This document shows, piece after piece, positions 1-64,000 of a stretch of DNA of 64,000 nt (positions within the stretch are counted from its first letter, which is position 1; the number at the start of each line of letters is the position of its first letter). The notes under the pieces are model-generated. The model made no database searches. It worked only from the letters and a program-made list of their open reading frames with translations, and had not been told where the DNA came from. The DNA comes from Elusimicrobiota bacterium (GTDB lineage Bacteria > Elusimicrobiota > Elusimicrobia > UBA1565 > UBA9628): positions 1,024 to 65,023 of the forward strand of contig DAHZHT010000007.1 in assembly GCA_027406905.1 (NCBI GenBank). The letters run 5' to 3'. The translations under genes and the position numbers were made by a program.

Positions 1-416
1 CTCATGAGACGTTGCAGGAGAGTATTTTCAGAAAAGCCACCATTCACATATCGTGACGCTATGATTACATCATGGTTAGGGCGTTCACTCAAAAGCCTGG
101 ATATAAATTCGGGGGGATGAGATCCATCCGCATCCATTACTAATATCCAAGAACCACGCGCGCGTCGTATGCCAGTGCGCACAGCATCGCCATACTTATC
201 ACCGCCGTTCCGAGGGAAACAAGAGGCTCCATATTGGGCGCAAACGGCGGCGGTATTATCTAGGGGGTGTGGGGTATCCACCACTAACATCTCGAACGAT
301 TCGCCTGTCTGGCGCAAGGCTTGACGAAGACGCGGCAAGAGGATTCTGAGGTTTTCTTCCTCTAAGAAAGCCGGCATCACAACACTGATGCTAATAGCGT
401 CGTTCAAGGGTCTCAA
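1..416 (-). CDS. Glycosyltransferase family 2 (GT-A, polyprenol-phosphate sugar transferase-like); C-terminus cut by window edge
   Basis: Not in the ORF track because it runs off the window. Hand translation of the minus strand gives LNDAISISVVMPAFLEEENLRILLPRLRQAL...FEMLVVDTPHPLDNTAAV...GSWILVMDADGSHPPEFISRLL...DVIIASRYVNGG. This is the classic GT2 N-terminal layout with a DAD (DxD) motif. An in-frame stop at 447-449 bounds the start; TTG 416/407 or ATG 377 are possible. Confidence 0.7.
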   Translation of the reverse strand, partial: MRPLNDAISISVVMPAFLEEENLRILLPRLRQALRQTGESFEMLVVDTPHPLDNTAAVCAQYGASCFPRNGGDKYGDAVRTGIRRARGSWILVMDADGSHPPEFISRLLSERPNHDVIIASRYVNGGFSENTLLQRLM

Positions 417-604
417 TCCAAGCCACTGCGCTACACATATCTTCTTTCACCGACATGGTCGACAACTTCCAATCTATGATTTTAATATATCTCATTTGGG
501 ATTAAAAAAGTTTCGGGGAATCCCGTTTTCATACTGAGGGTCGTCGCAATCCCAACGAGTCTTCACTTTTCGAAACTGTTGCATTAGCATATTGAACTTA
601 GGTC

Positions 605-2590
605 CTATTGCGATTTCTCCATCATATTGGCCGCTAACCCATATTGCTCCCCATACTTATCCAAATAGGAGTGAAGATAATACCCTCTAGTCTTCGCCTC
701 GCCTGCAGTCCAGAGTATCAAATCACGTGTAAATGTTGGGGAACTAACAGGAAATGATTTCTGGAGGTCAGGCGCCATAAGATAAACTCGCCACAACTGT
801 TCCAACGCGAGACGAAACTGGGGGGTGTTTTTTTCAAATTCCAGGTAAGCCAACGGGCGACTAGGATTTCTAACAATCTCTGCCGCGAGCGAGATATATT
901 CCGTGGCGTATTGATCCAAGTAAGGGTGAAGATAATATCCTTTTGAAATGGCATCACCGCGTGCCCAGTTAATTAAATCAGGTACAAACGTTGGAGAAGC
1001 CGGATCATATGTCTCCTTAAGGTCAGGACTTATGAAATACACCTCCCAAAGCCGCCTCAGCGCTCCTTTATAAGTGGGATTTTCATTCATAATCGACAAG
1101 TAAGAGATAGGCGGGGAAATCCGTTTCTGAACATCTACCGGAAGCCGCCCTTGCCCCAAATGGAATACACTCAGGTGATTACGCTCCAGAAAGGACGCTT
1201 GCTCAAAAAACTTAGGCATATTTTTATCATCGGTCAGCATTCTCTCAATTCTTATCGCTGATTGATGGGTATAATCCAGCAACACTGAAACACTCAACCA
1301 GCGTTGCATACGAGTCTTTCGACCATTCACAATACCCCAATAGGTATTATTAGTCACCAAGGCAACAGAAAAAACAACCCAAGAAATCATCCACAATACG
1401 CTAATTCTTTTAGAGACTGAAGCAAAAAAGATGTTATGAATACTCACAAGATAAATTCCCACGATAAGAGGAATAATGAACGTCGTATAATAGGCATAGG
1501 AGCTAGAAATGGCCTCGTCTATACCGGAATGCAACCTGCCAATCAATAGAAACCCAGCATGAAGTAAGCCGAAAGCCATGAGCGCTACAGGGAAAGCATA
1601 GATCCTCCGTTTTGGCGTACGAGCGATACGCACAAGAAAAAATCCAATGGTTAGCAACAGGACGAGTCCAATCCCAACCACCCTCTTTGATGTCTGATTA
1701 ATGAAAATAGATCCAAGCATAGCTGCGTAGAATTCAATGCTGTAAAGCGGTCGGTTGATAAGCAGATGGAAGAGATTGCCTGGGGTTAAACCGCTACCCT
1801 CTCCAATATGATGCACCCCCAAGGTTTCTACATAAAGGATCGTAGTGGCAACAAATAAAAATGTCCAAAGAAAAAATTTCATATCTTTCCATGGAGTCGC
1901 AAAGCACTCCTCATTACGAAACCAAAGATAAATACAGCCTGCTGGCCAAACTAAAAGCCCATCAGCTGAACAGAAAGATGCGATAAAAGCAACCACTGCG
2001 GCAAATCCAAATGCCGCTTCAGGCAACAAGCTACTCTCCGTAGCAAATGAGAGGAGTTTTAGTGCTAAAAAAAGACAGAAAGTAATCATATACCAAGCAA
2101 TACCTAGGCCCCAAAGAGCATCCCGATGCTGAGAAAATGAAAACATGAAACAAGAAAGTGGCACAAGTATCCAAAACGAATAATAGCCTTTAGGCATATC
2201 CTTAATGGCCGATGAAACCAACAAGAAAAACGCCCCGGCCTGTAACGCAATTCCGCAATACATAACAGCCTTCATATTCATATAAGTAAGACGCTCAATC
2301 AAGACTTCAAACAACACCTTGAAAAACTCATGATGCTCCCCATTATGGCTTTGAAAAATGGCCCACCAATTAACATCACCATGAATATAGTGACGGTAAA
2401 AATCCACATTGGCCCACTCATCCCAATGCGGAACATTGACACCAAAGGAGTATACAAAGGCAAATAACATAAGCAAGGGTATGACAACCATAATAACGGG
2501 AAGATAGACTCGCACAAACATCTCTAATGAGAGTGGGCACTTAATAGTCCTTTCCCCAAATAAGCGAGCCTTCAATTGCTCAAATTTCAT
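605..2590 (-). CDS. Polytopic membrane protein, GT-C-like candidate glycan transferase/polymerase, with two copies of a C-terminal ~75-aa 'PDLQ' module
   Basis: 661-aa ORF with many hydrophobic helices in the first ~440 aa. The N-terminal motif VNVPHWDEW is shared with the next ORF (VNVLFWDEW). The soluble tail carries two repeats: RRLWEVYFISPDLKETY...GYYLHPYLDQY and EQLWRVYLMAPDLQKSF...GYYLHSYLDKY. Function is inferred only from topology and glycan-locus context. Confidence 0.55.
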   Translation of the reverse strand: MKFEQLKARLFGERTIKCPLSLEMFVRVYLPVIMVVIPLLMLFAFVYSFGVNVPHWDEWANVDFYRHYIHGDVNWWAIFQSHNGEHHEFFKVLFEVLIERLTYMNMKAVMYCGIALQAGAFFLLVSSAIKDMPKGYYSFWILVPLSCFMFSFSQHRDALWGLGIAWYMITFCLFLALKLLSFATESSLLPEAAFGFAAVVAFIASFCSADGLLVWPAGCIYLWFRNEECFATPWKDMKFFLWTFLFVATTILYVETLGVHHIGEGSGLTPGNLFHLLINRPLYSIEFYAAMLGSIFINQTSKRVVGIGLVLLLTIGFFLVRIARTPKRRIYAFPVALMAFGLLHAGFLLIGRLHSGIDEAISSSYAYYTTFIIPLIVGIYLVSIHNIFFASVSKRISVLWMISWVVFSVALVTNNTYWGIVNGRKTRMQRWLSVSVLLDYTHQSAIRIERMLTDDKNMPKFFEQASFLERNHLSVFHLGQGRLPVDVQKRISPPISYLSIMNENPTYKGALRRLWEVYFISPDLKETYDPASPTFVPDLINWARGDAISKGYYLHPYLDQYATEYISLAAEIVRNPSRPLAYLEFEKNTPQFRLALEQLWRVYLMAPDLQKSFPVSSPTFTRDLILWTAGEAKTRGYYLHSYLDKYGEQYGLAANMMEKSQ

Positions 2591-2597
2591 AATTTGT

Positions 2598-4313
2598 TCA
2601 ATCTAGTTTTTTAGAATTTATCTGGTTGAATAACAAAACAAACTGTTTCCCATAGGGATTAAGTTGATCCTGTAAATAGTATCCCTTCTCTTTAGCTTCT
2701 CCGGAGGCCCAACGAATGATATCATAGGAGAAAGACGCCGTCCTTACTCGAAAAGCTTTTTGCAAATCCGGAGCGATGGTATAGACATCCCAAAGTCGTT
2801 CAAGAGCTTCTTTATCGCCAGGATTGGCTTTCTCAATGTCCAAGTAGGATTCTGGCGGCCTCGCAAGATCGAGAATCTCCAACGGGAGAGAAATCCCTCC
2901 TGCCTGAAAAACATTCAAGTATCGAGAATTTAAAAATTCTGCCTGTGCCGCGACAAAATCATAACTGCCGAACACGGTTCTCTCTATTTTAAACCGTGGC
3001 TCGCTTTGGTAATGTAATACCTCAACCGCGTTAAGAGCTTGGGCGAAGCGCCACTCTCGGCCGCGCGCCACACCGCGAAATACATTCGAAAACGTGAAGG
3101 CAAGCAAAAATACTCCCAGAAGGATCTGACCGGATTTTGCCACGATGGCGGAATGGGTTTCGATGTAATTCTGATTAACAAAGCAAAGGTATATTCCCAA
3201 TAAAATCAAGAGATTATAGGCAGTGTAGTGGGATTCAAAAGCCTGACTGAAACCAAAGCTGGATCGGCCAGCCGCCAGCATGATGTCAAAGAATAATCCA
3301 AAAACAATAAGAGCGGCTGGAACAGCGTAGGCGCTTGTGTTTTTTGAGCGAAAGAAATTGATAATTGCAAGCCCAATGAGCGCATAAAGGACAATCCCCA
3401 ACAACACAGCCCAATGGGGGCGGATTCCAATCACAACGGCACCTAAACTTGCGAGCATGAATTTAAAGGTATAAAGAGGATGTTTTAGAGCGCCCAGGAC
3501 AGCCTGATGAACGCTTTGCGGCCCAGCGTCGGCGGGATTCAGGAGTGAAAAATATACTACCCAACAGAGGAAACCTGAAACAATCCACGCGGTGAAGCGC
3601 GGGTTCTTCCAAAAATATTTTAGGCTTGACCACTCTTTAGCAAACAAAAAAACTAGGCCAGCGGGCCATACCAACAAACCCTGGACCGAAGAAAAAGATG
3701 CAACGACTCCGCACACAATTGCGCCGAACGTGAGAGGGAGATTAGCAGAGCCACCAAACTTGTCATTTTCAAAACTCTCATCCAACAATACAAACGCCGC
3801 TAAAGAAAAAAATGTGATTATGAACCATGCGGTCTGAAAACCCCACAACATATTCTGATATTGACAGAATGAAAACATCAGACAGGCAAGGGAAACCAAA
3901 TGCCAATATTTATTTATCGTATCAGGAAGATTCTTTCGCGCTAAAAACCAAACGAGCCCTAAAGAAGCCGTTTGAAAAACGGCCCCGATATACATGAGCG
4001 CCTTATTATTGAATCCTGTGAGAAAGTCCATGGCCAACATGAGTAGGTACGGAAAAAACATAATATTCCCATTATGCTGCGCCTCAAACAATGAAAAAAG
4101 CCCCGCATGTCCTTCAACACAAGCCTTATAGAGTGGAACTATCTGCCACTCGTCCCAAAACAACACATTGACGCCGTAGGCATGGACATAGGCGAAATAG
4201 GAAAGCGCCAAAAATATCGTTAATGCTAGAGGAAGATAGACGTGAAATAATCGTGAACTACTTCCGCTTTTAGGTGTCAAGACAGAGGCTTTAGCGGTTT
4301 CCATAATCATCAC
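2598..4313 (-). CDS. Paralogous polytopic GT-C-like membrane protein with one C-terminal 'PDLQ' module
   Basis: 571-aa ORF with the same helix pattern and WDEW motif as 605..2590. The tail reads ERLWDVYTIAPDLQKAF...GYYLQDQLNPY. It sits 7 nt upstream of its paralogue. Confidence 0.55.
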   Translation of the reverse strand: MMIMETAKASVLTPKSGSSSRLFHVYLPLALTIFLALSYFAYVHAYGVNVLFWDEWQIVPLYKACVEGHAGLFSLFEAQHNGNIMFFPYLLMLAMDFLTGFNNKALMYIGAVFQTASLGLVWFLARKNLPDTINKYWHLVSLACLMFSFCQYQNMLWGFQTAWFIITFFSLAAFVLLDESFENDKFGGSANLPLTFGAIVCGVVASFSSVQGLLVWPAGLVFLFAKEWSSLKYFWKNPRFTAWIVSGFLCWVVYFSLLNPADAGPQSVHQAVLGALKHPLYTFKFMLASLGAVVIGIRPHWAVLLGIVLYALIGLAIINFFRSKNTSAYAVPAALIVFGLFFDIMLAAGRSSFGFSQAFESHYTAYNLLILLGIYLCFVNQNYIETHSAIVAKSGQILLGVFLLAFTFSNVFRGVARGREWRFAQALNAVEVLHYQSEPRFKIERTVFGSYDFVAAQAEFLNSRYLNVFQAGGISLPLEILDLARPPESYLDIEKANPGDKEALERLWDVYTIAPDLQKAFRVRTASFSYDIIRWASGEAKEKGYYLQDQLNPYGKQFVLLFNQINSKKLD

Positions 4314-4329
4314 AATTCTCAGACCTCAT

Positions 4330-7300
4330 CTATGGATGAAAGCCCCTCCTGGGCGCCGAGGATTCAAGCACTTTTTTTGTTGCCTCCAAAAAAGATCTCC
4401 CATATTTTAAATCGGGTTCTAGGTATGAACCCTCCGCCCATTCGTTCCAGGCATTGATAAACACCAGCCTCTCGTCTCCCTTAAATCTCCGCATCGTATA
4501 ATGGATACTATTTTGAAGCCACTCCGCGTATTTTTCCGGAGAAGCGTCGTGAAAGATCACGGCATTCTTGCCATGCCTCGGAGTGTTGTCCCAGGCCAGC
4601 ATCACGTCTTTATACCTCTTATAAGGAGTATCTTCTCGATCCGAATAATACCGGATGATTTTTGCATAGTCGAAAATTTTTCCTTGGAATTGAGGGCTGA
4701 CATTTAACTTATCAAGTTTATCATAAAGCAATTCGTCCGGAAGAATAAAAGTCGGGACCTCGTAAGAAGCGTCAAAGCCGATGTCATTGGGATTAGTGAA
4801 GGGATCAAAGCCTTCGCAACGCACAAGATAGATATCTCCAAACCCCGCTTTTCGGACCTCATTTCTCCAGGTCTCGGTAGTTGCTAGCGGATTCGGAAAC
4901 AATTCCGTCCGGTAGACGAGCAACAAAGGCTTCCCGTCCACTCTGATATATCGGGGATCCTCAAAGGCGGGGAAAAGATGCCGGATAAAGTTCAGGTCGT
5001 CTTGGTGGGAGTGCTCCTGCGCAATCAGAATATCATTATGCATGCCGTCCCATCGTCGGGTCCAATTCTCATTTGCCCAGCAAAAACAGAAAGGAAGGTT
5101 CGGCTTCTTGGACCGCAACATATAATCTATCGGCTTATGAAGTAACCTTCTGCCTTGAAACCAATAGAGATAATAACAAAACCCTTCAATGCCATATTCC
5201 TTAGCAAGATCGGCCTGATGATCCATAACTTCAGGCACCCTTAAATCATAATGCCCCAAATCCCCAGGAAGACGCGGTTGGTATTGGCCATCATAAAAGG
5301 GGCGCGCCTTGGCGACATTGCGCCATTCCGTAAAACCTTTGCCCCAATGCTTATCGTTCTCGGGAATGGGGTGATATTGAGGCAAGTAAAACGCGATAAG
5401 ACGCGGGTGTTTCAATCCCACTTCAACAGGTTGAGAAGAATTCGGCAATTTCGCATCAGGTAATTCCACGCTCAACGGATAGATTTCTTGGTCGCCTCCC
5501 TTGTGCGCCAATTGAGTTTCCAACCTTTTCATAACAGCTTGAAAAACGACATCAACGGGAATATCAGCTGCCGGACCCGCTTCATTGTATACTAAAGTAG
5601 CATTGCTCCCATCGGCATAGCCGCCTGTATACGGATTGTATTTCTTAAATTGATTGAATTGGCCCAAAAGGACCACTCCGGGAGTTTGGACTGCGTTTGC
5701 CAAGTGAGCTGGGCCGCTATCAACCCCGACAAAAAGAGCCCCACGTTTGATGACTTCAGCGGTTTCAAGCACAGAAAGGCGCCCACAAACGTTTATTTGG
5801 CCTTCCAATTCATGCAGAATGGGAACAAGGCCAACTTCTATGATTTTTAAAGCAGTTTTTTCCCGAATAAGAGCGGCCAATTCTTCCCATTTCCTAGGAG
5901 ACCAATCTTTGCTGACCTCGTTTGAAAAACAATGTAAAACGACAAATTCCTTGGGTAAATCCAAATGATCAACGTTTCTTCTCGCCTCATCTGGAATATA
6001 AACACGCGGCTGTTCGTCCAAGGGCTCAATGCCAGCGCCAATACAGAAAGACTTCAATAAACTCCCATGATTAAAATAATTGTCACCCGTGATGGAGATA
6101 TCCCCTTGAAGCTTGCTGAGCGGGACACCACAGTCCTGGCAAATTCTGCCATTCACATGGAGGTCAACGACCTCATCAAAGACGCGATGATAAACCATTT
6201 TGATCCAGTCGGTCAGGCAATCAACGACGATGGCCTCGTCAATATAGGGATTATTCGAAATGATCTCACGGTAAGGGGCCTTCACGACCCAATAGAGATG
6301 TGCCTTTGGGTTTTTTGCCTTAAGGCGCCGCGCCACCGGTTCACAAGCGACAATGTCTCCCAAATGCTCAATGAGGCCAATACCAATGGTGTGGGATATA
6401 TTTCGGGTTTTTGTTCTCGCTAGAAAGGATGTGGCTATGCCCACGGTTGCCCTTGGGACGTCTGCGGCCTTGCCAGCGCTAGGATTGGACAAACGCAGAA
6501 ATTCCATATGTATCTGATGCTTCGCCACAAGCGAATTTGAATCCATAGCGAGGCGCTTGAACGCCGCAATCAGCGGCGCAATCCCCTTCTTGCGCCAAAC
6601 GAAATAAACCTCTCGGGCAAAGGCCCTATGGCGGAGGGGATTGCTAATCACCTTCTTAAGGTAAGGCCTTGCAATCTGATAGGCTGTCGCCAATTTTGAT
6701 AGGTATACGATTTTAATATTGGAAATCTTAAAGCGACTTATGCTGTCAGCGGGATCTAAGCGCAATGCCACAAGACATTTTGGAAACGGTAAAACGGCCG
6801 ATATCTTGCCCTGCGTCGGCATAGGTAGAAGAAAAGATCTTCCTTCGCTAAATCCATTGCCTTCATCCCAGTAGAGACGCGGGTGTCTCGGATTTTCCAG
6901 AAATTCAAGCTCAAATTCGATCTTCATCCAGCCGCCGCGTAAGCGAGACTTGCGGCGTGGGCAAAGCAGGAAACAAGGGTCGCTTCCCGTTGATTGATAG
7001 AGACAGGGTTGTTCTTCCCGCAGATGATGGATCGGCTGAGGTTCCAAATCAATACTTCCAGAGATTGCGAATAGAAATGCGCTTTGCGCTTTAAAAGTAA
7101 AATAACGCCAACTTTTATATCCATGACGCAGCACTATTCCCAAAAGCCTTAACGGGCGCGGCCAACGCCAGGATCTTGAGGAAAGAATCAAATTAAGTTC
7201 ACGTTCTAGCCCTTGGTTTTTCTCGGCAGTCTTTACTAACTCTTGCTCAAACCGCACGGAAGCTTCGCGCAAAACTTTAATTTCACCATCCTTTTGCCCC

Positions 7301-8517
7301 AGGGCTTCCACTGATTGTTTAAGTTCACGCTCTAGCCGCACAGACGTTTCGTGCAAAACCTTAATCTCACCATCCTTTTGCCCCAGGGCTTCCACTGATT
7401 GTTTAAGTTCACGTTCTAGCCCTTGGTTTTTCTCGGCAGTCTTTACTAACTCTTGCTCAAGTCGCGCAGACATTTCGCGTAATCTCTCAAATTGCTCTGT
7501 ATAGGCAACTATATGCTGCTCGCGCTCCCCAGCGACCTCCTGCGTCATTTCAAGCTTTACCTGCAATTGGTCAATTGACGATTGCATTGAAACTAATGCT
7601 GGTGATGGATAATTTACGCCTACAACCTTAGCTGGAGACGTGTGAACTAATATCTCGCCTGAGTACTGCGGTTTATGCAATAGCATAAGTGCCAAATCAT
7701 CTGCGGTGTTAATCTCTGGCAAAGGACGTCCTTGACGATCAAAAAGCCGCTTGGCATCCTTCCAATTGATTTTTTCCAACTTTTTCAGAGATATCATCAG
7801 CAGACCGAATTCTTTTGCCCCACTAAAAATATCATCTGAATTACCAAAGTAGTTGTCACGATTATAGGCCGAACTCAACAAACCAAACGATTGATAGCCG
7901 CGTGAACGGCAAAACTCCAACAACTGAATTCCTGCTGATAGAGAATTGCATTCGGCAAATATAGTTGGTTGCCAGTTGGATATGGATTCCCGCGCTCCAT
8001 CAATCACTTGACGCTCCATGCCCTCAACATCAATCTTAATAAAATCGATTTTCCCCAACTTCAATTGGTCAATGGTAGTTATTGGGCATTTATAACCCTT
8101 GCCAGTTTCTATGGCCGAAGGACAATCTATCAGAGAAAAACTCCCCAGGCTTCCCTTGACCTTCAGATCAATGCTCGGCAATAAAATTTTTCCTTGGCGG
8201 TCGGACAGGGCGACATTCAGCGCGGAAATATTGCTGATTTTATTGGCCGAAATATTTCGAGATAAGAAATCAAAGATTTCCCGGCGCGGTTCAACAGCGT
8301 AGACAGAGCCCTTGTTTCCCACGAAGCGTGAAAAAGCGAGCGCGTGCGTCCCAATATAGGCTCCAATATCCAGAACTTGATCTCCTTGAGCAATAAACGA
8401 GGACAGGACCTCCAGTTCATCTTCTGCCCATTCACCGTATATAGTCAATGACCGCGATAGGATCTCATCCGAATCGATCACGTCCATTGTTCCGTATCGA
8501 GTCTTAACAATGCTCAT
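4330..8517 (-). CDS. Multidomain glycan-assembly protein: FkbM-type SAM methyltransferase + coiled coil + GT9-like (heptosyltransferase-fold) domain + WbsX-type glycosyltransferase domain
   Basis: 1395-aa ORF.
- N-terminus: VLDIGAYIGTHALAF...IDFIKIDVEGMERQVI (FkbM-like).
- Residues ~310-450: heptad-rich, with internal repeats.
- Middle: IGIGLIEHLGDIVACEP...FVGVDSGPAHLANAV (GT9 signature).
- C-terminus: IAFYLPQYHPIPENDKHWGKGFTEWRNV...FCWANENWTRRWDG (WbsX family signature).
There is a 4-nt overlap with wzt. Confidence 0.75.
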   Translation of the reverse strand: MSIVKTRYGTMDVIDSDEILSRSLTIYGEWAEDELEVLSSFIAQGDQVLDIGAYIGTHALAFSRFVGNKGSVYAVEPRREIFDFLSRNISANKISNISALNVALSDRQGKILLPSIDLKVKGSLGSFSLIDCPSAIETGKGYKCPITTIDQLKLGKIDFIKIDVEGMERQVIDGARESISNWQPTIFAECNSLSAGIQLLEFCRSRGYQSFGLLSSAYNRDNYFGNSDDIFSGAKEFGLLMISLKKLEKINWKDAKRLFDRQGRPLPEINTADDLALMLLHKPQYSGEILVHTSPAKVVGVNYPSPALVSMQSSIDQLQVKLEMTQEVAGEREQHIVAYTEQFERLREMSARLEQELVKTAEKNQGLERELKQSVEALGQKDGEIKVLHETSVRLERELKQSVEALGQKDGEIKVLREASVRFEQELVKTAEKNQGLERELNLILSSRSWRWPRPLRLLGIVLRHGYKSWRYFTFKAQSAFLFAISGSIDLEPQPIHHLREEQPCLYQSTGSDPCFLLCPRRKSRLRGGWMKIEFELEFLENPRHPRLYWDEGNGFSEGRSFLLPMPTQGKISAVLPFPKCLVALRLDPADSISRFKISNIKIVYLSKLATAYQIARPYLKKVISNPLRHRAFAREVYFVWRKKGIAPLIAAFKRLAMDSNSLVAKHQIHMEFLRLSNPSAGKAADVPRATVGIATSFLARTKTRNISHTIGIGLIEHLGDIVACEPVARRLKAKNPKAHLYWVVKAPYREIISNNPYIDEAIVVDCLTDWIKMVYHRVFDEVVDLHVNGRICQDCGVPLSKLQGDISITGDNYFNHGSLLKSFCIGAGIEPLDEQPRVYIPDEARRNVDHLDLPKEFVVLHCFSNEVSKDWSPRKWEELAALIREKTALKIIEVGLVPILHELEGQINVCGRLSVLETAEVIKRGALFVGVDSGPAHLANAVQTPGVVLLGQFNQFKKYNPYTGGYADGSNATLVYNEAGPAADIPVDVVFQAVMKRLETQLAHKGGDQEIYPLSVELPDAKLPNSSQPVEVGLKHPRLIAFYLPQYHPIPENDKHWGKGFTEWRNVAKARPFYDGQYQPRLPGDLGHYDLRVPEVMDHQADLAKEYGIEGFCYYLYWFQGRRLLHKPIDYMLRSKKPNLPFCFCWANENWTRRWDGMHNDILIAQEHSHQDDLNFIRHLFPAFEDPRYIRVDGKPLLLVYRTELFPNPLATTETWRNEVRKAGFGDIYLVRCEGFDPFTNPNDIGFDASYEVPTFILPDELLYDKLDKLNVSPQFQGKIFDYAKIIRYYSDREDTPYKRYKDVMLAWDNTPRHGKNAVIFHDASPEKYAEWLQNSIHYTMRRFKGDERLVFINAWNEWAEGSYLEPDLKYGRSFLEATKKVLESSAPRRGFHP
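7195..7460. repeat. Nested perfect direct repeats inside the coiled-coil coding segment (56-nt pair and 47-nt pair)
   Basis: The 56-mer AAGTTCACGTTCTAGCCCTTGGTTTTTCTCGGCAGTCTTTACTAACTCTTGCTCAA occurs at 7195-7250 and 7405-7460. The 47-mer TCACCATCCTTTTGCCCCAGGGCTTCCACTGATTGTTTAAGTTCACG occurs at 7283-7329 and 7367-7413, an offset of 84 nt (28 codons). At protein level the pattern is EQELVKTAEKNQGLEREL / QSVEALGQKDGEIKVL x2 / EQELVKTAEKNQGLEREL. Confidence 0.9.
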
Positions 8518-9887
8518 GCGATTTTTAAATCGGCCTTTTCAATTCTTATCTTCATGCGCATGTGACATGCCCCGACTATCCCATGAACCAAGCGACTCTG
8601 AATAGACTTAATAGCAATGGCGTCGTGCATTAAATGATGCTGAAAATGTTCTTCACCTTGCCCTTCCGCTATAGCCACAGTTACAGTATAATCTCCTTGA
8701 ATTAAGATGGGCATTGTAAAAGAGAACTCCGCCGTCGCCAGCTCATCTTTATTTAATACAATCGGACTGTCTCTAAAATGAAAGTCAGTCCCCTCAGCAC
8801 ACACATACTGACCCAAGCGATCCTTAATTACAAATCCAAAAGCTGGATATCGAATCGGGCGCAGCGCTCTCGCCAGAACAGAAAAACAAACCCTCTCGCC
8901 GCCCAGGATAGTCGAAAGTTGCCTGCCATCATCTCCCATGAACCCTGCATTTATGATCCTGGCTCCACCTGCTCCCAAGCTTTCCGCATCATGGCGTAAT
9001 GGGGAGACATGTAATACATTTGGTATTCCATCTTCCCCATCAAAAATCCTCTCCGACGCGGATATAGATTGCAAAGACTTTGATCCCACGCCGTTATCAA
9101 TATGCACTCTCTCGCCTTCCGAGGGAAGCGGTCTCGACCTCTCGGCATAAATTTCCTCAAGATATATCCGCGATATTTCCTCCACTGAGCCAAGAATAGG
9201 TTGTTTCTGACTTCCCAACGGCAATAAAATCGCCACATTGCATAAAGCCTTTACAGCTGACATGTCGTGACTGACAAATAGAATAGTTCCACCTTTGTCT
9301 TGAAACTCATGCAAAAAGCGCATACACTTCTGGGTAAAAAAAACGTCCCCGACGGCCAGAGCCTCATCAATTACCAAAATATCCGCGTCGACATGCGCGA
9401 TGACGGAAAAGGCCAGTCGAACCTGCATGCCGCTCGAATAGGTCTTGACCGGCTGATCAATAAAATCCCCGATATCGGCGAATTGGACGATCTCGTCATA
9501 TTTTGAGTCGATCTCTTCCTTGGAGAGGCCCAAAACCGAGGCGTTGAGATAAACGTTCTCCCGGCCCGTAAATTCCGGGTTAAAACCCGATCCCAATTCT
9601 AAAAGCGCGGCGACGCGGCCGTTGACCTCGATCTGCCCCTCGGTCGGAGTCAAGGTCCCACAGATCATCTGCAAAAGAGTGGATTTGCCGGATCCATTTC
9701 GCCCGACGATGCCGAAGGTCTCGCCTTTCTTGACTTCAAAAGAGACGTTTCTCAGCGCCCAAAAATCCCGATGAAACTTTTTGCGCCCGCGCCAGAGAGA
9801 TTGCTTGAGCCGGTCATGGGGCCGATCATAAATTTCATAGCGCTTGCCGATATTTTCGGTCCTGACGGCGAAACCGGAGGATGTCAT
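8514..9887 (-). CDS. wzt: O-antigen/polysaccharide ABC exporter ATP-binding protein with C-terminal glycan-binding (Wzt_C-like) extension
   Basis: 457 aa with Walker A GRNGSGKST, signature YSSGMQVRL and Walker B ILVIDEAL. About 200 extra C-terminal residues are beta-rich, as in Wzt-type transporters. Partner permease wzm lies at 12674..13588. Confidence 0.85.
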   Translation of the reverse strand: MTSSGFAVRTENIGKRYEIYDRPHDRLKQSLWRGRKKFHRDFWALRNVSFEVKKGETFGIVGRNGSGKSTLLQMICGTLTPTEGQIEVNGRVAALLELGSGFNPEFTGRENVYLNASVLGLSKEEIDSKYDEIVQFADIGDFIDQPVKTYSSGMQVRLAFSVIAHVDADILVIDEALAVGDVFFTQKCMRFLHEFQDKGGTILFVSHDMSAVKALCNVAILLPLGSQKQPILGSVEEISRIYLEEIYAERSRPLPSEGERVHIDNGVGSKSLQSISASERIFDGEDGIPNVLHVSPLRHDAESLGAGGARIINAGFMGDDGRQLSTILGGERVCFSVLARALRPIRYPAFGFVIKDRLGQYVCAEGTDFHFRDSPIVLNKDELATAEFSFTMPILIQGDYTVTVAIAEGQGEEHFQHHLMHDAIAIKSIQSRLVHGIVGACHMRMKIRIEKADLKIA

Positions 9888-10219
9888 TTCTCGTTTCTCT
9901 TTCTCGCCGACGACGAAGCGCCCGCGGAAGCGATGGTCTCATGATGGGCCTCTATGCGGACTTTCCGGGACGTAGGAAGTCTTCCGTAATCGATCAAGTC
10001 CACCTTAAAATCCAAATCCGAAAGCTCAAAGTCCTCGGCTAATTTCGCGAGTTCGGACAAAGACAAGGGCTTATCCGACACAATCGCCAAATCTAGATCT
10101 GAAAACGGCCGCAGATTTCCGTCCACGCGGGAGCCAAAAGCCCAGACCTCAAGGCCGGGAATCCCGCGCTCAAGAATGGAACCGACGATTTCCCTTTCTC
10201 GCGGCGTCAAGTAAATCAT
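9884..10219 (-). CDS. Minimal nucleotidyltransferase (MNT, HI0073-like), antitoxin-type partner of the HEPN protein
   Basis: 111 aa with GS-x(n)-DxD motif FGSRVDGNLRPFSDLDLAI. It has 4-nt overlaps on both sides (HEPN upstream, wzt downstream). Confidence 0.75.
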   Translation of the reverse strand: MIYLTPREREIVGSILERGIPGLEVWAFGSRVDGNLRPFSDLDLAIVSDKPLSLSELAKLAEDFELSDLDFKVDLIDYGRLPTSRKVRIEAHHETIASAGASSSARKRNEK

Positions 10220-10653
10220 AGGCCTTTTAAGGCCTCCTCAAGGCGCCGAAGAAGCTCCTTGGCCTCCTCAAGAAAACGCGGCAAGAAGGCGAAAACCTCC
10301 GCCGCTTTTTCCTCGTCATAGGTATGACTGGTCGCACCGCGGGCCGCGCGATAATCGCGCCAAGAACTCCATCCCGAACGCACGAGACCTCGTTCATTGC
10401 CTGTCCGAATCAAATCTTGAAAAGACATCTCTTCGACCGCGGCGGGATCGGCAAGAGAGGCCTTCAGCAATCGTTTGAGCATTTTATGGCTTAATTCGTA
10501 GGTAAACTCAAAAGATTGAATGGCCGCCGCGCGAAACTGTTCGGCCAGGGCGGGGTCGCGGCGCGCTAAATCCGAATCGCAAAAGCGAAGACTCTCCTCA
10601 AGGCGCGAAATCGCCTTGGCCAAGGGAGATAAATCAATGATATCGCCGCTCAT
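10216..10653 (-). CDS. HEPN-domain protein, HI0074 family (nucleotidyltransferase substrate-binding protein-like)
   Basis: 145-aa all-helical protein with ...IQSFEFTYELSHKMLKRLL... and ...YRAARGATSHTYDEEKA (R-x4-6-H region). It is paired with the MNT. Confidence 0.7.
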   Translation of the reverse strand: MSGDIIDLSPLAKAISRLEESLRFCDSDLARRDPALAEQFRAAAIQSFEFTYELSHKMLKRLLKASLADPAAVEEMSFQDLIRTGNERGLVRSGWSSWRDYRAARGATSHTYDEEKAAEVFAFLPRFLEEAKELLRRLEEALKGL

Positions 10654-10868
10654 TTTTTAATGGCGACGTTTCTAAATCCCGTCATGGCCCTAAGACGCTC
10701 GGCTAAATCGATGGGAATCTTTCCGGCGCGCGCCAAAAGATCGAAGCCTTCCGCCGAACTCTGCGGCACGCCCAGGCGCTCTTTCGCCGTTAGACGCATC
10801 GCCATATCAATGGCGGCTTGGCAAGCCCGCTCGATAATGGCCGCCTTGTTAAGGAGAACGTCATCCAT
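10650..10868 (-). pseudogene. hepT: Decayed hepT (DUF86-type HEPN toxin): internal in-frame deletion and C-terminal truncation
   Basis: From ATG 10868 it reads MDDVLLNKAAIIERACQAAIDMAMRLTAKERLGVPQSSAEGFDLLARAGKIPIDLAERLRAMTGFRNVAIKK-stop. Full-length DUF86 toxins have ~30 aa between the NK..IER helix and the C.A.ID.A helix, and continue RN.AVHDY...(+40 aa). Here the catalytic His and the C-terminus are absent. The longer track ORF (to 11033) is a spurious upstream extension through mntA. Confidence 0.65.
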
Positions 10869-11280
10869 GGCGCGGGAAATAGGACTCGAGAATGGGCCGA
10901 CGGTCCTCGCAGAAGCGGGCGTAATTAGACAAGACGCGCGTCTCAAACTCAAGCCGGGATTCTTCATCGGAGGAGAAAAGAACGACCCCATCCGCGACAA
11001 CTTCCTTGGCATGAACGAGAAATTCCTCGGCATTCAGGCTGGACGCCTCGACCAGAGAACCGGCGATTTTTGAAAGTTCCGCGTTCAGTTGGAGCAAAAC
11101 CTTCGGGTTCAATGAATGGCCGCGCGGGAAAAGAAGGGCCAGGTCCCAATCGCTGTCCTTGCGTTCAAGCCCCAGGGCGCGAGATCCGTAAAGATAGACG
11201 GCTAAAACGTCGGAAACGGTTCGGCGGATATGAGCCAACATTTTTTTGACGGCGCCGGGCATTGCGCTGAAATTTTCCAT
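10861..11280 (-). CDS. mntA: MntA-type nucleotidyltransferase antitoxin (apparently intact)
   Basis: 139 aa with LYGSRALGLERKDSDWDLALLF (GS...DxD). Its stop overlaps the hepT start (ATGGATGA). Confidence 0.75.
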   Translation of the reverse strand: MENFSAMPGAVKKMLAHIRRTVSDVLAVYLYGSRALGLERKDSDWDLALLFPRGHSLNPKVLLQLNAELSKIAGSLVEASSLNAEEFLVHAKEVVADGVVLFSSDEESRLEFETRVLSNYARFCEDRRPILESYFPRHG

Positions 11281-11393
11281 CCCTTACATTATACACAAAT
11301 CCCGACGAGGTTTCGCCCACTTTTTTCAGGCTCATCTTGCGTTGGATAATTCTGGCTATTGTTTTTTTCAAAAGCGCCTGTTATACTAGAGCT

Positions 11394-11642
11394 ATGCGAC
11401 GAAACTCCTCCCATCTCTACAAGGACTACAAGTGGATTGTCGCCGACCCGCGACTTCTGGGCGGGGGCTTGGCCGTTCGAGGCACTCGCCTTTCGGTTTC
11501 TCTCATCCTGGAGTGCCTCTCCAACGGCATGACCCTCGAAGATATCGACGAGAGTTTCGATCATGCCTTCCCGCGCGAGGCTCTTGCCGAAGTTCTGAAA
11601 GTCGCCGCGGAAGCGGCGAACTCCATCCATGTGGCTGCTTGA
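11394..11642 (+). CDS. DUF433-family small protein (antitoxin-like partner of DUF5615)
   Basis: Reads ...IVADPRLLGGGLAVRGTRLSVSLILECLSNGMTLEDIDESF, the typical DUF433 core. The start is taken at the internal ATG 11394, which lies 6 nt after a TATACT box. The track ORF starts at 11337. Confidence 0.65.
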   Translation: MRRNSSHLYKDYKWIVADPRLLGGGLAVRGTRLSVSLILECLSNGMTLEDIDESFDHAFPREALAEVLKVAAEAANSIHVAA

Positions 11643-11973
11643 CGCGAACATGGACGTGCATCTACTTTCTCTCCTACAGGAATTGGGGGTCGAATGTGAA
11701 GCCACGACCCGGCGCGGTTGGCAGGCCTTAAACAACGGCGACTTGGTTTCAGTCGCCGTAAAGGCTGGTTTTACTTGCATGCTGACCCAGGATCGCCTCT
11801 TTGGCGAAGCGGCGGCGCGAGCTCTCAAGGCTCATCCGCACTTTTCCGTGGTCGTTATCCATCTCGCGCAGTTTCCCTGGAAGCGATATCGCCAGAATTT
11901 TAATTCGGCTTGGTCAAAATCTCCAATCCGTCCCATCCCCGGGAAAATTACCCACTGGCCGATCTCCCTTTAA
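11629..11973 (+). CDS. DUF5615-family (PIN/Mut7-C-like) putative toxin
   Basis: 114 aa starting MWLLDANMDVHLLSLLQELGVE...GDLVSVAVKAGFTCMLTQDRLF. It overlaps the DUF433 gene by 14 nt, the usual two-gene arrangement. Confidence 0.6.
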   Translation: MWLLDANMDVHLLSLLQELGVECEATTRRGWQALNNGDLVSVAVKAGFTCMLTQDRLFGEAAARALKAHPHFSVVVIHLAQFPWKRYRQNFNSAWSKSPIRPIPGKITHWPISL

Positions 11974-12073
11974 AGTCCAACGATCTGAGAGCGATAGGCT
12001 TTCGCGGCGATCCTCACTTCTCCAGATCAAACACCCAATCGGGGCCGAATTTTTGGATCACCGGAGCCACTCG

Positions 12074-12337
12074 TTAGGCGGCATGGCGCATAAGGGTTTG
12101 GTTAATGATGGTCTGATACCCTATGCCACGGAGTTTCGCCTGAGATCGCGCCCATTCCAACGCTTTAGGATGGAGGCGGATATGAACATCCCGATACTTA
12201 TCCCTGCCCTTTGGGGGTCTGCCGCGAGCCGGGCGCTTCAGATGAAAGGTCTCTTCAATCGCCTTCTTAAACATCGCGGTCTCTTCCGGAGCAACGCGAC
12301 GAGCCCTGGAAAAATCAAACTCTCTTGTTTTCTTCAT
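12074..12337 (-). CDS. brnA: BrnA-type antitoxin (CopG/RHH-like C-terminus)
   Basis: 87 aa: ...RGRPPKGRDKYRDVHIRLHPKALEWARSQAKLRGIGYQTIINQTLM. It lies immediately downstream of the brnT remnant. Confidence 0.7.
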   Translation of the reverse strand: MKKTREFDFSRARRVAPEETAMFKKAIEETFHLKRPARGRPPKGRDKYRDVHIRLHPKALEWARSQAKLRGIGYQTIINQTLMRHAA

Positions 12338-12598
12338 AAATTCTCCTTTCCTTGCGGCTGGCGCGGCGAGCGCTGATCATGCGAATAGAGTTCTCCGGAG
12401 CGCGCACGGTAAAAACGACAACCAGAATGCCAAAGCCGGAGTCTCCAATCAACCACTGTCTCGCTTCCTGGGCGGAATGTTTAAATCATCCATGATGAAA
12501 GCGAACGGATCGTCAAAAACGAAAGAAGCTCTCTCAAAATCAATTCCGTGCTTGAGGGCGTTGCGTTTCGCCTTTTCGCTATCCCATTCAAACCTCAC
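12315..12598 (-). pseudogene. brnT: brnT (BrnT/DUF497 toxin) interrupted by a 1-nt frameshift
   Basis: Hand translation from GTG 12598 gives VRFEWDSEKAKRNALKHGIDFERASFVFDDPFAFIMDD, then a premature stop. The adjacent frame continues FKHSAQEARQWLIGDSGFGILVVVFTVRAPENSIRMISARRASRKERRIYEE. The shift lies around 12484-12490 (GATGATTTAAAC). Neither piece reaches the 60-aa ORF-track cut-off. Confidence 0.7.
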
Positions 12599-12603
12599 AT
12601 TTT

Positions 12604-12632
12604 AGTGTACATCGAAATAGGCGTGATGTCAA
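12604..12632 (-). promoter_or_regulatory. Sigma70-like promoter abutting the brnT start: TTGACA-N17-TACACT-N5-GTG
   Basis: Read on the minus strand: TTGACA (12632-12627), a 17-nt spacer, TACACT (12609-12604), then 5 nt to GTG 12598. Confidence 0.5.
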
Positions 12633-12673
12633 TAGAACGCAAAAAACCCAGAAAATCCGCATTTCCGGCGCAA

Positions 12674-13588
12674 TCAGAGAACGTCGGCAAACCCCTTGCG
12701 CGTCTTCTGAAACCAGACAAAACCAAGATAGGCCACGACAAGACTCGCCGCCCCGTAGATAGACAGGCCGGCCCAGTTAGGAAAACTCCCGCGCAAAACA
12801 ATCGCGCGCAATTCATCCACGGGAAAAGTCAGCGGATTGAGCGCGAAGAGGCGCCTCACCCAAAGGGGAAGAGAAGAATCCGGATAAAAAATGGGGCAGA
12901 GAAACATCAAGACCATCGTCACGATGCCGATCACTTGCCCGACGTCGCGTATATAAACCCCGAGCGAAGACAAAAACCAGACCAGCCCCGCCGTCATCAA
13001 AACCAGCGGCAATAAAACCAACGGCGACAACAAGGCCGTCCAGAAAACGCCGTGGGCGAAAAGCCCCAGGGCCGTCAATAAAATCGCCAGGCTCATTAAA
13101 AGGTTAAACAGAGCCGCCCCGACGGCAATCCAACAGAAATTCTCCAGCGGGAAAACGACTTTTTTGACGTAATTGGCGTTGCCCAGAATCAGCCCGGGCG
13201 CGCGGTTAAGGCATTCCGAAAAAAAGTTAAAAACGATAAGGCCGGTAAAGAGATTAAAGGTAAATTGCGCCATCGCCGACAAGGATTTGCGGCTCTCGGG
13301 GCTGCCCATGATATAGCCGAAAGCGAAAGTATAGACCGCCAAAAGAAGAAGCGGGTTTAAAATAGACCATAAGAGCCCGCCGAAAGACCCGCGGTAGCGC
13401 ACCGCCACGTCGCGCTTGCCCATGGTCCATACAAGAGTCCAGTTTCGCCAAAGAGAAAGAAACGGCGAGAAAAAGCCCAAAGAATAGGGCGACACCCCGG
13501 CGCGGTAAAGGACTGTGGAACGGCGCGAAACGCCTCTTTGTCCGCCGGAAGCGCCGGTTTCGGCAATGGGGTCTATCGCGGGCGTCAT
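12674..13588 (-). CDS. wzm: O-antigen/polysaccharide ABC exporter permease (ABC-2 type)
   Basis: 304 aa with six predicted helices and the ABC-2 N-terminal signature ...LVWTMGKRDVAVRYRGSFGGLLWSILNPLLLLAVY. It is the partner of wzt. Confidence 0.85.
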   Translation of the reverse strand: MTPAIDPIAETGASGGQRGVSRRSTVLYRAGVSPYSLGFFSPFLSLWRNWTLVWTMGKRDVAVRYRGSFGGLLWSILNPLLLLAVYTFAFGYIMGSPESRKSLSAMAQFTFNLFTGLIVFNFFSECLNRAPGLILGNANYVKKVVFPLENFCWIAVGAALFNLLMSLAILLTALGLFAHGVFWTALLSPLVLLPLVLMTAGLVWFLSSLGVYIRDVGQVIGIVTMVLMFLCPIFYPDSSLPLWVRRLFALNPLTFPVDELRAIVLRGSFPNWAGLSIYGAASLVVAYLGFVWFQKTRKGFADVL

Positions 13589-13633
13589 ACGCTCTTATTT
13601 TATCATTTTCCTCGCCCTCATCAACGAGAAATC
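13586..13633. repeat. 48-nt direct repeat, copy 1 (wzm start codon plus upstream leader)
   Basis: CATACGCTCTTATTTTATCATTTTCCTCGCCCTCATCAACGAGAAATC. Matches 14923-14970 at 46 of 48 positions. Confidence 0.9.
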
Positions 13634-13717
13634 GGCGCTTTTTTCGGACTCGTCCGCGTTGGAACATTCTTTGGTTTTACCATTTCAGTTAATTATATTT
13701 AGCTATAATCTAATGAA

Positions 13718-14338
13718 ATGGACATCCGCTCATTCTCAAACCTTCTGCGCGCGCACAAGCTGGCCCTTTTTTCCGCGGGCGATCTAAAAATTTTGCTGTC
13801 CCCAAGCGCGCGGCAGGGATTGTCCCTGCGGCTTCATCAGTGGCGCAAAAAAGGCTGGGTGTCCAGAATCAAGCGCGGTCTCTACCAGCTGGACTATCCG
13901 GAGCCGCCCGTGATTGCCGATCTTTATCTCGCCAATCGGATTTATGAGCCGTCTTATGTCTCTCTTGAAACGGCTCTCTCTCATTATCAGATTCTGCCTG
14001 AATTTTCAGCCCAGGTGACATCGGTCACTTCAAAGCCGACGCGGAGATTCACGAATTCTCACGGCCTTTTCACCTACACGACCATTCGCCCCTCGGCCTA
14101 CGCCGGCTATACGGCGATCAACCTGCAAGGCTGGCCCGTGCGCATGGCCGAGCCCGAAAAGGCGGTGATTGATCGACTCTACATCGCGCTGCGGCGGGGG
14201 GAAAACCTGGCTGACGTCGAAGACCGCTGGGACAAAGCGCGGATCAGAAGAATGAATTCCGGCAAACTGCGGGGCTATGCCGCGATTTTTAAATCGGCTG
14301 AAAACAAGCTCAAGAGGGCGCTCGATGCTTTCATATGA
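13718..14338 (+). CDS. abiEi: AbiEi-type antitoxin / transcriptional regulator (type IV TA, abortive infection AbiE)
   Basis: 206 aa with an N-terminal wHTH-like region ...RLHQWRKKGWVSRIKRGLYQL and a C-terminal region ...YEPSYVSLETALSHYQILPE...MAEPEKAVIDRLY. Confidence 0.7.
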   Translation: MDIRSFSNLLRAHKLALFSAGDLKILLSPSARQGLSLRLHQWRKKGWVSRIKRGLYQLDYPEPPVIADLYLANRIYEPSYVSLETALSHYQILPEFSAQVTSVTSKPTRRFTNSHGLFTYTTIRPSAYAGYTAINLQGWPVRMAEPEKAVIDRLYIALRRGENLADVEDRWDKARIRRMNSGKLRGYAAIFKSAENKLKRALDAFI

Positions 14339-14882
14339 GGGATTGATCGCTCGCTCTTTGGAAAGGGGAATGCCCGCGGGCAAGCTCAGGGGAGCGGTCA
14401 GGGAATACATTCAAATCCTGGCCTTAAAAGCCTTTTATGCGGCGCCCCGCGCGGAAGGGCTGGCTTTTTTGGGCGGCACGGCGTTGCGATTCGGATACGA
14501 CCTGCCGCGCTTTTCGGAGGACCTCGATTTTGACGTCCGCGATTTTTCTTTTCGGGAGTGGAAGGCGCTGCTGGAAGAGACGGCTCAAACTCTTTCTCGC
14601 CAGGGATTGTCTCTTGAAATGAGAGCTTCCGAGAAAGGAAGCCTTTTAAGCGGGGATATGCGGCTTCAAGGCGCGCGCATTCTAAGCGCCAAGGGCGTCG
14701 CGGGAGACACTCAAGACGTGATCGCATCGCGCTTGAAATTTTTTGGGTCCGCCAAGCTCTCGGTCATGGCCAAACGCCTCGAGCCATTTTTATTTAAGCC
14801 GGAGCAGGCCGATCTTGTCGCAAAAGCCCCGACTCTTTTGCCGGACGCCTTGGAATATTTGAAAGATGGAGGGATCTTTTAG
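14325..14882 (+). CDS. abiEii: AbiEii/AbiGii-family nucleotidyltransferase toxin (short form)
   Basis: Reads ...YIQILALKAFY...LAFLGGTALRFGYDLPRFSEDLDFDV, the AbiEii NTase motif. The start is taken at ATG 14325, which overlaps the abiEi stop. About 185 aa, shorter than many family members. Confidence 0.65.
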   Translation: MLSYEGLIARSLERGMPAGKLRGAVREYIQILALKAFYAAPRAEGLAFLGGTALRFGYDLPRFSEDLDFDVRDFSFREWKALLEETAQTLSRQGLSLEMRASEKGSLLSGDMRLQGARILSAKGVAGDTQDVIASRLKFFGSAKLSVMAKRLEPFLFKPEQADLVAKAPTLLPDALEYLKDGGIF

Positions 14883-14894
14883 GCGCGAAGTCAC

Positions 14895-14970
14895 CCTGCG
14901 AAAAACCCAGGGAATAGGGCGCCATGCGCTCTTATTTTATCATTTCCCTCGCCCTCATCAACGAGAAATC
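14895..14970. repeat. 48-nt direct repeat copy 2 (14923-14970) preceded by an echo of wzm codons ~33-40
   Basis: The repeat reads CATGCGCTCTTATTTTATCATTTCCCTCGCCCTCATCAACGAGAAATC. Minus-strand reading from this ATG gives MAPYSLGF..., compared with wzm ...VSPYSLGFF. At DNA level 14901-14922 matches 13472-13493 at about 18 of 22 positions. Confidence 0.8.
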
Positions 14971-14983
14971 ATATAATCGGAGA

Positions 14984-16282
14984 ATGATTCTCCCCGCGTT
15001 TAAAAGAGACAAATGGAAAGAACTCTATCGCGGGCTTGCCGGACGGCTCAATTGGGGAAACAATACCCGGCTGTTTCTCGCGGGGCTACTGACCTTAACC
15101 CCGTTTATGGCCCTATCCCGCCTCGTCGCGATGTCAACCCATATCCTGGCCGGAAGATGGATGGGGCCCGACCAATACGGTTTAGTGGGGCTGACTATCG
15201 CCGCGAGCAAGATTTGGCTTCTCTTTATCTCTTTGGGTTTTTTAACCGTCGCTTATCGCATCGCGGCTCTTGCGCCAGAAAAGCGCCCCGCCGCCATCTC
15301 GACCATCGTCTTAAGCCTGGTCTTCTGGGTCGGAATTTCTCTATCGGTTCTTCTCGCGTTTCACGCCCCTTTGGCCCGAATCTTTAAAGTCTCTCCCGCG
15401 GTTTATTTCTGGAGCGTTCTTTACGCCGCCTCTCAAATCTCATATGGCGTGGCCGGAAACATACTCTTGGGACTTCAGAAATTCAAGGCCCGCGGGATTA
15501 TCGAACTTTGCTACGCGTTACTGGTTTTATCGGCCCTGGGCGCCTCGTTTTACCTTAAGCCCCCTCTTGAATTTACCGCGCTTTTGCGCGCGATGACCCT
15601 TGGCTGCGCGCTCGGATTCTTTTTGTGTCTTTATACGCTCAGGGAATTTCTGAAACCGGTTTTCTATTTTCCCACTTTTAGAGACGTCTTGGCCTATACC
15701 GGGCCCTATCTGATGAGCTGGGGTTCAGTGGTCGGAGCGGAATCTTTGGTTTCGCTGATGGTCTCATGGAACCTAACCCCGCGGGATCTGGGATATTTCA
15801 GCGCTTATCAAACCGCGGTTTTTAGGCCGGTGTTGGTGGCCGCGACCATCGTCGGAGCGGTTTTGGGGCCTATTTCAAGCGCCCCGGAAAGGCAAGAAGG
15901 GGCTTGGAGAAAATTTTTCAGGCACGGCCTCGCCATTTTTCTTCTGGCCTTTCCGCTTTTTTTCCTGGCCGGAAGCGCGATGGTTAAACTCATGGGGCAA
16001 AAATACCCGTTGAATCTTTTCTGGATGGCCTTTTTCGCTGCCGCGGGCGCTTTTCTTTTTATCTCGGCTTTTCCGGCGACCATTCTTAACTCCCGCGATT
16101 CAAAAAGCGCGTGGAAGGCGAGTTTTTCCGCGGTCTTTGGCTCTCTTCTCTGCGCCGCCGTCGGGTTTTGGGCCATTCCGAAATGGGGGATTATCGGCGC
16201 CGCTTTATCTTTAACCTTTCTCTATGCCGGGTCGTTTGCCTGGAACTGCGCCTGCGGATACTTGCAACTGGAGGATAATTAA
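14984..16282 (+). CDS. Wzx-like oligosaccharide flippase (MOP/polysaccharide biosynthesis protein family)
   Basis: About 430 aa with 12-14 hydrophobic helices throughout, in a glycan-locus context. The start is taken at ATG 14984, 6 nt after a TATAAT box. The track ORF starts at 14924, inside the repeat. Confidence 0.55.
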   Translation: MILPAFKRDKWKELYRGLAGRLNWGNNTRLFLAGLLTLTPFMALSRLVAMSTHILAGRWMGPDQYGLVGLTIAASKIWLLFISLGFLTVAYRIAALAPEKRPAAISTIVLSLVFWVGISLSVLLAFHAPLARIFKVSPAVYFWSVLYAASQISYGVAGNILLGLQKFKARGIIELCYALLVLSALGASFYLKPPLEFTALLRAMTLGCALGFFLCLYTLREFLKPVFYFPTFRDVLAYTGPYLMSWGSVVGAESLVSLMVSWNLTPRDLGYFSAYQTAVFRPVLVAATIVGAVLGPISSAPERQEGAWRKFFRHGLAIFLLAFPLFFLAGSAMVKLMGQKYPLNLFWMAFFAAAGAFLFISAFPATILNSRDSKSAWKASFSAVFGSLLCAAVGFWAIPKWGIIGAALSLTFLYAGSFAWNCACGYLQLEDN

Positions 16283-16310
16283 TACCGGGAATATCGGTAT
16301 AATATTTTAA

Positions 16311-17348
16311 ATGAGCCAACACTCGGCCGATATTGAATTGCCCGAAGTTGACTGGAAGAGAGAAACGCCGGTCGCTTTCTTTATTTTCAAGCGGCCGGAA
16401 ACTACGGCCCGCATTTTTAAGGCCATTTCACGGGCGCGCCCCAAGAAACTTTTCATTATCGCCGACGGACCCAGAAAAGGCCGCGCAGGCGAAGAAGAGG
16501 CCTGCCGCCAAGTCCGTAGTCTTGTCGAAACAATCTCCTGGGACTGCGAAGTCCTACGCAATTACGCGGAGAGTAATATCGGAGTGGATAAACGGATCCC
16601 AAGCGGGCTAAATTGGCTTTTCAAACACGCCGAAGAGGCAATCATTCTTGAAGATGATTGCCTTCCGTCCTCCTCTTTTTTCCGCTTCGCCGAGGAAATG
16701 CTCGAGCGCTACCGCGATGATCAGAAAATTTTCAATGTCTGCGGAGCGAGTTGGATCCCTTTTCCCTCCAAGGAAAGCTACTTTTTTTCAACATCCTTCA
16801 CCGTTTGGGGATGGGCGACCTGGAGAAGAGCCTGGAAATATTTTCCGGGCATAGATCCGGAGCCCGTTCGCCGCGCCTTGCCGTTTGAGGAGACAGCGTC
16901 CGCTATTAATGCGGTTGTCTCCACGCCCAGGGTCCGCAAACATCTTCTCCGAATATTGCGCCTCTTTTCACAAGGCAAAGCGGTGAGCATCAGCTGGGAT
17001 TATATTTGGGGCCTTACTTGTTTGAAAAATCAAGGCCTTTCTATCAAACCCCGATGCAATCTAATCTCCAATATCGGTTTCACTCCCGGGGCCACCAACG
17101 ATTTTGACCCATCAGATCCAGCGAATAACTTTCCGCTAGATTCTCTGCCTTTCCCATTGATCCATCCCCCCACCGTTCTCGTTGATAAAACCCAGGATCT
17201 GTCTCTGGAATTGAGTTATCCATCGACGCGAGTCCTTGACTGGAAGTTGCAGGCGAAAATCCTCATCCCCACGGGAATATACTTAAAGATGAGAGACATT
17301 ATTAGGTTCATGAGACGGATTAGGGCTCATTTCATCCGCTCAATTTAG
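16311..17348 (+). CDS. GT-A-fold glycosyltransferase (HlpA-like / GNT-I-like family)
   Basis: 345 aa: VAFFIFKRPETTARIFKAISRARPKKLFIIADGPR...EEAIILEDDCLPSSSFF, where EDD is the DxD-type motif. Confidence 0.55.
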   Translation: MSQHSADIELPEVDWKRETPVAFFIFKRPETTARIFKAISRARPKKLFIIADGPRKGRAGEEEACRQVRSLVETISWDCEVLRNYAESNIGVDKRIPSGLNWLFKHAEEAIILEDDCLPSSSFFRFAEEMLERYRDDQKIFNVCGASWIPFPSKESYFFSTSFTVWGWATWRRAWKYFPGIDPEPVRRALPFEETASAINAVVSTPRVRKHLLRILRLFSQGKAVSISWDYIWGLTCLKNQGLSIKPRCNLISNIGFTPGATNDFDPSDPANNFPLDSLPFPLIHPPTVLVDKTQDLSLELSYPSTRVLDWKLQAKILIPTGIYLKMRDIIRFMRRIRAHFIRSI

Positions 17349-18472
17349 GCGCATGGTCCCCCTTGCCCGAGAAAAGCCGCCCATTGACTTTGGACAAAAT
17401 CGCTCAATTCCCTCTTGAATCTCTCAACCGAAAACTCTTCCGCTCGCGCTCTTAAAATTTTGAAATCAAAACTTTTTTCTTTTTCCAAAAACAGCGTGAC
17501 CGCCGCCTTTAAGCTCTCAACGGTTTGGTCTATAAAATAAACCCCATGGACGCCGTCTTTGACCGTCTCCAAGAGCCCGCCCGCGCCAAAGCCGATCACC
17601 GGCGTTCCACAGGCCAGCGCCTCGACAGGGGCTATTCCAAAATCTTCGAGCGCCGCGAAAACAAACGCGCGCGCTCCTGATAGAAGCCGCGCAACATCCC
17701 CGTCATTTCTGCGGCCCAGAAACTCGACAGAAGGCCCGGCCTGGGCCAGAATTCGTTTTTTCTCGGGGCCATCTCCAATGACCTTTAAAGGCAAACCCAT
17801 TTCTGAAAAGGCGCGAACGATGAGGTCTACGCGCTTATAGGGAACAAAACGCGACACCGTGATGAAATAATTCTCTTTTTCGGGCGACGGGCGAAAGCGC
17901 GTCAAATCAACCGCGGGGTAAATCACGCGCGACTCCCGTCCGTAGGAATTCTTGATGCGCTCGGCGATGTAATTGGAAATTCCCGCGAAGGCATCCACCT
18001 TTTTTGAGTTCTCTAAATCCCAACGCTTTAAATAGTCGAGGATGGGGTTGGCGATTAAGCGTTTTATGGGATCTAAAGACTCCATATATTGCTCTCTCAA
18101 ATCCCAGGCATAGCGCATGGGGGTAAAACAATAGCAAAGATGCAATTGTCCCGGCTTAACGGGCGCGCCCTTGGCCGCCGCATGGCTGATCGAAAGAATG
18201 AGATCGTGTCCGGATAAATCAACACCCCGCATGGCCCATGGATAAAAGGCCAGGTATTGGCGATAATAACGAATAGACCAAGGAAAGATCCGCAGGCGAG
18301 AAGAAACGACCCGCGCTTTTTCCAAAGGCGTCCCTTTGACGATTTCAGGATTAAAAACCAAGGCGTAAACCGTCGCTTGGGGGTAAAGTTCAAGGACATG
18401 AGATAAAACTCTCTCCCCGCCCCCCAAGGAAGTCAGCCAATCATAGACAATCGCGATTTTGGGAGATTTCAT
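17345..18472 (-). CDS. Glycosyltransferase family 4 (GT-B, Glycos_transf_1)
   Basis: 375 aa with N-terminus KIAIVYDWLTSLGGGERVL and C-terminal half ...FAALEDFGIAPVEALACGTPVIG (E-x7-E region). Confidence 0.8.
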   Translation of the reverse strand: MKSPKIAIVYDWLTSLGGGERVLSHVLELYPQATVYALVFNPEIVKGTPLEKARVVSSRLRIFPWSIRYYRQYLAFYPWAMRGVDLSGHDLILSISHAAAKGAPVKPGQLHLCYCFTPMRYAWDLREQYMESLDPIKRLIANPILDYLKRWDLENSKKVDAFAGISNYIAERIKNSYGRESRVIYPAVDLTRFRPSPEKENYFITVSRFVPYKRVDLIVRAFSEMGLPLKVIGDGPEKKRILAQAGPSVEFLGRRNDGDVARLLSGARAFVFAALEDFGIAPVEALACGTPVIGFGAGGLLETVKDGVHGVYFIDQTVESLKAAVTLFLEKEKSFDFKILRARAEEFSVERFKRELSDFVQSQWAAFLGQGGPCA

Positions 18473-18505
18473 TTTATTCTACGCCCGCGCTCTCGATAAG
18501 GTTTT

Positions 18506-19591
18506 TCACGACGCGATTTCCTTGAAAATTTCAAATGTCTCCTTTGCGCATTTTTCCCAAGTCCATTTCCGGGCCCGCGACAAGCCCTTTTCTCTCATCT
18601 CCTTTCTCAATTGGGGGTCTTCCAGAACGCGGCGCACTTTTTCAAAAATATCCTGATCCTTGGAAGGATCAAAATAAAGAGCCGCATCGCCCAATACTTC
18701 CGGAATGGCCGCCACATTTGAAGCGACGACAGGGCATCCGCAGGCCATGGCTTCCAAGGGCGGCAAGCCAAAACCTTCATAGAAAGAAGGGAAAACAAAG
18801 CACGCCGCAGACTCATAAAGGGCGCGCAACTGAGGCGTGCTTGGAGAACCGATATGGCGAACCGATGAAAGGTCTCCCCAGTTGGATTTTCCGAAAACCC
18901 GCATATTGACTCCTCCAACGGCGATAACCTCGGCGGATTGCCCGGATTTTTTAAGCAAGGCCGCAAGGCGACTCACGGCGGAAAAATTTTTGTAGCGGTT
19001 GAGCGTGCTGACAGACAAAACAAACGGCCGCCCCAGAAGGCCGTGGGCCTCCAAAATACTTGAGTCCGCGGGTTCGGCCAGAATATGTTCCGAACCCAGA
19101 TAGACGACCGAAACATTGTCGTCTTTGGCGCCGCAAAGGCGAATCAATTCTTGTTTTGAAAAAAATGAATCCGTGATAATCCGCCGGGCAAATCTCGCCG
19201 CGAATTTTTGGTTGACCCGCCTTGCATTGCGAAACGCGAACGGAAAATGAGAAGGAAAAGCGAATACCACCGCGTCGTGAAGAGTGATCGCTTGATTTTG
19301 ATGAAAGTACGGCATCGCCCCGCAAGGATTAAACAAAAGAGACCCCCTGGCATAAAAAGGCAGTTCCAACTCCTCCCATAAATGACCTTTTAAACGCCCC
19401 ACCAAGCGTAGCGGTATTGCGGATAAACTTAGGCGGCGCGCGATGTTTCGTGGAGCCAGAATTTCAAACGATAAAGAGTCGGTCTTGTCTTTTTCGAGCA
19501 AAAGATTCAGGGCCTTGAGAAGTTCTTCCGCATAGCGCTGAACGCCGGTCAACCTCTGGGAGAGAAAGCGGCCGTTAATATAGATTTTCAC
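18506..19591 (-). CDS. Glycosyltransferase family 4 (GT-B)
   Basis: Core reads VKIYINGRFLSQRLTGVQRY...FVFPSFYEGFGLPPLEAMACGCPVVAS. The start is taken at the GTG that overlaps the upstream stop (GTGA). The track ORF extends to 19729, inside the upstream gene. Confidence 0.8.
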   Translation of the reverse strand: MKIYINGRFLSQRLTGVQRYAEELLKALNLLLEKDKTDSLSFEILAPRNIARRLSLSAIPLRLVGRLKGHLWEELELPFYARGSLLFNPCGAMPYFHQNQAITLHDAVVFAFPSHFPFAFRNARRVNQKFAARFARRIITDSFFSKQELIRLCGAKDDNVSVVYLGSEHILAEPADSSILEAHGLLGRPFVLSVSTLNRYKNFSAVSRLAALLKKSGQSAEVIAVGGVNMRVFGKSNWGDLSSVRHIGSPSTPQLRALYESAACFVFPSFYEGFGLPPLEAMACGCPVVASNVAAIPEVLGDAALYFDPSKDQDIFEKVRRVLEDPQLRKEMREKGLSRARKWTWEKCAKETFEIFKEIAS

Positions 19592-21600
19592 CTTCCGGAA
19601 GGGACCCCAGGAGGATTTTCCACGCCCAAGAGAACGCCAAAAAGCGCCCTCGCCCTGACAAACTCCCCCCTTATTAACCGATCTAATATCGCGGCCATTA
19701 CCCCTAAACAAACTGTCGGCAAGGCCCAAGGAAAAAATTTTTTCGTAAATATAATTCTGTTTCTTATTTGATAATAATCGGCAAAAAGAGATCTTTTTCT
19801 TGGAAAACGCGCGCCGGCAGCGGTTGTTTTCCCTTCTTTATGGAAAATAAGGCTTTTAGGGGCATATGCCAAACAATAGCGCCCTCGCGCGCGCATCGCC
19901 CAGTCAAACTCTTCATAGTAGATAAAATAATTTTCATCCATGAGCCCGATTTCTTCAATAAATTTCCGCGACACAAGAGCCGAAGCTCCATAGATGCCGG
20001 AAAATAGTTTTTCCAATGTCTCCGGCGCGAACATCTCTTTTTTTTCTCCGAATCCAATCTGCGCTCCGGTTCCGAAAAGGGGATTAAAGCGCAACCCTCC
20101 GCGAGCCTGAATAAGCGTGGGAGAATCATAATAGACGACCGTAGAGCCGCAAATTCCGGCCCGCGGTTTTTCCCGCATTCGCTCAAGCAGGTAGGTCAAA
20201 GAGAGAGGCTCGACAACCGTATCATTATTGAGAAGCCAGCCGTAGCCGAACTCCGGCCTATTAAGCAGATAGCGAAGCCCCACATTGCAGCTGGCGGCAT
20301 AACCCCTATTCTTTAAAATCCTGACCAAAACAATGTCGGCTTGAGAAAAATTCTCCTCGCCGCCTTTGACCGCTTCGGCCTCGTCACAACAGATAAAAGA
20401 AACGCCGCTGTCTTGTGCCCATTGAATTAGACGCGGCCAGGAATCATTGGGAGATCCGCTATCACAGACGATTATCTGGCGAGAGGAGTGGCGGATTTTT
20501 CTTAAGCTCTCCAAACATTCAACGGTGTCTTGCCAATGACAATAGTTGGGGACAATGATTCCGACCTTTTCATCGGAGATTTGTTTCAGAGGCTTATTAA
20601 ATTCCTCCACCGCCTTGGCGATTTCATCCTTTGAAAAATTAAAAGCCTCATCACGTTCTCTCTCGGATATGGACTCGCCTTCGTAGGGTTGAAACGGCAA
20701 ATAACGGCAAAGGAAATGGTGATAAGGATGATTAGACACAACCCGAGAATCGGGAATGGTCGCGCCCCAAAAAGAAACGACAGGACAGCGCGACGTCAAG
20801 GCCAAATAGAGAAGCCCTCCATCAATGGAAAAAACCATGCGACTCAACGAAAAAAGCCCGACCAATTCCCCAAAATCCCGGCGCCCGCTCCAATCAACGA
20901 CCCAATCTTTCTTATCAAGGCCGAAATTCTTTGGCATAGAATCGCCGACAACAACTAGCTTTATTTCTTGTTCAAAACAATATTCCGCGATTCGATTGAT
21001 AAGAAATTCTGGCATATTCCTTTCCATGCTGCCCGTCGCGGGATAGAGAACCCCATATTTCCCGGGCTCAAGGCCCCGCTCTGAAAGAAGAGGCCTAATT
21101 TTTTCCCGAGCGCGGCTTAATATCGTCTCATCCAAAAAAATCGAATCGGAATTAAAATTAAGTCCAAACTGATACTCAAGACTGCGGATGTAAGAGAGAG
21201 GCCGATTGGTGATGCGCGGGGTTTTGGGGCTTAAGGTTTCAACATCAATGGTGTTCATGTAAATTATTTTTTTGACGCCTTGAAAAAACCGCAGAAACGG
21301 CGACAAGAGGGGCAAGAGAAATCGCGACAAGCCCAAAGGGTTGAGCCCATAGCCAAAATAACCGACGAGTAAAAAGATATCTAGATCCCGAATCTCCCGA
21401 CGCCAGCTTAAAGGAGAATGGCTTTGGTAAATCTTGATTCCCGCAATCGCCTTTTCCCTGGCCAAGAAATCATAAAGAGAGCGCGTAGACTCATTGCCCA
21501 CGCCGTAAACCTCATGGCCCGCATCCCGAAGGCCATACAAAAGCGGCAACGCCATCAAGATGTCTCCCAAGCCCGAGCCGTTGTGGATGCCAATTTTCAT
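19588..21600 (-). CDS. Bifunctional glycosyltransferase: GT9-like N-terminal domain + GT2 C-terminal domain
   Basis: 670 aa. N-terminus: MKIGIHNGSGLGDILMALPLLYGLRDAGHEV...IDGGLLYLA (GT9-like). C-terminus: VGIIVPNYCHWQDTVECLESL...IIVCDSGSPNDS...WLLNNDT (GT2). Confidence 0.7.
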   Translation of the reverse strand: MKIGIHNGSGLGDILMALPLLYGLRDAGHEVYGVGNESTRSLYDFLAREKAIAGIKIYQSHSPLSWRREIRDLDIFLLVGYFGYGLNPLGLSRFLLPLLSPFLRFFQGVKKIIYMNTIDVETLSPKTPRITNRPLSYIRSLEYQFGLNFNSDSIFLDETILSRAREKIRPLLSERGLEPGKYGVLYPATGSMERNMPEFLINRIAEYCFEQEIKLVVVGDSMPKNFGLDKKDWVVDWSGRRDFGELVGLFSLSRMVFSIDGGLLYLALTSRCPVVSFWGATIPDSRVVSNHPYHHFLCRYLPFQPYEGESISERERDEAFNFSKDEIAKAVEEFNKPLKQISDEKVGIIVPNYCHWQDTVECLESLRKIRHSSRQIIVCDSGSPNDSWPRLIQWAQDSGVSFICCDEAEAVKGGEENFSQADIVLVRILKNRGYAASCNVGLRYLLNRPEFGYGWLLNNDTVVEPLSLTYLLERMREKPRAGICGSTVVYYDSPTLIQARGGLRFNPLFGTGAQIGFGEKKEMFAPETLEKLFSGIYGASALVSRKFIEEIGLMDENYFIYYEEFDWAMRARGRYCLAYAPKSLIFHKEGKTTAAGARFPRKRSLFADYYQIRNRIIFTKKFFPWALPTVCLGVMAAILDRLIRGEFVRARALFGVLLGVENPPGVPSGR

Positions 21601-22751
21601 TTTGAATCAAAAAGTTCGCGAAGCCCGCTTTGCCAAGGCCTAATGTCCACCCCCTGGACCACCCTCGCGACGTCGCCCTCGTAAAAAAGCCAACAACGAT
21701 GCGGACGGCCGTAATAATTTTTAAAGCTCTCAAAGCCCTTCAATTCCTCGGCCCTGACGTTTTTGGAAGCCTTGATTTCAATGGCATGCGTTTCTCGCCC
21801 TATTTCGACGATTAAATCCACCTCGGCCCCGTGTTCGGTTCGGTATCCGCTTAACCGAATCTCCAAATCACGCGCGGCGGCTTCATGAAGGATTTGAGTA
21901 ACGACCAGATGTTCAAAGAGAAATCCCCGGCGATCCGCAGACACCGTGAAATTGCCCAGAAGCCCGTTGAGAACCCCGGGGTCAAAGAAATAAAACCGCG
22001 GATGTTGAATGAGACGCCTAACCGAGCTTTGGGCGAACGGCTCTATTTTTCGCGCCAGAAGAGAGTCCTCCAATATTTCAAAAAACCGCACCACCGATTG
22101 CCGCGGCGTTTGGGCGGCGGAGGCTATTTTCGAGAGATCCAAGAACTTCCCGGAGCTTTCCGCAGCGTGGCGCAGGAAACGCGCAAACCCCTCCAGATTT
22201 CTCGCGAGGCCCTCGGCCTGGACTTCTTCCTTGACATAGGCGGCCGCGTAGGATCTTAAGGTTTTTTCTTTTTCCAGCGCGCTTGATTCCGTCCATATCC
22301 CGGGCAAGGTTCCATGACTCATGGCCTCCTCGCCGCTGAAATCATACCCCAGCTCCTTGGCGCAAAGAGGCCCCATCGTAAAAGAATGAATTCTCCCCGG
22401 GAGAAGATTGGCTCGTCCGCGCTTAAGTTTTCTAGCGTTGGATCCGGTCAGATAAAACCGAAAGCGCCCGGGGAATTTATCGAGGAGAAATTGGATCGTG
22501 TTGAGAAGGCTCGGCAGTCGTTGGATTTCATCAATGAAAATCCGCGCCGGAAAACTCGCGGCTTTTAGGCGTTCTTCAAGTTCGCGGGGATTGCCTAGAA
22601 AATCAAGATAGGTCGGCTCATGCGCCAAATCAATCTCAATGTCAGGGCGCAGGCTTTTTATCAGAGTCGATTTTCCCGTCTGCCGCGGACCGAGAAGAAG
22701 CACGCTCTTTTTTCCGGAGGCCAAGACACGGCCCAGTTCTCTTGCTATCAT
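21597..22751 (-). CDS. COG1373-type AAA ATPase (AAA_14 + DUF4143 layout), copy 1
   Basis: 384 aa with Walker A GPRQTGKST and Walker B IFIDEIQ. The C-terminal part reads ...FEHLVVTQI...YRTEHGAEVDLIVE...AIEIK (nuclease-fold-like D/E-x-K region). There is a 4-nt overlap with the downstream GT gene. Confidence 0.75.
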   Translation of the reverse strand: MIARELGRVLASGKKSVLLLGPRQTGKSTLIKSLRPDIEIDLAHEPTYLDFLGNPRELEERLKAASFPARIFIDEIQRLPSLLNTIQFLLDKFPGRFRFYLTGSNARKLKRGRANLLPGRIHSFTMGPLCAKELGYDFSGEEAMSHGTLPGIWTESSALEKEKTLRSYAAAYVKEEVQAEGLARNLEGFARFLRHAAESSGKFLDLSKIASAAQTPRQSVVRFFEILEDSLLARKIEPFAQSSVRRLIQHPRFYFFDPGVLNGLLGNFTVSADRRGFLFEHLVVTQILHEAAARDLEIRLSGYRTEHGAEVDLIVEIGRETHAIEIKASKNVRAEELKGFESFKNYYGRPHRCWLFYEGDVARVVQGVDIRPWQSGLRELFDSK

Positions 22752-22757
22752 GCGGTT

Positions 22758-22787
22758 ATTTTACGCTGTATTTTAACCTCGTGTCAA
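22758..22787 (-). promoter_or_regulatory. Sigma70-like promoter abutting the start of ATPase copy 1: TTGACA-N18-TAAAAT-N6-ATG
   Basis: Read on the minus strand: TTGACA (22787-22782), an 18-nt spacer, TAAAAT (22763-22758), then 6 nt to ATG 22751. There is no Shine-Dalgarno sequence between them. Confidence 0.5.
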
Positions 22788-22817
22788 CCCGCCCCCGGTT
22801 CCATGCTGTCGGGCCCT

Positions 22818-23843
22818 CTAGGCCAACCCCTGATTCCTAAGCAGGCGCTTTTTCCAGGTTCGGCGATAGAGCCAGCGAAAAGATTTGTAGACCGAAGACG
22901 GCATTAGAAAAAGGGGAAAGGTTTTAAACCAAAAAGCGGGATAACGCCAGTAATTTTTTACGCACAAAGTGAAGGCTTTGAAGAAAAACCCCGCGCTCAC
23001 ATTTTCCGAACGCGCGGTCATTAAATAGAAGCGCACATGATGCGAACCAACGAAGGACATGGTATCATGATAGACCCGGCCACGGCCAAACACCCCTAAC
23101 GCGGTATCCTTGTATCCCACGACATCAATTTCGAGGCGGCGATAACGACCCAGTTCTGAAAGAAAACTATCATTCCCGCTTCTCCAACCCACGAGCGGCG
23201 TTGCCCAATACATCCAACGCGGGTTTTTGCGCAACATTTGACCAATAACATAGATATGGACATACGCATTTAAATAATTTTGAACCGGAAATTCCGCAAC
23301 CACGCCATCCCACAAATTCTTATCTATAATTTGCGCGGAAATATAGCCAAAATAAAGAACTAAAGCGCGAAAAGCGGTTTCTGAATCTTGATACAAGCGG
23401 CTTTGATTAGGTATAGAACGGTCTAATATCCGATGACTTAAATCAAGGCAATAAGTGTTCCGCTTTACGCTGATGCCGGAAAGATTTTTTTCTCTTTCGA
23501 GAATTCCTAAAACCTGAGAAATTCCACCGGGCTCGATGATGTCATCGCTGCCCAAAAACCAGCAATAGCGGCCATGGGCTAAGGAAATCACCTTTAAATA
23601 ATTCCGGTCGGCGCCAATATTCGTTTCATTGCGGGAGTAAACGATTGGAAGGGGGCTTCTTTTCGCGATTTGAGACACGATTAGCTGCGTGTCATCTGTC
23701 GAGGCATTGTCGCTGACGCAGATTTCAACTTTCCCTTGCCACTTCTCTTCATACTGCGATGTCAAGCTCTCTAACGTCGTTGGGAGATAGCGGGCCCGGT
23801 TATAAGCGGGGATACAAATGGAAAGTTCCGGTGTTTCAGTCAT
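22818..23843 (-). CDS. Glycosyltransferase family 2
   Basis: Reads LSICIPAYNRARYLPTTLESLTSQ...VCVSDNASTDDT...WFLGSDD. The start is taken at ATG 23843, which overlaps the upstream stop (ATGACTGA). The track start is 23867. Confidence 0.8.
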   Translation of the reverse strand: MTETPELSICIPAYNRARYLPTTLESLTSQYEEKWQGKVEICVSDNASTDDTQLIVSQIAKRSPLPIVYSRNETNIGADRNYLKVISLAHGRYCWFLGSDDIIEPGGISQVLGILEREKNLSGISVKRNTYCLDLSHRILDRSIPNQSRLYQDSETAFRALVLYFGYISAQIIDKNLWDGVVAEFPVQNYLNAYVHIYVIGQMLRKNPRWMYWATPLVGWRSGNDSFLSELGRYRRLEIDVVGYKDTALGVFGRGRVYHDTMSFVGSHHVRFYLMTARSENVSAGFFFKAFTLCVKNYWRYPAFWFKTFPLFLMPSSVYKSFRWLYRRTWKKRLLRNQGLA

Positions 23844-24864
23844 GGGATATCTCGCGAACCCAGTCAATCATGCGCCTTATGCCGGATCTTTTGTCCACCC
23901 GAGGCGACCATCCCGTCAAACGATTAATTTTAGAAATGTCTGCCACAAAAACCTTTTGGTCGCTCTCCCGAGGCGGCAATTTTTCGTAGGGCAACTTAAT
24001 TTTTAATTCTTCTTCCAAAAGCGAAAAGAGTTCTATCAGGGAAAGAGAATTTCCCATGCCGCCGCCCACATTGAAGGCTTGGCCTTGGATAAAATCAATT
24101 TTCTCGGCGGCCGTGATATAGAGGCTCACCATGTCATCCGCGTAAAGAACGTCGCGAACCTGTTTTCCCGTCCCGGAAATGGTTATGGGCTCTCTCGAAC
24201 TTTTCGCTTGGATCTCAACCGCTTTCTGCACGAACCACCCGATCCAGCCCTGATCAAAAGTGGAAAATTGCCGCCCTCCATACATGGATGAATGGCGAAA
24301 AACGGCGGTTTTAAGCCCATAAATCCGCTGAAAATCACTCATATATTGATCCGCCGCTCCCTTAGAGCAACCATAGGGCGAATGAAAATCCAGCGGAATA
24401 TTCTCCCCAAAACCATGGGGATAATCCACCGCGACGTAGCGCGTTTCATTTTCCGCGTATTTGGCCCACTCGATATCGCCATACACTTTGTTTGTCGATG
24501 AGTAGATCACCGCGGCTTTAGGAGCGAGTTTTCTCACGGCCTCAAGAAGATTGAGCGTGCCCAAGGCGTTGACCTCAAAATCTAGCCGGGGGTTCTGTAT
24601 TGATGTCGTCATCGCGACCTGACCGGCCAAGTGAAAAACGACATCGGGAGAAGCCGCCTTAACCGCGCGCGACACATCGCCTTCATTGCGGATATCTCCA
24701 TGGATGTAGGTCAAGCGTCCCCGCGTTTTCAGCCATCCCAAATTCTTTTCCGATCCGCTCCTATACAAATTGTCAAACAAAAAAAGCTCCTCTCCCCGCT
24801 TTATAATTTCCGCCGCGATATTAGACCCTAAAAAGCCGCAGCCGCCAGTGATCAGAAATTTCAT
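23836..24864 (-). CDS. rfbE: CDP-paratose 2-epimerase-like SDR (tyvelose epimerase type)
   Basis: 342 aa: MKFLITGGCGFLGSN...HGDIRN...FHLAGQVAMTTSI...YSSTNKVYGD...FHSPYGCSKGAADQY...FRHSSMYGGRQF...DQGW.GWF...GKQVRDVL. It is near-colinear with my recollection of Salmonella Tyv/RfbE. Confidence 0.75.
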   Translation of the reverse strand: MKFLITGGCGFLGSNIAAEIIKRGEELFLFDNLYRSGSEKNLGWLKTRGRLTYIHGDIRNEGDVSRAVKAASPDVVFHLAGQVAMTTSIQNPRLDFEVNALGTLNLLEAVRKLAPKAAVIYSSTNKVYGDIEWAKYAENETRYVAVDYPHGFGENIPLDFHSPYGCSKGAADQYMSDFQRIYGLKTAVFRHSSMYGGRQFSTFDQGWIGWFVQKAVEIQAKSSREPITISGTGKQVRDVLYADDMVSLYITAAEKIDFIQGQAFNVGGGMGNSLSLIELFSLLEEELKIKLPYEKLPPRESDQKVFVADISKINRLTGWSPRVDKRSGIRRMIDWVREISHD

Positions 24865-25748
24865 TGTTTAACTTTGCTCCTTTCAAATGCGACGGTTAAT
24901 TCCAGCCCTTCTTTGAGGCTCGTGCGCGGGCTCCAGCCTAAATTTTTAATCGCGGTCAAATCTACCCGCGAATCCATCAGCTCGTTCTCTCGATAAGGCA
25001 AGGCGTCAAAATCTAAAAATGTATCCGTGTTAGCGGTTATCTTTTTGACTTCCTCGGCAAAATCCCGTATCGTAATAGCTTCGCCGGAAGCGATTTCATA
25101 AGAGAAAAATCCTTTTCCATGCCTTGACCCATGCTCAATAATACGCATAAAGGCTTCTATGACATCGTCAATATAAACAAAATCTCTTTTTTGAAGGCCC
25201 GGGGTTAATGGAATTTTCTTTTCATTGTTTAAAAGAGAATGAATAAGCCAGGTCGCGAATTTTGACTTATCATCTCCCGGACCGTAAAAATGTTCCAGGG
25301 CGACGTTAATACACGTCATCCGTGAGGAATAGATTTTTAGCCAGTCCTTGAACTGACTTTTAGATAAAGAATAATAGTTGACGCCCTTATCCAAAATGGT
25401 ATCCGTGTTAATAAAATAAGAAATTCCGTGTTCGGCCCCCAGCTGCAGAAGTTTAAGGGGTAAAATTAGATTGGCCTCAAGCACCGTCAAAGGCAAGGCA
25501 TTTTTTCTTCCATAATCGGTAGCGCAGTGAATGACGGCATCTATAGAATTTTCTTTAAACAGAGATTGCAAATCGATTTCTTCCAAACGGAAAAATTTAA
25601 TTTTATCAGCGGCCGAAGAAAGGCGAGAGAGACGGGAAGATTGGCGACGCAACGCGATAACACTAAACTTTTTGTCTATCAATGCCCTCGCGACATTGGA
25701 CCCCAAAAACCCGGTGGCTCCGGTAAGTAAAACGGTAGGGTTAGACAC
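24861..25748 (-). CDS. NAD(P)-dependent SDR, CDP-paratose/abequose synthase-like 4-reductase
   Basis: Has VLLTGATGFLGSN (Rossmann) and ...YSLSK (YxxxK). It sits between the rfbH-type and tyv-type genes, as prt does in Salmonella/Yersinia. The start is taken at GTG 25748, which overlaps the stop of the rfbH-like remnant. The track ORF extends to 25787. Confidence 0.6.
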   Translation of the reverse strand: MSNPTVLLTGATGFLGSNVARALIDKKFSVIALRRQSSRLSRLSSAADKIKFFRLEEIDLQSLFKENSIDAVIHCATDYGRKNALPLTVLEANLILPLKLLQLGAEHGISYFINTDTILDKGVNYYSLSKSQFKDWLKIYSSRMTCINVALEHFYGPGDDKSKFATWLIHSLLNNEKKIPLTPGLQKRDFVYIDDVIEAFMRIIEHGSRHGKGFFSYEIASGEAITIRDFAEEVKKITANTDTFLDFDALPYRENELMDSRVDLTAIKNLGWSPRTSLKEGLELTVAFERSKVKQ

Positions 25749-25857
25749 TCTTAAAAAAATCCCCGAAAATCGAGGCGGCGTATCCAATCATATCGGGCGT
25801 AATTCCCGGATCAACGCCGTAAAATGTTCCGTTCATGGCCTCATGATAATATATCAT
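25741..25857 (-). pseudogene. 3-prime remnant (38 codons) of a second rfbH/DegT-family gene
   Basis: Minus-strand reading gives MIYYHEAMNGTFYGVDPGITPDMIGYAASIFGDFFKSV-stop. The genuine RfbH C-terminus is ...[34 protein letters not shown]-stop. DNA core: CCGGGAATTACGCCCGA(T/G)ATGATTGGATAC. Confidence 0.75.
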
Positions 25858-25887
25858 TAAACGCGGAAGCGGAGCGTCTTTTTAATC

Positions 25888-27072
25888 TCAAGCGAAACCC
25901 AATATTTCGCCCAGCATTTGCCACGGAACGGCCGTTCCGTGCGGGAATTTCTGGGGCCTTTCCACTTGGCAGACCAGATAAGCCGCGTCGCATTTTTCAT
26001 CTCTCCGGAAAGAGACAAGTCCCGAGAAATCCGATTCGCGCGGCTTGGCCGTAGCCTTGATTTCAATAGCGAGGCGCTTGGCGGATTTTTCAACGACCAA
26101 GTCGACTTCCTCGCCTTTCTTGTTTCGCCAATAGGAGAATCGGCAATCTTTTGACGCGGCCACGGCCTCAAGAATGATCAGGTGTTCGAATAAGAGTCCC
26201 ATTTGGAGAACCAAAAGACCCGGGTCATGCCCAACGCCGGAGGCGGCATTTCTCACGCCAAGATCGAAAAAATAATATTTAGATTTGTGAACGATATTAG
26301 AACGGCTTTTTCCAAACGCCTCCAGACGGTGGATGATGAGGCTGTCCTCTAATATCTGGAAGTAATCTCGAATCGAGGTGTGACTCACCCCCACTTCGCC
26401 CGCCATTTTGCTGAAGTTGGGGCTTGTTCCGGATTCAAGAGCGGCAAGACGCAAAAACTTCGCGAAGGGCGGAAAACTCCGGATCACCGCTTCCCGTCTA
26501 ATTTCTTCTTCGAGATATAAATCCGAGTAAGATCTCAGGCTTTCCACCCTCAAATCCGCCTTTTCGGACAATATTCCCGGCAGCCCGCCAAAAAGAAGCC
26601 TCTCTTTGAACGCCGTCCCGTTGGGGTCGCCTGCGGCAACAAGACCGCTTTCTTTCCAAGTCAACGGATGAAGACGCTCGATAATGACGCGGCCGGGCAG
26701 CCAATTGGCCTGGGTTTGCCGCATTTTCCGCGCCGAAGAGCCCGTGGCGATCAAAACCGCTTTTTTTTCGTCCAGAAGATACTGCAAAACATCCATGACG
26801 GCGGGGACTTTCTGGATCTCATCGATAAAGACCACGGGGCGGCCGCGGCCGGAGGCGGCCTCAATTTCCCGCCGAAGGCTTTCCGGATCAGCCTCGATTT
26901 TAGCGCGCACGGATGGCAGTTGCAATGGATATTCCATACAACGCGGCATCTTGGCGCAAACGGCTTTGATGAGGGTCGTTTTCCCCGTTTGCCGAGGACC
27001 GAACAGAATCACGGAACGCCCGGCCTTAAGCAAGGTCCGGAGTTTGAGCTCGAGAATACGATTGAAAGTCAT
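25888..27072 (-). CDS. COG1373-type AAA ATPase (AAA_14 + DUF4143), copy 2 ('cassette A')
   Basis: 394 aa with Walker A GPRQTGKTT and Walker B VFIDEIQ. The C-terminus reads ...FEHLIILEA...WRNKKGEEVDLVVE...AIEIK. Confidence 0.75.
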   Translation of the reverse strand: MTFNRILELKLRTLLKAGRSVILFGPRQTGKTTLIKAVCAKMPRCMEYPLQLPSVRAKIEADPESLRREIEAASGRGRPVVFIDEIQKVPAVMDVLQYLLDEKKAVLIATGSSARKMRQTQANWLPGRVIIERLHPLTWKESGLVAAGDPNGTAFKERLLFGGLPGILSEKADLRVESLRSYSDLYLEEEIRREAVIRSFPPFAKFLRLAALESGTSPNFSKMAGEVGVSHTSIRDYFQILEDSLIIHRLEAFGKSRSNIVHKSKYYFFDLGVRNAASGVGHDPGLLVLQMGLLFEHLIILEAVAASKDCRFSYWRNKKGEEVDLVVEKSAKRLAIEIKATAKPRESDFSGLVSFRRDEKCDAAYLVCQVERPQKFPHGTAVPWQMLGEILGFA

Positions 27073-27101
27073 AGTTTCAATTATACCTAATAATTGAAAC
27101 T
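27073..27101. promoter_or_regulatory. Perfect 11-bp inverted repeat abutting the start codon of ATPase copy 2; contains a TATAAT box
   Basis: AGTTTCAATTA-tacctaa-TAATTGAAACT. On the minus strand this reads ...GGTATAAT-TGAAACT-ATG, so the -10 box lies 7 nt from the ATG. Confidence 0.5.
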
Positions 27102-27107
27102 AGTTAT

Positions 27108-27129
27108 TTCAATTTGGTTTCAAAGCCGC
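27108..27129. repeat. 22-nt cassette right-end motif, copy 1
   Basis: TTCAATTTGGTTTCAAAGCCGC, identical to 28434-28455. After 2 nt it is followed by AACGCGGAAGTGGA (27132-27145), which matches 25860-25873 at 13 of 14 positions. Confidence 0.85.
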
Positions 27130-27162
27130 TCAACGCGGAAGTGGAAATTAGTCACCGACAAT

Positions 27163-28356
27163 TCATAACAGCGCCGCAAGCAGCGCGTCCGCCGAAATGA
27201 CTCTCACTCCATCAATCAACTTGTCGACCCCTTTCTTCTTAATGACCTGATAGCAAAATGGAATTTTCAGTCTTTCCTTAAAATACCTCATGCTGGAGGA
27301 CACTTCTTCATCCTGAGTCTTCGCTTCGACCGCAAACCAAGGCTTTTCACCCACAGTCACGAGAAAATCCACCTCTCTTTTTGCGGCATCCCGCAGAAAG
27401 TAAAGTTTTGCCTTGTAGCCTTCCCTGTCCTGAAGCCAATGGGTGAGTTTGAGCAGATGGGAAGCGATAATGTTTTCAAAACGCGCCGATTCTTTTTCCA
27501 ACTCGGACCAGTCCCAAAGATAAAGCTTGGGCTCTTTCTTGAGAGAGCGAAAGGGGCCGCGCGCATAGGGATAGATTCGAAAGTGGTAGTAAAACGATTC
27601 CAGGATATCCAGCCAGCGGGATGCCGCGCGGTGACTGACATCCAAGTCTTCTCGGATGGCGTTCACCGAAAGAAGCGCGCCAACCTTGCTTGGAAGCATG
27701 TCTCCCAACAGTTTCATCCGGCCAATATCAAGGATCATTTCGGTGTCGCGGATATCCTCGCGGAACAACCTCTCATTGCGTTCGTTGTGCCATCTGCGCA
27801 ATGTCCGCTCATCCTGAGATATCAACGGTTCCGGGAAGCCGCCGAATTTTTCTAAAACATCAAACTCGTTTCCCGGCCTCATCGCGGCAATCTGGATTTC
27901 CTTGAAAGGCTCAATCCGGGTTTTGAGGCCGAGCATCTCACTGAGGGTGAAGGGATGCAGCCGGTAATAATGATAGCGGCCCTGAAGAGAGTCCCCGCCC
28001 TTGCGATAAAGATCAAGACGCGCGCTTCCAGTAATTAAGAACTTGAACCTGTCTTTGAGCGTGTCATACTGACCCTTGATAAACCTTTTCCAGCCTTTAA
28101 ATTTATGAATTTCATCTAAAATGATAAGCTCAGCGCTTCCCGGCCACTGGGATGCAATCAGCCGCTGGCGCTGTTGCCTGTTGTCCCAGTTAAAGTAGGC
28201 GGTCTCTTTAAAGCGCGCTCCAACGAGGGTTTGAGCCAAGGTCGTCTTGCCAATCTGCCGCGGACCGCCAAGAAAGACCATCTTCTTTTCAAGGTCCTCG
28301 ACGATCGGGGCGCTTAGGTAGCGTTCCTTTGGCTTTGGCACAGAAATAGAATACAT
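27163..28356 (-). CDS. COG1373-type AAA ATPase (AAA_14 + DUF4143), copy 3 ('cassette B')
   Basis: 397 aa with Walker A GPRQIGKTT and Walker B IILDEIH. The C-terminus reads ...FENIIASHL...REVDFLVT...AVEAK. It is only distantly related to copies 1 and 2. Confidence 0.75.
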   Translation of the reverse strand: MYSISVPKPKERYLSAPIVEDLEKKMVFLGGPRQIGKTTLAQTLVGARFKETAYFNWDNRQQRQRLIASQWPGSAELIILDEIHKFKGWKRFIKGQYDTLKDRFKFLITGSARLDLYRKGGDSLQGRYHYYRLHPFTLSEMLGLKTRIEPFKEIQIAAMRPGNEFDVLEKFGGFPEPLISQDERTLRRWHNERNERLFREDIRDTEMILDIGRMKLLGDMLPSKVGALLSVNAIREDLDVSHRAASRWLDILESFYYHFRIYPYARGPFRSLKKEPKLYLWDWSELEKESARFENIIASHLLKLTHWLQDREGYKAKLYFLRDAAKREVDFLVTVGEKPWFAVEAKTQDEEVSSSMRYFKERLKIPFCYQVIKKKGVDKLIDGVRVISADALLAALL

Positions 28357-28382
28357 AAATTTTTGCCTAGAAGCAAAAATTT
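28357..28382. promoter_or_regulatory. Perfect 10-bp inverted repeat abutting the start codon of ATPase copy 3
   Basis: AAATTTTTGC-ctagaa-GCAAAAATTT starts on the nucleotide next to ATG 28356. A second TTTTGC/GCAAAA pair follows at ~28393-28408. Confidence 0.45.
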
Positions 28383-28433
28383 ACATGTTTAATTTTGCTT
28401 TTGGGCAAAAAACAACTCAAGGGATCCCAAATC

Positions 28434-28455
28434 TTCAATTTGGTTTCAAAGCCGC
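28434..28455. repeat. 22-nt cassette right-end motif, copy 2
   Basis: TTCAATTTGGTTTCAAAGCCGC, located 10 nt from the rfbH stop codon. Confidence 0.85.
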
Positions 28456-28465
28456 GCCTGAGGCC

Positions 28466-29827
28466 TCATCTAAGGCCTTGAAAGAATCCCGAAAACTGCT
28501 CAAGGATGTATCCAATCATCTCGGGCGTAATTCCCGGATAGACCCCGATCCAGAAAGTCCGGTTCATCACAAGGTCGGTATTGATTAAATCCCCCACCAC
28601 GCGATGGGAAACGCCCTTAAAATACGGCTGGCGAACGATATTGCCGGCAAAGAGAAGGCGAGTCGCGATTTTATGGTCTTCCAAAAAGCGCGTCAATTTT
28701 TCGCGCTGAAACGGCGCGTTTTCCCTGACCGTAATCGGAAATCCAAACCACGCGGGATCGGAACCCGGCGTCGCTTGCGGGAGAATCAAAAACTCCTCAA
28801 AACGGGCAAGGCCTTCTTTTAAAAGTTTGAAATTGCGCCGCCGGGCGGCGATGAAAGAATCCAGCTTGTCCAGTTGAGAAAGCCCGACAGCCGCCTGCAT
28901 GTCGGTGGCTTTGAGATTATAGCCGATATTGGTATAGGTGTATTTATGATCGTAACCGCAGGGAAGCTCCCCAAGCTGCCAGTCAAAGCGCTTGCCGCAG
29001 GTGTTGTCTTTGCCCGGCGCGCACCAACAATCCCGCCCCCAATCGCGAAAAGACTCAAGCTGGGTCACCAAACGCGCGTTATTGGTCGCGACCGCTCCGC
29101 CTTCGCCCATGGTGATGTGATGCGCCGGATAAAAAGAATACGTCGCCAAATCCCCAAAACTGCCGACGGTCTTTCCTTTATAAGTCGAACCTAAAGCGTC
29201 GCAGGAATCTTCAATGAGCCAGAGATTGTGCTTGTCCGCGAAAGACTTGACGGCGTCCAGATTAAAGGGATTTCCCAAGGTGTGCGCGATCATGACGGCG
29301 CGAGTTTTATCCGACAAAGCCGCTTCAAGAAGCTCCGTTTTTGCGTCGTAGGTGCCCAGTTCCACATCGAGAAAGACCGGGATCAAGCCATTTTGAATCA
29401 TCGGGTTAATGGTCGTCGGGAAAGAGGCGGCGACCGTAATGACCTCATCTCCGGGCTGAAGCCTTTTTTCGCCCAGGGCCTCGGCAGTCAGGGCGGAAAC
29501 GGCAAGCAAATTGGCGGAGGAACCGGAGTTGACCAAGGTCGCATTTCTCACCCCGATTCTTTGGGCCAATTTTTTTTCAAAAGCCGAGGCAAAACGTCCG
29601 GTGGTCAGCCAAAAGTCAAGGCCAGAATCGGAAAGAGAGACCATGTCTTTTTCGTCAAAGACTTTCCCGGACACGGGAACGGGACTCACTCCCGGAACAA
29701 ACGGCTTAGGCGCATGTTTAAACTCATAAAAACGCCGCACGGCCTTAAAAACTTCTTCTCTTAAATCCGCCTCGCGAGCGGCTAAAACCTCCGTCGTCGT
29801 TGAGGAAGATTTTTGTTTGGAAGTCAT
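28466..29827 (-). CDS. rfbH: CDP-4-keto-6-deoxy-D-glucose 3-dehydrase (E1; RfbH/DdhC, DegT/DnrJ/EryC1 fold)
   Basis: 453 aa (long RfbH-type DegT member): ...[14 protein letters not shown]...[11 protein letters not shown]...[14 protein letters not shown].... It sits directly after rfbG with a 4-nt overlap. Confidence 0.8.
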
Positions 29828-30999
29828 GGCATGGGGAGCGGGAATCCAGATTCATGGCCCGCCCAGGACAACTCGGCTTTTAAAGCCGCTGCGGCGTAAC
29901 CCCGAATTTGACCCCGCGTGAAATTAAAGGCGTCAAAACCGGGTTCTTGAGAAGCGCGGTACCATTCCATCGTGCGCGCAATTGCCGCTTCGAGATCATA
30001 GACCGGTTTCCAATTTAGGCGCTCCATGGCTTTTGAGCTGTCAAGCTGAAGAAGACCCGCCTCATGCGGAGAAGAGGGATCAACGGCGTCTCGCTTTTCG
30101 CCCGATCCCCACGCCTTTAAAACAAGGTCCACCACTTCCCCGACACAACGCGCCGAACCCAGACGCGGGCCGAAATTCCAGGCCTCGGAATACTTTTGGG
30201 GATCTGACCACTGAAGAGAGGCTAGCCTTAAATAGCCCGACAAAGGATCGAGCACGAACTGCCAAGGCCGCACCGCTCGGGGATTGCGAACGGCAATGGG
30301 GCGAAAAGCCATGAGAGAGCGCGCGCAGTCCGGGATGAGACGATCTTGAGCCCAATCGCCGCCGCCGATCACGTTTCCGGCCCTTGTCGAACTGAGCGAA
30401 ACGCTTCCCATCTTCGTTTTTCCCTCATCCCGACCTTCTCCCACAAGGGGAGAAGGGGTTCTCGTGAAAAAAGACGCGCGGTAAGAAGACACGACCATTT
30501 CCGCGCAGGCTTTGGAGGCGCTGTAAGGGTCTCTTCCGCCCAAAGGATCAGTTTCCTTGTAGGCATAATCGATTTCGCGGTTTTCATAGCATTTGTCGGT
30601 GGTGATCACCTGGCAGACGCGAACAGAACTCGTCTTTCGAACCGCCTCCAAAAGATGCGCCGTTCCAAGAACGTTGACCGCGAAAGTCCCAATCGGCTCG
30701 TCATATGAGCGCCGGACCAAGGGCTGGGCGGCCAAATGAAACACGATTTCGGGACGGGTCTCGCGCAATATTTTTTGAACCAACTCCAGATCCCGAACGT
30801 CTCCCAGGCGGGAATCCATTAAATTTTGAAGCCCCAGCTGTTCGTAAAGATTCGGCTGGGCCTCGGGCGGCAAGGCAAGACCGACGACGTTGGCGCCGAG
30901 CTCCGTCAGCCACAAAGAAAGCCAGGAGCCCTTAAAGCCCGTATGCCCCGTGACAAGCACGGTTTTCCCGGAAAAAACACCGCCGAAGATCTCGCTCAT
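29824..30999 (-). CDS. rfbG: CDP-glucose 4,6-dehydratase
   Basis: 391 aa: [18 protein letters not shown]...[11 protein letters not shown]...[11 protein letters not shown]. About 12 extra residues ([12 protein letters not shown]...) lie before the [11 protein letters not shown] motif. Confidence 0.85.
30434..30456. repeat. Perfect 9-bp inverted repeat embedded in-frame in rfbG
   Basis: CCTTCTCCC-acaag-GGGAGAAGG. It encodes part of the extra peptide [11 protein letters not shown]. Confidence 0.8.
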
Positions 31000-31020
31000 T
31001 TAAAAAAAAGATTCATCGCT

Positions 31021-31356
31021 TCAGGGTCTCGCCACATGAGATCGGGCGATGATTCGCCCAATCTCCGGATTGGACGCGCCCAACGCGAGCAACGAACGAA
31101 TAATCAAATCAACGGAAACGGAATCGTCAGCCGCCTCCATTTTAGCCACTCGGCTTTGGCTCGATCCGACGAGCTTGGCCAAACCTATTTGCCCTAAGCG
31201 GCGACGATGGCGTTTCTGTCTGAGACTTTCGGCTAATTTTAGCTTAAGCTCGATATACTCGGATTCCTGATTCGACAGGGACAATAATTCCTCAACTCCG
31301 CCCACTCGCCACCCCTTGGCCTCAAGCCGCCTGCGTTTGGACTCACGCATCATCAT
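31021..31356 (-). CDS. higA: XRE-family HTH antitoxin (HigA-like)
   Basis: 111 aa: ...LRQKRHRRRLGQIGLAKLVGSSQSRVAKMEA... (HTH). It overlaps the upstream toxin gene by 14 nt. Confidence 0.7.
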   Translation of the reverse strand: MMMRESKRRRLEAKGWRVGGVEELLSLSNQESEYIELKLKLAESLRQKRHRRRLGQIGLAKLVGSSQSRVAKMEAADDSVSVDLIIRSLLALGASNPEIGRIIARSHVARP

Positions 31357-31675
31357 AACTCATCAATCGTTCCTTGCTTAATTTTATAATTCTCTTGGGC
31401 GTCTCCCGAGTTTTCTTAGCAAAAATCTCCGCGATCACAATCGCATCCGAGTCTACGCGATAGATGATGCGCCAACTCGCCGCCGCATCGGCAATCCGAA
31501 GCTCATGGCAATGAAAACCAACCGAAGGCATCGGCCTTGAGTGAGGCATGCCGATAGACTCTCCTCTCTGTAGTCGCCGCAACAAAAACCCGGCCTGAAT
31601 TCTCGCTTTTCTGGAGAACGGAGGGGTTCTAATTTCGCCATGCAGCCACGCCAGAGGCTTATCAATCAAGCCCAT
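31343..31675 (-). CDS. higB: HigB/RelE-superfamily toxin (phage Gp49-like, DUF891 type)
   Basis: 110 aa: ...GEIRTPPFSRKARIQAGFLLRRLQRGE...HELRIADAAASWRIIYRVDSDAIVIAEIFAKKTRETP. Toxin-first order, as in higBA. Confidence 0.7.
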   Translation of the reverse strand: MGLIDKPLAWLHGEIRTPPFSRKARIQAGFLLRRLQRGESIGMPHSRPMPSVGFHCHELRIADAAASWRIIYRVDSDAIVIAEIFAKKTRETPKRIIKLSKERLMSYDDA

Positions 31676-31679
31676 AAAG

Positions 31680-31708
31680 ATTGTATATCAAATATGACAT
31701 ATTGTCAA
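31680..31708 (-). promoter_or_regulatory. higBA promoter with palindromic operator: TTGACA-(AATATG-T-CATATT)-TATACA/TACAAT, 4-6 nt from the ATG
   Basis: The minus strand reads TTGACAATATGTCATATTTGATATACAATCTTT-ATG. A 13-bp palindrome (31691-31703) lies between the -35 and -10 boxes. Confidence 0.5.
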
Positions 31709-31729
31709 GACGCGGACTACTTCCAGATT

Positions 31730-31828
31730 TTCCGTCAACCACAGAGAAAGCCAGGAACCCTTAAAGCCGGTGTGTCCGGTGACAAGCGCTGTTTTCCCGG
31801 AAAACACGCCGCCGAAGACCGATTTCAT
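31730..31828 (-). pseudogene. 5-prime remnant (first ~33 codons) of a second rfbG allele
   Basis: The remnant reads [33 protein letters not shown], compared with rfb[34 protein letters not shown]. Its ATG overlaps the stop of the HEPN gene (ATGA). After codon 33 the frame runs into the higB promoter and stops. Confidence 0.85.
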
Positions 31829-32232
31829 TGTAAACTTTTTTCCACTTTTCCAAGCCAAAGATCTAAGGATGCCGCATATGCCGGCAGATTCTCATAGAGA
31901 CTATTGGCGACGCCTTCATCATAGGTATGCGCGGTCAGGTTTCGGGCATCCGCCATTTTTAAGGCGGTTTCAGCCTCGGACTCATCAAGAAAGCCCACTT
32001 CGCGGCTGGCGCGAATGCAGCCCTTTGGAGAACCGATAGACAGCGCCTCTTCCTGGGAAAGATAGAGCTGGACAGCCTTCCAAACGGCCTCGAAAGAATA
32101 CTCAAAACGCTGTATCGCCGCATCGCGCCTTTCCGAAGAAGGGCGGATCGCATACCCAACGGGCCCCGCCAGATCCAGAAAAGTGTTGAGCGCTTTTCGC
32201 GCCACGCTCACGCGTGCTTCTAAGCGTTCCAT
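31825..32232 (-). CDS. HEPN-domain protein, HI0074 family (second copy in the window)
   Basis: 135 aa: ...RDAAIQRFEYSFEAVWKAVQLYL...ADARNLTAHTYDEGVA (R-x4-H). Confidence 0.7.
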   Translation of the reverse strand: MERLEARVSVARKALNTFLDLAGPVGYAIRPSSERRDAAIQRFEYSFEAVWKAVQLYLSQEEALSIGSPKGCIRASREVGFLDESEAETALKMADARNLTAHTYDEGVANSLYENLPAYAASLDLWLGKVEKSLQ

Positions 32233-32564
32233 GAGACTCCTTCTTCAAATACGCGCTCGCGAAAAGCCTTGGAAGTTTCGTTGAGGTTTACGATCTCCAC
32301 TCGATAAGGCACGGCGCTTTCCTCAAGCGCCTCGGACAAACTCGACAGCAGGACAGGCGAAAGCTCTCGAAGAGGATAAATTCCAATATCAATGTCGGAT
32401 GTCGGTCGCTCCTCTCTTCGCGCCCAAGAGCCGTAAAGATAGACCCGCGCCTGATTTTTAGGGATAAACCGAAAAACAATTTCCTTAACTTCCATAAGGT
32501 AGCGAAAATGACGCTCTTTCTCGTTAGAGGATATGTTCTGAGCCTTCACTTCCACACCTTCCAT
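32220..32564 (-). CDS. Minimal nucleotidyltransferase (MNT, HI0073-like; second copy)
   Basis: Reads [23 protein letters not shown] (GS...DxD). The start is uncertain: ATG 32564 overlaps the rfbF end, and ATG 32495 is an alternative. The track ORF starts at 32633. Confidence 0.65.
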
Positions 32565-33316
32565 GGAGCTTTTCCGGAAGACCACAATTCTTCCAAATGG
32601 TTTTTGTCGCGCAAAGTGTCCATCGGCTGCCAAAATCCCTCGTGAAAATAAGCGCGAAGGCTTCCTTGTTGGGACAACTGCGCCAAAGGTTCTCTTTCCC
32701 AGATCATCTCATCTCCGGAGATTAAATCCAGGACTTGGGGCTCTAAGACAAAAAAACCGCCATTGATCCAAGCTCCATCCCCATGGGGCTTTTCAAGAAA
32801 ACGAAGAACGCTTGAGCCTTTCAGTTCAAGAGCCCCAAAACGCCCCGGAGGCTGAACCGCCGTCAAGGTCGCGAGGTTCTTATGCGAACGGTGAAAATCA
32901 ACGAGTTTTTGAATATCCACGTTCCCCACGCCGTCGCCGTAGGTCAGGCAAAAAGTCTTGTCGCCGACATAGTCTTTAACGCGCTTGATCCGACCGCCCG
33001 TCATCGTCGCCTCTCCGGTGTCCACCAAGGTCACCTTCCAGGGCTCCGCGCTATTTTGATGGATTTTCATCGAGTTATTGGCCATGTCAAAAGTGACATC
33101 GGACATATGGAGAAAATAATTGGCGAAATATTCCTTGATCATGTATCCCTTGTATCCCAGGCAAATAATGAAATCATGGATGCCGTAATGGGAATAGATT
33201 TTCATCACGTGCCACAAAATGGGTTTGCCGCCAATCTCAATCATCGGCTTTGGACGCAGGGACGTTTCCTCGCTGATGCGGGTGCCCAACCCCCCGGCCA
33301 GTATTACCGCTTGCAC
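32546..33316 (-). CDS. rfbF: Glucose-1-phosphate cytidylyltransferase
   Basis: 256 aa: (M)[66 protein letters not shown] start preceded by GGAGAAAG. Confidence 0.9.
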
Positions 33317-33501
33317 TATCTTTCTCCGAACGCGCGCATATTGTTTATATTTTATCAGATTTTATGACGGTTCCAGGTTTAATCAAAGCCCACAGCCGCT
33401 CGGCTTTTTAGGGAACTTTTTACGCCTTTCATCCGTATGAATGATGACGGATGAGAAGTCTGGCGCGAACGTCGGGGAACTGCTAAAATAAGGAGGCAGA
33501 T

Positions 33502-33897
33502 ATGTTCGAAAAAGACACGGCAATGCGGATATTTATGACGTTTTTAGACCGAAAGGTCAAGGAAGCGGAAGAGGAAATCACCCAAAAAGGGGTTCTCTCG
33601 GATGACAAAGCCATTCCGCTCATGCTCAAAACCCAGTTCAATCACATCGCGCACTTAGAAGAAAGCGTCGACAGCGAATTCGGCAATATTCGCCGGCAAT
33701 TCAAGGAAGTCAATGAGAAGTTCGAGGAAGTCCGCCAACAGTTTAAGGCGGTTGATGAGCGGTTCGGAAAAATGGAAGAAAAATTCGATCATCGCTTTGA
33801 ACATTTGGAAAAACGTTTGGATTATTTAGGACGCAATGTGCTGACTGGTTTTAGCGCGCTGGCGACGCTCATGACTCTATTTCATTTCGTCCGCTGA
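33502..33897 (+). CDS. Small coiled-coil protein with C-terminal membrane anchor (function unknown)
   Basis: 131 aa with periodic F/E/K repeats (RRQFKEVNEKFEEVRQQFKAVDERFGKMEEKFDHRFEHLEKRL) and a hydrophobic tail LTGFSALATLMTLFHFV. AGGAGG lies 7 nt upstream. Confidence 0.5.
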   Translation: MFEKDTAMRIFMTFLDRKVKEAEEEITQKGVLSDDKAIPLMLKTQFNHIAHLEESVDSEFGNIRRQFKEVNEKFEEVRQQFKAVDERFGKMEEKFDHRFEHLEKRLDYLGRNVLTGFSALATLMTLFHFVR

Positions 33898-35277
33898 TTA
33901 AAACGACTGAATGATGTCCATATTGAAGGTGTATTGATCGCGCTTGGTTCCATCGTTATACGGCAGGGCGCCGGTTAAAGAGCGTTCATAGCGAATTTCC
34001 GGTCGGATCTCGGTTAAGGCCGAAAACTGATGCGTCACGCCGATCGTCCAACTGGCGTATTGAGAGGCAAAACCGGTTCTCTCTCCGTTGACGTCGTCAA
34101 GCCAATCATTGCGGACTGACAGAAAATTATTATCGTTAAGTTTATACTCCGTGTAATTGACCGCCCCCCAAGCGCTCGACAGGCCGGGAATAGGCGCCCC
34201 GCAGCCGCCGCCGCCGAACGCCGTGAGCGGTCCAAAATTGCAGGTGCCGCCCAACACCGCATTGTATTGATACAGATAATAAGCTTCGGTCTCGGTGAAA
34301 AAGCCGGGATTAAAACGGTGGCTCCAGGTCAGGTTCGATTCCTGCAAATTATCATGATTGGCGGTAAATTGTCCACCGTTCATCGAATCGACGCCGCCCC
34401 AGAGCGAATCGTTATTACTGGGAGACACCCAGCGAAGCATGGCTTGTCCCGTGGGTTGAGCCGCAGGAGCCCAAGGCGCAATATCATCTCCGGCGTTGAC
34501 TCCCAAGAGAAGAGTCCAAGTGTCGTTAAATTTAATCGCGGCATTGACGCCGGTCTGGGTGTAGGCGTCATAACTAAACATCAAGGAATGAGTGTAGAGA
34601 AAATTTTGGGGAGCGAACTGGGCCTCGATATCGGCGGGCGAAATGTACCGCCCGATGGTAAAAAGCGTTCCCTTGGCGATTTGAGGAACGTAAACCTGAA
34701 CGTTGGCCACCACCGGATCAAACCCATAAAGCTTATTTTGCTGTAAAAGTTGTTGGCTGAAATACCCTTGGGCGGTGGTGTAGCGATAATCCATGCCGTA
34801 GAGCCCGTCAAACTGAAAGCCCCAATCCACATGATCGGTTTGGACCGTGTCGGGAAGCCTCTCGGCCTGAAGAACGGCCTGATCGAGCTGAACGGAATTG
34901 GGAGCGATGTCATAGGTCATCGGTTCGTTAGAATGATTGGAACTGCTGGCGTTATATCCCGCGTCCACCCAGCCCGAGATAGAAATCTGATGGTCTTTCA
35001 GCCAATGAGAATGCCCCCAAAGAAAATCGTTGAGCGGGGATGTGGGAGCGGAGCTTGAAACCCCGATGGTCGGGCCCAAATATTCCGTCTGGGGAAAAAC
35101 CGAGTCGTAAGGCGTGGGCTTGGCGCGGCGGGAAACGGAATTTGAGTCGACGCTCGAAGATGAAACTTGCGGCGGCAAAGAAACGTTCTCCGCGCGGGAA
35201 GAGGGGCTCATCAAAAGCCCCAAACCGAGAAAAGCCACTCCGCAGAAAAATTTCAAATAATTTCGATACGACATCAA
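33898..35277 (-). CDS. Outer-membrane beta-barrel porin (OmpL-like/bbp2-type)
   Basis: 459 aa with signal peptide ...FLGLGLLMSPSSRAENV. It is rich in Y/G/N/W and alternating amphipathic strands, and ends in ...YTFNMDIIQSF (aromatic terminal beta-signal). Confidence 0.65.
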   Translation of the reverse strand: MMSYRNYLKFFCGVAFLGLGLLMSPSSRAENVSLPPQVSSSSVDSNSVSRRAKPTPYDSVFPQTEYLGPTIGVSSSAPTSPLNDFLWGHSHWLKDHQISISGWVDAGYNASSSNHSNEPMTYDIAPNSVQLDQAVLQAERLPDTVQTDHVDWGFQFDGLYGMDYRYTTAQGYFSQQLLQQNKLYGFDPVVANVQVYVPQIAKGTLFTIGRYISPADIEAQFAPQNFLYTHSLMFSYDAYTQTGVNAAIKFNDTWTLLLGVNAGDDIAPWAPAAQPTGQAMLRWVSPSNNDSLWGGVDSMNGGQFTANHDNLQESNLTWSHRFNPGFFTETEAYYLYQYNAVLGGTCNFGPLTAFGGGGCGAPIPGLSSAWGAVNYTEYKLNDNNFLSVRNDWLDDVNGERTGFASQYASWTIGVTHQFSALTEIRPEIRYERSLTGALPYNDGTKRDQYTFNMDIIQSF

Positions 35278-35389
35278 GATACTCTAACACGGGCCCCCGT
35301 TAAAAATCCATTAAAGCCGCGCTTCAAAAAGGGACTATCCCCTTTTTTGAGTCTTTGGGAAGCGGAGGAGGAAGTGATACAATGGAGCC

Positions 35390-35887
35390 ATGGCGCAGGA
35401 TTATTCTTTCGATGTCGTCAGCGAAGTGGATTTAAACCTGGTCGCGGAATCCATTCAGGTCGCGATGAAGGAAATCGCCAACCGCTTTGATTTCAAAGAC
35501 GCCCAGGCCTCCATCGAGCTTAATTCAAAGGATAAAAAGCTCATTTTCCGCGCGAAAGATCAAAACCGCATCGAGGCGGCTTTCGACATTCTCTCGATGC
35601 GAATGGCCAAGCGCGGCTTGCCGCTTAAAAATTTTAAAAAAGAAAAAGTGGAAACGGCTTTGGGGCAGACGGCCCGAATGGAGGTCTCCGTTCAGTCCGG
35701 AATACCGACGGACAAGGCCAAGGAAATGTCGGCGGCTCTTAAGGCGGCGAAACTCAAGGTCAATCCCTCGATTCAGGGAGATCAGTTGAGAGTTTCCAGC
35801 AAATCTAAAGACGATCTTCAGGCGGCGATGGCCCATCTTAAAAACGGAAATTTCGGCGTGGACCTTCAGTTCAAAAATTTCCGTTGA
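35390..35887 (+). CDS. yajQ: YajQ-family nucleotide (c-di-GMP)-binding protein, UPF0234
   Basis: 165 aa: MAQDYSFDVVSEVDLNLVAESIQVAMKEIANRFDFKD..., the family-typical N-terminus and length. Confidence 0.8.
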   Translation: MAQDYSFDVVSEVDLNLVAESIQVAMKEIANRFDFKDAQASIELNSKDKKLIFRAKDQNRIEAAFDILSMRMAKRGLPLKNFKKEKVETALGQTARMEVSVQSGIPTDKAKEMSAALKAAKLKVNPSIQGDQLRVSSKSKDDLQAAMAHLKNGNFGVDLQFKNFR

Positions 35888-38052
35888 TGAAATTTAAGCT
35901 TCTCATCGTTTCCGCTCTTTTTTTTCCGCGCTCCGCCGTCGCCGCTCAAACCGGCGCCTCTAACGTCCAACAATCCGACCCTTTTTTATGGCTGGAGCCC
36001 ACCAATTCGCCCAAAGCCCTCCAATGGGTCAAGGCCCAAAATCAAAAGACCCTGTCGGTTTTAACCCAGGACCCCAGATACAAGATCATTCGCGAGAAAA
36101 TTCTTAAGATTCTCGAAGCTCCGGACAAGCTTGCCTATCCCGGCCTGCGCGGGAAATGGGTTTACAATTTCTGGCAAGACCGCAGACACGTGCGCGGAGT
36201 TTGGCGCCGCGCCTTGATCTCCGATTACTCGACTCCCCATCCCCATTGGCAAAATCTATTGGATATCGACGAACTCGCCAAAAGAGAAAAGAAAAACTGG
36301 GTTTGGCAGGGAGCGGAGTGCCTGCCTTCCTCGCAAAAGCGTGCGCGGACGACTCAGGGGACGGCGTTTCGGCCGCGCCTGCCTTCCTCTTATCACCGCT
36401 GCCTTCTCAATCTCTCCGATGGAGGAACCGACGCGAAATTTGTCAGGGAATTTGATATCCCCTCGCGCTCTTTTGTCAAAGACGGGTTTAATCTCCCCAG
36501 CGCCAAATCCGAAGTGGCTTGGTTTAACCAAGACGCGATTTTAGTCGCGACCGATTTCGGCCCGGGAACCTTGACCAGCTCGGGGTATCCCAGAATCGTC
36601 AAACTCTGGAAGAGGCACACCCCCTTATCCCAAGCCCAAACCCTTTTTAAAGGAAAGAAAACCGACATGGAGGCCTACGGCTTCGTCAATTTCCGTCCCT
36701 CCGGATCCATTCCCGTCATCGTCAGAACTCCGGCTTTTTTCCGCTCGATTAATTATTGGATTTCGCCCCGTCAAAAACTCAAACGCATCCCGATTCCCGA
36801 GGACGCGGATTTAAAAGGCTTTTTTAAGGGCCTGGCCCTGGCCGTTTTGAGAAGCGATTGGAAAACCCCCTCCGGCAAATTTCTTCGGGGGGATTTAATC
36901 TCCTGGCCCCTGGCCGATATCGAGAAAGCTCACCCCGCGCGTTTTGTGTCCTTGGTTTATCGCCCCAAACTCCATGAGACCATTGAAGACGCGCTCGCGG
37001 CCAAAAGCGTGCTTTATCTCTCGATTCTCAAAAACGTGCGCGGCCAAATTTTGGAAGGCCGCCTTAAAAATTCCCGCTGGTCCTTAAGCGAAATCAAACT
37101 CCCCCAAAACGGCGCGACCGACATCGTCACCGGAGAAAGCCTTTCAAACACGATTTTCGCAAGCTACCAGGATTTTTTGACTCCGACCACGCTTTATCTT
37201 AAGGACCGCGCGGGGCTTAAGGCCGTCAAGAAACTTCCCGCGCGCTTTGACGCCCGGAATCTAGTCTCGGAACAAATCTGGACTCAAAGTAAAGACGGAA
37301 CACCCATCCCCTATTTTGTCATCCATCAAAAACAAATTAAGTTTGACGGCAAAAACCCGACCCTTCTTTACGGATATGGCGGATTTGAAATTTCGATGAC
37401 GCCATTTTACTCCGGCATCGTCGGAAAAATCTGGCTTAGAAAAGGGGGCGTCTATGCCCTGGCCGATATCCGCGGCGGCGGTGAATTTGGGCCGGCCTGG
37501 CATGAAGCGGCGCTTAAAACCCATCGCCAAAAAGCCTATGACGATTTCTTGGCTGTCGCGAAAGATCTTATCCGGAGAAAAATCACCTCGCCCCGTCATC
37601 TGGGAATCATGGGAGGATCCAACGGCGGGCTTTTGGTCGGAGCGGCCTTTACCGAAAAGCCCGGTCTTTTTAACGCCGTCGTTTGCCAGGTTCCGCTTTT
37701 AGACATGCTGCGCTACACCCACATCGGGGCCGGAGCCTCCTGGATCGCGGAATACGGAGATCCCAAAGATCCTAAAATAGCCGCCGCTATTAGCCGCTAC
37801 TCTCCCTATCAAAACGTAAAACCCGGCGTTCATTATCCGCGAGTTTTTTTCTTAAGCTCCAAAGACGATGACCGCGTCGCCCCAGCGCACGCCCGAAAAA
37901 TGGCGGCCAAGATGGAAGCTTTTGGAGATCCCGTTTTCTATTACGAGACTTCCGATGGCGGACACAGTCAAGCCGCTAATCTGAAAAAAGCGGCCAAAGA
38001 GGACGCGCTTGAGTACACCTACCTTTTTGAGCGCCTGTTCCCCAATAAATAG
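35884..38052 (+). CDS. Prolyl oligopeptidase family serine peptidase (S9A)
   Basis: 722 aa with a signal peptide, a beta-propeller-length N-terminal region and a C-terminal hydrolase domain. Catalytic motifs: GIMGGSNGGLLVG (GxSxGG), ...SKDDDRV (Asp) and ...SDGGHSQ (His). Confidence 0.8.
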   Translation: MMKFKLLIVSALFFPRSAVAAQTGASNVQQSDPFLWLEPTNSPKALQWVKAQNQKTLSVLTQDPRYKIIREKILKILEAPDKLAYPGLRGKWVYNFWQDRRHVRGVWRRALISDYSTPHPHWQNLLDIDELAKREKKNWVWQGAECLPSSQKRARTTQGTAFRPRLPSSYHRCLLNLSDGGTDAKFVREFDIPSRSFVKDGFNLPSAKSEVAWFNQDAILVATDFGPGTLTSSGYPRIVKLWKRHTPLSQAQTLFKGKKTDMEAYGFVNFRPSGSIPVIVRTPAFFRSINYWISPRQKLKRIPIPEDADLKGFFKGLALAVLRSDWKTPSGKFLRGDLISWPLADIEKAHPARFVSLVYRPKLHETIEDALAAKSVLYLSILKNVRGQILEGRLKNSRWSLSEIKLPQNGATDIVTGESLSNTIFASYQDFLTPTTLYLKDRAGLKAVKKLPARFDARNLVSEQIWTQSKDGTPIPYFVIHQKQIKFDGKNPTLLYGYGGFEISMTPFYSGIVGKIWLRKGGVYALADIRGGGEFGPAWHEAALKTHRQKAYDDFLAVAKDLIRRKITSPRHLGIMGGSNGGLLVGAAFTEKPGLFNAVVCQVPLLDMLRYTHIGAGASWIAEYGDPKDPKIAAAISRYSPYQNVKPGVHYPRVFFLSSKDDDRVAPAHARKMAAKMEAFGDPVFYYETSDGGHSQAANLKKAAKEDALEYTYLFERLFPNK

Positions 38053-38070
38053 GGACTGTCCCCATCTCCC

Positions 38071-38703
38071 ATGGAAATCATTTTTGAAGACGCCCATTTA
38101 ATCGTCGTTTCAAAAGCCTGTGGCGAGGTCGTCGTTTTTGGACGCAATTTCAAAGAAAAGCCGCTCAATTATCTCCTCTCGGAAAAATTGGGGCATTCCG
38201 TCTATCCGGTTCACCGCTTGGACAAAGAGACCAGCGGGGTGTGCCTTTTCGCCAAGGATATTCAAACCCAGCGCCTCTTATCGTCTCTTTTTGAAAACCG
38301 TAAAATTAAAAAAACCTATTGGGCCTTAGTTTCCGGAAAATTAGAGGGGGAAGGTTCTATTGACGCCGCGCTTAAATTATTTGGCTCCGGGAGAACCGGG
38401 GTCTCAAAAGAAGGAAAGCCGTCAAAAACTCTCTACCGCGCCCTTCAGAGCCGCGAGAACGCTTCTTTTCTGGAAGTTTCACCCCTGACCGGAAGGCGGC
38501 ATCAAATTCGCGCACACCTCTATTTTATCGGCCATCCCATCTTGGGGGATTCTCTCTACGGAAACCCCGCCATCGCGGCTCCGCGGCTCATGCTTCACGC
38601 GCTTAAAATTATAATTCCGGAGTCAAACTGGCCGAGCTTTGAAGCTCAGCCCCCCGCGGATTTTGAAAAATTCTCTCGAAGAATTCTAAATCAAGAAATA
38701 TAA
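38071..38703 (+). CDS. RluA-family pseudouridine synthase
   Basis: 210 aa with VHRLDKETSGVCLFAKD (catalytic Asp motif) and ...GRRHQIRAHL.... Confidence 0.8.
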   Translation: MEIIFEDAHLIVVSKACGEVVVFGRNFKEKPLNYLLSEKLGHSVYPVHRLDKETSGVCLFAKDIQTQRLLSSLFENRKIKKTYWALVSGKLEGEGSIDAALKLFGSGRTGVSKEGKPSKTLYRALQSRENASFLEVSPLTGRRHQIRAHLYFIGHPILGDSLYGNPAIAAPRLMLHALKIIIPESNWPSFEAQPPADFEKFSRRILNQEI

Positions 38704-39248
38704 ACAAAATTGTTGTCGGCTTGAGACAAAGAAGGAAGCTCAGCGTCTTTGGAAGACAAATACGGATGTTCGACCGGCCAGGAAATAGCGAGAGAAGAGT
38801 CGTTCCAAACAATTCCGCGCTCGTTTTCGGGAGACCAATACCCGGTCGTCCGGTAAAGCACGGCGGCTTCAGGACTTAAAGCGCAAAACCCATGAGCAAA
38901 ACCCTCCGGAACCCACAACATTCGATTGACGTCTCCGGAAAGCTCCAGAGCCGCCCAACGCCCGAAGGTGGGAGAGCCTTTGCGGATATCAACGGCGACA
39001 TCCCAAATTTTCCCGTAAACGCAGCGCACTAATTTGCCGATTCCGGCCGGGCGCTTTTGATAATGAAGCCCGCGAATCACCCCTTGGCGGGATTTTGAAA
39101 GATTATCCTGCACAAAGCGCGCGCCGGGAACGGCGGCAAAATCCTCTTCTCTCCAACTCTCCATGAAGATACCCCGCTCATCCGGAAAAACCTTTCCCTC
39201 AACAATCATGAGGCCGGGAATTTTATAGGGGGATAAATGCGCAGACAT
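38691..39248 (-). CDS. rfbC: dTDP-4-dehydrorhamnose 3,5-epimerase-fold protein (RmlC/RfbC family)
   Basis: 185 aa: ...FVQDNLSKSRQGVIRGLHYQ...GKLVRCVYGKIWDVAVDIR..SPTFG.W...VPEGFAHGF. Confidence 0.8.
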   Translation of the reverse strand: MSAHLSPYKIPGLMIVEGKVFPDERGIFMESWREEDFAAVPGARFVQDNLSKSRQGVIRGLHYQKRPAGIGKLVRCVYGKIWDVAVDIRKGSPTFGRWAALELSGDVNRMLWVPEGFAHGFCALSPEAAVLYRTTGYWSPENERGIVWNDSSLAISWPVEHPYLSSKDAELPSLSQADNNFVYIS

Positions 39249-40598
39249 TTAGGCGGCGATAGCCTGTTTTTTCCAGTACCGCTGGCCTTCGGGAGACAAG
39301 GTATAGACCGGGTCATAGTATTCATAACGCCGGGTCAAGGCGTCGGGGTCGTCTTTCTCAATAGAAGTGCGGTAATTTTTAGTCCAGTAGGAAATCCCTT
39401 TTTCCCGGTCGTAAGCGTCGACTTGATGAACCCATCTTTTACCGACCAGGGGAACGTCGCAAACAATTCTAGGAGTCGCAAAACCCGGAAGATATCCCAT
39501 GATATCGTGCTGAAGCTTTTGGGCTTCGTCGATAGAAACCCGCCAATGCTCGGAATTGGGAATCATATCGCAAACGTAAAAATAATAAGGCATGATTTTC
39601 GCGTGATCTAAAAGGGTAAAGCAAAGCTCTAAAAGATCTTGCGATGTCGCATTGACCCCGCGCAAAATCACCCCTTGATTGCGAACGTCGCGAAACCCCA
39701 ATTCCAAAATCTTTTTGGCGGCCTTGGCGACCAAGGGAGTGACCTGCGCGGCGTTATTGACATGGGTGTGAAGAGCGATATCCACTCCGCGCTCGCGGGC
39801 TTTTTTGGCTAAGCGCTCCAAGGCTCTTAAAACCTCGTCTTGCAAAAAATGTTGCGGAAGCCCCTGAAGCCCTTTGGACGCCAGGCGAATGTCCCGAATA
39901 TTAGGGATATCCATTAACGATGAGACAAAGGCTTCCAGCTGCGCGATTGGGACATTGGCGATATCGCCTCCGGAAACGACCACGTCCCGGACTGCGGGAG
40001 TTTTTTTCAAATAATCGAGGATGAGATCAAACCTTTTTTGCGGAAGGAGCTCGAATTTTCTTTTCTGGACCTGGGGAACGGAATTGCCGACCAAATCCAT
40101 GCGTGTGCAATGCCCGCAGTACTGCGGGCAGGTCGAAATCAATTCCGCCAAAACCTTGGTGGGATAGCGGTGAGTGAGTCCCTCGACCGCCCACATCTCG
40201 CTCTCGTGCAAACTATCTCTTTGAGACTTCGGGTGGTTCGGCCACTCCGGATGGCGGTCCGAAATCATCGGAATCATGTAGCGGCGCACGGGATCATGGC
40301 GCAAATCTTTTTCGTTCATCGTATTGAGCATCTGCGGGGGAATCAGCATCGACATCGTCGCATATTCTTTTTGATCGCGCTCGATTTCCAAGGCCAGGTC
40401 ATCGGTCAAATAAGCGCCCAGAGCATTTTTAAGCTCTTTAAGGTTTTTTATCGAGCGTTGGCGCTGCCACAAGGCGCTCTCCCATTCGGCGACAGTCGCG
40501 TCTTTAAAGCCGGGCAACCGCCGCCAGTCCGGCTCGACAAACGCCTTTTTGAGCGGGTAGGAAAACGGCTGAGAATTTTTCTGCTCTAAGTTCCCCAT
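39249..40598 (-). CDS. kamA: KamA-family radical SAM aminomutase (lysine 2,3-aminomutase-like)
   Basis: 449 aa with CPQYCGHCTRMD (CxxxCxxC) and ...VVVSGGDIANVP..., with KamA-type flanks. Confidence 0.75.
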   Translation of the reverse strand: MGNLEQKNSQPFSYPLKKAFVEPDWRRLPGFKDATVAEWESALWQRQRSIKNLKELKNALGAYLTDDLALEIERDQKEYATMSMLIPPQMLNTMNEKDLRHDPVRRYMIPMISDRHPEWPNHPKSQRDSLHESEMWAVEGLTHRYPTKVLAELISTCPQYCGHCTRMDLVGNSVPQVQKRKFELLPQKRFDLILDYLKKTPAVRDVVVSGGDIANVPIAQLEAFVSSLMDIPNIRDIRLASKGLQGLPQHFLQDEVLRALERLAKKARERGVDIALHTHVNNAAQVTPLVAKAAKKILELGFRDVRNQGVILRGVNATSQDLLELCFTLLDHAKIMPYYFYVCDMIPNSEHWRVSIDEAQKLQHDIMGYLPGFATPRIVCDVPLVGKRWVHQVDAYDREKGISYWTKNYRTSIEKDDPDALTRRYEYYDPVYTLSPEGQRYWKKQAIAA

Positions 40599-40613
40599 CT
40601 CCTGAATTATAAC

Positions 40614-41186
40614 TCAGTATCCCATGGGATTAAAAGAGCGCAGGAAATCAATAAAGGTATCGCGGTAATCTAAATAAACCGAGCGCGTGCTGGAAAGGGT
40701 GATAATCCAATAACTTTTCCCGCGGGGCAAAATGGCCACGTAAGAATGAAGATGCTTTTTTATCGACGGAAGACGTTCGCTCGGGAGCCAACGATTTTCG
40801 TTGATTTCAAACATGCGCGCGAAAGTGTCAGCGCCTCTAACCACGCGCAATAAAGTCGAAGAGCGCCCGGTCAGGGAATCGGAAGCCCGCATCCCCTCTA
40901 CCGCCTTGGTCAATGGAACAAAGCCGGGGCGGCTGGAATCAAACCAGTGAATGTCAATTCCGGTTCGGTAAACCCCGGTGGGGTCATCCGGCCCCAGGAT
41001 ATGGACGACATATCCCATCTGATCTTTTTCGCTAAAAGCCACCCACCCCTTAGGCAAGGAGCAGGAAAAATCCCGCCAAGGGGAGACGTAATCAGTCGAA
41101 CCATCCGAACCGGCGAAGGCCGAATATCCTAGCAACAAAATCGCCGCCAAAATCCCGAGTTTTTTTCCAATTCTTTTAAGGAACAT
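40614..41186 (-). CDS. Secreted/lipoprotein-like hypothetical protein
   Basis: The start is taken at the internal ATG, giving MFLKRIGKKLGILAAILLLGYSAFAGS (signal peptide). No recognisable domain. Confidence 0.5.
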   Translation of the reverse strand: MFLKRIGKKLGILAAILLLGYSAFAGSDGSTDYVSPWRDFSCSLPKGWVAFSEKDQMGYVVHILGPDDPTGVYRTGIDIHWFDSSRPGFVPLTKAVEGMRASDSLTGRSSTLLRVVRGADTFARMFEINENRWLPSERLPSIKKHLHSYVAILPRGKSYWIITLSSTRSVYLDYRDTFIDFLRSFNPMGY

Positions 41187-43431
41187 ATGGCGCTCCTGTT
41201 TTCTCGCGGAAATTTTTCTCGGCAGATTTCGCCTCATCCATCAATTGATCAAGGACATTAGAACCCATGAATTCCTTCTGCCAATAATTAATGCAATCCT
41301 GCCGAGACGGAATTTTTTTATTGGCTTCGATGCCCGTGGCCTTAAAATCAAGACTGTTAAGAGCCCGCTCGAAATCGACCTCGCTAACGAAATGAGCTCT
41401 CGCCAAGGACATCGCTTCTTTTTTAGTCGAATCTATACTCTCTGACTCCTTGAGGGATTTCTCCTTGGCCAGAGATTTGGGGCAGCTCACATAGGATTTC
41501 CGAATAAAATAGTCGCGGCGGGAAGCGCCGATATGGCGCAAGTCCCAGAGGGAATTTTGTCCCGAAGCCAGGGAATGGATGATAAAATCATGGAACCGAG
41601 CCGGATGATTGAGCCAATCCTCAAATAAAGCCCGCAGCTGGGGATCGAGAAAGTCCGCGGTTTTAGCCCCGTCTTTAATCTCGGCGTAGAGAAGCATCTG
41701 CGCGGAATAGGCATATGACTCTTCTTGATAGGGAAACGCCGACCAGCCCTCAATGCGAGCCTCCAATTCCAACAGCCCATGAAGCAAAAACCCCGCCATC
41801 TCAAAGGAAGAGTAATTCCCGCGTTCGCTTCCATCGGAATAGATCTGAGTCTTGGTTCCCCAATCGCCGGACTCAACCTTATCCGGGCGAGCGGAAACGT
41901 CTAAAGCTTGAACCGACGGCACTGGAACCCCCATCGTCTGATACGCGGAGGACGAAACCGGAAGCATCGCTTTCCAGTCTTCAAAAATAAATTCCCGCTT
42001 TGAGGCCAGAATCGGATTGGGGTTAACGGCAATGGTGGCCTCAAAACGCCCTTCTGCATTCTGTTTTAAGAATGTCTTTTGATGAGCCTCTTTTCCCATT
42101 TGATCGGAATCGATGACAATCGCCGGCGTTAAATTCATCACGATATTTAAAGCTCTTGAGCGAAACGGCTCTTGGGCATCGGTATTGATGAGCCTCAATA
42201 GACCCTTCGGGTCTTCGGAATAAGGAGCGCTCAGCAAGAATTTCTCAAAATCGGCCGGGGAAACCACGCTCAAGGAAGGCAGGGAATAACTTTTCAAGGG
42301 CGGAAGAGTCGTTGGCCCCTTTGGCTTTGAAACGCCATATTCCCTTGACCCAATGACGCTGGAAGAGGCCAAGGCCTGACGAATGGAATCAACCGTCACT
42401 TGAGACAAAGTGGCGGAAGAATTTAAGACTTCCACCGAGGCTTTGGCCGTCGCCGATGAAATTGACGCGGGAACGGGAGCATGGACAACAGCTTTAGCGG
42501 GAAAAGCGGCGGGACTTGAAACAGGCGCGCGAACGATAGATGCCGCCTGGGCGGCGACTTGCCCTAACACTGGTGATGAAACCGCGGCAACCCTCGCCGC
42601 CGGCGGCAAAGAAGGCTTAACCGCTAAGGCCTGAGCGCTTGGAAGAGCCGGAGATGCGGTCTGTATTGAAACGGGCGCGGGTAAGGGAGTTTGAGAGATA
42701 ACAGGCGCCGCGGCCGGCGGCGGGACTGCAAGCTCGGAATTAGGAACCGAGACGGGGGCCAAGGTTGGCGCTTGCGCCTGCGGCAAAAACGGAGCGGGAG
42801 TAGAGACCAAGGGAGAATTCTGGATTGGGTTAAACGTCTGCTGCGGGGGTAAGGGCGCGGCAGAAGCGCTTTGGGGCGCCGTCTGAATCTGAGATAAAAA
42901 CCCGGCTGGAAGCGGCGGCGGAGGCGGGGTTCCCAGGGGCGCTTGAGATAAAAGATCGGGATCGGAATCTTCATCGGGAGGAGTTAAATTCAGGGAGTAC
43001 AATTCCTCTTTTGAAAAATAGCGCGAGAAGTGTTTGCGGTTATCGATCGTAAAAAAAGGCCACACGTCTTTGAGGATATGGCGCACTTTTTTAAGCTCAT
43101 CTGGAGTCAGATGCCCATTGGGATTTTCCGACAGGATTAAATCGATTTTTAGCATCGCCTTTAAGCGCTCGGTGCTTTTAAGCCGCCGAATGAGAACGCG
43201 AATTTGGGATTTGCGTATTTCTTCCTTGCGCGAAGGAGACCATATCGAGCCGTCGGAATGGACGAAATAATGATTGTCCATCAACAAATGGATCACCGAA
43301 CGCGGCAAGGGATCGGCTTTGACATTGTAAAACGCATCGGAAGGATTTTTCAAAGGCTCATCCATCGGCAAAGCCGCAAACGCGCCCTGATTCCAAAGAA
43401 AAATAGACGCCAAAATCAGCCGCCTTATCAC
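41176..43431 (-). CDS. Large secreted hypothetical protein with a central Pro/Ala/Ser-rich linker
   Basis: 751 aa with signal peptide MIRRLILASIFLWNQGAFAA. Residues ~155-330 are low complexity (PPPPPLPAGF...APVSVPNSELAVPPPAAAPV...). A C-terminal region of ~400 aa has no motif I recognise. Confidence 0.55.
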   Translation of the reverse strand: MIRRLILASIFLWNQGAFAALPMDEPLKNPSDAFYNVKADPLPRSVIHLLMDNHYFVHSDGSIWSPSRKEEIRKSQIRVLIRRLKSTERLKAMLKIDLILSENPNGHLTPDELKKVRHILKDVWPFFTIDNRKHFSRYFSKEELYSLNLTPPDEDSDPDLLSQAPLGTPPPPPLPAGFLSQIQTAPQSASAAPLPPQQTFNPIQNSPLVSTPAPFLPQAQAPTLAPVSVPNSELAVPPPAAAPVISQTPLPAPVSIQTASPALPSAQALAVKPSLPPAARVAAVSSPVLGQVAAQAASIVRAPVSSPAAFPAKAVVHAPVPASISSATAKASVEVLNSSATLSQVTVDSIRQALASSSVIGSREYGVSKPKGPTTLPPLKSYSLPSLSVVSPADFEKFLLSAPYSEDPKGLLRLINTDAQEPFRSRALNIVMNLTPAIVIDSDQMGKEAHQKTFLKQNAEGRFEATIAVNPNPILASKREFIFEDWKAMLPVSSSAYQTMGVPVPSVQALDVSARPDKVESGDWGTKTQIYSDGSERGNYSSFEMAGFLLHGLLELEARIEGWSAFPYQEESYAYSAQMLLYAEIKDGAKTADFLDPQLRALFEDWLNHPARFHDFIIHSLASGQNSLWDLRHIGASRRDYFIRKSYVSCPKSLAKEKSLKESESIDSTKKEAMSLARAHFVSEVDFERALNSLDFKATGIEANKKIPSRQDCINYWQKEFMGSNVLDQLMDEAKSAEKNFREKTGAPYVP

Positions 43432-43492
43432 TCTCTTAGCATAACCCTTTCAGGTTACCCAAATATTTCAGATTTGAGATGAGGCTTAAAGG

Positions 43493-45682
43493 TTATTGGC
43501 GGAGAAAAAGAGCCTTTGACAGGATAGAATTAACCGGGCCGGGGGCGTAAATTTGACCCAGGATCAATGCCGACATCAAAATCGAGACGGCATTGGTTAA
43601 AATCCAATAAATATTGCCTTGGGTGGCGGCGACGACAAGACTGAGAGCGCTGCCTGCAATCACTAAAACCGATAGGAGCGGGCTGAGGCCTTCGGGAGAT
43701 TTTCTTTCCGCGCGGTAAAGCTTAAAATTAGCGGCAATTTGAGGAACGTTTAAGACCGTCAAAAGCCCCAAAGCGGCCCAAAATAAAATCAACGGAAAAG
43801 AAATCCCCCCAAGAACCGCGGCTAGAGAGACCAAGGCGACAGACAAAGCGCTTAAAGCGCCGCGAACCCCTTTATGATTGTAAAGAAGAATCTGCGAAAT
43901 TAAAACCGAACTTTCCAACAGTCCCGAGAGATTGGAGGCGACCCAAAAGGGGCTTGAATGCTTGATTAAAGACAAACCCAAAAACAAGGCCGAAGCCGCC
44001 GCCCAAATCAATCCGGCTTTAAGCGACAAATCCTTGGTCGCCAGCGACTTCCATTTGAAATTTTTGACGATCTGCGGAATTCCGGCGGCGCTAAGAACGG
44101 TTGAGCCCGCCACTCCTAACGCTGAAACAGGATGATGGAGGAGGTTGGTCCAAGGAACTTCCGACAGCGCCGCCATACTTAATCCGCCCAAGACGAAGGA
44201 GGAAGCTGTCCAATATTGGACTTTCCGCCTAAAGGCGTCTTCTTTTTTCGGAGCCGGCAATCGCAAAAGTTCCTGCATCACCAGATTCGTTCCCGAGGTT
44301 CGCCCGCCCAACCATAAGACGCTCGGCGGCAAAGTTCCGCGCAAATCCTTTCCCACGCTAATCGACAGCGACTTGGGAAAAGCCAAGGCCATCTTCGCGT
44401 CTCCGCCCATGGTCCCATTGGGGAAGAGATGAAATTCATCTCCGACAAAGAGAAGATTTTCTTCCGACACCGGAAATCCTTTTTCTCGCATCGCCGAATA
44501 AATCAGGGCCGCCCCCGTCCCCTTGTCGAATTTATTGAAATAAACAAAATCTCCGCCATGAATGACGGGAAAAAGAAGGCCCCGATTTTTAAGATTCTTA
44601 TCCAAGAGTTCGGCAAAGGGAGTTGAACGCGGATCCCCATGATGATTAAAGCGCACCAACATTTGAGACGGCAGATCGCGGCTGATATTGACCTCTTCTG
44701 GAGAAATCTTTAATTCGGACAAGACCTCATCGATAATGGAAGAGATTTTTTCTTTCTCATCTTCGCTCCAGTCCCGGTCCAAATAGCGAACCGGCTTTCC
44801 ATTTTTAAACGCGATGAATTCGCTTCCCGCCCCGCCGACGAAAAAAAGATGGTCCCGCAGGGATTCCGGAATTTGGCTAATCAAGGGATCGATGGTGTTG
44901 GCGAAATTGGCGCTTGCGGGTTGACGATCAAAAGTGCGGCTGGTGATAATGGCGATCGGCCAACCCCTTTTAAGAAGGGTCTTAATTCCCTCAATCAAAT
45001 TTTTCGCGGGCGGAAGGCTAATCCCCTGCTCGTTGACCTCGGTGAGAGTCTTGTCGTAATCGAAAAAAACGGCGGAAGGCGGGCGTTGGCGCAGTTCCTC
45101 CAAAATTTTTTCAGCTTCCAAGGGAGCCGGGATTTCCCTAGTTTCCGGATTTTGAATCTGTTTGGGAGAAAATCGCGAAAGGCGCGGCAAAGGATTTGAG
45201 GCGTTTTCTTTGGAAAGGGAAATCAAATCAGAAGCGCTCTCTTGAGCTTGCCGGCCGGAGACAATGTTCCAAATTTTGCGCCCGACCGAAAAGGCGGAAA
45301 ACCCGGAAGAATGATCCGTTATTTTTTTAACTTCCAAGGAGACGCCTTTTTGGGTTTTAAAAATAGTTTTAGACCAAAAAGAAAGGCGGGCTTTGGAAGC
45401 GGCGGCAGCCTTAACGGCGCTTAAAGAAATTTGGGCTGGCGTGGGGGCATCTGACAGATCAGAGAAACGCCGAGTTTCTGCCTGAAGAGAGGGTTCTTGG
45501 ACGGGGGCGGATAACTCCAAAGCCGCAGGATTTTGATCAAGGGAAAAAGAAGAGAGGGGAGCGTCCGTTTCAGGCGCGGGATTAACGATGTTTGGTTCAA
45601 CAGGACGTTCGGCCGCCAGGGCCCCGGATGAAAGACTCCAGGACAACAGAAGCGAAAGAACAGCAGCGTGGCGAGTTTTCAA
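43493..45682 (-). CDS. Fusion protein: signal peptide + HAD-IIB-like phosphatase domain + C-terminal 7-TM region with two PQ-loop repeats
   Basis: 729 aa.
- Signal peptide: MKTRHAAVLSLLLSWSLSSGALAA.
- HAD motif I: VFFDYDKTLT (DxDxT).
- HAD motif II: IITSRT.
- HAD motif IV: FVGDEF...GGD.
- C-terminal hydrophobic region with GIPQIVKNFKWKS and NVPQIAANFKLYR (PQ-loop signatures). Confidence 0.6.
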   Translation of the reverse strand: MKTRHAAVLSLLLSWSLSSGALAAERPVEPNIVNPAPETDAPLSSFSLDQNPAALELSAPVQEPSLQAETRRFSDLSDAPTPAQISLSAVKAAAASKARLSFWSKTIFKTQKGVSLEVKKITDHSSGFSAFSVGRKIWNIVSGRQAQESASDLISLSKENASNPLPRLSRFSPKQIQNPETREIPAPLEAEKILEELRQRPPSAVFFDYDKTLTEVNEQGISLPPAKNLIEGIKTLLKRGWPIAIITSRTFDRQPASANFANTIDPLISQIPESLRDHLFFVGGAGSEFIAFKNGKPVRYLDRDWSEDEKEKISSIIDEVLSELKISPEEVNISRDLPSQMLVRFNHHGDPRSTPFAELLDKNLKNRGLLFPVIHGGDFVYFNKFDKGTGAALIYSAMREKGFPVSEENLLFVGDEFHLFPNGTMGGDAKMALAFPKSLSISVGKDLRGTLPPSVLWLGGRTSGTNLVMQELLRLPAPKKEDAFRRKVQYWTASSFVLGGLSMAALSEVPWTNLLHHPVSALGVAGSTVLSAAGIPQIVKNFKWKSLATKDLSLKAGLIWAAASALFLGLSLIKHSSPFWVASNLSGLLESSVLISQILLYNHKGVRGALSALSVALVSLAAVLGGISFPLILFWAALGLLTVLNVPQIAANFKLYRAERKSPEGLSPLLSVLVIAGSALSLVVAATQGNIYWILTNAVSILMSALILGQIYAPGPVNSILSKALFLRQ

Positions 45683-45772
45683 TCGAGTTCCTCCCTAAAA
45701 AAGATTAATCTATTGTAGCAACCGGAATTAAAAATGGCTTGGGCCCAAAGACCCAGAAAGAGTCCGGCAAAA

Positions 45773-45793
45773 GGCCCAGAAAGTTTCTGGGCC
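45773..45793. promoter_or_regulatory. Perfect 10-bp inverted repeat in a divergent intergenic region (candidate operator)
   Basis: GGCCCAGAAA-g-TTTCTGGGCC. Related half-sites lie nearby: GGGCCCAAAGACCCAGAAAG at 45740-45760 and GGGCCTAAAGACCC at 45789-45802. Confidence 0.4.
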
Positions 45794-45838
45794 TAAAGAC
45801 CCTTATAAAAAGGAGCTTAATAAAGCCATAATAAATTC

Positions 45839-46861
45839 ATGGCTTTATCATTGGGAAGACTCAAAATTTCATCTTCCATCATTCAATCTCCCATGGCGGC
45901 CTGCACCGATCTCCCCTTTCGCTTGATCGCACGGGAAAAAGGCCTCGGGTTTTCTTTTCTTGAAATGGTCTCAGCCCAAGCCCTGGTCCGGGATAACGCC
46001 AAAACAAAATTACTCCTTCAAAGCTGTCCGGAAGATCGCCCTCTGGGAGCGCAGCTTTTGGGTTGCGACCCGGACATCATGGCGGAAGCGGCGCGCATTA
46101 TTGAGGACATGAATTTCGATCTTCTGGATTTAAATCTGGGATGCCCGGTCAGAAAGGTGGTCTCTAACGGAGAAGGCGCGGCCCTCTTAAAAGAACCCCA
46201 AAAAGCCGAAGCCGTTTTTAAAGCGGTTCGCGCCGCGGTCAAAAAAATTCCCCTGACCGTCAAAATGCGCGCGGGTTTTGAAAACCCGAGCGGAGAAGAA
46301 GCGGCCGCCATCGCCCAAAGGGCCGAGGCCTGCGGTTTTGACGCTGTCACCGTTCACGGAAGAACTCAAAAGCAAGGTTATTCCGGAACCGCCGATTATG
46401 CGGCTATCGGAAAAGTGAAAAAGGCGGTTAAAATTCCGGTCATAGGAAATGGGGATGTGATCAGCGAAAAAGCGGCAAAAGATATCCGCTCAATTAGTCA
46501 ATGCGACGGAATCATGATCGGACGAGCCGGGCTGGGAAACCCATGGATTTACCGCAATCTCGACGCGGCGATAAAAAACGACGATTCCGAAATTTACGTT
46601 CCTTCCATCAAGGAAAGAAGAGAAACCCTCATCAGGCATTTAAGCCTTGAACGCTCTCTTTTGGGCGAGCGCCAAGCCGCGCTCAACTGCCGCCGCATCG
46701 TCGTTTGGTACACCGCGGGATTGTCCAATTCAAAAGCCCTGCGCGCAGATGTTTGCCGCACTAGCGATATGGATCAAATTATTTCAATGGTCGGCGATTT
46801 TTTTAGCGCGCTCCCTTTAGACGCGCCACCGCCTCAAGCGCCGCTGTTATTGGCGGAATAA
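45839..46861 (+). CDS. dusB: tRNA-dihydrouridine synthase
   Basis: 340 aa with ...QSPMAACTDLPFR..., ...DLNLGCP (catalytic Cys) and ...AVTVHGRT.... Confidence 0.8.
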   Translation: MALSLGRLKISSSIIQSPMAACTDLPFRLIAREKGLGFSFLEMVSAQALVRDNAKTKLLLQSCPEDRPLGAQLLGCDPDIMAEAARIIEDMNFDLLDLNLGCPVRKVVSNGEGAALLKEPQKAEAVFKAVRAAVKKIPLTVKMRAGFENPSGEEAAAIAQRAEACGFDAVTVHGRTQKQGYSGTADYAAIGKVKKAVKIPVIGNGDVISEKAAKDIRSISQCDGIMIGRAGLGNPWIYRNLDAAIKNDDSEIYVPSIKERRETLIRHLSLERSLLGERQAALNCRRIVVWYTAGLSNSKALRADVCRTSDMDQIISMVGDFFSALPLDAPPPQAPLLLAE

Positions 46862-46863
46862 TC

Positions 46864-47670
46864 CTAAACAAAGAACGCCAAGAAAGCGTTTAGGCGCCGG
46901 GTTAACGACATCAGAAGGCCGGAATACTCAACCGCCTTGGGGTAAGGCGTCATCTTGCGCACTGTTTCGCTAGCCGAAATCGGAATAGTAAAGTAAAAAG
47001 TCGCGCCCAGCCCCGGCCAACTCTCGGCCCAGATGCGTCCGCCATGGAGCTCAACCATCATCTTAGACAAGCTCAGCCCCAACCCCGTTCCCTGCCCGGC
47101 GTCGGTATGGCTGGCCTGGACGAAGGGCTTAAAAATTTTTTCCAACTCATCTTGCGGAATTCCCTTGCCCGTGTCTTTCACTTTAAAGATAATCGTCCCT
47201 TCGTGCTCAAATCTGCCCATATCGGCCGAAACCGTCACCGTTCCGCGCGGAGGGGTGAATTTGACGGCATTTGAAATGAGATTGGTTAGAACCTGGATGA
47301 TGCGCTGGGAATCAGCCTCTATTCGAGGAAGAGGAACCGGGCAGTCGCGGTTTAAACGCACGCCATGGGCCAAGGCAAAAGACTGAAGCCCCTGAACCGC
47401 TTCTCCAATTAAATTTCGGACATCGCACAATTGCCAAGAAATTTTGATTCCGCTGTGAGAGGCCTTGGAATAATCCATGACATCATTCACCATATCTTCA
47501 AGGCGCCCGGCGCTACGAATGGCCAAATCCAGCATCTGTCTTTCCTGGGGGCTTAAGCGGCTTTTCGCCTGTTCATTAAGTAACTGAAGCCCCAGGCGCA
47601 GCGAGGTAACCGGGGCGCGAAGCTCATGAGTCAAGCAGGCGGGATCAAGAGCTTGGGTCTTTCTGTCCAT
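46864..47670 (-). CDS. Minimal histidine kinase (DHp + CA only; no sensor or TM segment)
   Basis: 268 aa. H-box THELRAPVTSL at residue ~14, N-box LTNLISNAVKFT, G1 VKDTGKGI, G2 GTGLGLSL. Confidence 0.75.
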   Translation of the reverse strand: MDRKTQALDPACLTHELRAPVTSLRLGLQLLNEQAKSRLSPQERQMLDLAIRSAGRLEDMVNDVMDYSKASHSGIKISWQLCDVRNLIGEAVQGLQSFALAHGVRLNRDCPVPLPRIEADSQRIIQVLTNLISNAVKFTPPRGTVTVSADMGRFEHEGTIIFKVKDTGKGIPQDELEKIFKPFVQASHTDAGQGTGLGLSLSKMMVELHGGRIWAESWPGLGATFYFTIPISASETVRKMTPYPKAVEYSGLLMSLTRRLNAFLAFFV

Positions 47671-47701
47671 GCCCTTAGGATAGATAATCGGTGTTACAAG
47701 C

Positions 47702-48148
47702 TTATTGCGGCTTTGAGCGAACCATCAGAGACCAAACGCCGCCCTGGACGATATCGGAATGTTGGTTGGAGAGTTCGGCGTTTAAAAGGACAAAACCTTG
47801 GGATGAGCCCACGCGCCTAATCTTGAAAACTTCCATCTTCAAAGAAACGGCGTCTCCAATAAAAATCGGTTTTTTGAATTTCCACTCGCCGCCGGTAAAA
47901 GCGATGATGGTCTCTCGAATAATGCCGGTGTCATGCAAAAGCCCGCTGGCGACCGAAAGGCCCAAAAGCCCGTGCGCGATTTTTTTCCCAAAAGGGCTTT
48001 TCCGGGCGAAAGCCTCGTCAAAATGAAGAGGATTCATGTCTCCCGAAACGCGGCCATAGTCTTCGATCATTTTTTCGGTCACCGTTCTCGGAGCGGGACT
48101 ATTAAAAACCTGTCCGACCGCGAAGTCCTCAAAAAAAAGGCTTTTCAT
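47702..48148 (-). CDS. MaoC-like (R)-specific enoyl-CoA hydratase (hot-dog fold)
   Basis: 148 aa with ...SGDMNPLHFDEAFA...IAHGLL.... Confidence 0.75.
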   Translation of the reverse strand: MKSLFFEDFAVGQVFNSPAPRTVTEKMIEDYGRVSGDMNPLHFDEAFARKSPFGKKIAHGLLGLSVASGLLHDTGIIRETIIAFTGGEWKFKKPIFIGDAVSLKMEVFKIRRVGSSQGFVLLNAELSNQHSDIVQGGVWSLMVRSKPQ

Positions 48149-48218
48149 GTTTCCTCTTTATATAGGATATCTCAATTCCGGGGCCGTTCACAAATCCAAT
48201 CCGCGCAGATGAGCCGAC

Positions 48219-48698
48219 TTACGCCGCCTCAAAATGGAGGATATCAGAGAGTTTGCCTTGACGATCTTCCGCAAAAACAGGTTTGACTCGAATGCCTATC
48301 GAGGGTGGCCAGTCGGGATCGACTTTGAGAAAATGTTGAAACTGGGTCGAAGCTCCATCCAAAAGAATGAATCCGTATCCATAGGGAACCGGTTTTTTCT
48401 CTCCGGTTTCCGGATCGATAAACGGAAAGCGTAAAATCGTAAAGGCCGACAAGGTCCCCATAGGGCCTACTTCGACCCACTCCTCCATCGTTTTAAAGCA
48501 AGGCCCGCAGATTTTTCGCGGCGGAACATAGACCTTCCTGCAAGAAGGGCAGCGAAGCCCCAAAAATTTCTTATGATCCCGAATTTCGGCGAAAAAACGG
48601 CTTCCCTCCATACCAACGGAATACTGAAACGGCTGAAAGGCATCGCCGCTCTCGACAAAGATAAAATCGGATCGTTTAAGACGGTTTTTCTGAACCAT
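48219..48698 (-). CDS. DUF35 OB-fold/zinc-ribbon protein (thiolase partner)
   Basis: 159 aa with four-Cys ribbon CPSCRKVYVPPRKICGPC followed by an OB-fold-length tail. Confidence 0.7.
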   Translation of the reverse strand: MVQKNRLKRSDFIFVESGDAFQPFQYSVGMEGSRFFAEIRDHKKFLGLRCPSCRKVYVPPRKICGPCFKTMEEWVEVGPMGTLSAFTILRFPFIDPETGEKKPVPYGYGFILLDGASTQFQHFLKVDPDWPPSIGIRVKPVFAEDRQGKLSDILHFEAA

Positions 48699-49830
48699 AG
48701 ATCAAAATGTCAGACCAGAAACATCCTCCAAAGCCCGTCGATAAAGCCTTTTTGACTTCCGGAGCTTGACGCTCGCCCGCGCGCCCCATGATTTGATGCG
48801 CGCATTCAGCCGCGCGAATAAGCCCGGTCGCGCCGATGGGGTTCGTCGACAACACTCCGCCGGACAGATTAATAGGAAGAGTCCCTCCCGCGTCGGTAAC
48901 GCCCTCCCAAATTAATTTCGCCCCTTCGCCGGGTTTCGCCAAGCCCAAGGCCTCAATCCAGGATAAATTAGCGAAGGAGTAGGGAGTGTAGAGTTCCATT
49001 AAGTTGATTTCTTTTAAGGGCTCTTTTATTCCGAGTTTCGCGTAAAGCTCCTGAGAGGCCAAGGCAAGAGATTTGAGCGGATACCATTCGACGTCGCCCA
49101 AATAAGCGTAGGGATGGCGGTTTGCCGCCCCTAAAATCCATGCGGGCTTGGGACAAATTTTCTCGGCGTAATCCTCATTGGCGAAGATGACCGCGCAAGC
49201 GCCGTCGGTTCTAGGACAAATGTCCAAGGCCTTGATCGGATCAGACAACAGAGGAGCGCGCAAGACTTCTTCAATGGTCACTTCTCTTCTTAAATGCGCA
49301 TGGGGATTTTTAACGGCATGCTTGCGGTCCCGAATAACCGCTCGCGCCGCGTCTTTTTCGGTGACGCCAAATTTCTTCATATAGGCCGAGGCCTCAACCG
49401 CCAGACCCGAGATCGCTCCGGCAAAAACCAAGCGATCCCAAACCGGATCAAAGGCGGTGGTAATCGCCCCAGTGGTATCTGATTCGGAATTTTTCTCCCA
49501 ACCGATAACCAAAAGTTTGTTGAAAAGCCCCGAGGCGGTTAAATGATATCCTCCAATTGCCAGCGTGCTTCCGGTGGTGCCTCCGGTGGTAAGTTTAATC
49601 GTGGGTTTTAAAATCCCGCCGTTTCCGGAAATCGACCATAACTCAACGCCGTTAATTCCCTCAAAATGGTCCATATTTCCGATCACGACCCCGTCAATAT
49701 CCGCGAGCGTCAAATCCGCATCCGCCAACGCGCGGGAAACCGCCTCATGAATCAATTCAATCCCGGTCACGTCAAAACGATTTCCGCTGTGATCAGTCTG
49801 TCCGCAACCCACAATCGCAGTTCTTTTCAT
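48676..49830 (-). CDS. Thiolase-fold protein (SCP-x/nonspecific thiolase-like)
   Basis: The start is taken at MKRTAIVGCGQTDHS (ATGA overlap with the upstream gene). The C-terminus reads ...INLSGGVLSTNPIGATGL.... The track ORF extends to 50001, inside the neighbour. Confidence 0.7.
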   Translation of the reverse strand: MKRTAIVGCGQTDHSGNRFDVTGIELIHEAVSRALADADLTLADIDGVVIGNMDHFEGINGVELWSISGNGGILKPTIKLTTGGTTGSTLAIGGYHLTASGLFNKLLVIGWEKNSESDTTGAITTAFDPVWDRLVFAGAISGLAVEASAYMKKFGVTEKDAARAVIRDRKHAVKNPHAHLRREVTIEEVLRAPLLSDPIKALDICPRTDGACAVIFANEDYAEKICPKPAWILGAANRHPYAYLGDVEWYPLKSLALASQELYAKLGIKEPLKEINLMELYTPYSFANLSWIEALGLAKPGEGAKLIWEGVTDAGGTLPINLSGGVLSTNPIGATGLIRAAECAHQIMGRAGERQAPEVKKALSTGFGGCFWSDILIYGSEKPS

Positions 49831-50921
49831 CAGCTTTCCAAAACCCATACCGAATGAGATTGCCCGCAAAGCCCATATTGCCCATGGGCCACGGCGCGTC
49901 TGGCATTTGAAATTTGATTTGAAGCCTGGCCGCGAAGCTGCAAAGACGCCTCGATAATCCGAACCAGGCCGGAGACAATCCAGGCATGGGCCGACAGACA
50001 TCCGCCGGAAAGATTGACTCGACTTAAATTGCGGTAATTGAGTTCTTCAAGCCACAAAAGTTCCTGATAGGAAAATTGCTCGGAAAGTTCCACCAAGTCA
50101 ACCTGGGCCGTTGGATTATCAATTCCGGCCATTTGATAGGCCTGATGAGCCGCCAGCCTTAAGGCTTTGGATTCGGCAAGGTTTCGTTCTCCCAAGGGAG
50201 CGTCGGCGCAAAGACCTACCCCCCGGACCCAAATTGGGCGCTCGCTCTTTTTTTGAGCGAAGCTTTTACTCGCGAGAATAATCGCGGCGGCCCCGTCGGA
50301 AGAAGGACAAACATCGGTCTCTTTAAGCGGAGAGGCTAAAAGCGGGGAACGCAAAGCTTCGTCAATCGTCAAGGGTTTTCTAAGATGAGCCTTGGGATTT
50401 TTGGCTCCATTGGCCCGGTTTTTGACGATGACATTTCCGCACTCGATATTGCCGATATTTTTTTCTCTTAAAAAAACCCGCGCCTGGAGAGCGGCTGAGG
50501 ACACCCAATCAAGCCCCAAAAGCCTCTCGGTCAAGGGATCGAAAAAAGCGTTGGTCAACAGCCTCAGATCGCCTTCCGAGGATTTGGAATGGGCGACGAC
50601 CAAGGTGGTATCGTAGTTTCCCGACAAAATGCGGCTAAGCCCGTAAAACGCGGCAAAGGTTCCGTCGCCTTCGACGGTTGAAATACTTTTTCCGCCGCCA
50701 AAAGCCGCGCCGCAGGCGTCCCCGACGGCCATGCTGGAAATAGTTCTCCCATCGAAAAAATCGTTGGAAGCGGTGACGATATTGTCGATATTGGCGATCG
50801 AAAGCCTCGCATCCGACAAGGCCGCCGCCGTCGCCTCATAAACCAAGTCGGCATAGGTTTGATCTTTCCGATTGGGGCTAAACGCGGTTTGACCGACGCC
50901 GATAATCGCGACCGATTCCAT
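49830..50921 (-). CDS. Thiolase-fold protein (second, divergent subunit)
   Basis: 363 aa: MESVAIIGVGQTAFS......VNLSGGCLSAHAWIVSGL.... Confidence 0.65.
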   Translation of the reverse strand: MESVAIIGVGQTAFSPNRKDQTYADLVYEATAAALSDARLSIANIDNIVTASNDFFDGRTISSMAVGDACGAAFGGGKSISTVEGDGTFAAFYGLSRILSGNYDTTLVVAHSKSSEGDLRLLTNAFFDPLTERLLGLDWVSSAALQARVFLREKNIGNIECGNVIVKNRANGAKNPKAHLRKPLTIDEALRSPLLASPLKETDVCPSSDGAAAIILASKSFAQKKSERPIWVRGVGLCADAPLGERNLAESKALRLAAHQAYQMAGIDNPTAQVDLVELSEQFSYQELLWLEELNYRNLSRVNLSGGCLSAHAWIVSGLVRIIEASLQLRGQASNQISNARRAVAHGQYGLCGQSHSVWVLES

Positions 50922-51362
50922 TTAACTGATCACCTTAAAATAAGCGATATCTAAAATCGATCCAGTTCTTTTCTCGGCAAACACGGGAAGGACCTTGACC
51001 CCGATTTTAAGGCTTTGCAAATTAGTCTCCCCCAGCATATGGAGAAAAGAAGTATCGGCGCCCTCCAAGCGGATAAGACCAAAAAGGGGTTTCAAAACGC
51101 GATGAGCCGGACTTGGATAAGAAGCCTGAGAAAAACTAACCAAGGTCCCGGACGGCCCGACCTCCAACCATTCCGAACATTCGACAAAGCAAGTTCCGCA
51201 AGTTTTTTTCGGAGGGACGTAGACTTTCCGGCATTTAAGACAACGGCTTCCCAAAATTTTTTGCTCGTCGCGCAAGGCTTTAAAGAAACGGCTCAAGGCT
51301 TCTCCCGCCGACCAAGTATAGGGAACCTTAATTCGACTGGGATGAGTCAGGATTTCGTTCAT
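50922..51362 (-). CDS. DUF35 OB-fold/zinc-ribbon protein (second copy)
   Basis: 146 aa with CLKCRKVYVPPKKTCGTC. Confidence 0.7.
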   Translation of the reverse strand: MNEILTHPSRIKVPYTWSAGEALSRFFKALRDEQKILGSRCLKCRKVYVPPKKTCGTCFVECSEWLEVGPSGTLVSFSQASYPSPAHRVLKPLFGLIRLEGADTSFLHMLGETNLQSLKIGVKVLPVFAEKRTGSILDIAYFKVIS

Positions 51363-51366
51363 ATCA

Positions 51367-52521
51367 TTACCTGAGGCGCGCCTCTTTAAGAATTTCCCGC
51401 GCGATAATCAATTGTTGAATCTGCGAAGTTCCGCCGCCGATTCCAATGAGAACCGCGTCGCGCAAATAGCGCTCGACCGGAAATTCCTTGGTAAAGCCGT
51501 AACCGCCTAATATCTGGACCGCCGCTTGAGTCGCCCGCGAAACCATCTGCGCTCCGAAAAGTTTAGCAAAAGAAGCGTATTTAGAAACCTCAAGCCCTTG
51601 ATCCAATCTCCAGGCGGACTGATAGGTCAAAAGGCGGGCAGCCTCGATTTCAGTCGCCGTCTGAGCCAGCATCTCTTGAATCATTTCAAAACCGGAAATT
51701 GATTGCCCAAATTGCCGCCGCGCCAGGGCATAGCGGGAAGCGTAATCAAAGGCCGCCTGGGCGATTCCAACCGGCATTCCGGAAAAAACGGCGCGCTCCA
51801 TATCAAGGCCGTTCAACATATAAGAGAGGCCTTTACCCTCTTCTCCCGCCAAATTTTCCTTGGGCGCCCGGCAATCTTGAAACACCAATTCCGACAGAGG
51901 AGAACCCCGCGTCCCCAATTTGGGTATGTCTTTTGAGACTGAAAACCCCGGGAAACCCTTTTCGATGATAAAAGCGCTCAGGCGAGTTTTTCCGCTCCCG
52001 CGGCGGACCCGCGCTAAAAGAAAAATCACGTCCGCGACAGAGCCGTTGGTGATAAAAATTTTGGTCCCATTGAGGATATACTCATTTCCCTTAAGGACCG
52101 CCGTCGTTTGAAGCGAAGCGGCATCGGAACCGGAACCGGGCTCGGTTAAGGCAAAAGCCCCAATCCATTCTCCGGAGCATAGTTTCGGCAGATATTTTTT
52201 TCTCTGCTCGTCGCTTGAGGCAGAATAGAGATTATGCGCGCAAAGAAAAGAATGCGCGCCATATGAGAGAGTGAGGCCGGCCGAAGCGTAGGACAATTCC
52301 TCCATCACAATCGCCGAAGACAAAAAACCCGCTTCCATCCCGCCGTATTCTTTGGGAATCGCGACTCCTAAAAGGCCAAGGCGGCCCATTTCCAGCCACA
52401 AATCCTTGGGAACCACTTTAGATTCTTCAATCTCGGAGGCCCGCGGCAGGACGGTCTTCCGCGCGAAATCGCGAGCGGTTTCTTGAACCAGCTTTTGTTC
52501 TTCGCTTAGATTTAAATCCAC
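51367..52521 (-). CDS. Acyl-CoA dehydrogenase
   Basis: 384 aa with ...GAFALTEPGSGSDAAS... and ...IGGGTSQIQQLIIAREI... (ACAD N/M/C layout). Confidence 0.85.
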   Translation of the reverse strand: MDLNLSEEQKLVQETARDFARKTVLPRASEIEESKVVPKDLWLEMGRLGLLGVAIPKEYGGMEAGFLSSAIVMEELSYASAGLTLSYGAHSFLCAHNLYSASSDEQRKKYLPKLCSGEWIGAFALTEPGSGSDAASLQTTAVLKGNEYILNGTKIFITNGSVADVIFLLARVRRGSGKTRLSAFIIEKGFPGFSVSKDIPKLGTRGSPLSELVFQDCRAPKENLAGEEGKGLSYMLNGLDMERAVFSGMPVGIAQAAFDYASRYALARRQFGQSISGFEMIQEMLAQTATEIEAARLLTYQSAWRLDQGLEVSKYASFAKLFGAQMVSRATQAAVQILGGYGFTKEFPVERYLRDAVLIGIGGGTSQIQQLIIAREILKEARLR

Positions 52522-52546
52522 AACTCCCCCTCACTCATTGTAGTAT

Positions 52547-54187
52547 ATGTCTATGAAAGGCGCGCAATATCCGCTTAACGCCCTGGCGATTTTTTTAACC
52601 GCCTTTGCGGCGTATCTCTATTGCGCCTATCCGGCCATCGCCCCTAGAGACGGTTGCGATCTTCTTAAAAGCGCTTTGACCCTCTATCCAGCCCACCCGC
52701 CAGGATACCCTCTCTACGCGCTGACAGGACATCTTTTCTCGTTGATTTTCCCTTTTGGCAATTTCGCCTATAGGCTCAATATCCTCTCCGCGCTTTGGGG
52801 CGCGGGATCTGGAGCATTATTTTATCTTTGGGCGCGCTTAAGCATTGACGATCTCGCCGCCGCCTTGATCAGTCTCGCCTTTATTTTTAGCCGCTCTTTA
52901 TGGAAATTTAGTTTATTGCCCGAGATGTATTCCGCCCAAGCCTTTTTCCTGGCCCTACTTCTTTATTTGTCGCGGGGAACCTCCCAAAACAACCCCCAAC
53001 GCCTCCTTTTTTCGGCTCTGATTGCGGGAATTGGAATCGTCAACCATCAAAGCCTTCTCTTCTCCCTGCCTGCCTTCGCTTATCTGTGGCTCAAAAACCC
53101 TCTCCCGACGGAAAACCAAAGCCGAGTTTTCAGATGGGCCGGAATTTTCTTTTTCCTTGGGCTAAGCCTCTATCTTTATATGCCTATCGAACTCAAATCA
53201 GTCTCCATCGCCCTCAACGCGATTTTGCGCGAGCAATATGGAACTCTTGAGCTTTTCTCGGGTCTATCCCGCCCCTTAAGCCTTCATTTAATTTTTGAGC
53301 AAGCCCTTTATTTCGCAAAAGAGATTTGGATTTCTTCTTCCCCCGCTTTATTTTTAGCGTCCCTCTTTGGCTATTGGCTTTTCAGGAAAAAAGATAAAAA
53401 TCTAGCCAACGCATTACTCATCGGGTTTCTTGTTTCCGGACCCGGTTTTATGTTTTTATCGCGGATGAATGTCTCCAACTGGATTGCCCAAAGCGCTTTG
53501 GAACCGATTTTTATACCGGCAACTTTTTTTCTCTGCGCCCTTGCGGCCTTGGGACTTTCTTTAATTTCTTCAAAGCCTCTGCGTGTTTTTTTCTCCCTCA
53601 TCATGGCCTTCTGGGCTTTTAAAGCCCACTTTCCGCGTCTGTCCCATCGCGATGATTTCTCAGCTGAAGATTATATCGAGAATTTATTTCGGCTTTTGCC
53701 GCCTCAAAGCAGGGTATTGGCCCGCGGAGATACCGCCGTCTTCGGACTTAAATACGAAGAAGCCTTGGACCCCGTTCTTTCCTCGCGCCTCGTCCATAGC
53801 GATGTCGATCTTAGTCCCGCCAGATGGCTTTCTCGCGCCGCTCAAGACCATCCCGCTTTTATGTTGGGAATTTCCCTACCCGAACTTGCCTCCCTAAAAA
53901 TTCCCGATGACGCCGATTCTATTCTCCCCTACGCCCTGGTTCAGAAGCTTAGCGCAAGCCCTGGAACGCCAATTCCAGAAAAAGATTTGTGGTCATTAAT
54001 CGCTTTAAGACCGCAAGCCCAACTGGAATATTCCCACAGTTACGACCATGATATCCGGAAATCATTTGCCTTCGCCCATTATCAAGACTCTATTTTAGAC
54101 GCGCAAAAAGATCCCGAAATGTCTGATTGGAACGCGCGCTGGGCGGCGGTTTTAGACCCGGAAGATTATCATTTAGTTCTGAAATAA
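52547..54187 (+). CDS. DUF2723/TMEM260-like polytopic membrane protein (GT-C-type protein O-glycosyl/mannosyltransferase-like)
   Basis: 546 aa: ...AYPAIAPRDGCDLLKSALTLYPAHPPGYPLY.... About 10 helices, then a soluble C-terminal region. Confidence 0.55.
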   Translation: MSMKGAQYPLNALAIFLTAFAAYLYCAYPAIAPRDGCDLLKSALTLYPAHPPGYPLYALTGHLFSLIFPFGNFAYRLNILSALWGAGSGALFYLWARLSIDDLAAALISLAFIFSRSLWKFSLLPEMYSAQAFFLALLLYLSRGTSQNNPQRLLFSALIAGIGIVNHQSLLFSLPAFAYLWLKNPLPTENQSRVFRWAGIFFFLGLSLYLYMPIELKSVSIALNAILREQYGTLELFSGLSRPLSLHLIFEQALYFAKEIWISSSPALFLASLFGYWLFRKKDKNLANALLIGFLVSGPGFMFLSRMNVSNWIAQSALEPIFIPATFFLCALAALGLSLISSKPLRVFFSLIMAFWAFKAHFPRLSHRDDFSAEDYIENLFRLLPPQSRVLARGDTAVFGLKYEEALDPVLSSRLVHSDVDLSPARWLSRAAQDHPAFMLGISLPELASLKIPDDADSILPYALVQKLSASPGTPIPEKDLWSLIALRPQAQLEYSHSYDHDIRKSFAFAHYQDSILDAQKDPEMSDWNARWAAVLDPEDYHLVLK

Positions 54188-54220
54188 TATCCTAATACTT
54201 TTCAGCCATATTCCTAAGGC

Positions 54221-55594
54221 ATGAAGCGAAAAAATTTAAATCTCTTGTGGGGGTTTCTTGTCTTTTTCTTATCCGCCACTCCCTCTCAAGCCGCCTTTGA
54301 AGACGTCTTTTTCGACGCCCGCTCAGCCGCGATGGGGGGCGCCATGACCGCCATTCCTAACGACCAGGCGGCCCTTTTCTACAACCCAGCCGCGTTGGGA
54401 CAAACCCGCATTCCTGAAATTGAGGCCAGCGATCTAGGTCTTAAAAACGCGCCCTCCGGCGCGGCGGGCCAACAAATTGGAGACGCCTCCGCCATTTTAC
54501 CGGCGCCCGAAGGGCTGGACGGGGCTTTTGGCTTTGCCGGTCTTTACGATCAAAACTCGTCTATTCCGGAAGCCAACCGTGAAATTAAAATGGGATACGG
54601 AAGCCGCGGGCTTTTTGAAACCGGACGCGGAACCCTGGATTTAGGCGGATCCTTGGACTATTTAAACGGCAGCGTCGAAGGCGGCTCTCCTATTGGGCGC
54701 GCCGCCATTGATTTCGGAGCCCTCTACAAATGGGGAGACCGCTATTCTTTTGGATTTTCCGCGCTCAATCTTGGAGAACCGCGCTTTTCCGCTCCGCAAG
54801 GTTTAATCGACATGGCGCCGACGACTCTGAGGGCCGGCTTTTCGGAATCTTTGTCCGGATATACCGTTGACGTAGACGCCGTTCATCAAAACGCGACAGC
54901 TTTTATTCCTTCTCTCAATTACGCCGCTCTCGGAATGGAGCGCTGGTTTCCCACCGCCGAACACGGCTCCATCGCCGCGCGGGCCGGGCTCAACATGGGA
55001 AATCTGGATAAAAGTTTCAGCGCCGGAATCGGTTGGCGAATCATGGGCGCGGAAGTCGATTATGCTCTTCTTCTTCCGCTTTCGGGGGCGACGGGGACCA
55101 GCGAGGCGATTTCTCTAAGCTTCCGCTTTGGCGCTTCCGACCCTCAAGCGGAATTTGAGCGCATACTCAAAGAAGAAATCGCCTATCGCAAAAAACTTTC
55201 GACCGCTCTTCAAAGCGGCCAAATCCATCAGTGGCAATTAGAAGATGAACTCAAAAACCTAAAACAAGAGATGGACGGCCTTAAATCACAATTGGCGGAT
55301 AAAACTCTATCCGAAAAAGAAGCTAAAACCAAGCTTGAATCTCTCCAGGAGCGTCTCCGGGAAGAGGCTAGAAAGGCGGAACTCATCAAGGAAGCTCGCG
55401 CCCGCGCGGCCAAGATGAGCGAACAGGATAAATTTACGAGAGATTGGAACGCTTATGAAAAACTTAAACTGAGCGGAGCGCCCAATGCGCTCCTGATCCA
55501 TAATGTCAAGGAAATTCTGCGCGCTTATAAAAATAAGCCCGTGGATTTAGCCCCAGCCAACCGGGAGTTGTTGCGCCTTATCAACGAAAAATAA
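54221..55594 (+). CDS. PorV/PorQ-like beta-barrel domain fused to a C-terminal coiled coil
   Basis: 457 aa with a signal peptide. ARSAAMGGAMTAIPNDQAALFYNPAAL parallels the PorV-like motif in 57357..58496. The last ~150 aa are heptad-rich (LEDELKNLKQEMDGLKSQLADK...). Confidence 0.55.
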   Translation: MKRKNLNLLWGFLVFFLSATPSQAAFEDVFFDARSAAMGGAMTAIPNDQAALFYNPAALGQTRIPEIEASDLGLKNAPSGAAGQQIGDASAILPAPEGLDGAFGFAGLYDQNSSIPEANREIKMGYGSRGLFETGRGTLDLGGSLDYLNGSVEGGSPIGRAAIDFGALYKWGDRYSFGFSALNLGEPRFSAPQGLIDMAPTTLRAGFSESLSGYTVDVDAVHQNATAFIPSLNYAALGMERWFPTAEHGSIAARAGLNMGNLDKSFSAGIGWRIMGAEVDYALLLPLSGATGTSEAISLSFRFGASDPQAEFERILKEEIAYRKKLSTALQSGQIHQWQLEDELKNLKQEMDGLKSQLADKTLSEKEAKTKLESLQERLREEARKAELIKEARARAAKMSEQDKFTRDWNAYEKLKLSGAPNALLIHNVKEILRAYKNKPVDLAPANRELLRLINEK

Positions 55595-55595
55595 A

Positions 55596-55619
55596 GGAGG
55601 CCGCTTGAAAGCGGCCTCC
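55596..55619 (-). terminator. Intrinsic terminator for the SWIB gene
   Basis: GGAGGCCGC-ttgaaa-GCGGCCTCC is a perfect 9-bp GC-rich stem. On the minus strand it is followed by TTTATTTTT. Confidence 0.7.
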
Positions 55620-55638
55620 CAACACGCTTAACTTCGTC

Positions 55639-55896
55639 TTAACTTAAATGTTTGCTGACGAGTTTGGTCATCTCAAACATATTGACGGAAGATTTGCCGC
55701 CGAAGACGGCTTTGAGCTTATCGTCCGCGTTAATCTGACGCCTGTTTTTCTTGTCCTGCAGGTCTTGCTTTTTGATATACGCCCACAATTTCTTAACCAC
55801 TTCAGTCCGGGGAAGGGCCTTGGATCCGACAATTTGGGCCAATTCAGAACTCGGGGTCAATTCTTTCATGAAGGCGGCATTCGCTTTTTTAGCCAT
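55639..55896 (-). CDS. SWIB/MDM2-domain protein
   Basis: 85 aa from ATG 55896, preceded by AAGGAGAA: MAKKANAAFMKELTPSSELAQIVGSKALPRTEVVKKLWAYIKKQDLQDKKNRRQINADDKLKAVFG. The track ORF extends to 56022. Confidence 0.75.
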   Translation of the reverse strand: MAKKANAAFMKELTPSSELAQIVGSKALPRTEVVKKLWAYIKKQDLQDKKNRRQINADDKLKAVFGGKSSVNMFEMTKLVSKHLS

Positions 55897-56056
55897 AGTT
55901 TTCTCCTTGCTGCTTGATGATTCAAATAAGTCCAGAGCCTTATTGTGTATGTTTTCTCGCCCCGCGTCAAGTCCCCGCCCAACAATTTGACATCGGCAAT
56001 TGATATATGCCAGCCTTGACAAAGAAGTCCTTTAGGGACTCCAAGGAGACAGACCC

Positions 56057-57346
56057 ATGCTAAAAAAGACAGTTTATAGCCTTCTCGCAATCCTTTTAGG
56101 AATCTCGCTTCAAAGTAAGTCGGGGTTTGCTCAATCAACTCCATCCGGATACACGCGAATAATTCTCACCTTCCGCAAAAACGCGACGCCAGAGGAAAAA
56201 CAAAAAATTGTTTCCTCTATTAAAGGCGCGATTCCCGTTCAAGACCTCCCGGGGTTTAATATCGCGATTATCGAAGTCCCCAAAGCGCGAACACTGTCTA
56301 TTATGGCGGAAAGCAAAAATTCTCCCGCTTTGCGCGCGGCGGAAAAAGATTTTCGCATTAATTGGATTAAAGACGTCGATGAAAACCCTTCTTTATCGGC
56401 CTCTTTTCAACAAGCTCGGGAATTGACCCAAAACGCCCGTTTTCACTGGCCCTGGGGCCAACACCAGCCTTCGACTCCCGGAATTCATTGGAACCTTCGC
56501 CGCCTCAAAGCCCCTCAAGCCTGGGTCAAAACCCAAGGAAACGGCGTCAAGGTCGCCATCATTGACACCGGAGTCGATTGTTCCCATCCCGATCTCAAGT
56601 GTAATTTATCGGACGGCGTCAACATGACCAACGCGAGCGCTCCGCCGATGGATGACAACGGGCATGGCACCCACGTGGCTGGAATTATCGCGGGGCAAGG
56701 AAAAGACGGCGGGGTATTTGGAGTCGCTCCCCAAGTCACTCTTATTCCGGTCAAAGTGCTCAAAGCCGACGGATCCGGAAATCTCTCGGATGTGGTCAGC
56801 GGGATTTACTGGGCCATGACTCACGGAGCCAAGGTCATCAACATGTCTCTCGGATCTCCAGACTCCGCCACTGCTCTCGAACAAGCCGTCCACAAAGCCT
56901 ATCAAGCCGGAGTCGTCATCATCGCCGCCGCCGGAAATGACGGAGAAAAAGCCTCTCGAAACGGCGGAACCAGCACCGTGGATTATCCCGGCGCCTATCC
57001 TTGGGCCATCGCTGTCGCGGCCTCGGATCGAAAAGATCGCATCGCGCCTTTTTCCAGTTTCGGCCCCGCAGTCGACATCACCGCTCCAGGAGACAATATT
57101 TTATCCACCGTTCCCAGCGGCTATGAGAAAATGTCGGGAACTTCAATGGCCAGCCCCCATATCGCCGGAGTCGCGGCCTTGGCAATCGCCTCTGGCATTT
57201 CAGGCCCCGAATCGGTAAAAGGAGCCCTTGATTCGTCTTCTTCGCTTTTATGTCCCAAGGTAATTTTTAGGGGTCGAGAATGCGCGCCCACAACTGATGA
57301 AGGCCACGGAATCCCCAACGCCGGAAAGATAGTCGCGCTTAGATAG
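56057..57346 (+). CDS. Subtilisin-family serine protease (S8) with N-terminal propeptide
   Basis: 429 aa with a signal peptide and catalytic triad motifs IIDTGVD, HGTHVAG and GTSMASPH. Confidence 0.85.
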   Translation: MLKKTVYSLLAILLGISLQSKSGFAQSTPSGYTRIILTFRKNATPEEKQKIVSSIKGAIPVQDLPGFNIAIIEVPKARTLSIMAESKNSPALRAAEKDFRINWIKDVDENPSLSASFQQARELTQNARFHWPWGQHQPSTPGIHWNLRRLKAPQAWVKTQGNGVKVAIIDTGVDCSHPDLKCNLSDGVNMTNASAPPMDDNGHGTHVAGIIAGQGKDGGVFGVAPQVTLIPVKVLKADGSGNLSDVVSGIYWAMTHGAKVINMSLGSPDSATALEQAVHKAYQAGVVIIAAAGNDGEKASRNGGTSTVDYPGAYPWAIAVAASDRKDRIAPFSSFGPAVDITAPGDNILSTVPSGYEKMSGTSMASPHIAGVAALAIASGISGPESVKGALDSSSSLLCPKVIFRGRECAPTTDEGHGIPNAGKIVALR

Positions 57347-57356
57347 ACCGCCCAAC

Positions 57357-58496
57357 TCAGTAAATCATCCAACCCGGAAGAACATTCGGTTTGGGATTTT
57401 GAGGCGCACCTGCGGGATTAGTGATAATAGGCTGTTCCTCTAAATTTTTGAGCGGAGACACATTTCCGCCAGCGCCTTCCCGAAATTTCTTTTTATGTCC
57501 CTCTCCCGGGCGAATTTCTCCGCCAAAACGGTAACTGAGAGTTACGCGCTGAAGATCGTTAAATCCATTAGTCGCCAAGGCCCAGGCATAGTCAAGATAA
57601 ATGCGCGATTTCCAATGAAGGCCAAACCCGGCCGTAATTCCCATGGAAGTTTGAATGAATTGATAGCCCGCCCTAAAGGCGACAATATCCATCAAATCAT
57701 ATTCCGCCCCCGCATCCACGTTATACATTCTCTCTTGGGCGATATAAATGGAATCCATCGACAAAGTATAACTGTCGCCATTAGGAACATTTCCTTGGTA
57801 GGCAAGCCCCGCGCGTAGAATAGTCGGGATAGGGTCGGAATAACCGCCATAATTAAGGCTCCCGCCGACATTATTGGCGGAAAGGCCCACGGAGACCCCT
57901 TCGTCGGGAATATCGGCCAAATAGCCAATAGACCCGGAAAAAGTCTGGGCGGAATAGGCTTGGACCAGACTTGAGTGAATATATTCGCCTTCCACTCCAA
58001 GGAATTGATTCACCCGGTGCTCATAATCTCCCAAATCTAATGAACTCTTGGCCAAACGTTCGGAATAGCCGACTCGGGCTACGATATCGGAACCGGCGTT
58101 TAAGGATTGAGCGGATTGAAACGAGCCATCGGGATTGGTGTTGTTGATATCGATGATTCCATTTTGGGAAACGACCAAGCTCGCGCCGATACTCGCGTCT
58201 CCATTTCCAAAAATGCCTTTAAAAGCGATCGGGGCCGCATAATCAAAATCTTCGTAACTGTTATCCACCAAGCCGCCCATAAAGGTCGCGTCCACTTCCT
58301 GGCTGTTCAAACGGCTAAGACCCGCCGGATTATAATAGAGAGCGGAAGCGTCGTTAGAAATGGCGGTAAAAGCGCCGCCCATTCCAAGAGCGCGACTTCC
58401 AAGAGGAACTTGTAAAACAGGCGCGGCCGTCACCCCGGGCCCAGATTGGGCCTGGGCGAAAGAAGCAAAACCGAGAAGCAGCCCAAGAAGAATCAT
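57357..58496 (-). CDS. porV: PorV/PorQ-family outer-membrane beta-barrel protein
   Basis: 379 aa with a signal peptide: ...APVLQVPLGSRALGMGGAFTAISNDASALYYNPAGLS.... It is adjacent to a CTD-bearing cargo protein. Confidence 0.65.
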   Translation of the reverse strand: MILLGLLLGFASFAQAQSGPGVTAAPVLQVPLGSRALGMGGAFTAISNDASALYYNPAGLSRLNSQEVDATFMGGLVDNSYEDFDYAAPIAFKGIFGNGDASIGASLVVSQNGIIDINNTNPDGSFQSAQSLNAGSDIVARVGYSERLAKSSLDLGDYEHRVNQFLGVEGEYIHSSLVQAYSAQTFSGSIGYLADIPDEGVSVGLSANNVGGSLNYGGYSDPIPTILRAGLAYQGNVPNGDSYTLSMDSIYIAQERMYNVDAGAEYDLMDIVAFRAGYQFIQTSMGITAGFGLHWKSRIYLDYAWALATNGFNDLQRVTLSYRFGGEIRPGEGHKKKFREGAGGNVSPLKNLEEQPIITNPAGAPQNPKPNVLPGWMIY

Positions 58497-58513
58497 CAGT
58501 ATCTCTTAACGCT

Positions 58514-61500
58514 TTATTTCACGACCGCCACCTTTAAAATCTTAGATAGGCCAGGCCCCGTCACTCTAACGAGATAAATTCCGCTGGCCACGACAGAACT
58601 GCGCAAATTTTTTCCATCCCAGTTGACCGATCCTGCTCCGGCGGCGACGTTGCCGTCAAACAAAGTCGCGACTTCTTCGCCATTCATCGTATAGACCTTG
58701 ACCGTGACATGTCCGGCCTGCTGAATCTGATACTTAATCGTCGCTTCTTGCCCCTTGAGAGGATTAAAAAGGTTGTTCCAGGCCGAGGCGTCGGTTTGAG
58801 ATGTTCCCAAATTCAAAGGCCCTGATAAGCCCATGCTGACGGTGCTGCCGGCGATATCATATGCGAAAACTTCCAGATACACCGTTCCCACCGCCGGAAA
58901 GCGCGCGGAAAAATTATTCTGAATCTGAACCGAGCCGGAAATCTGGCCATTGACATTGACAGAGGAAACCAAGGTTAAATAATTGGAAGAAGAATCGGGG
59001 GATGTCTGAGTATTGGGAAGTATATTTTGAGACTGGTCTCTAAGCTGGGCATAAGCGAAGAAATACTGCGGGGTCTGAAGATGAGAAGCCGAACCCAGCT
59101 GCGAAGCGCTCACGTTAGAGGCGATAGAAACCTGGAAACTGATTAAGTCTTGATTGACGGCGGCGCTGACCACATTGGCGGATAAGGCGTTAATCTGCGG
59201 AAAGCTAAAATCCAAGGTATACGGGTTTAAAGAACTGGCGCCGCTGACCGAGTCCGAACCATCGTTTCCGCCGGTGACATCCAAGAAAAACCTTCCGCCC
59301 GAAGACGCGTAGCTAAGCTGAACGCTGGAAGCGCTCACCTCGCAATCGTTAAACAGGCAGTAGCCGTTGAGAGTATTGAGCCCGTTAAAACTGGGCGCAG
59401 CGGTAGTGATAATGTCATGATTAGAATCAAGCAACGTCATTTGATAGCCCTTATAGTAACCTGGATGGCTGGTTGAAGAGGAAAGATTAAGCGTAATGTT
59501 AATTGGGCCGGGAGCGGCGGCAAAGGTGTAAAAATCCTGTTCTCCCGCAGGATAGAGGGTGGCGGTAACCGTCGTGAGCGTGCTGACGTCTAAAGCCGTT
59601 TCAAAGCCGCTATTGCAGTAAGGATCGTTGGAATTAATCTGCGGATAGGAGCAGAGGTTAATTCCATGATCCTGAAAGGAAGTGATAATATCTGAAGCGA
59701 TATTAGAAGAAGAAGTGAAACTGCAAGCCGAAGCCAATCCCATCGAATTGACATCGAGCAAAGCCTGTTCCATTTCCTCATAACTTTCCGGGAAAAACAA
59801 GAGAGCGTTCATTTCCAACTGACTGATGCAATTAATAGCGGGACAATTGAGCTGATTGCCGGGAGAGGAGGGCGGAGTGGAAAGCTCTCCGGTCGTGCAT
59901 GCGCCGTCACGCGCGATTTCTTTCCCTCTAATCTCCCACATTGACTGGCTAAAATACTCGCCGTCGCAGTGAATCTCACCCGTCCAAGTAGAGCTGGAAT
60001 AAACCGCCGGCTGAACGCTGCGGCAACTGTCGGCCATTCCGCCGAAAGTCGCGCAGCCGTTATTTGAATCCGTGCTAGCCCCGCACAAGTTTCTCACCGG
60101 ACCATAGGCGGGGTTTTCTCCGTTGACGTAATATCCGATGCCGGGATCGTTTAGGGAATTAGCCGACCAAAAATCGGCATTGCCCTCCGAAATAGCCCCT
60201 GATTGCCCGAAATTGGTGATCGGCCAAATTTTTTGAACCAGATAATGAGTGAGTTCATGATGCGGAACAGTCGCGTCATCGGTCATAATATCGACAATGG
60301 AACTTCCGCCCTGACTGACCGCCGTCGCGCCGCCGTCCCCAAACCAAATATTGTCATCCTGGGGATCATAAAAGGCATTGGTCATATTGGGACCGAAGAA
60401 AGCCAGGGCCGAGGCCCTCCCGCTGAGAAACTCCGCGCTTAAATTCGGTCCCAGAACCTGGCTAAAGAAATCATGCTGAAGGTTCAGATGGTAGTAAAGA
60501 CTTAATTCTCCCTCCATCCCTGAAGGAGTCATCGTAGCGGCCCAGACAACGTTGTTATTACTCCCGGTCACGGTGGGATTGGACAAAACCAAATAACTGG
60601 AAGAAACTATTGAATAAGAATCTCCCCCCGGGCTTGCGGGTTGCTCGGCAAGCAAAATATTTTCGGAATTTCCCACCGACATCGTGCCGCCAAAGGAAGA
60701 AACCTTGGGGGAAGTTAAATTTCCAACGTAGCTTGCGATCACGTTTCCATTGGAATCTAAGATCAAAAGTTCGTCATCTGTCGTGATTCCAAAATTTTCC
60801 CCTGAAGCGCTAAAATTAACCCCTACATTGAGATTGGAGAAAACCGGAAGAAAACCCACCGCTCCCAAGGATAGGGGAATGCTGATGGTCTGGCTTGAAA
60901 TAATCCCTCCAGGGGTCGAGGCTGGCGATGGACCAAAAGACAGGCTTTCAGGAATGACTCCCCAAACGCCTCCTTCATTTTCATATGAAGCGTTGGCGCC
61001 AAAATAACTGGAGACATCCACGTATTGCCCCTGGAACATGGTAAAGATTTCCCCATTCTGAGAAGACGAGTAATTCCCGTTCTGATCGGTAGAAGTCCGG
61101 TAAGAAGGGCCCCCCACATAGATCCACTCATTTTCAAAAGGCCGGGCGATAAGGCAAGGAGGAACAACGCCGGTACATTGCGAAGTTTGCGATTGCAAGG
61201 CGGGATCAACATCATAAACCATTCCTTGAACATTTCCGGAAAAACCGCTTGATTCTAAAATATCGTAGCGAAGAAGAATTTGTCCGGTCTTAGCGTCGAC
61301 GTAGTAGCGCCAGAGATGCTGGGGATTTCGGACTAAAAAACGCCAGGCCAGATGCGGCGCTGCCGTGTTTAAATCTGGAAATACCACTAGGGTTGGGGTC
61401 ACCGGAGTCCCGCCGGAATCCTGGGCGACCACCTGGGCCGCCTGGGAAGAGGGAATGCTGGGAACGGTATTGACCTGAATGTGCGGCAAAAAATTAGAGT

Positions 61501-61945
61501 CAAGTCTCAAAACCGCTCCGCTTGAGTCCATCTGAACCTTGACCCGGCTAAACTCGACCGGCAAGCCCTGATAAGTTTGCTGATAAAGAGCGTGTATATG
61601 CCCAAGCCCGGAATTTTCGTTTAAAAACTGAAGCTCAGAGGGATTGAGGTTAAGATTTTTTCCGACTGCCGCCAGAAAAGCGTCCGCCGCGGCCTTAGGG
61701 CGCACTCTCGAAAAACTAGGGGAAACCACTCGAACCCCGACCGCATGGTTTGGGAAATGGGAGTGATTGTAAGAATAAATATAAGGCGAAGAGTCTCCCG
61801 CGGAAAAAAGAGGCGGCTTTGGGAAAACCTGGTTAAGGCCAAAGCGCTGAATATCGCTTTTAGATTTAGAAGAGGCCTTGAAAGCCAATAGGGGGCTAAA
61901 GAGAAAAAAAGCGGCGCAAAAGAAAACGAGAAACTTTTTGATCAC
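58514..61945 (-). CDS. Secreted zinc metalloprotease (M4/M36-like, FTP+PepSY propeptide, PPC-like domain) with T9SS-type/FlgD-Ig-like C-terminal sorting domain
   Basis: 1143 aa. Has HELTHY (HExxH) and downstream ...ISEGNADFWS (Glu ligand region). The PPC-like segment reads ...ATLYPAGEQDFYTF.... The C-terminus reads ...ATIKYQIQQAGHVTVKVYTMNGEEVATLFDG...GIYLVRVTGPGLSKILKVAVVK. Confidence 0.65.
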   Translation of the reverse strand: MIKKFLVFFCAAFFLFSPLLAFKASSKSKSDIQRFGLNQVFPKPPLFSAGDSSPYIYSYNHSHFPNHAVGVRVVSPSFSRVRPKAAADAFLAAVGKNLNLNPSELQFLNENSGLGHIHALYQQTYQGLPVEFSRVKVQMDSSGAVLRLDSNFLPHIQVNTVPSIPSSQAAQVVAQDSGGTPVTPTLVVFPDLNTAAPHLAWRFLVRNPQHLWRYYVDAKTGQILLRYDILESSGFSGNVQGMVYDVDPALQSQTSQCTGVVPPCLIARPFENEWIYVGGPSYRTSTDQNGNYSSSQNGEIFTMFQGQYVDVSSYFGANASYENEGGVWGVIPESLSFGPSPASTPGGIISSQTISIPLSLGAVGFLPVFSNLNVGVNFSASGENFGITTDDELLILDSNGNVIASYVGNLTSPKVSSFGGTMSVGNSENILLAEQPASPGGDSYSIVSSSYLVLSNPTVTGSNNNVVWAATMTPSGMEGELSLYYHLNLQHDFFSQVLGPNLSAEFLSGRASALAFFGPNMTNAFYDPQDDNIWFGDGGATAVSQGGSSIVDIMTDDATVPHHELTHYLVQKIWPITNFGQSGAISEGNADFWSANSLNDPGIGYYVNGENPAYGPVRNLCGASTDSNNGCATFGGMADSCRSVQPAVYSSSTWTGEIHCDGEYFSQSMWEIRGKEIARDGACTTGELSTPPSSPGNQLNCPAINCISQLEMNALLFFPESYEEMEQALLDVNSMGLASACSFTSSSNIASDIITSFQDHGINLCSYPQINSNDPYCNSGFETALDVSTLTTVTATLYPAGEQDFYTFAAAPGPINITLNLSSSTSHPGYYKGYQMTLLDSNHDIITTAAPSFNGLNTLNGYCLFNDCEVSASSVQLSYASSGGRFFLDVTGGNDGSDSVSGASSLNPYTLDFSFPQINALSANVVSAAVNQDLISFQVSIASNVSASQLGSASHLQTPQYFFAYAQLRDQSQNILPNTQTSPDSSSNYLTLVSSVNVNGQISGSVQIQNNFSARFPAVGTVYLEVFAYDIAGSTVSMGLSGPLNLGTSQTDASAWNNLFNPLKGQEATIKYQIQQAGHVTVKVYTMNGEEVATLFDGNVAAGAGSVNWDGKNLRSSVVASGIYLVRVTGPGLSKILKVAVVK

Positions 61946-63042
61946 GAACCCTTCCTGCCGGCGATATGCTCTAAAAGAAACGTAGCGGCTTTAATCCGCA
62001 AGCGAATATCGGCGTTTGATTTCAACATATCGGCCAGCAAATGGTCTGCATGAAAAGAGTTATCAGCCCCCAAGACATTTAAAGCCAGGTTTTTTAAATC
62101 AGGGTCCGTGGCGCTTAATATTCTCTCCGGCAAATTGAGATCCACTTTTTGCCCTCTTCTCGCCAACCCCGTCTCGGCTTCAAGGCGCGTGTCTGAATTA
62201 AGAGAATCTTCCAATATTTTCTTAAGCGCCGGAATCGAAGCCGCATCAGACAGAAGAGACAAACCCACCAAGGCCTGGGCGCGAACCCGCGGATCTTCAT
62301 CTTTCAAAGCCCGGGTAAGAAGGGGGGCGCTTTCGGCTGCGGGAAATTGCGGCAAGACCCGCATCGCCTCTTCCCGGACATCCACCGAGGGATCCGAAGA
62401 TGCGCGAATAAGTCCTTGCAAAGCCTCAGGGCTTCCAATGTCTCCCAAATCTCTCGCCGCTGCCACCCTGACCGGGACTTCAAGGCTATCCAAAGCCGAG
62501 ATAAATTCAGAGACGAAATCCGAAAGCCCCATTCGCGCCAGTCCCACCGCCGCCGCATCCCGAACTTCTCCGGAAGGATCGTTGAGAAGACTTCTAAGCA
62601 ATGATTCCGATTTCTTTCCCTCAATGGCAAATAGTTTGCGAATCGCTAAAACCCGCATTTTATCGTGGGCAATGCGGCGCAGTTCGGCCACCGGAGAAGA
62701 ATCAGAAGCGCTCTGAGAAGACTGGCGAATAATGGATTTAAGAACCGGAACTCCCGCAAGACTCTTGAGTTCAAAGAGGCTATAGGCCGCGGCAATCCGG
62801 ACGGAATCGTCTTGATCGCGCAAGGCCTGTTTTAAAACTGAAATGGCGGCGGGATTTCCGATGATGCCCCAAGCCCTGGCCGCCTGAGAACGAACCCTAG
62901 AATCCGAATTCGACAAGGATTGGGATAAAAGCTTTAAAGCCTCCTTGCCGGCCGCCTGCAAATCTTTGGGGAGAAGCGCCGCCGCAAAGGCTGAAACGCT
63001 CGCGAAACTCAAGAGGACCAAGGCCAATCTAATCTTTTTCAT
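61942..63042 (-). CDS. HEAT-repeat (PBS-lyase-type) protein, secreted
   Basis: 366 aa with a signal peptide and repeated D..VR..AA.ALG.IG units (SDSRVRSQAARAWGIIG, QDDSVRIAAAYSL, PSGEVRDAAAVGLARMG, LEVPVRVAAARDLGDIG...). It overlaps the protease gene by 4 nt. Confidence 0.7.
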   Translation of the reverse strand: MKKIRLALVLLSFASVSAFAAALLPKDLQAAGKEALKLLSQSLSNSDSRVRSQAARAWGIIGNPAAISVLKQALRDQDDSVRIAAAYSLFELKSLAGVPVLKSIIRQSSQSASDSSPVAELRRIAHDKMRVLAIRKLFAIEGKKSESLLRSLLNDPSGEVRDAAAVGLARMGLSDFVSEFISALDSLEVPVRVAAARDLGDIGSPEALQGLIRASSDPSVDVREEAMRVLPQFPAAESAPLLTRALKDEDPRVRAQALVGLSLLSDAASIPALKKILEDSLNSDTRLEAETGLARRGQKVDLNLPERILSATDPDLKNLALNVLGADNSFHADHLLADMLKSNADIRLRIKAATFLLEHIAGRKGS

Positions 63043-63171
63043 TTTTCTAGCCTATAAAAAGTATGACGGAAAAAACCACTTTTTCGGTTTCCAGAATATT
63101 ACAAAAAGAATAGGCCTCATCCCCGCGTCAATTCTTTAGTCTTTTTGTATACTTTGAAAAAGGAGATATCT

Positions 63172-64000
63172 ATGGCGGAATTAACTGAAATTTTGGCGAT
63201 GGCCGTCCAACAAAAAGCCAGCGACGTCCTTTTAGCTCCCCATCAACCGGCCAACGCCCGCATTAACGGCGTCATCCGCCCTTTGCCGGGCATCAATCCC
63301 CCGGATGCCGCCGAATGTAAAAGATGGATTTTTTCCGCTTTAAATCCAGTCCAGCAAAAAGATTTTGAGCGCGATCATGAATTAGATTTCGCCTTTAGCG
63401 TCAAAGGCGTTGGGCGTTTTAGAACCAACGTCTTTCTCCAAGCCTATGGCGTCGCCGCCGCCTTTCGCCATATCCCCGGCGTCATCCCGACCCCAGAACA
63501 GATTGGCCTTAATCAAACTATTTTAAATTTCTGCAATCTCCCGAGAGGTTTGGTCCTGGTGACGGGGCCGACAGGCTCGGGCAAAACGAGCACGCTGGCC
63601 GCCATGATTGAACGAATCAACGCCAATCAGCACAAACACATCCTGACCATTGAAGACCCCATCGAATTTCTTTACCAAAGCAAAAATTCTCTCGTCAACC
63701 AAAGAGAAGTGGGCGTTCACACCGGGTCTTTTAGCCGCGCGCTTAAATACGCTCTCAGGCAAAACCCGGACGTAATTTTAGTGGGAGAAATGCGGGACCG
63801 CGAAACCATGGCTTTGGCCTTGGCCGCGGCGGAAACCGGGCACCTTTGCTTTTCCACCCTTCATACCCGAGACGCGGCATCAACTGTTAACCGCATCATT
63901 GAAGAATTTCCCAGCGATCAACAAAATAGCTTGCGGGTCATTCTCTGTTCGGTCCTTGCGGGAGTCATTTGTCAAACGCTTCTGCCCCGTAAAGGCGGAG
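63172..64000 (+). CDS. pilT: Type IV pilus retraction ATPase PilT (3-prime end beyond the window)
   Basis: Hand translation: MAELTEILAMAVQQKASDVLL...GLVLVTGPTGSGKTSTLAAMI...ILVGEMRDRETMALALAAAETGHLCFSTLHT. AAAGGAG lies 7 nt upstream of the ATG. Not in the ORF track because it is open at the window edge. Confidence 0.85.
   Translation, partial: MAELTEILAMAVQQKASDVLLAPHQPANARINGVIRPLPGINPPDAAECKRWIFSALNPVQQKDFERDHELDFAFSVKGVGRFRTNVFLQAYGVAAAFRHIPGVIPTPEQIGLNQTILNFCNLPRGLVLVTGPTGSGKTSTLAAMIERINANQHKHILTIEDPIEFLYQSKNSLVNQREVGVHTGSFSRALKYALRQNPDVILVGEMRDRETMALALAAAETGHLCFSTLHTRDAASTVNRIIEEFPSDQQNSLRVILCSVLAGVICQTLLPRKGG

Follow-up and report, generated by a model that had tools for sequence, protein, structure and literature searches.

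The locus examined here raises the question of how the length of a surface glycan might be set and then recognized by the machinery that exports it. In the window, by which we mean the whole 64,000-nucleotide stretch of Elusimicrobiota contig DAHZHT010000007.1 that was analyzed, the gene for an ABC-transporter ATPase is overlapped by a gene encoding one very large protein (Table 1). An initial annotation had described this protein as an FkbM-type methyltransferase, a coiled coil, and GT9-like and WbsX-like transferases in a single polypeptide, and had proposed that it writes a cap, measures the chain and polymerizes it, as a third solution alongside two known arrangements.

We lean toward the reading that one polypeptide, the 1395-aa protein, both extends and terminates the chains of an ABC-transporter-dependent surface glycan, which is probably a lipopolysaccharide O-antigen. 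We favor it because of the architecture and folds of the protein, its coil, its conserved SAM and GT9 motifs, the gene linkage, and the mosaic pattern and split genes among its relatives; and also because of the spacer and allele lengths, the precedents of O7 ORF6 and O12 WbbB, and genetic observations in B. gladioli.

Architecture of the 1395-aa protein

Table 1. Positions in the window of the features discussed in the text.
Feature	Residues	Position	Strand	Basis
Large ORF	1395 aa	4330..8517	(-)	ORF list; coordinates as in the initial annotation
FkbM-type SAM methyltransferase head	1-300	7618..8517	(-)	Pfam, TIGR01444, AF2, Foldseek
Coiled coil, ~140 residues	~306-445	7183..7602	(-)	Heptad register, AF2
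DNA repeats inside the coil		7193..7482	(-)	84-nt tandem x2 + 80-nt pair
SWRWPRPLR motif + basic/aromatic helix	447-484	7066..7179	(-)	Homologue motif; AF2
Beta-sandwich domain	488-606	6700..7056	(-)	AF2 all-beta, pLDDT >90
Helical bundle	608-684	6466..6696	(-)	AF2 helices, fragment positions 159-235
GT9-type GT-B glycosyltransferase domain	694-1006	5500..6438	(-)	Pfam PF01075, Foldseek
WbsX / GH99-like (beta/alpha) barrel	1039-1389	4351..5403	(-)	Pfam PF14307, Foldseek
Wzt, ABC ATPase (1-~250) + Wzt_C	457 aa	8514..9887	(-)	Pfam ABC_tran, Wzt_C
Wzt_C carbohydrate-binding module	303-439	8571-8981	(-)	1.3e-27, model 4-142 of 143
Wzm, ABC-2 permease	 	12674..13588	(-)	Pfam ABC2_membrane 1.6e-26
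Polytopic membrane protein, ~10-11 TM segments + soluble C-terminus	571 aa	2598..4313	(-)	
Polytopic membrane protein, paralogue of the 571-aa one, last operon gene	661 aa	605..2590	(-)	

The layout first described, with an FkbM domain, a coil of ~140 residues, GT9 and WbsX in 1395 aa, was confirmed by Pfam, NCBIfam, a heptad test and AF2. The full order is FkbM, coil, SWRxxxPxR basic helix, beta-sandwich, helical bundle, GT9-type GT-B domain and WbsX; the three elements between the coil and the GT9 domain had been overlooked. The wzt stop and the start of the large ORF have 4 nt in common (junction ...gcATGAgc...), as had been noted, and the C-terminal extension of this Wzt is a Wzt_C module.

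The head matched Methyltransf_21/FkbM (PF05050) at residues 50-209 (3e-17; 63.7 bits against a cutoff of 22.7; Pfam) and the fkbM_fam model TIGR01444 (98.2 bits against 37.7; NCBIfam). AF2 modeled it with pLDDT mostly above 90, dipping locally at about residues 131-140 and 251-260, and its top Foldseek match in the PDB was the FkbM entry 2py6, with a class I methyltransferase fold. The SAM-binding residues, on which the cap-writer proposal had been staked, are present: the motifs D50-x-G52-A53-x-I55-G56, E76 and K161-x-D163-V-E165-G (IKIDVEGME) are invariant in an alignment of 28 homologues. From sequence, we propose that this head is the chain-terminating cap writer; the term FkbM is absent from the O-antigen termination papers found in our literature search.

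Directly after the coil, an SW[RK]x[TS]xPxR motif is found in 14 homologues, followed in the AF2 model by a low-confidence helix at residues 455-484. In Paraburkholderia, a stand-alone FkbM-coil protein has this segment as its C-terminal end ('...SSSWRLTAPLRLLKRVVKRS*'). The SWR helix is the junction between the terminator and polymerase modules, and likely a membrane-proximal element. The beta-sandwich that follows has no sequence relative in Pfam or the PDB; it carries a conserved LYWDxGxGFSE motif and constitutes the N-terminal domain of many stand-alone GT9-WbsX proteins of ~900 aa.

The coiled coil and its length variants

Residues 306-445 follow one heptad register, with a hydrophobic enrichment at the a and d positions of 0.41, compared with 0.13 +/- 0.05 in shuffled sequences and reached by none of 2000 shuffles. 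The segment contains one proline, and gave weak SMC coiled-coil matches at residues 312-439; the AF2 monomer model has a single helix at 306-405 and then a helix at 420-431. The coil predicted at residues ~310-450 is thus present. If continuous, it would span ~207 A (~140 residues x 1.48 A), and by domain order it separates the terminating head from the SWR helix and the glycosyltransferase modules. We propose that it acts as a molecular ruler.

The DNA encoding the coil is repetitive, with an 84-nt tandem duplication at 7245-7412 (copies 90% identical) and an 80-nt pair at 7193-7272 and 7403-7482, spaced 210 nt; the two repeat spacings are divisible by 21 nt, the length of one heptad. Across 15 homologues, 59 to 167 aa lie between the KPQY and SWR motifs, and the flanks of this variable spacer are conserved. 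Further, the near-identical alleles P0254 (1353 aa), the window's own (1395 aa) and P0255 (1423 aa) vary solely by heptad-preserving indels of 28 or 70 residues, located in the coil at the DNA repeats. The strains from which these alleles derive are distinct (96.7-98.9% DNA identity), the window differing from the P0255 genome (L090) at 1-3% of its DNA. The length variants were taken from metagenome assemblies, in which repeats break the unitig graph, and some of them could be assembly artefacts.

The GT9 and WbsX domains

The match of the GT9-type domain to Glyco_transf_9 (PF01075) is partial, covering residues 844-955 (5e-14; 52.6 bits against a cutoff of 22); Foldseek aligned the domain with 3tov (6e-15) and WaaC (6e-13), and also with WaaF and TibC (range 6e-15 to 1e-10). 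The motifs HLGD721, SK870DW and GVD933SGPAHL correspond to SMGD13, DDK192HW and SVD261TGLSHL of WaaC, whose D13, K192 and D261 are catalytic and donor-binding residues, and the motif columns (HLGD721, K870-D871-W872, GVD933SGPAHLANA) show little or no variation across 67 homologues. The domain scored far under the WaaC/F/Q equivalog cutoffs (57 bits against 185). No heptose-donor or heptose-precursor gene was seen between 605 and 38,052 of the window, although a 179-aa ORF (11289-11828) and the frames at 31.0-32.5 kb have no assignment. The candidate GT9 activity may use a sugar donor other than ADP-heptose.

The WbsX profile, Glyco_tran_WbsX (PF14307), was matched over its full length (residues 1040-1380; 4e-135; 451 bits; model positions 1-350 of 350). 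Foldseek matched the domain to GH99 endo-alpha-mannosidases (~1e-10; TMt ~0.6), and its invariant NEWAEGSYLEP (E1359, E1362; pattern NEWAEGxxxEP) aligns with FNEWHEGTQIEP of BtGH99, the GH99 motif being NEWxEG. We take this BtGH99 motif, NEWHEGTQIEP, to hold that enzyme's two catalytic glutamates. As WbsX has a GH99-like fold and a GH99-type glutamate motif, 'transferase' is a name and the label 'WbsX-like transferase' overstates the case, and WbsX may not be a Leloir glycosyltransferase.

A doubtful but possible alternative is that the GT9 domain, perhaps with separate glycosyltransferases of the locus, builds the chain, and that WbsX, as a GH99-like endo-glycanase, a transglycosylase or a module that binds glycan, then trims it, releases it or rearranges it. 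Besides the fold and motif, this alternative draws on the NCBI name of WbsX relatives, 'glycoside hydrolase family 99-like', and on a literature search in which no report of WbsX biochemistry or sugar transfer was found. The GH99 sequence-profile match, however, is below significance by itself (E 0.09), and the domain is not classified under GH99. In the head-coil-glycosyltransferase mega-enzymes P0002, P0304, P0274 and P0260, WbsX occupies the positions of GT2 or GT4 modules; it is also cytoplasmic by context, being fused to cytoplasmic enzymes with no signal peptide or TM segment predicted. Finally, phage-resistant survivors of B. gladioli carried frameshift or nonsense mutations in a 'wbsX'-annotated gene, which encodes a multidomain protein, as well as mutations in wzt, changed or missing O-antigen being predicted, not shown (PMC13391952). 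Were WbsX not a glycosyltransferase, the 'polymerase' part of our claim would be half right.

Transport genes and related loci

The best solved relatives of Wzt are the ABC-transporter entries 8dku (6.5e-82) and 7k2t (1.7e-81). About 2.8 kb, mostly toxin-antitoxin-type genes, separate wzm from wzt, a gap that had also been overlooked. On the other side of the large ORF, the gene for the 571-aa membrane protein is conserved beside GT9-WbsX genes; its product matched nothing in Pfam or NCBIfam, and we infer that it may be an enzyme modifying the glycan on the extracytoplasmic side. Also nearby are a Wzx-type flippase gene and several other glycosyltransferase genes, which we count against our main reading of the locus.

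The order wzm-wzt(+Wzt_C)-FkbM-coil-GT recurs in six of six further loci: L004, L084 (Thiothrix nivea), L085 (Sulfuriferula), L086, L087 and L088. Consistent pairing with Wzy-dependent systems, which had been named as a sign that the protein has nothing to do with chain termination, was not found, as all six FkbM-coil genes lie directly downstream of wzm-wzt(+Wzt_C). For the Wzt_C module, scores were 139-160 bits across the six loci with FkbM-head fusions, 120 bits for B. ubonensis (L002), and 24 bits at a locus where a polymerase of the same type goes with a Methyltransf_23 terminator. L001, the locus nearest to the window in its polymerase half, combines a head and a coil with a short Wzt lacking the carbohydrate-binding module (CBM); head and coil are therefore not always paired with a cap reader. 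The Wzm, Wzt, CBM and head of the window resemble those of FkbM-head loci (260-276 bits for Wzm); its polymerase half is like that of loci in which the heads and transporters are of other kinds. In sequence comparisons, then, the head appears to have been inherited together with the Wzt CBM; transporter, CBM and head vary in step, whereas the polymerase is swapped, giving a mosaic.

In Burkholderia and Paraburkholderia, the two halves of the protein are adjacent genes. Paraburkholderia EB58 encodes a 437-aa FkbM-coil-SWR protein and, ~60 nt on, a 916-aa GT9-WbsX protein; at one locus, B. ubonensis carries wzm-wzt(+Wzt_C) together with genes for an FkbM protein of 385 aa and a GT9-WbsX protein of 914 aa.

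These loci bear on two other explanations. The first, which we consider improbable, is that FkbM decorates internal residues or a precursor and that the coil merely oligomerizes or scaffolds, length being set otherwise, e.g., by export coupling. FkbM enzymes are indeed generic O-methyltransferases, most matches in the genome scan were small stand-alone FkbM proteins with no adjoining wzm/wzt, and the L001 head and coil go with a CBM-less Wzt. Yet the head always sits at the coil end distal to the glycosyltransferase modules, as in characterized terminators, and it strictly adjoins the Wzt_C-bearing Wzt with which it looks co-inherited; the variable spacer between conserved flanks and the WbdD-like organization of the stand-alone FkbM-coil-SWR protein also argue for termination.

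The second, which we regard as very improbable, is that the large ORF is an artefact, in which mis-assembly over the coil repeats joined two adjacent genes, one for FkbM-coil and one for GT9-WbsX. Although such repeats fragment short-read unitig graphs, the L001 scaffold has a gap of 10 N inside the coil, and the split form exists in Burkholderiaceae, the window, P0254 and P0255, from three assemblies, all show the same unbroken fusion, and the window and L090 genomes differ by 1-3% in DNA. In addition, the junction (residues 447-487) is not part of the repeats, and its sequence is almost unchanged among the three, only P453T and P455S differing; P0257, a relative with a sulfotransferase head, has the same fusion point.

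Among database relatives of the fused enzyme, the head may be FkbM, another methyltransferase or a sulfotransferase, joined to a coil and to GT2, GT4, GT9 or WbsX modules; these relatives include FkbM-coil-GT2/GT4 (P0003-P0029), FkbM-coil-GT2-WbsX (P0304, P0274) and sulfotransferase-coil-GT9-WbsX (P0257) proteins. They share either the head and coil (31-45% identical) or the polymerase half (46-61%) with the window protein, and follow wzt where checked. Of 1.84 billion cluster representatives, the best 150 included FkbM, GT9 and WbsX together only in the window's own cluster.

A proposed model for chain-length control

For a single enzyme that extends and terminates the chain, we infer the following mechanism. 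The GT9-type and WbsX modules would extend a lipid-linked chain at the membrane, where the SWRxxxPxR basic helix would position them. The coil would oligomerize and hold the FkbM methyltransferase ~20 nm away, so that only chains grown long enough would reach the head, and O-methylation at the non-reducing end would stop growth. The C-terminal module of Wzt would then bind the capped end, licensing export by Wzm-Wzt.

Comparison with known systems

What was first proposed for a head, coil and glycosyltransferase modules beside a CBM-bearing Wzt is supported by the SAM motifs, the six loci and the apparent co-inheritance. The idea of a third solution is not, given K. pneumoniae O7 ORF6 (PMC11231755), the P. 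syringae TET fusions (PMC7820976) and the many head-coil-glycosyltransferase fusions in databases.

O7 ORF6, characterized in 2024, consists of a methyltransferase-kinase, a coil and two GT2 modules (Kelly et al. 2024; PMC11231755). Like the window protein, it joins in one polypeptide a methyl-transferring terminator at the N-terminus, a coil in the middle and polymerizing glycosyltransferases at the C-terminus; it is encoded with wzm/wzt, and its orthologues have the glycosyltransferases fused in some cases and not in others (PMC11231755). It differs in that (i) its head combines another methyltransferase type with a 223-aa kinase and makes a methyl-phosphate cap, (ii) its Ig-like CBM precedes the coil, whereas the beta-sandwich of the window protein follows it, and (iii) its polymerase is two GT2 modules rather than GT9-type and WbsX (PMC11231755). 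Just ~95 aa separate the methyltransferase core from the coil in the window protein, hence there is no space for an O7-type kinase. WbbB of Klebsiella O12 and Raoultella terrigena likewise has an N-terminal terminator, a coil ruler and C-terminal glycosyltransferases, with a CBM-bearing Wzt; its terminator, however, is a Kdo transferase that adds a sugar cap and not a methyl group, and its glycosyltransferase families are unlike those of the window protein (PMC11231755).

The P. syringae TET operon, which determines LPS banding, also comprises wzm, wzt(+C-domain), an O-methyltransferase and a glycosyltransferase, the latter two genes being fused in some isolates (PMC7820976). There the glycosyltransferase is a WbdA-like GT4 and the glycan a rhamnan, in contrast to the GT9-type and WbsX domains here, and the word 'coiled' occurs 0 times in that paper (PMC7820976).

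WbdD of E. coli O9a and K. pneumoniae O3, and its methyl-only form in K. pneumoniae O5, shares the N-terminal methyltransferase, coil and membrane-proximal C-terminus (PMC3482155, PMC5082667, PMC11231755); its coil is reported as ~200 A (PMC5082667), similar to the window coil if that is continuous. In terminators of this kind, the coil forms a parallel oligomer, which is a trimer in WbdD. WbdD recruits a separate polymerase, WbdA, whereas that of the window is fused; the Paraburkholderia FkbM-coil-SWR and GT9-WbsX gene pair has a WbdD/WbdA-like two-protein layout. The WbdD methyltransferase is not known to be of the FkbM type.

This type of chain-length machine was, therefore, already known. 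The new points of this analysis are the heptad-quantized coil-length variants and the GH99-like fold and GH99-type motif in WbsX: what is new about the machine is its parts, along with a spacer whose length varies among the assemblies of related strains.

Architecture of the large protein

Both minus-strand reading frames of the initial annotation, wzt and the large ORF, are present, and they overlap by 4 nt at the junction gcATGAgc, where the wzt stop and the large-ORF start share four bases. The claimed FkbM methyltransferase and GT9-like domains were recovered by profile searches, the latter as a partial match, and the Wzt does carry the long C-terminal extension, consisting of an ABC ATPase followed by a full-length carbohydrate-binding module (CBM; Wzt_C). 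Among solved structures, the ABC-transporter entries 8dku and 7k2t are its closest relatives. The claimed coiled coil lies in a single heptad register, with an a/d enrichment that none of 2000 shuffles reached, and matches SMC coiled coils weakly. A second AlphaFold2 model, covering aa 450-1395 (67-sequence alignment, mean pLDDT 85.8), added two domains between the coil and the GT-B fold, a beta-sandwich and a helical bundle, a region that found no match in Pfam, NCBIfam or PDB sequence searches. No transmembrane segments were predicted in the large protein.

Positions of features in the window (nt) and in the encoded proteins (aa; large protein unless stated)
Feature	Position	Strand	Details
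Large ORF	4330..8517	-	1395 aa
wzt	8514..9887	-	457 aa
Wzt_C	aa 303-439 of Wzt		1.3e-27
FkbM methyltransferase	aa 50-209		PF05050 3e-17; TIGR01444 98 bits, cutoff 37.7
Coiled coil	aa 306-445		AlphaFold2 helices 306-405, then 420-431
Basic/aromatic helix after SWRWPRPLR motif	aa 455-484		AlphaFold2, low confidence; absent from initial annotation
Beta-sandwich	aa 488-606		AlphaFold2, confident; absent from initial annotation
Helical bundle	aa 608-684		AlphaFold2; absent from initial annotation
GT-B domain	aa 694-1006		AlphaFold2
GT9-like profile match	aa 844-955		5e-14
Disordered linker	aa 1009-1034		AlphaFold2
Alpha/beta barrel (WbsX)	aa 1039-1389		AlphaFold2
WbsX profile match	aa 1040-1380		4e-135
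Tandem duplication in coil DNA	7245-7412		84 nt; 90% identical
Repeat pair in coil DNA			80 nt; 210 nt apart
Two paralogous membrane-protein genes	605-4313	-	661, 571 aa; ~10-11 TM segments + soluble C-terminal part
Toxin-antitoxin-type genes	9884-11280	-	139-aa Polbeta NTase, 127-aa HepT-like, 145-aa NTase_sub_bind, 111-aa NTase
AbiEi/AbiEii pair, Wzx-like flippase (Polysacc_synt_3), 345-aa protein without family match	13718-17348	+	
Three AAA_14 + DUF4143 ATPase genes amid polysaccharide genes	21597-22751, 25888-27072, 27163-28356	-	
Two SDR enzymes	23836-25787		
CDP-3,6-dideoxyhexose precursor pathway	28466-33316	-	rfbF, rfbG, rfbH

A putative terminator joined to a predicted polymerase

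The two parts of the protein have separate relatives. The N-terminal third is 31-45% identical to 770-1230-aa "FkbM family methyltransferases" that end in GT2 and/or GT4 modules, and aa 450-1395 are 43-61% identical to stand-alone GT9-WbsX proteins of about 900 aa, many of which start exactly at the beta-sandwich. Split forms occur side by side: the FkbM-coil protein of Paraburkholderia sp. EB58 (437 aa) terminates in ...SSSWRLTAPLRLLKRVVKRS and its stop, with a 916-aa GT9-WbsX gene about 60 nt downstream, and in B. ubonensis a single locus contains wzm, wzt (with Wzt_C) and separate genes for an FkbM protein of 385 aa and a GT9-WbsX protein of 914 aa. We conclude that the window protein is a putative WbdD-like terminator fused to its predicted polymerase partner, the joint lying just after the SWR motif. 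We rejected an assembly artefact as the source of the fusion, which is uninterrupted in three assemblies, including the sister strain L090 (GCA_021810245.1), whose DNA differs by 1-3% and whose operon has other flanking genes. Together with the adjacent Burkholderiaceae genes, the fused protein links GT9-WbsX proteins to chain extension.

In the locus with the closest polymerase relative (L001; GCA_021822495.1, 8706-12946), ORFs of 451 and 981 aa are separated by a scaffold gap of 10 N that falls within 84-nt coil repeats like those of the window; the two are very likely one gene, encoding a non-FkbM head, an 84-nt-repeat coil, GT9 and WbsX. This head found no match in Pfam, NCBIfam or PDB sequence searches.

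The FkbM head and the transporter

The head has a class I methyltransferase fold, with an FkbM structure (2py6) as its top PDB match. We considered and rejected a kinase domain of the WbdD or Klebsiella pneumoniae O7 ORF6 kind: just ~95 residues separate the methyltransferase core from the coil, and these belong to the conserved FkbM-head fold. As this leaves no space for such a kinase domain, a plain methyl group is the likelier cap. The literature searched yielded no paper on FkbM-type terminators, which may have been catalogued elsewhere. In a database protein of 1280 aa (P0257), 46% identical over aa 311-1200, a Sulfotransfer_3 domain (aa 8-203) replaces the FkbM head, suggesting a variant of this machine that caps with sulfate.

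A profile scan of genomes for the head, informative for loci L004 and L005 alone, returned mainly small stand-alone FkbM methyltransferases with no wzm or wzt close by; locus contexts were instead taken from exact-protein look-ups. The six homologous FkbM-coil loci that were checked are not paired with Wzy-dependent systems. In all six, from a gammaproteobacterial MAG (L004), Thiothrix nivea (L084), Sulfuriferula (L085) and L086, L087 and L088, wzm is followed by a 438-489-aa Wzt with Wzt_C and then by the FkbM-coil-GT gene, with a 4-nt gene-call overlap in L084-L087.

Scores (bits) of the window's parts against other loci
Locus	Wzm	Wzt ATPase	Wzt_C	FkbM head	Polymerase side
L004, L084-L088 (FkbM-head loci)	262-276	332-385	139-160	218-281	GT2/GT4
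L001	89	199	none	none	GT9 476, WbsX 681, downstream membrane protein 606
L003 (Methyltransf_23-type terminator)	285	290	24	none	same polymerase type

These scores form a mosaic, which indicates that the presumed writer and reader of the cap travel together and have been recombined with different polymerases; L001 has a head and coil, yet a short Wzt lacking the CBM. Such co-travel fits a writer/reader pair, and shared ancestry of the transporter-terminator cassette would yield the identical pattern. The co-inheritance of FkbM head and transporter supports a modular "writer plus reader" cassette, and FkbM-head putative terminators are a widespread class, seemingly inherited with a CBM-bearing transporter and combinable with unrelated polymerases.

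Coil length and coil repeats

About 140 helical residues give an expected coil length of ~207 Å, close to the ~200 Å of WbdD (PMC5082667). Among 15 family members, the distance from the conserved KPQY motif at the head end to SWR spans 59-167 residues, with a median of 97; the longest is that of the window protein. Both repeat spacings in the coil DNA are divisible by 21 nt. The window protein's cluster at 90% identity contains members of 1353, 1395 and 1423 aa, lengths as assembled, which differ by four substitutions (S95N, P453T, P455S and S677Y) and otherwise by coil indels alone: a 70-aa deletion and/or a 28-aa insertion, each a whole number of heptads. Reads holding this DNA were available solely as Logan unitigs from mine-drainage and sediment metagenomes; these break inside the coil repeats, where repeat unitigs reach ~1.5-2.8 times the flanking depth, and they neither confirm nor refute the allele lengths.

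The 84-nt repeats, each encoding 28 residues or four heptads, could expand or contract the ruler by recombination, and closely related strains would then hold coils of about 98, 140 and 168 residues, in steps of roughly 4 nm. Among the other family members, TRF detected tandem repeats in the coil of L001 alone; rulers built from repeats are therefore not general.

The GT9 and WbsX modules

The GT-B domain matches the GT9 structures 3tov, WaaC, WaaF and TibC (E 6e-15 to 1e-10) and keeps the motifs HLGD721, K870-D871-W872 and GVD933SGPAHLANA, which align with the D13, K192 and D261 regions of WaaC. The WbsX-like domain of the initial annotation is present at full length, and its designation as a transferase holds by name only. 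Its barrel matches GH99 endo-alpha-mannosidases by structure (E ~1e-10, TMt ~0.6), and the invariant NEWAEGSYLEP (E1359, E1362) aligns with FNEWHEGTQIEP of BtGH99, the sequence match alone being non-significant (E 0.09). In GH99, the catalytic glutamate pair lies in this motif. Both the fold and the glutamate motif belong to a family of retaining glycosidases, and the Pfam name "glycosyltransferase" may therefore be misleading.

In many head-coil mega-enzymes (Methyltransf_24-coil-WbsX-GT2-GT4, FkbM-coil-GT2-WbsX and Methyltransf_23-GT9-WbsX-TPR-GT2), WbsX stands in positions typical of GTs, and phage-resistant B. gladioli carry mutations in a gene annotated wbsX, for which an altered O-antigen is the authors' prediction (PMC13391952); these observations favor WbsX as an extension module. 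A literature search that included GH99-like and PF14307 domains found no WbsX biochemistry. As a cytoplasmic GH99-fold chain extender, WbsX would use chemistry unlike that of known Leloir glycosyltransferases. That WbsX extends chains in this way and, jointly, that repeat recombination tunes coil and glycan length in quantised steps, we think rather unlikely. If true, the repeat recombination would amount to a natural, contingency-locus-like, quantised tuning of surface-glycan chain length.

Neighboring genes

Nucleotidyltransferase/HepT(HEPN) toxin-antitoxin-type genes lie between wzm and wzt, inside the transporter operon, and the 111-aa NTase gene shares ATGA with the start of wzt. At this place the sister strain has a different set of such genes; in L001, toxin-antitoxin-type genes separate wzt from the large gene, and the Sulfuriferula locus has SLFN_AlbA_2 between wzm and wzt. 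Against window positions 1-14000, identity to the sister strain is 98.7% for the polymerase and the genes downstream but 96.7% over 7193-10246, a stretch that extends from the last toxin-antitoxin-type gene, across wzt and the head, as far as the coil.

The 661- and 571-aa membrane proteins share a repeated ...LWxVYxxxPDLQKxF... motif in the soluble C-terminal part and a WDEW motif after TM1, and found no match in Pfam, NCBIfam or PDB sequence searches. Genes of this type adjoin GT9-WbsX genes in L001, L003, L005 and L090. The homologues found for the 571-aa protein are all "hypothetical", some distant ones having C-terminal bacterial Ig or LysM domains; the two may represent a family, so far unrecognised, of enzymes that modify glycans outside the cytoplasm.

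The CDP-3,6-dideoxyhexose genes encode a glucose-1-phosphate cytidylyltransferase (480 bits), a CDP-glucose 4,6-dehydratase (461 bits) and RfbH (730 bits). Besides this pathway and the Wzx-type flippase gene, the window holds four more GT genes. The plus-strand flippase group splits the minus-strand polysaccharide genes, and a second, flippase-dependent pathway may therefore share the locus. An AAA_14 + DUF4143-like gene also occurs in the rhamnose/wzm locus L003.

Proposed mechanism and relation to known systems

Coiled-coil rulers are the accepted setter of O-antigen length in ABC-transporter-dependent pathways; to our knowledge, those tested all represent a handful of enterobacterial serotypes. 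For the window protein, the analysis directly shows the domain architecture and folds, the motifs, the gene linkage and co-inheritance, the split and fused forms, and the length variants. Every activity, the cap, the state of oligomerisation and the binding to the membrane are drawn by analogy from WbdD, WbbB and K. pneumoniae O7 ORF6 (PMC11231755). On this analogy, the C-terminal half would extend a lipid-linked chain at the membrane, with the coil, presumably oligomeric, keeping the FkbM head at a distance of about 20 nm. Growth would end once a chain reached the head and had its non-reducing end O-methylated, and the Wzt C-domain would bind the capped end for export.

The initial annotation saw here a third solution to chain-length control. 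This does not stand, because a methyl-type terminator, coil and polymerase were already known in a single polypeptide from O7 ORF6 in 2024, whose orthologues, with or without fused GTs, occur in alpha- and gammaproteobacteria and cyanobacteria (PMC11231755), and fused methyltransferase-GT genes have been mentioned in P. syringae (PMC7820976). The novelty lies in the components: the head is of FkbM type and is combined with a GT9-type module and a GH99-like WbsX module. A search across 1.84 billion cluster representatives gave, within its best 150, no cluster with all three except the window's own, and the nearest fused relative has a sulfotransferase head.

The locus extends the paradigm of coiled-coil rulers and does not change it. 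Its interest lies chiefly in three features: the natural coil-length alleles, which seemingly differ solely by whole heptads and on which the ruler model could be tested beyond Enterobacteriaceae; the pattern of a writer/reader cassette; and the GH99-like active-site motif of WbsX, which questions what chemistry this common "glycosyltransferase" domain performs.

Follow-up and report, generated by a model that had tools for sequence, protein, structure and literature searches.

The window analysed here, a stretch of 64,000 nt from an Elusimicrobiota bacterium, includes a sugar-synthesis operon of the O-antigen type, in which two ATPase genes, A and B, follow rfbH in tandem. The main features of this region are:

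28466-29827, minus strand: rfbH, CDP-6-deoxy-D-xylo-4-hexulose-3-dehydrase, DegT family (Pfam PF01041, E 8e-93)
28434-28455, minus strand: 22-mer TTCAATTTGGTTTCAAAGCCGC, copy 1, upstream of B (exact repeat)
27163-28356, minus strand: ATPase B
27132-27145 and 25860-25873, minus strand: 14-mer AACGCGGAAGYGGA (exact repeat)
27108-27129, minus strand: 22-mer TTCAATTTGGTTTCAAAGCCGC, copy 2, distal part of the native upstream region of A
25888-27072, minus strand: ATPase A
25741-25836, minus strand: rfbH' 3' remnant of 31 codons and a stop, right copy of a long direct repeat
21597-22751, minus strand: ATPase C, third gene of the PDC-S01 type, in a separate slot

Homologues of the product of 28466-29827 carry the name RfbH. 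The stop codon of the rfbH' remnant overlaps the GTG start of an epimerase gene (25748), and the remnant is 88.5% identical to the end of an intact rfbH' in a related locus, L008 (related loci are designated by L numbers, metagenomes by X numbers). The pair of ATPase genes indeed lies between rfbH and this rfbH-like remnant, as originally predicted from the same DNA, where the two short motifs had been taken for the conserved termini of two single-gene cassettes. Each motif occurs in the window as two exact copies, with 0 matches in 100 shuffles for either; further copies were absent from the window, also when up to 3 mismatches were allowed for the 22-mer. The recurrence of both motifs far exceeds chance. 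The 22-mer lies 35 nt (A) and 77 nt (B) from the respective start codon and the 14-mer 14 nt (A) and 17 nt (B) from the stop codon, the latter distances having been given previously as 15 and 18 nt, and only 2 nt (27130-27131) separate the 22-mer of A from the 14-mer of B. Rfam contained no matching family, a scan for consensus terminators and promoters returned nothing at either motif, and the exact 22-mer had no match in the genome-contig and metagenome-contig collections. Among the approximately 58 ORFs of the window (9 without any Pfam match) none has a recombinase, integrase or transposase domain, in line with what had been noted before.

Both A and B combine an AAA_14 domain with a DUF4143 domain, and they are only 22% identical to each other; their description as strongly diverged COG1373-type ATPases that did not arise by recent tandem duplication was correct, and Pfam domains likewise confirm the third ATPase, C, the stop codon of which overlaps the start of the next glycosyltransferase gene. 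In these ATPases AAA_14 (PF13173) covers the N-terminal P-loop region with E-values of 1e-20 to 1e-27, and DUF4143 (PF13635) the C-terminus with E-values of 1e-21 to 3e-28. DUF4143 has been classed as a PD-(D/E)XK domain (PMC3424549). All three proteins match PADLOC PDC-S01 models over their full length (E 1e-47 to 1e-58), and PDC-S01, an ATPase fused to a PD-(D/E)XK domain, is described as very common, with validation pending (PMC12988326). An alignment of 50 sequences shows no variation at G25, R27, Q28, G30, K31, D84 and E85, the Walker A and B motifs being intact, and little or none at the PD-(D/E)XK residues E322, D324, E337 and K339. ATPase A shows the nuclease pattern E322/D324...E337-x-K339, and B has Walker A GPRQIGKTT, Walker B ILDE and a nuclease motif VD...VEAK. 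The AlphaFold model of A has a pLDDT of 91.7. A sequence search of the PDB matched a generic AAA domain only, an exact look-up of protein A gave no match, and a literature search on AAA_14 and defence found no relevant paper. A and B are probably NTP-dependent DNA-binding nucleases, whose role would be either phage defence or that of addictive selfish genes. A defence link, as suggested earlier, holds to the extent that the family is flagged as a defence candidate (PADLOC PDC-S01); nothing sets A, B and C apart from the rest of this family, and their association with an O-antigen operon is context only.

The two genes do not share a recent common descent, and each carries its own, apparently leaderless promoter. 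The upstream features are:

27073-27107, minus strand: proximal promoter/operator-like region of A, with the palindrome ATTGAAA-N7-TTTCAAT (inverted repeat I2)
28357-28412, minus strand: promoter region of B, with a 26-nt imperfect palindrome (inverted repeat I1)
28407-28433, minus strand: GATTTGGGATCCCTTGAGTTGTTTTTT, candidate relic of an A-type unit (3' end)

The proximal promoter region of A, with TATAAT at 27080-27085, 7 nt ahead of the ATG, is kept in all A-type loci (L001, L002, L003, L007, L012 and L013). Copy 2 of the 22-mer, which holds two TTGAAA repeats, is conserved next to A as well: 21 of 22 positions agree in L007 and 19 of 22 in L002, where the neighbouring genes are different, and it is also found in L001 and L012, while L003 and L013 have only about its last 8 nt. 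Homology to the upstream region of A in L002 begins with the second position of the 22-mer. This motif forms the distal part of the upstream region that belongs to A, and accompanies A into the unrelated context of L002. In L005 and L006, which are unrelated contexts, B homologues with 85% identity are preceded by a conserved promoter region of the B type and lack the 22-mer; in L012 this motif adjoins the promoter of B at another point than in the window. Copy 1 of the 22-mer is not part of the promoter of B. Possibly, an A-type unit once stood here and was deleted internally, with copy 1 as its remaining left end. The similarity of the candidate relic GATTTGGGATCCCTTGAGTTGTTTTTT to the 3' end of A, as found in the window, L001 and L003, is marginal (p 0.02-0.08 against shuffles), and the relic is missing from L012. 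An A-type relic upstream of B can thus be put forward as a marginally supported hypothesis, and because the similarity is marginal, we infer rather than observe the origin of the 22-mer of B.

The 14-mer is coding sequence: in the relatives L007 and L008, a zeta-toxin gene (PF06414, 38 bits) at this locus is followed by a small ORF, and the 14-mer is the 3' end of that ORF. Two relics of this ORF were found in the window:

25857-25883, minus strand: last 8 codons and TAA of the small ORF (KKTLRFRV*), containing the 14-mer at 25860-25873
27132-27153, minus strand: small-ORF 3' relic after B, containing the 14-mer at 27132-27145, with a deletion joint at 27132-27144

The intact small ORF in L008 ends with AAAAAGACGCTTCGCTCCCGTGTCTAA (KKTLRSRV*), its terminus reading ...AAAAAGACGCTTCGCTCCCGTGTC TAA. 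In L007 the small ORF reads ...ACTCCCACTTCCGCGTT-GA-GCGGCTTTGAAACT... directly into the 22-mer of A, and AAAAAGACGCCCCGCTTCCGCGTT-TAA is repeated on the far side of A. ATPase A sits just ahead of the small-ORF stop, and some 24 nt of this ORF recur beyond A. The two copies of this repeat in L007 differ at 5 positions, more than a recent target duplication would lead one to expect, which counts against the history proposed below. An alternative reading of the spacer and the 14-mer as a continuation of the rfbH remnant was dropped, because the small-ORF alignment explains those bases better. Two interpretations of ATGAGGCC, found after the rfbH stop and before the remnant, were also abandoned: an 8-bp target-site duplication, and the start of a transketolase gene at both places, which fails for the spacer after rfbH; as this spacer reads CGAAACCGCC in L012, ATGAGGCC was discarded as a boundary signal. 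The transketolase reading does hold for the sequence downstream of the relics, where L004, L007 and L001 can be aligned to the beginning of that gene. The unit ends were also compared for a terminal inverted repeat, but they share CGCGG only, which is too weak to be accepted.

The abutment of B and A is a deletion joint between two copies of the 14-mer. L007 and the window share 97.7-97.9% identity along a stretch exceeding 12 kb, and window positions 27132-27144 align to both 10672-10684 and 12700-12712 of L007. The 2,015 nt between the two L007 copies of the 14-mer, which belong to an extra 2 kb that is a mosaic of locus relics, are absent from the window, and this brought the small-ORF relic of B within 2 nt of the 22-mer of A. 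The 14-mer in the window, TCCACTTCCGCGTT, is a recombinant of TCCACTCCCGCGTT and CCCACTTCCGCGTT of L007. Population evidence, which consists of assembled contigs throughout, includes L007-type junctions in 7 of the 8 metagenomes examined, and variants that break exactly at 27132 and 27144. The window-type joint was found in X2 only, in one contig of 47 nt (depth 2.2) that spans 27117-27161; words specific to the B/A junction were found in no indexed run. Relics of the ATPase genes are common too: in five metagenomes (X4-X8) 25958-27057 of A is replaced by TAAAAC, A is a pseudogene in L012, and C is reduced in L001 to its promoter with about 10 first and 15 last codons, beside a different ATPase.

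The real bounding repeat of the array is a duplication of about 94 nt of the 3' end of rfbH (25750-25836 / 28477-28567, 74% identity), the left copy of which is the last ~90 nt of rfbH (28477-28567). It brackets 2.7 kb with two ATPase genes only, and no transposase or integrase. Two further modules in the window are flanked in a similar manner:

30902-31834, minus strand: Gp49/HTH toxin-antitoxin module, with the rfbG 5' end duplicated over 104 nt (30902-31004 / 31731-31834, 84%)
13580-14970: AbiEi-like module, with a 54-nt direct repeat (13580-13633 / 14917-14970, 94%) of the wzm/flippase intergenic region

In L009, rfbF is followed directly by rfbG, with a single target copy and no Gp49/HTH insert. 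The slot bracketed by the ~94-nt repeat (rfbH 3' end, 22-mer, ATPase, small-ORF relic) is tandemly duplicated in relatives. In L012 the middle copy of the rfbH 3' end is of the remnant type over its first 24 nt (22/24 identical), and over its last 65 nt it matches the intact rfbH end and the 22-mer (63/65); this hybrid is the product expected from unequal crossover. The same hybrid joint, partly deleted, is present in L001. A clean empty site for the ATPase array, in which rfbH with one repeat copy would directly precede the epimerase gene, was not found, as L008 has a single rfbH' end with other cargo and L009 a 44-nt duplication of its own, and consequently the order of events is reconstructed rather than observed. 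The left end of the A unit lies within 1-2 nt of one position in three contexts, which would also fit a discrete mobile unit.

Three other explanations of the shared motifs were weighed. According to the cassette model, the 14-mer and 22-mer form a split recombination site at which genes were inserted serially by a recombinase encoded elsewhere. Identical short motifs bordering two divergent genes, a junction (CGCGTTGAGC) that contains a GTTRRRY-like core, and the exact breakpoints of the population variants speak for this model, but the core is not matched by the junction after A (GTTTAAT) or, in L004 and L007, by the one after B (GTTCAGT), the rfbH/B boundary lacks GTT altogether, and the B/A junction reads GTTGAGC. 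Moreover, the three junctions form no hairpin beyond that of shuffled sequences on either strand (z -0.1 to -1.8; stems of 4-6 bp), close homologues of A or B occur in other contexts (L003, L005, L006 and L013) with neither motif, and L007 holds 2 kb of locus relics within the supposed composite site. With independent promoters for A and B, no integrase in the window, and a 22-mer missing from the collections, this model is highly improbable and can be regarded as largely refuted: the motifs, found nowhere else, are explained by duplicated local sequence, i.e. a coding relic and a promoter-distal segment, and the abutment by a deletion. Of the original prediction, the capture of several genes in turn downstream of rfbH stands as well; the motifs as site-specific termini do not.

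The motifs could instead be functional regulatory sites kept by selection or gene conversion, the 22-mer as an operator for a winged-helix domain of the ATPase and the 14-mer as a terminator or RNA element. The two TTGAAA repeats of the 22-mer do recur in the proximal promoter of A, and its copies are identical at 22/22 positions in the window, while those of L007 differ by 1 nt, which hints at gene conversion. However, the conserved promoter of B has a different palindrome and no 22-mer elsewhere, the 22-mer of L012 meets this promoter at another point, and the 14-mer is coding in relatives, has no terminator-like structure and matches no Rfam family, so that we consider a regulatory role unlikely. 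Even less likely is an assembly artefact at the B/A junction, i.e. a jump between 14-mer copies in a mixed population with a true genome resembling L007. Such an artefact would agree with the L007-type junctions being the only ones in 7 of the 8 metagenomes holding this DNA, and with the lack of junction-specific words in indexed runs. Nevertheless, all usual assembly k-mers exceed this repeat of 13-14 nt in length, the 47-nt contig of X2 spans the joint, and several runs contain other microhomology deletions of this locus as real variants.

Probably, therefore, A and B lie in a rearrangement hotspot downstream of rfbH, and their shared termini are scars rather than recombination sites. The original entries would have occurred by recombinase-free insertion with long target duplication, after which the slot may have been amplified by unequal homologous recombination between two copies of the rfbH 3' end. 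B would have been inserted beside an earlier A-type copy, which decayed by internal deletion and left B behind a 22-mer. In the lineage of the window, 2,015 nt were lost between two 14-mer copies. More speculatively, and rather doubtful in our view, PDC-S01 genes and the TA modules beside them might be autonomous selfish units (a promoter and an ORF with a defined end), which enter operons without a recombinase, perhaps by means of their own PD-(D/E)XK nuclease, with long target duplications, are amplified through these repeats, and replace each other by adjacent insertion and decay.

Of the systems considered for comparison, integron cassettes are arranged similarly, as A and B are likewise tandem single genes in one orientation with short shared boundary motifs. 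Integron cassettes have an attC site, which folds into a hairpin from imperfectly inverted repeats and measures about 55-140 nt, and a GTTRRRY core at every boundary, with the tyrosine recombinase IntI and attI nearby. In contrast, A and B have no attC structure, consistent core or integrase, they have their own promoters, and their motifs are local relics; a false lead to an integron-like cassette system in Elusimicrobiota is hereby removed. The locus also cautions against taking identical short sequences that border divergent genes for recombination sites, as they can be relics. In the minimal mobile elements or allelic gene islands of Neisseria, genes are exchanged by homologous recombination between conserved flanking genes. 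Here too, the content between rfbH and the downstream sugar genes differs among closely related strains (window, L004, L007, L008, L009 and L012), although parts of the flanking gene itself occur as duplicates within these flanks.

Among known patterns, insertion with long target duplication comes closest; it was described for genes of restriction-modification systems (Nobusato et al. 2000; Furuta et al. 2010, PMC2853133). Such units are flanked by direct repeats of host sequence of more than 30 bp, carry no transposase or integrase and often lie in operon-like clusters, and amplification through the flanking repeats is part of their proposed life cycle (PMC2853133). Likewise, the 94-, 104- and 54-nt repeats surround three modules with no recombinase found, the insert of 2.7 kb is below the 20-kb limit of the pattern, and the hybrid middle repeat shows amplification. 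The differences are that the cargo consists of PDC-S01 ATPases and TA/Abi modules instead of restriction-modification genes, that the host is an uncultured Elusimicrobiota bacterium, and that the ATPase slot is nested and mosaic, with no clean empty site found for comparison. The restriction-modification pattern is thereby extended to one of the commonest unvalidated defence candidates. Evidence from near-isogenic relatives and co-occurring strains shows candidate defence and TA genes colonising a surface-polysaccharide operon and turning over in it, by steps that are in part seen and in part inferred: the genes enter with a long target duplication, are amplified by unequal crossover, and undergo microhomology deletions, after which small relics persist. 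As such, the locus neatly illustrates an event of a known kind.

In gene order, the segment under study holds five features:

28466-29827, minus strand: rfbH
27163-28356, minus strand: ATPase B (AAA_14 + DUF4143)
25888-27072, minus strand: ATPase A (AAA_14 + DUF4143)
25741-25836, minus strand: 31-codon remnant of another rfbH allele (rfbH')
next in order, minus strand: epimerase, with a GTG start overlapping the stop of the rfbH remnant

ATPases A and B share 22% protein identity. The 22-mer TTCAATTTGGTTTCAAAGCCGC occurs in two exact copies (27108-27129 and 28434-28455), with no further match at up to three mismatches in the window and none in 100 shuffles; the 14-mer AACGCGGAAGYGGA also occurs in two exact copies (starting at 25860 and 27132), and is not found in shuffled sequence. 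On direct reading, the original description of motifs and genes proved accurate, apart from stop-codon distances that were off by one base. Its interpretation of the motifs as termini of site-specific cassettes is not supported. The junctions do not fold better than shuffled sequence, a GTTRRRY-like core is present at one junction only, the motifs have no Rfam match or terminator-like sites, and a domain search identified no recombinase, integrase or transposase domain in any window ORF. The proposed search for the motifs elsewhere gave no further copies in the window, and the 22-mer is absent from genome and metagenome contig collections. The locus is a recombinase-free hotspot, in which the short common motifs are relics.

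The origin of the 14-mer can be traced in loci encoding close rfbH homologues. In relative L008 (rfbH 92% identical), a truncated piece of a zeta toxin comes after rfbH, fused to a small ORF that ends in ...AAAAAGACGCTTCGCTCCCGTGTC-TAA-TGATAT.... Relative L007, with 97.8% local identity to the window, has a full zeta toxin (PF06414) and then the same small ORF, of which the end ...AAAACGAACTCCCACTTCCGCGTT is followed by GA, the 22-mer (GCGGCTTTGAAACTAAATTGAA) and gene A; on the far side of A, AAAAAGACGCCCCGCTTCCGCGTT-TAA-TGATAT recurs. Since ten copies of the small-ORF end from five loci align as one homologous family, the 14-mer represents the last few codons of this ORF. What remains of the ORF in the window is eight codons and the stop following A (KKTLRFRV*, 25857-25883) and ~22 nt following B.

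The 22-mer, in turn, is part of A's own upstream region, because it is kept with close A homologues in other surroundings. An A homologue in L002 (95% protein identity) has a glycosyltransferase and a radical-SAM gene as neighbours, and homology with the window starts at position 2 of the 22-mer (19/22) and extends as far as the ATG, taking in the TTGAAA repeats and TATAAT. L003 and L013 retain just the proximal promoter and the final ~8 nt of the 22-mer. The conserved promoter palindrome of B is a different one; it is also found in L005 and L006, upstream of B homologues with 85% identity, and these loci carry neither 22-mer nor 14-mer. The 27 nt following B's 22-mer show marginal likeness to the 3' end of an A-type unit (p 0.02-0.08). 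B may have been inserted next to an older copy of A, since decayed; this would explain the position of B behind a 22-mer. The -10-like hexamers of A (TATAAT, in the region 27073-27087) and of the third ATPase of the window, C (TAAAAT, in the region 22752-22800), lie just 6-7 nt before the ATG and neither gene has a Shine-Dalgarno sequence, suggesting that their transcripts are leaderless.

The window and L007 are 97.7-97.9% identical across more than 12 kb, except for 2,015 nt of L007 (10685-12699) that the window lacks. This segment is pieced together from relics of the locus: a transketolase start, an opposite-strand AbiE fragment, half a small ORF, another rfbH' remnant, zeta toxin and small ORF. 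In the alignment, window 27132-27144 matches both edges of the segment, and the 14-mer of the window is a recombinant of the two flanking copies in L007; the 2-nt abutment of the B and A units is therefore a deletion joint between 13-14-nt direct repeats. Contigs from seven public metagenomes (X1, X3-X8) have L007-type junctions, visible as loose ends at 27132 and 27144, and in X1 CCGCGTT is the site of an additional microhomology deletion. A single 47-nt contig (depth 2.2, in X2) is the only one to show the window-type joint, and words specific to this joint occur in no indexed run.

The 3' end of rfbH is duplicated over ~94 nt (25750-25836 and 28477-28567), and the two copies flank the ATPase array as its true bounding repeat. 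In L012 the entire slot is tandemly repeated, in the order rfbH end, 10-nt spacer, 22-mer, B, small-ORF relic, full middle rfbH 3' copy, spacer, 22-mer, A, relic, remnant, epimerase. The middle rfbH 3' copy is of hybrid type, with 24 remnant-type nt at its start (22/24, including the 3-nt deletion of the remnant) and 65 nt at its end that correspond to the intact rfbH end, spacer and 22-mer (63/65). Unequal homologous recombination of one flanking repeat with the other would be expected to give such a product. This joint is also present in L001, with an internal deletion. The more distant L009 has its own 44-nt rfbH 3' duplication (3904-3947 and 4217-4260), with ~270 non-coding nt, including a GC-rich hairpin, in between; here the same spot was struck independently.

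ATPase genes at this locus are often cut down to relics of their ends. C is left in L001 (5612-6880) as a promoter with ~10 first and ~15 last codons, just downstream of a different ATPase, 39% identical to B. In five public metagenomes (X4-X8) 25958-27057 is replaced by TAAAAC, leaving 5 first and 23 last codons of A, and A is a pseudogene in L012. In the window (region 21597-22830), the stop of C and the start of the glycosyltransferase that follows it overlap (ATGA). A further relic lies in L013, some 150-230 nt ahead of the A-type promoter of another, degraded A-type gene: a fragment similar to residues ~62-80 of an A-type ATPase.

All three ATPases are full-length matches to PADLOC PDC-S01 (E 1e-47 to 1e-58), and in an alignment of 50 sequences the Walker A and B residues and E322/D324...E337-x-K339 are invariant. 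DUF4143 has been assigned to the PD-(D/E)XK superfamily (PMC3424549). AlphaFold models A with confidence (pLDDT 91.7). In structure, the model comes closest to the P. abyssi Walker ATPase 2qen and to Orc1/Cdc6, proteins in which an AAA+ domain is joined to a winged helix; the PDB contains no closer sequence relative. Since PDC-S01 has been described as unvalidated and very common (PMC12988326), the candidate role of these ATPases in defence or addiction is already published and not a new proposal.

The surrounding cluster is of the ABC-transporter-type O-antigen kind (rfbF, rfbG, rfbH, epimerases, glycosyltransferases, wzm, wzt); the closest relatives are Elusimicrobiota metagenome-assembled genomes, and the DNA is present in sediment and mine-drainage metagenomes. 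Selfish or defence modules are scattered through it, mostly on the operon strand: MNT/HEPN pairs (two clear, one possible), a Gp49/HTH pair, an AbiEi-like gene and the three ATPases. The clear MNT/HEPN-type nucleotidyltransferase pairs lie at 9884-10653 and 31825-32633; the former and the possible pair (10861-11828, second ORF without Pfam match) are both between wzt and wzm. Nearly all rfbF-G-H intergenic junctions are variable. The 97.8%-identical L007 has an additional DUF7718 gene and 68-aa ORF between rfbG and rfbH (L007 7397-8042 versus window 29773-29861), and BrnT-type pairs occupy other junctions in L008, L010 and L011. Within rfbG, segment 30400-30467 is variable: X2-X4 contigs carry the 18-nt stretch GCCGYSCCCGGCYTTGAA in place of 66 nt, and the L007 alignment also breaks there. 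The 1395-aa multidomain glycosyltransferase gene contains an 80-nt direct repeat (90% identical, 7193-7272 and 7403-7482, 210 nt apart).

In a self-comparison of the window, two further modules proved to lie between long duplicated stretches of host sequence. The Gp49(HigB-like)/HTH toxin-antitoxin module (31021-31675) is flanked by a 104-nt duplication of the rfbG 5' end (84% identical, 30902-31004 and 31731-31834); the upstream remnant ORF leads into a near-consensus promoter (TTGACA-17-TACAAT, 31680-31708), and L009 has the uninterrupted target. The AbiEi-like gene (13718-14338) and an unannotated 109-aa ORF (14398-14727) are enclosed by a 54-nt direct repeat (94% identical, 13580-13633 and 14917-14970) originating from the wzm/flippase divergent intergenic region. 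For restriction-modification genes, "insertion with long target duplication" has been described, with a proposed cycle of invasion, amplification via the repeats and release (PMC2853133). The modules of the window, bracketed by long host-sequence duplications, match this type of insertion.
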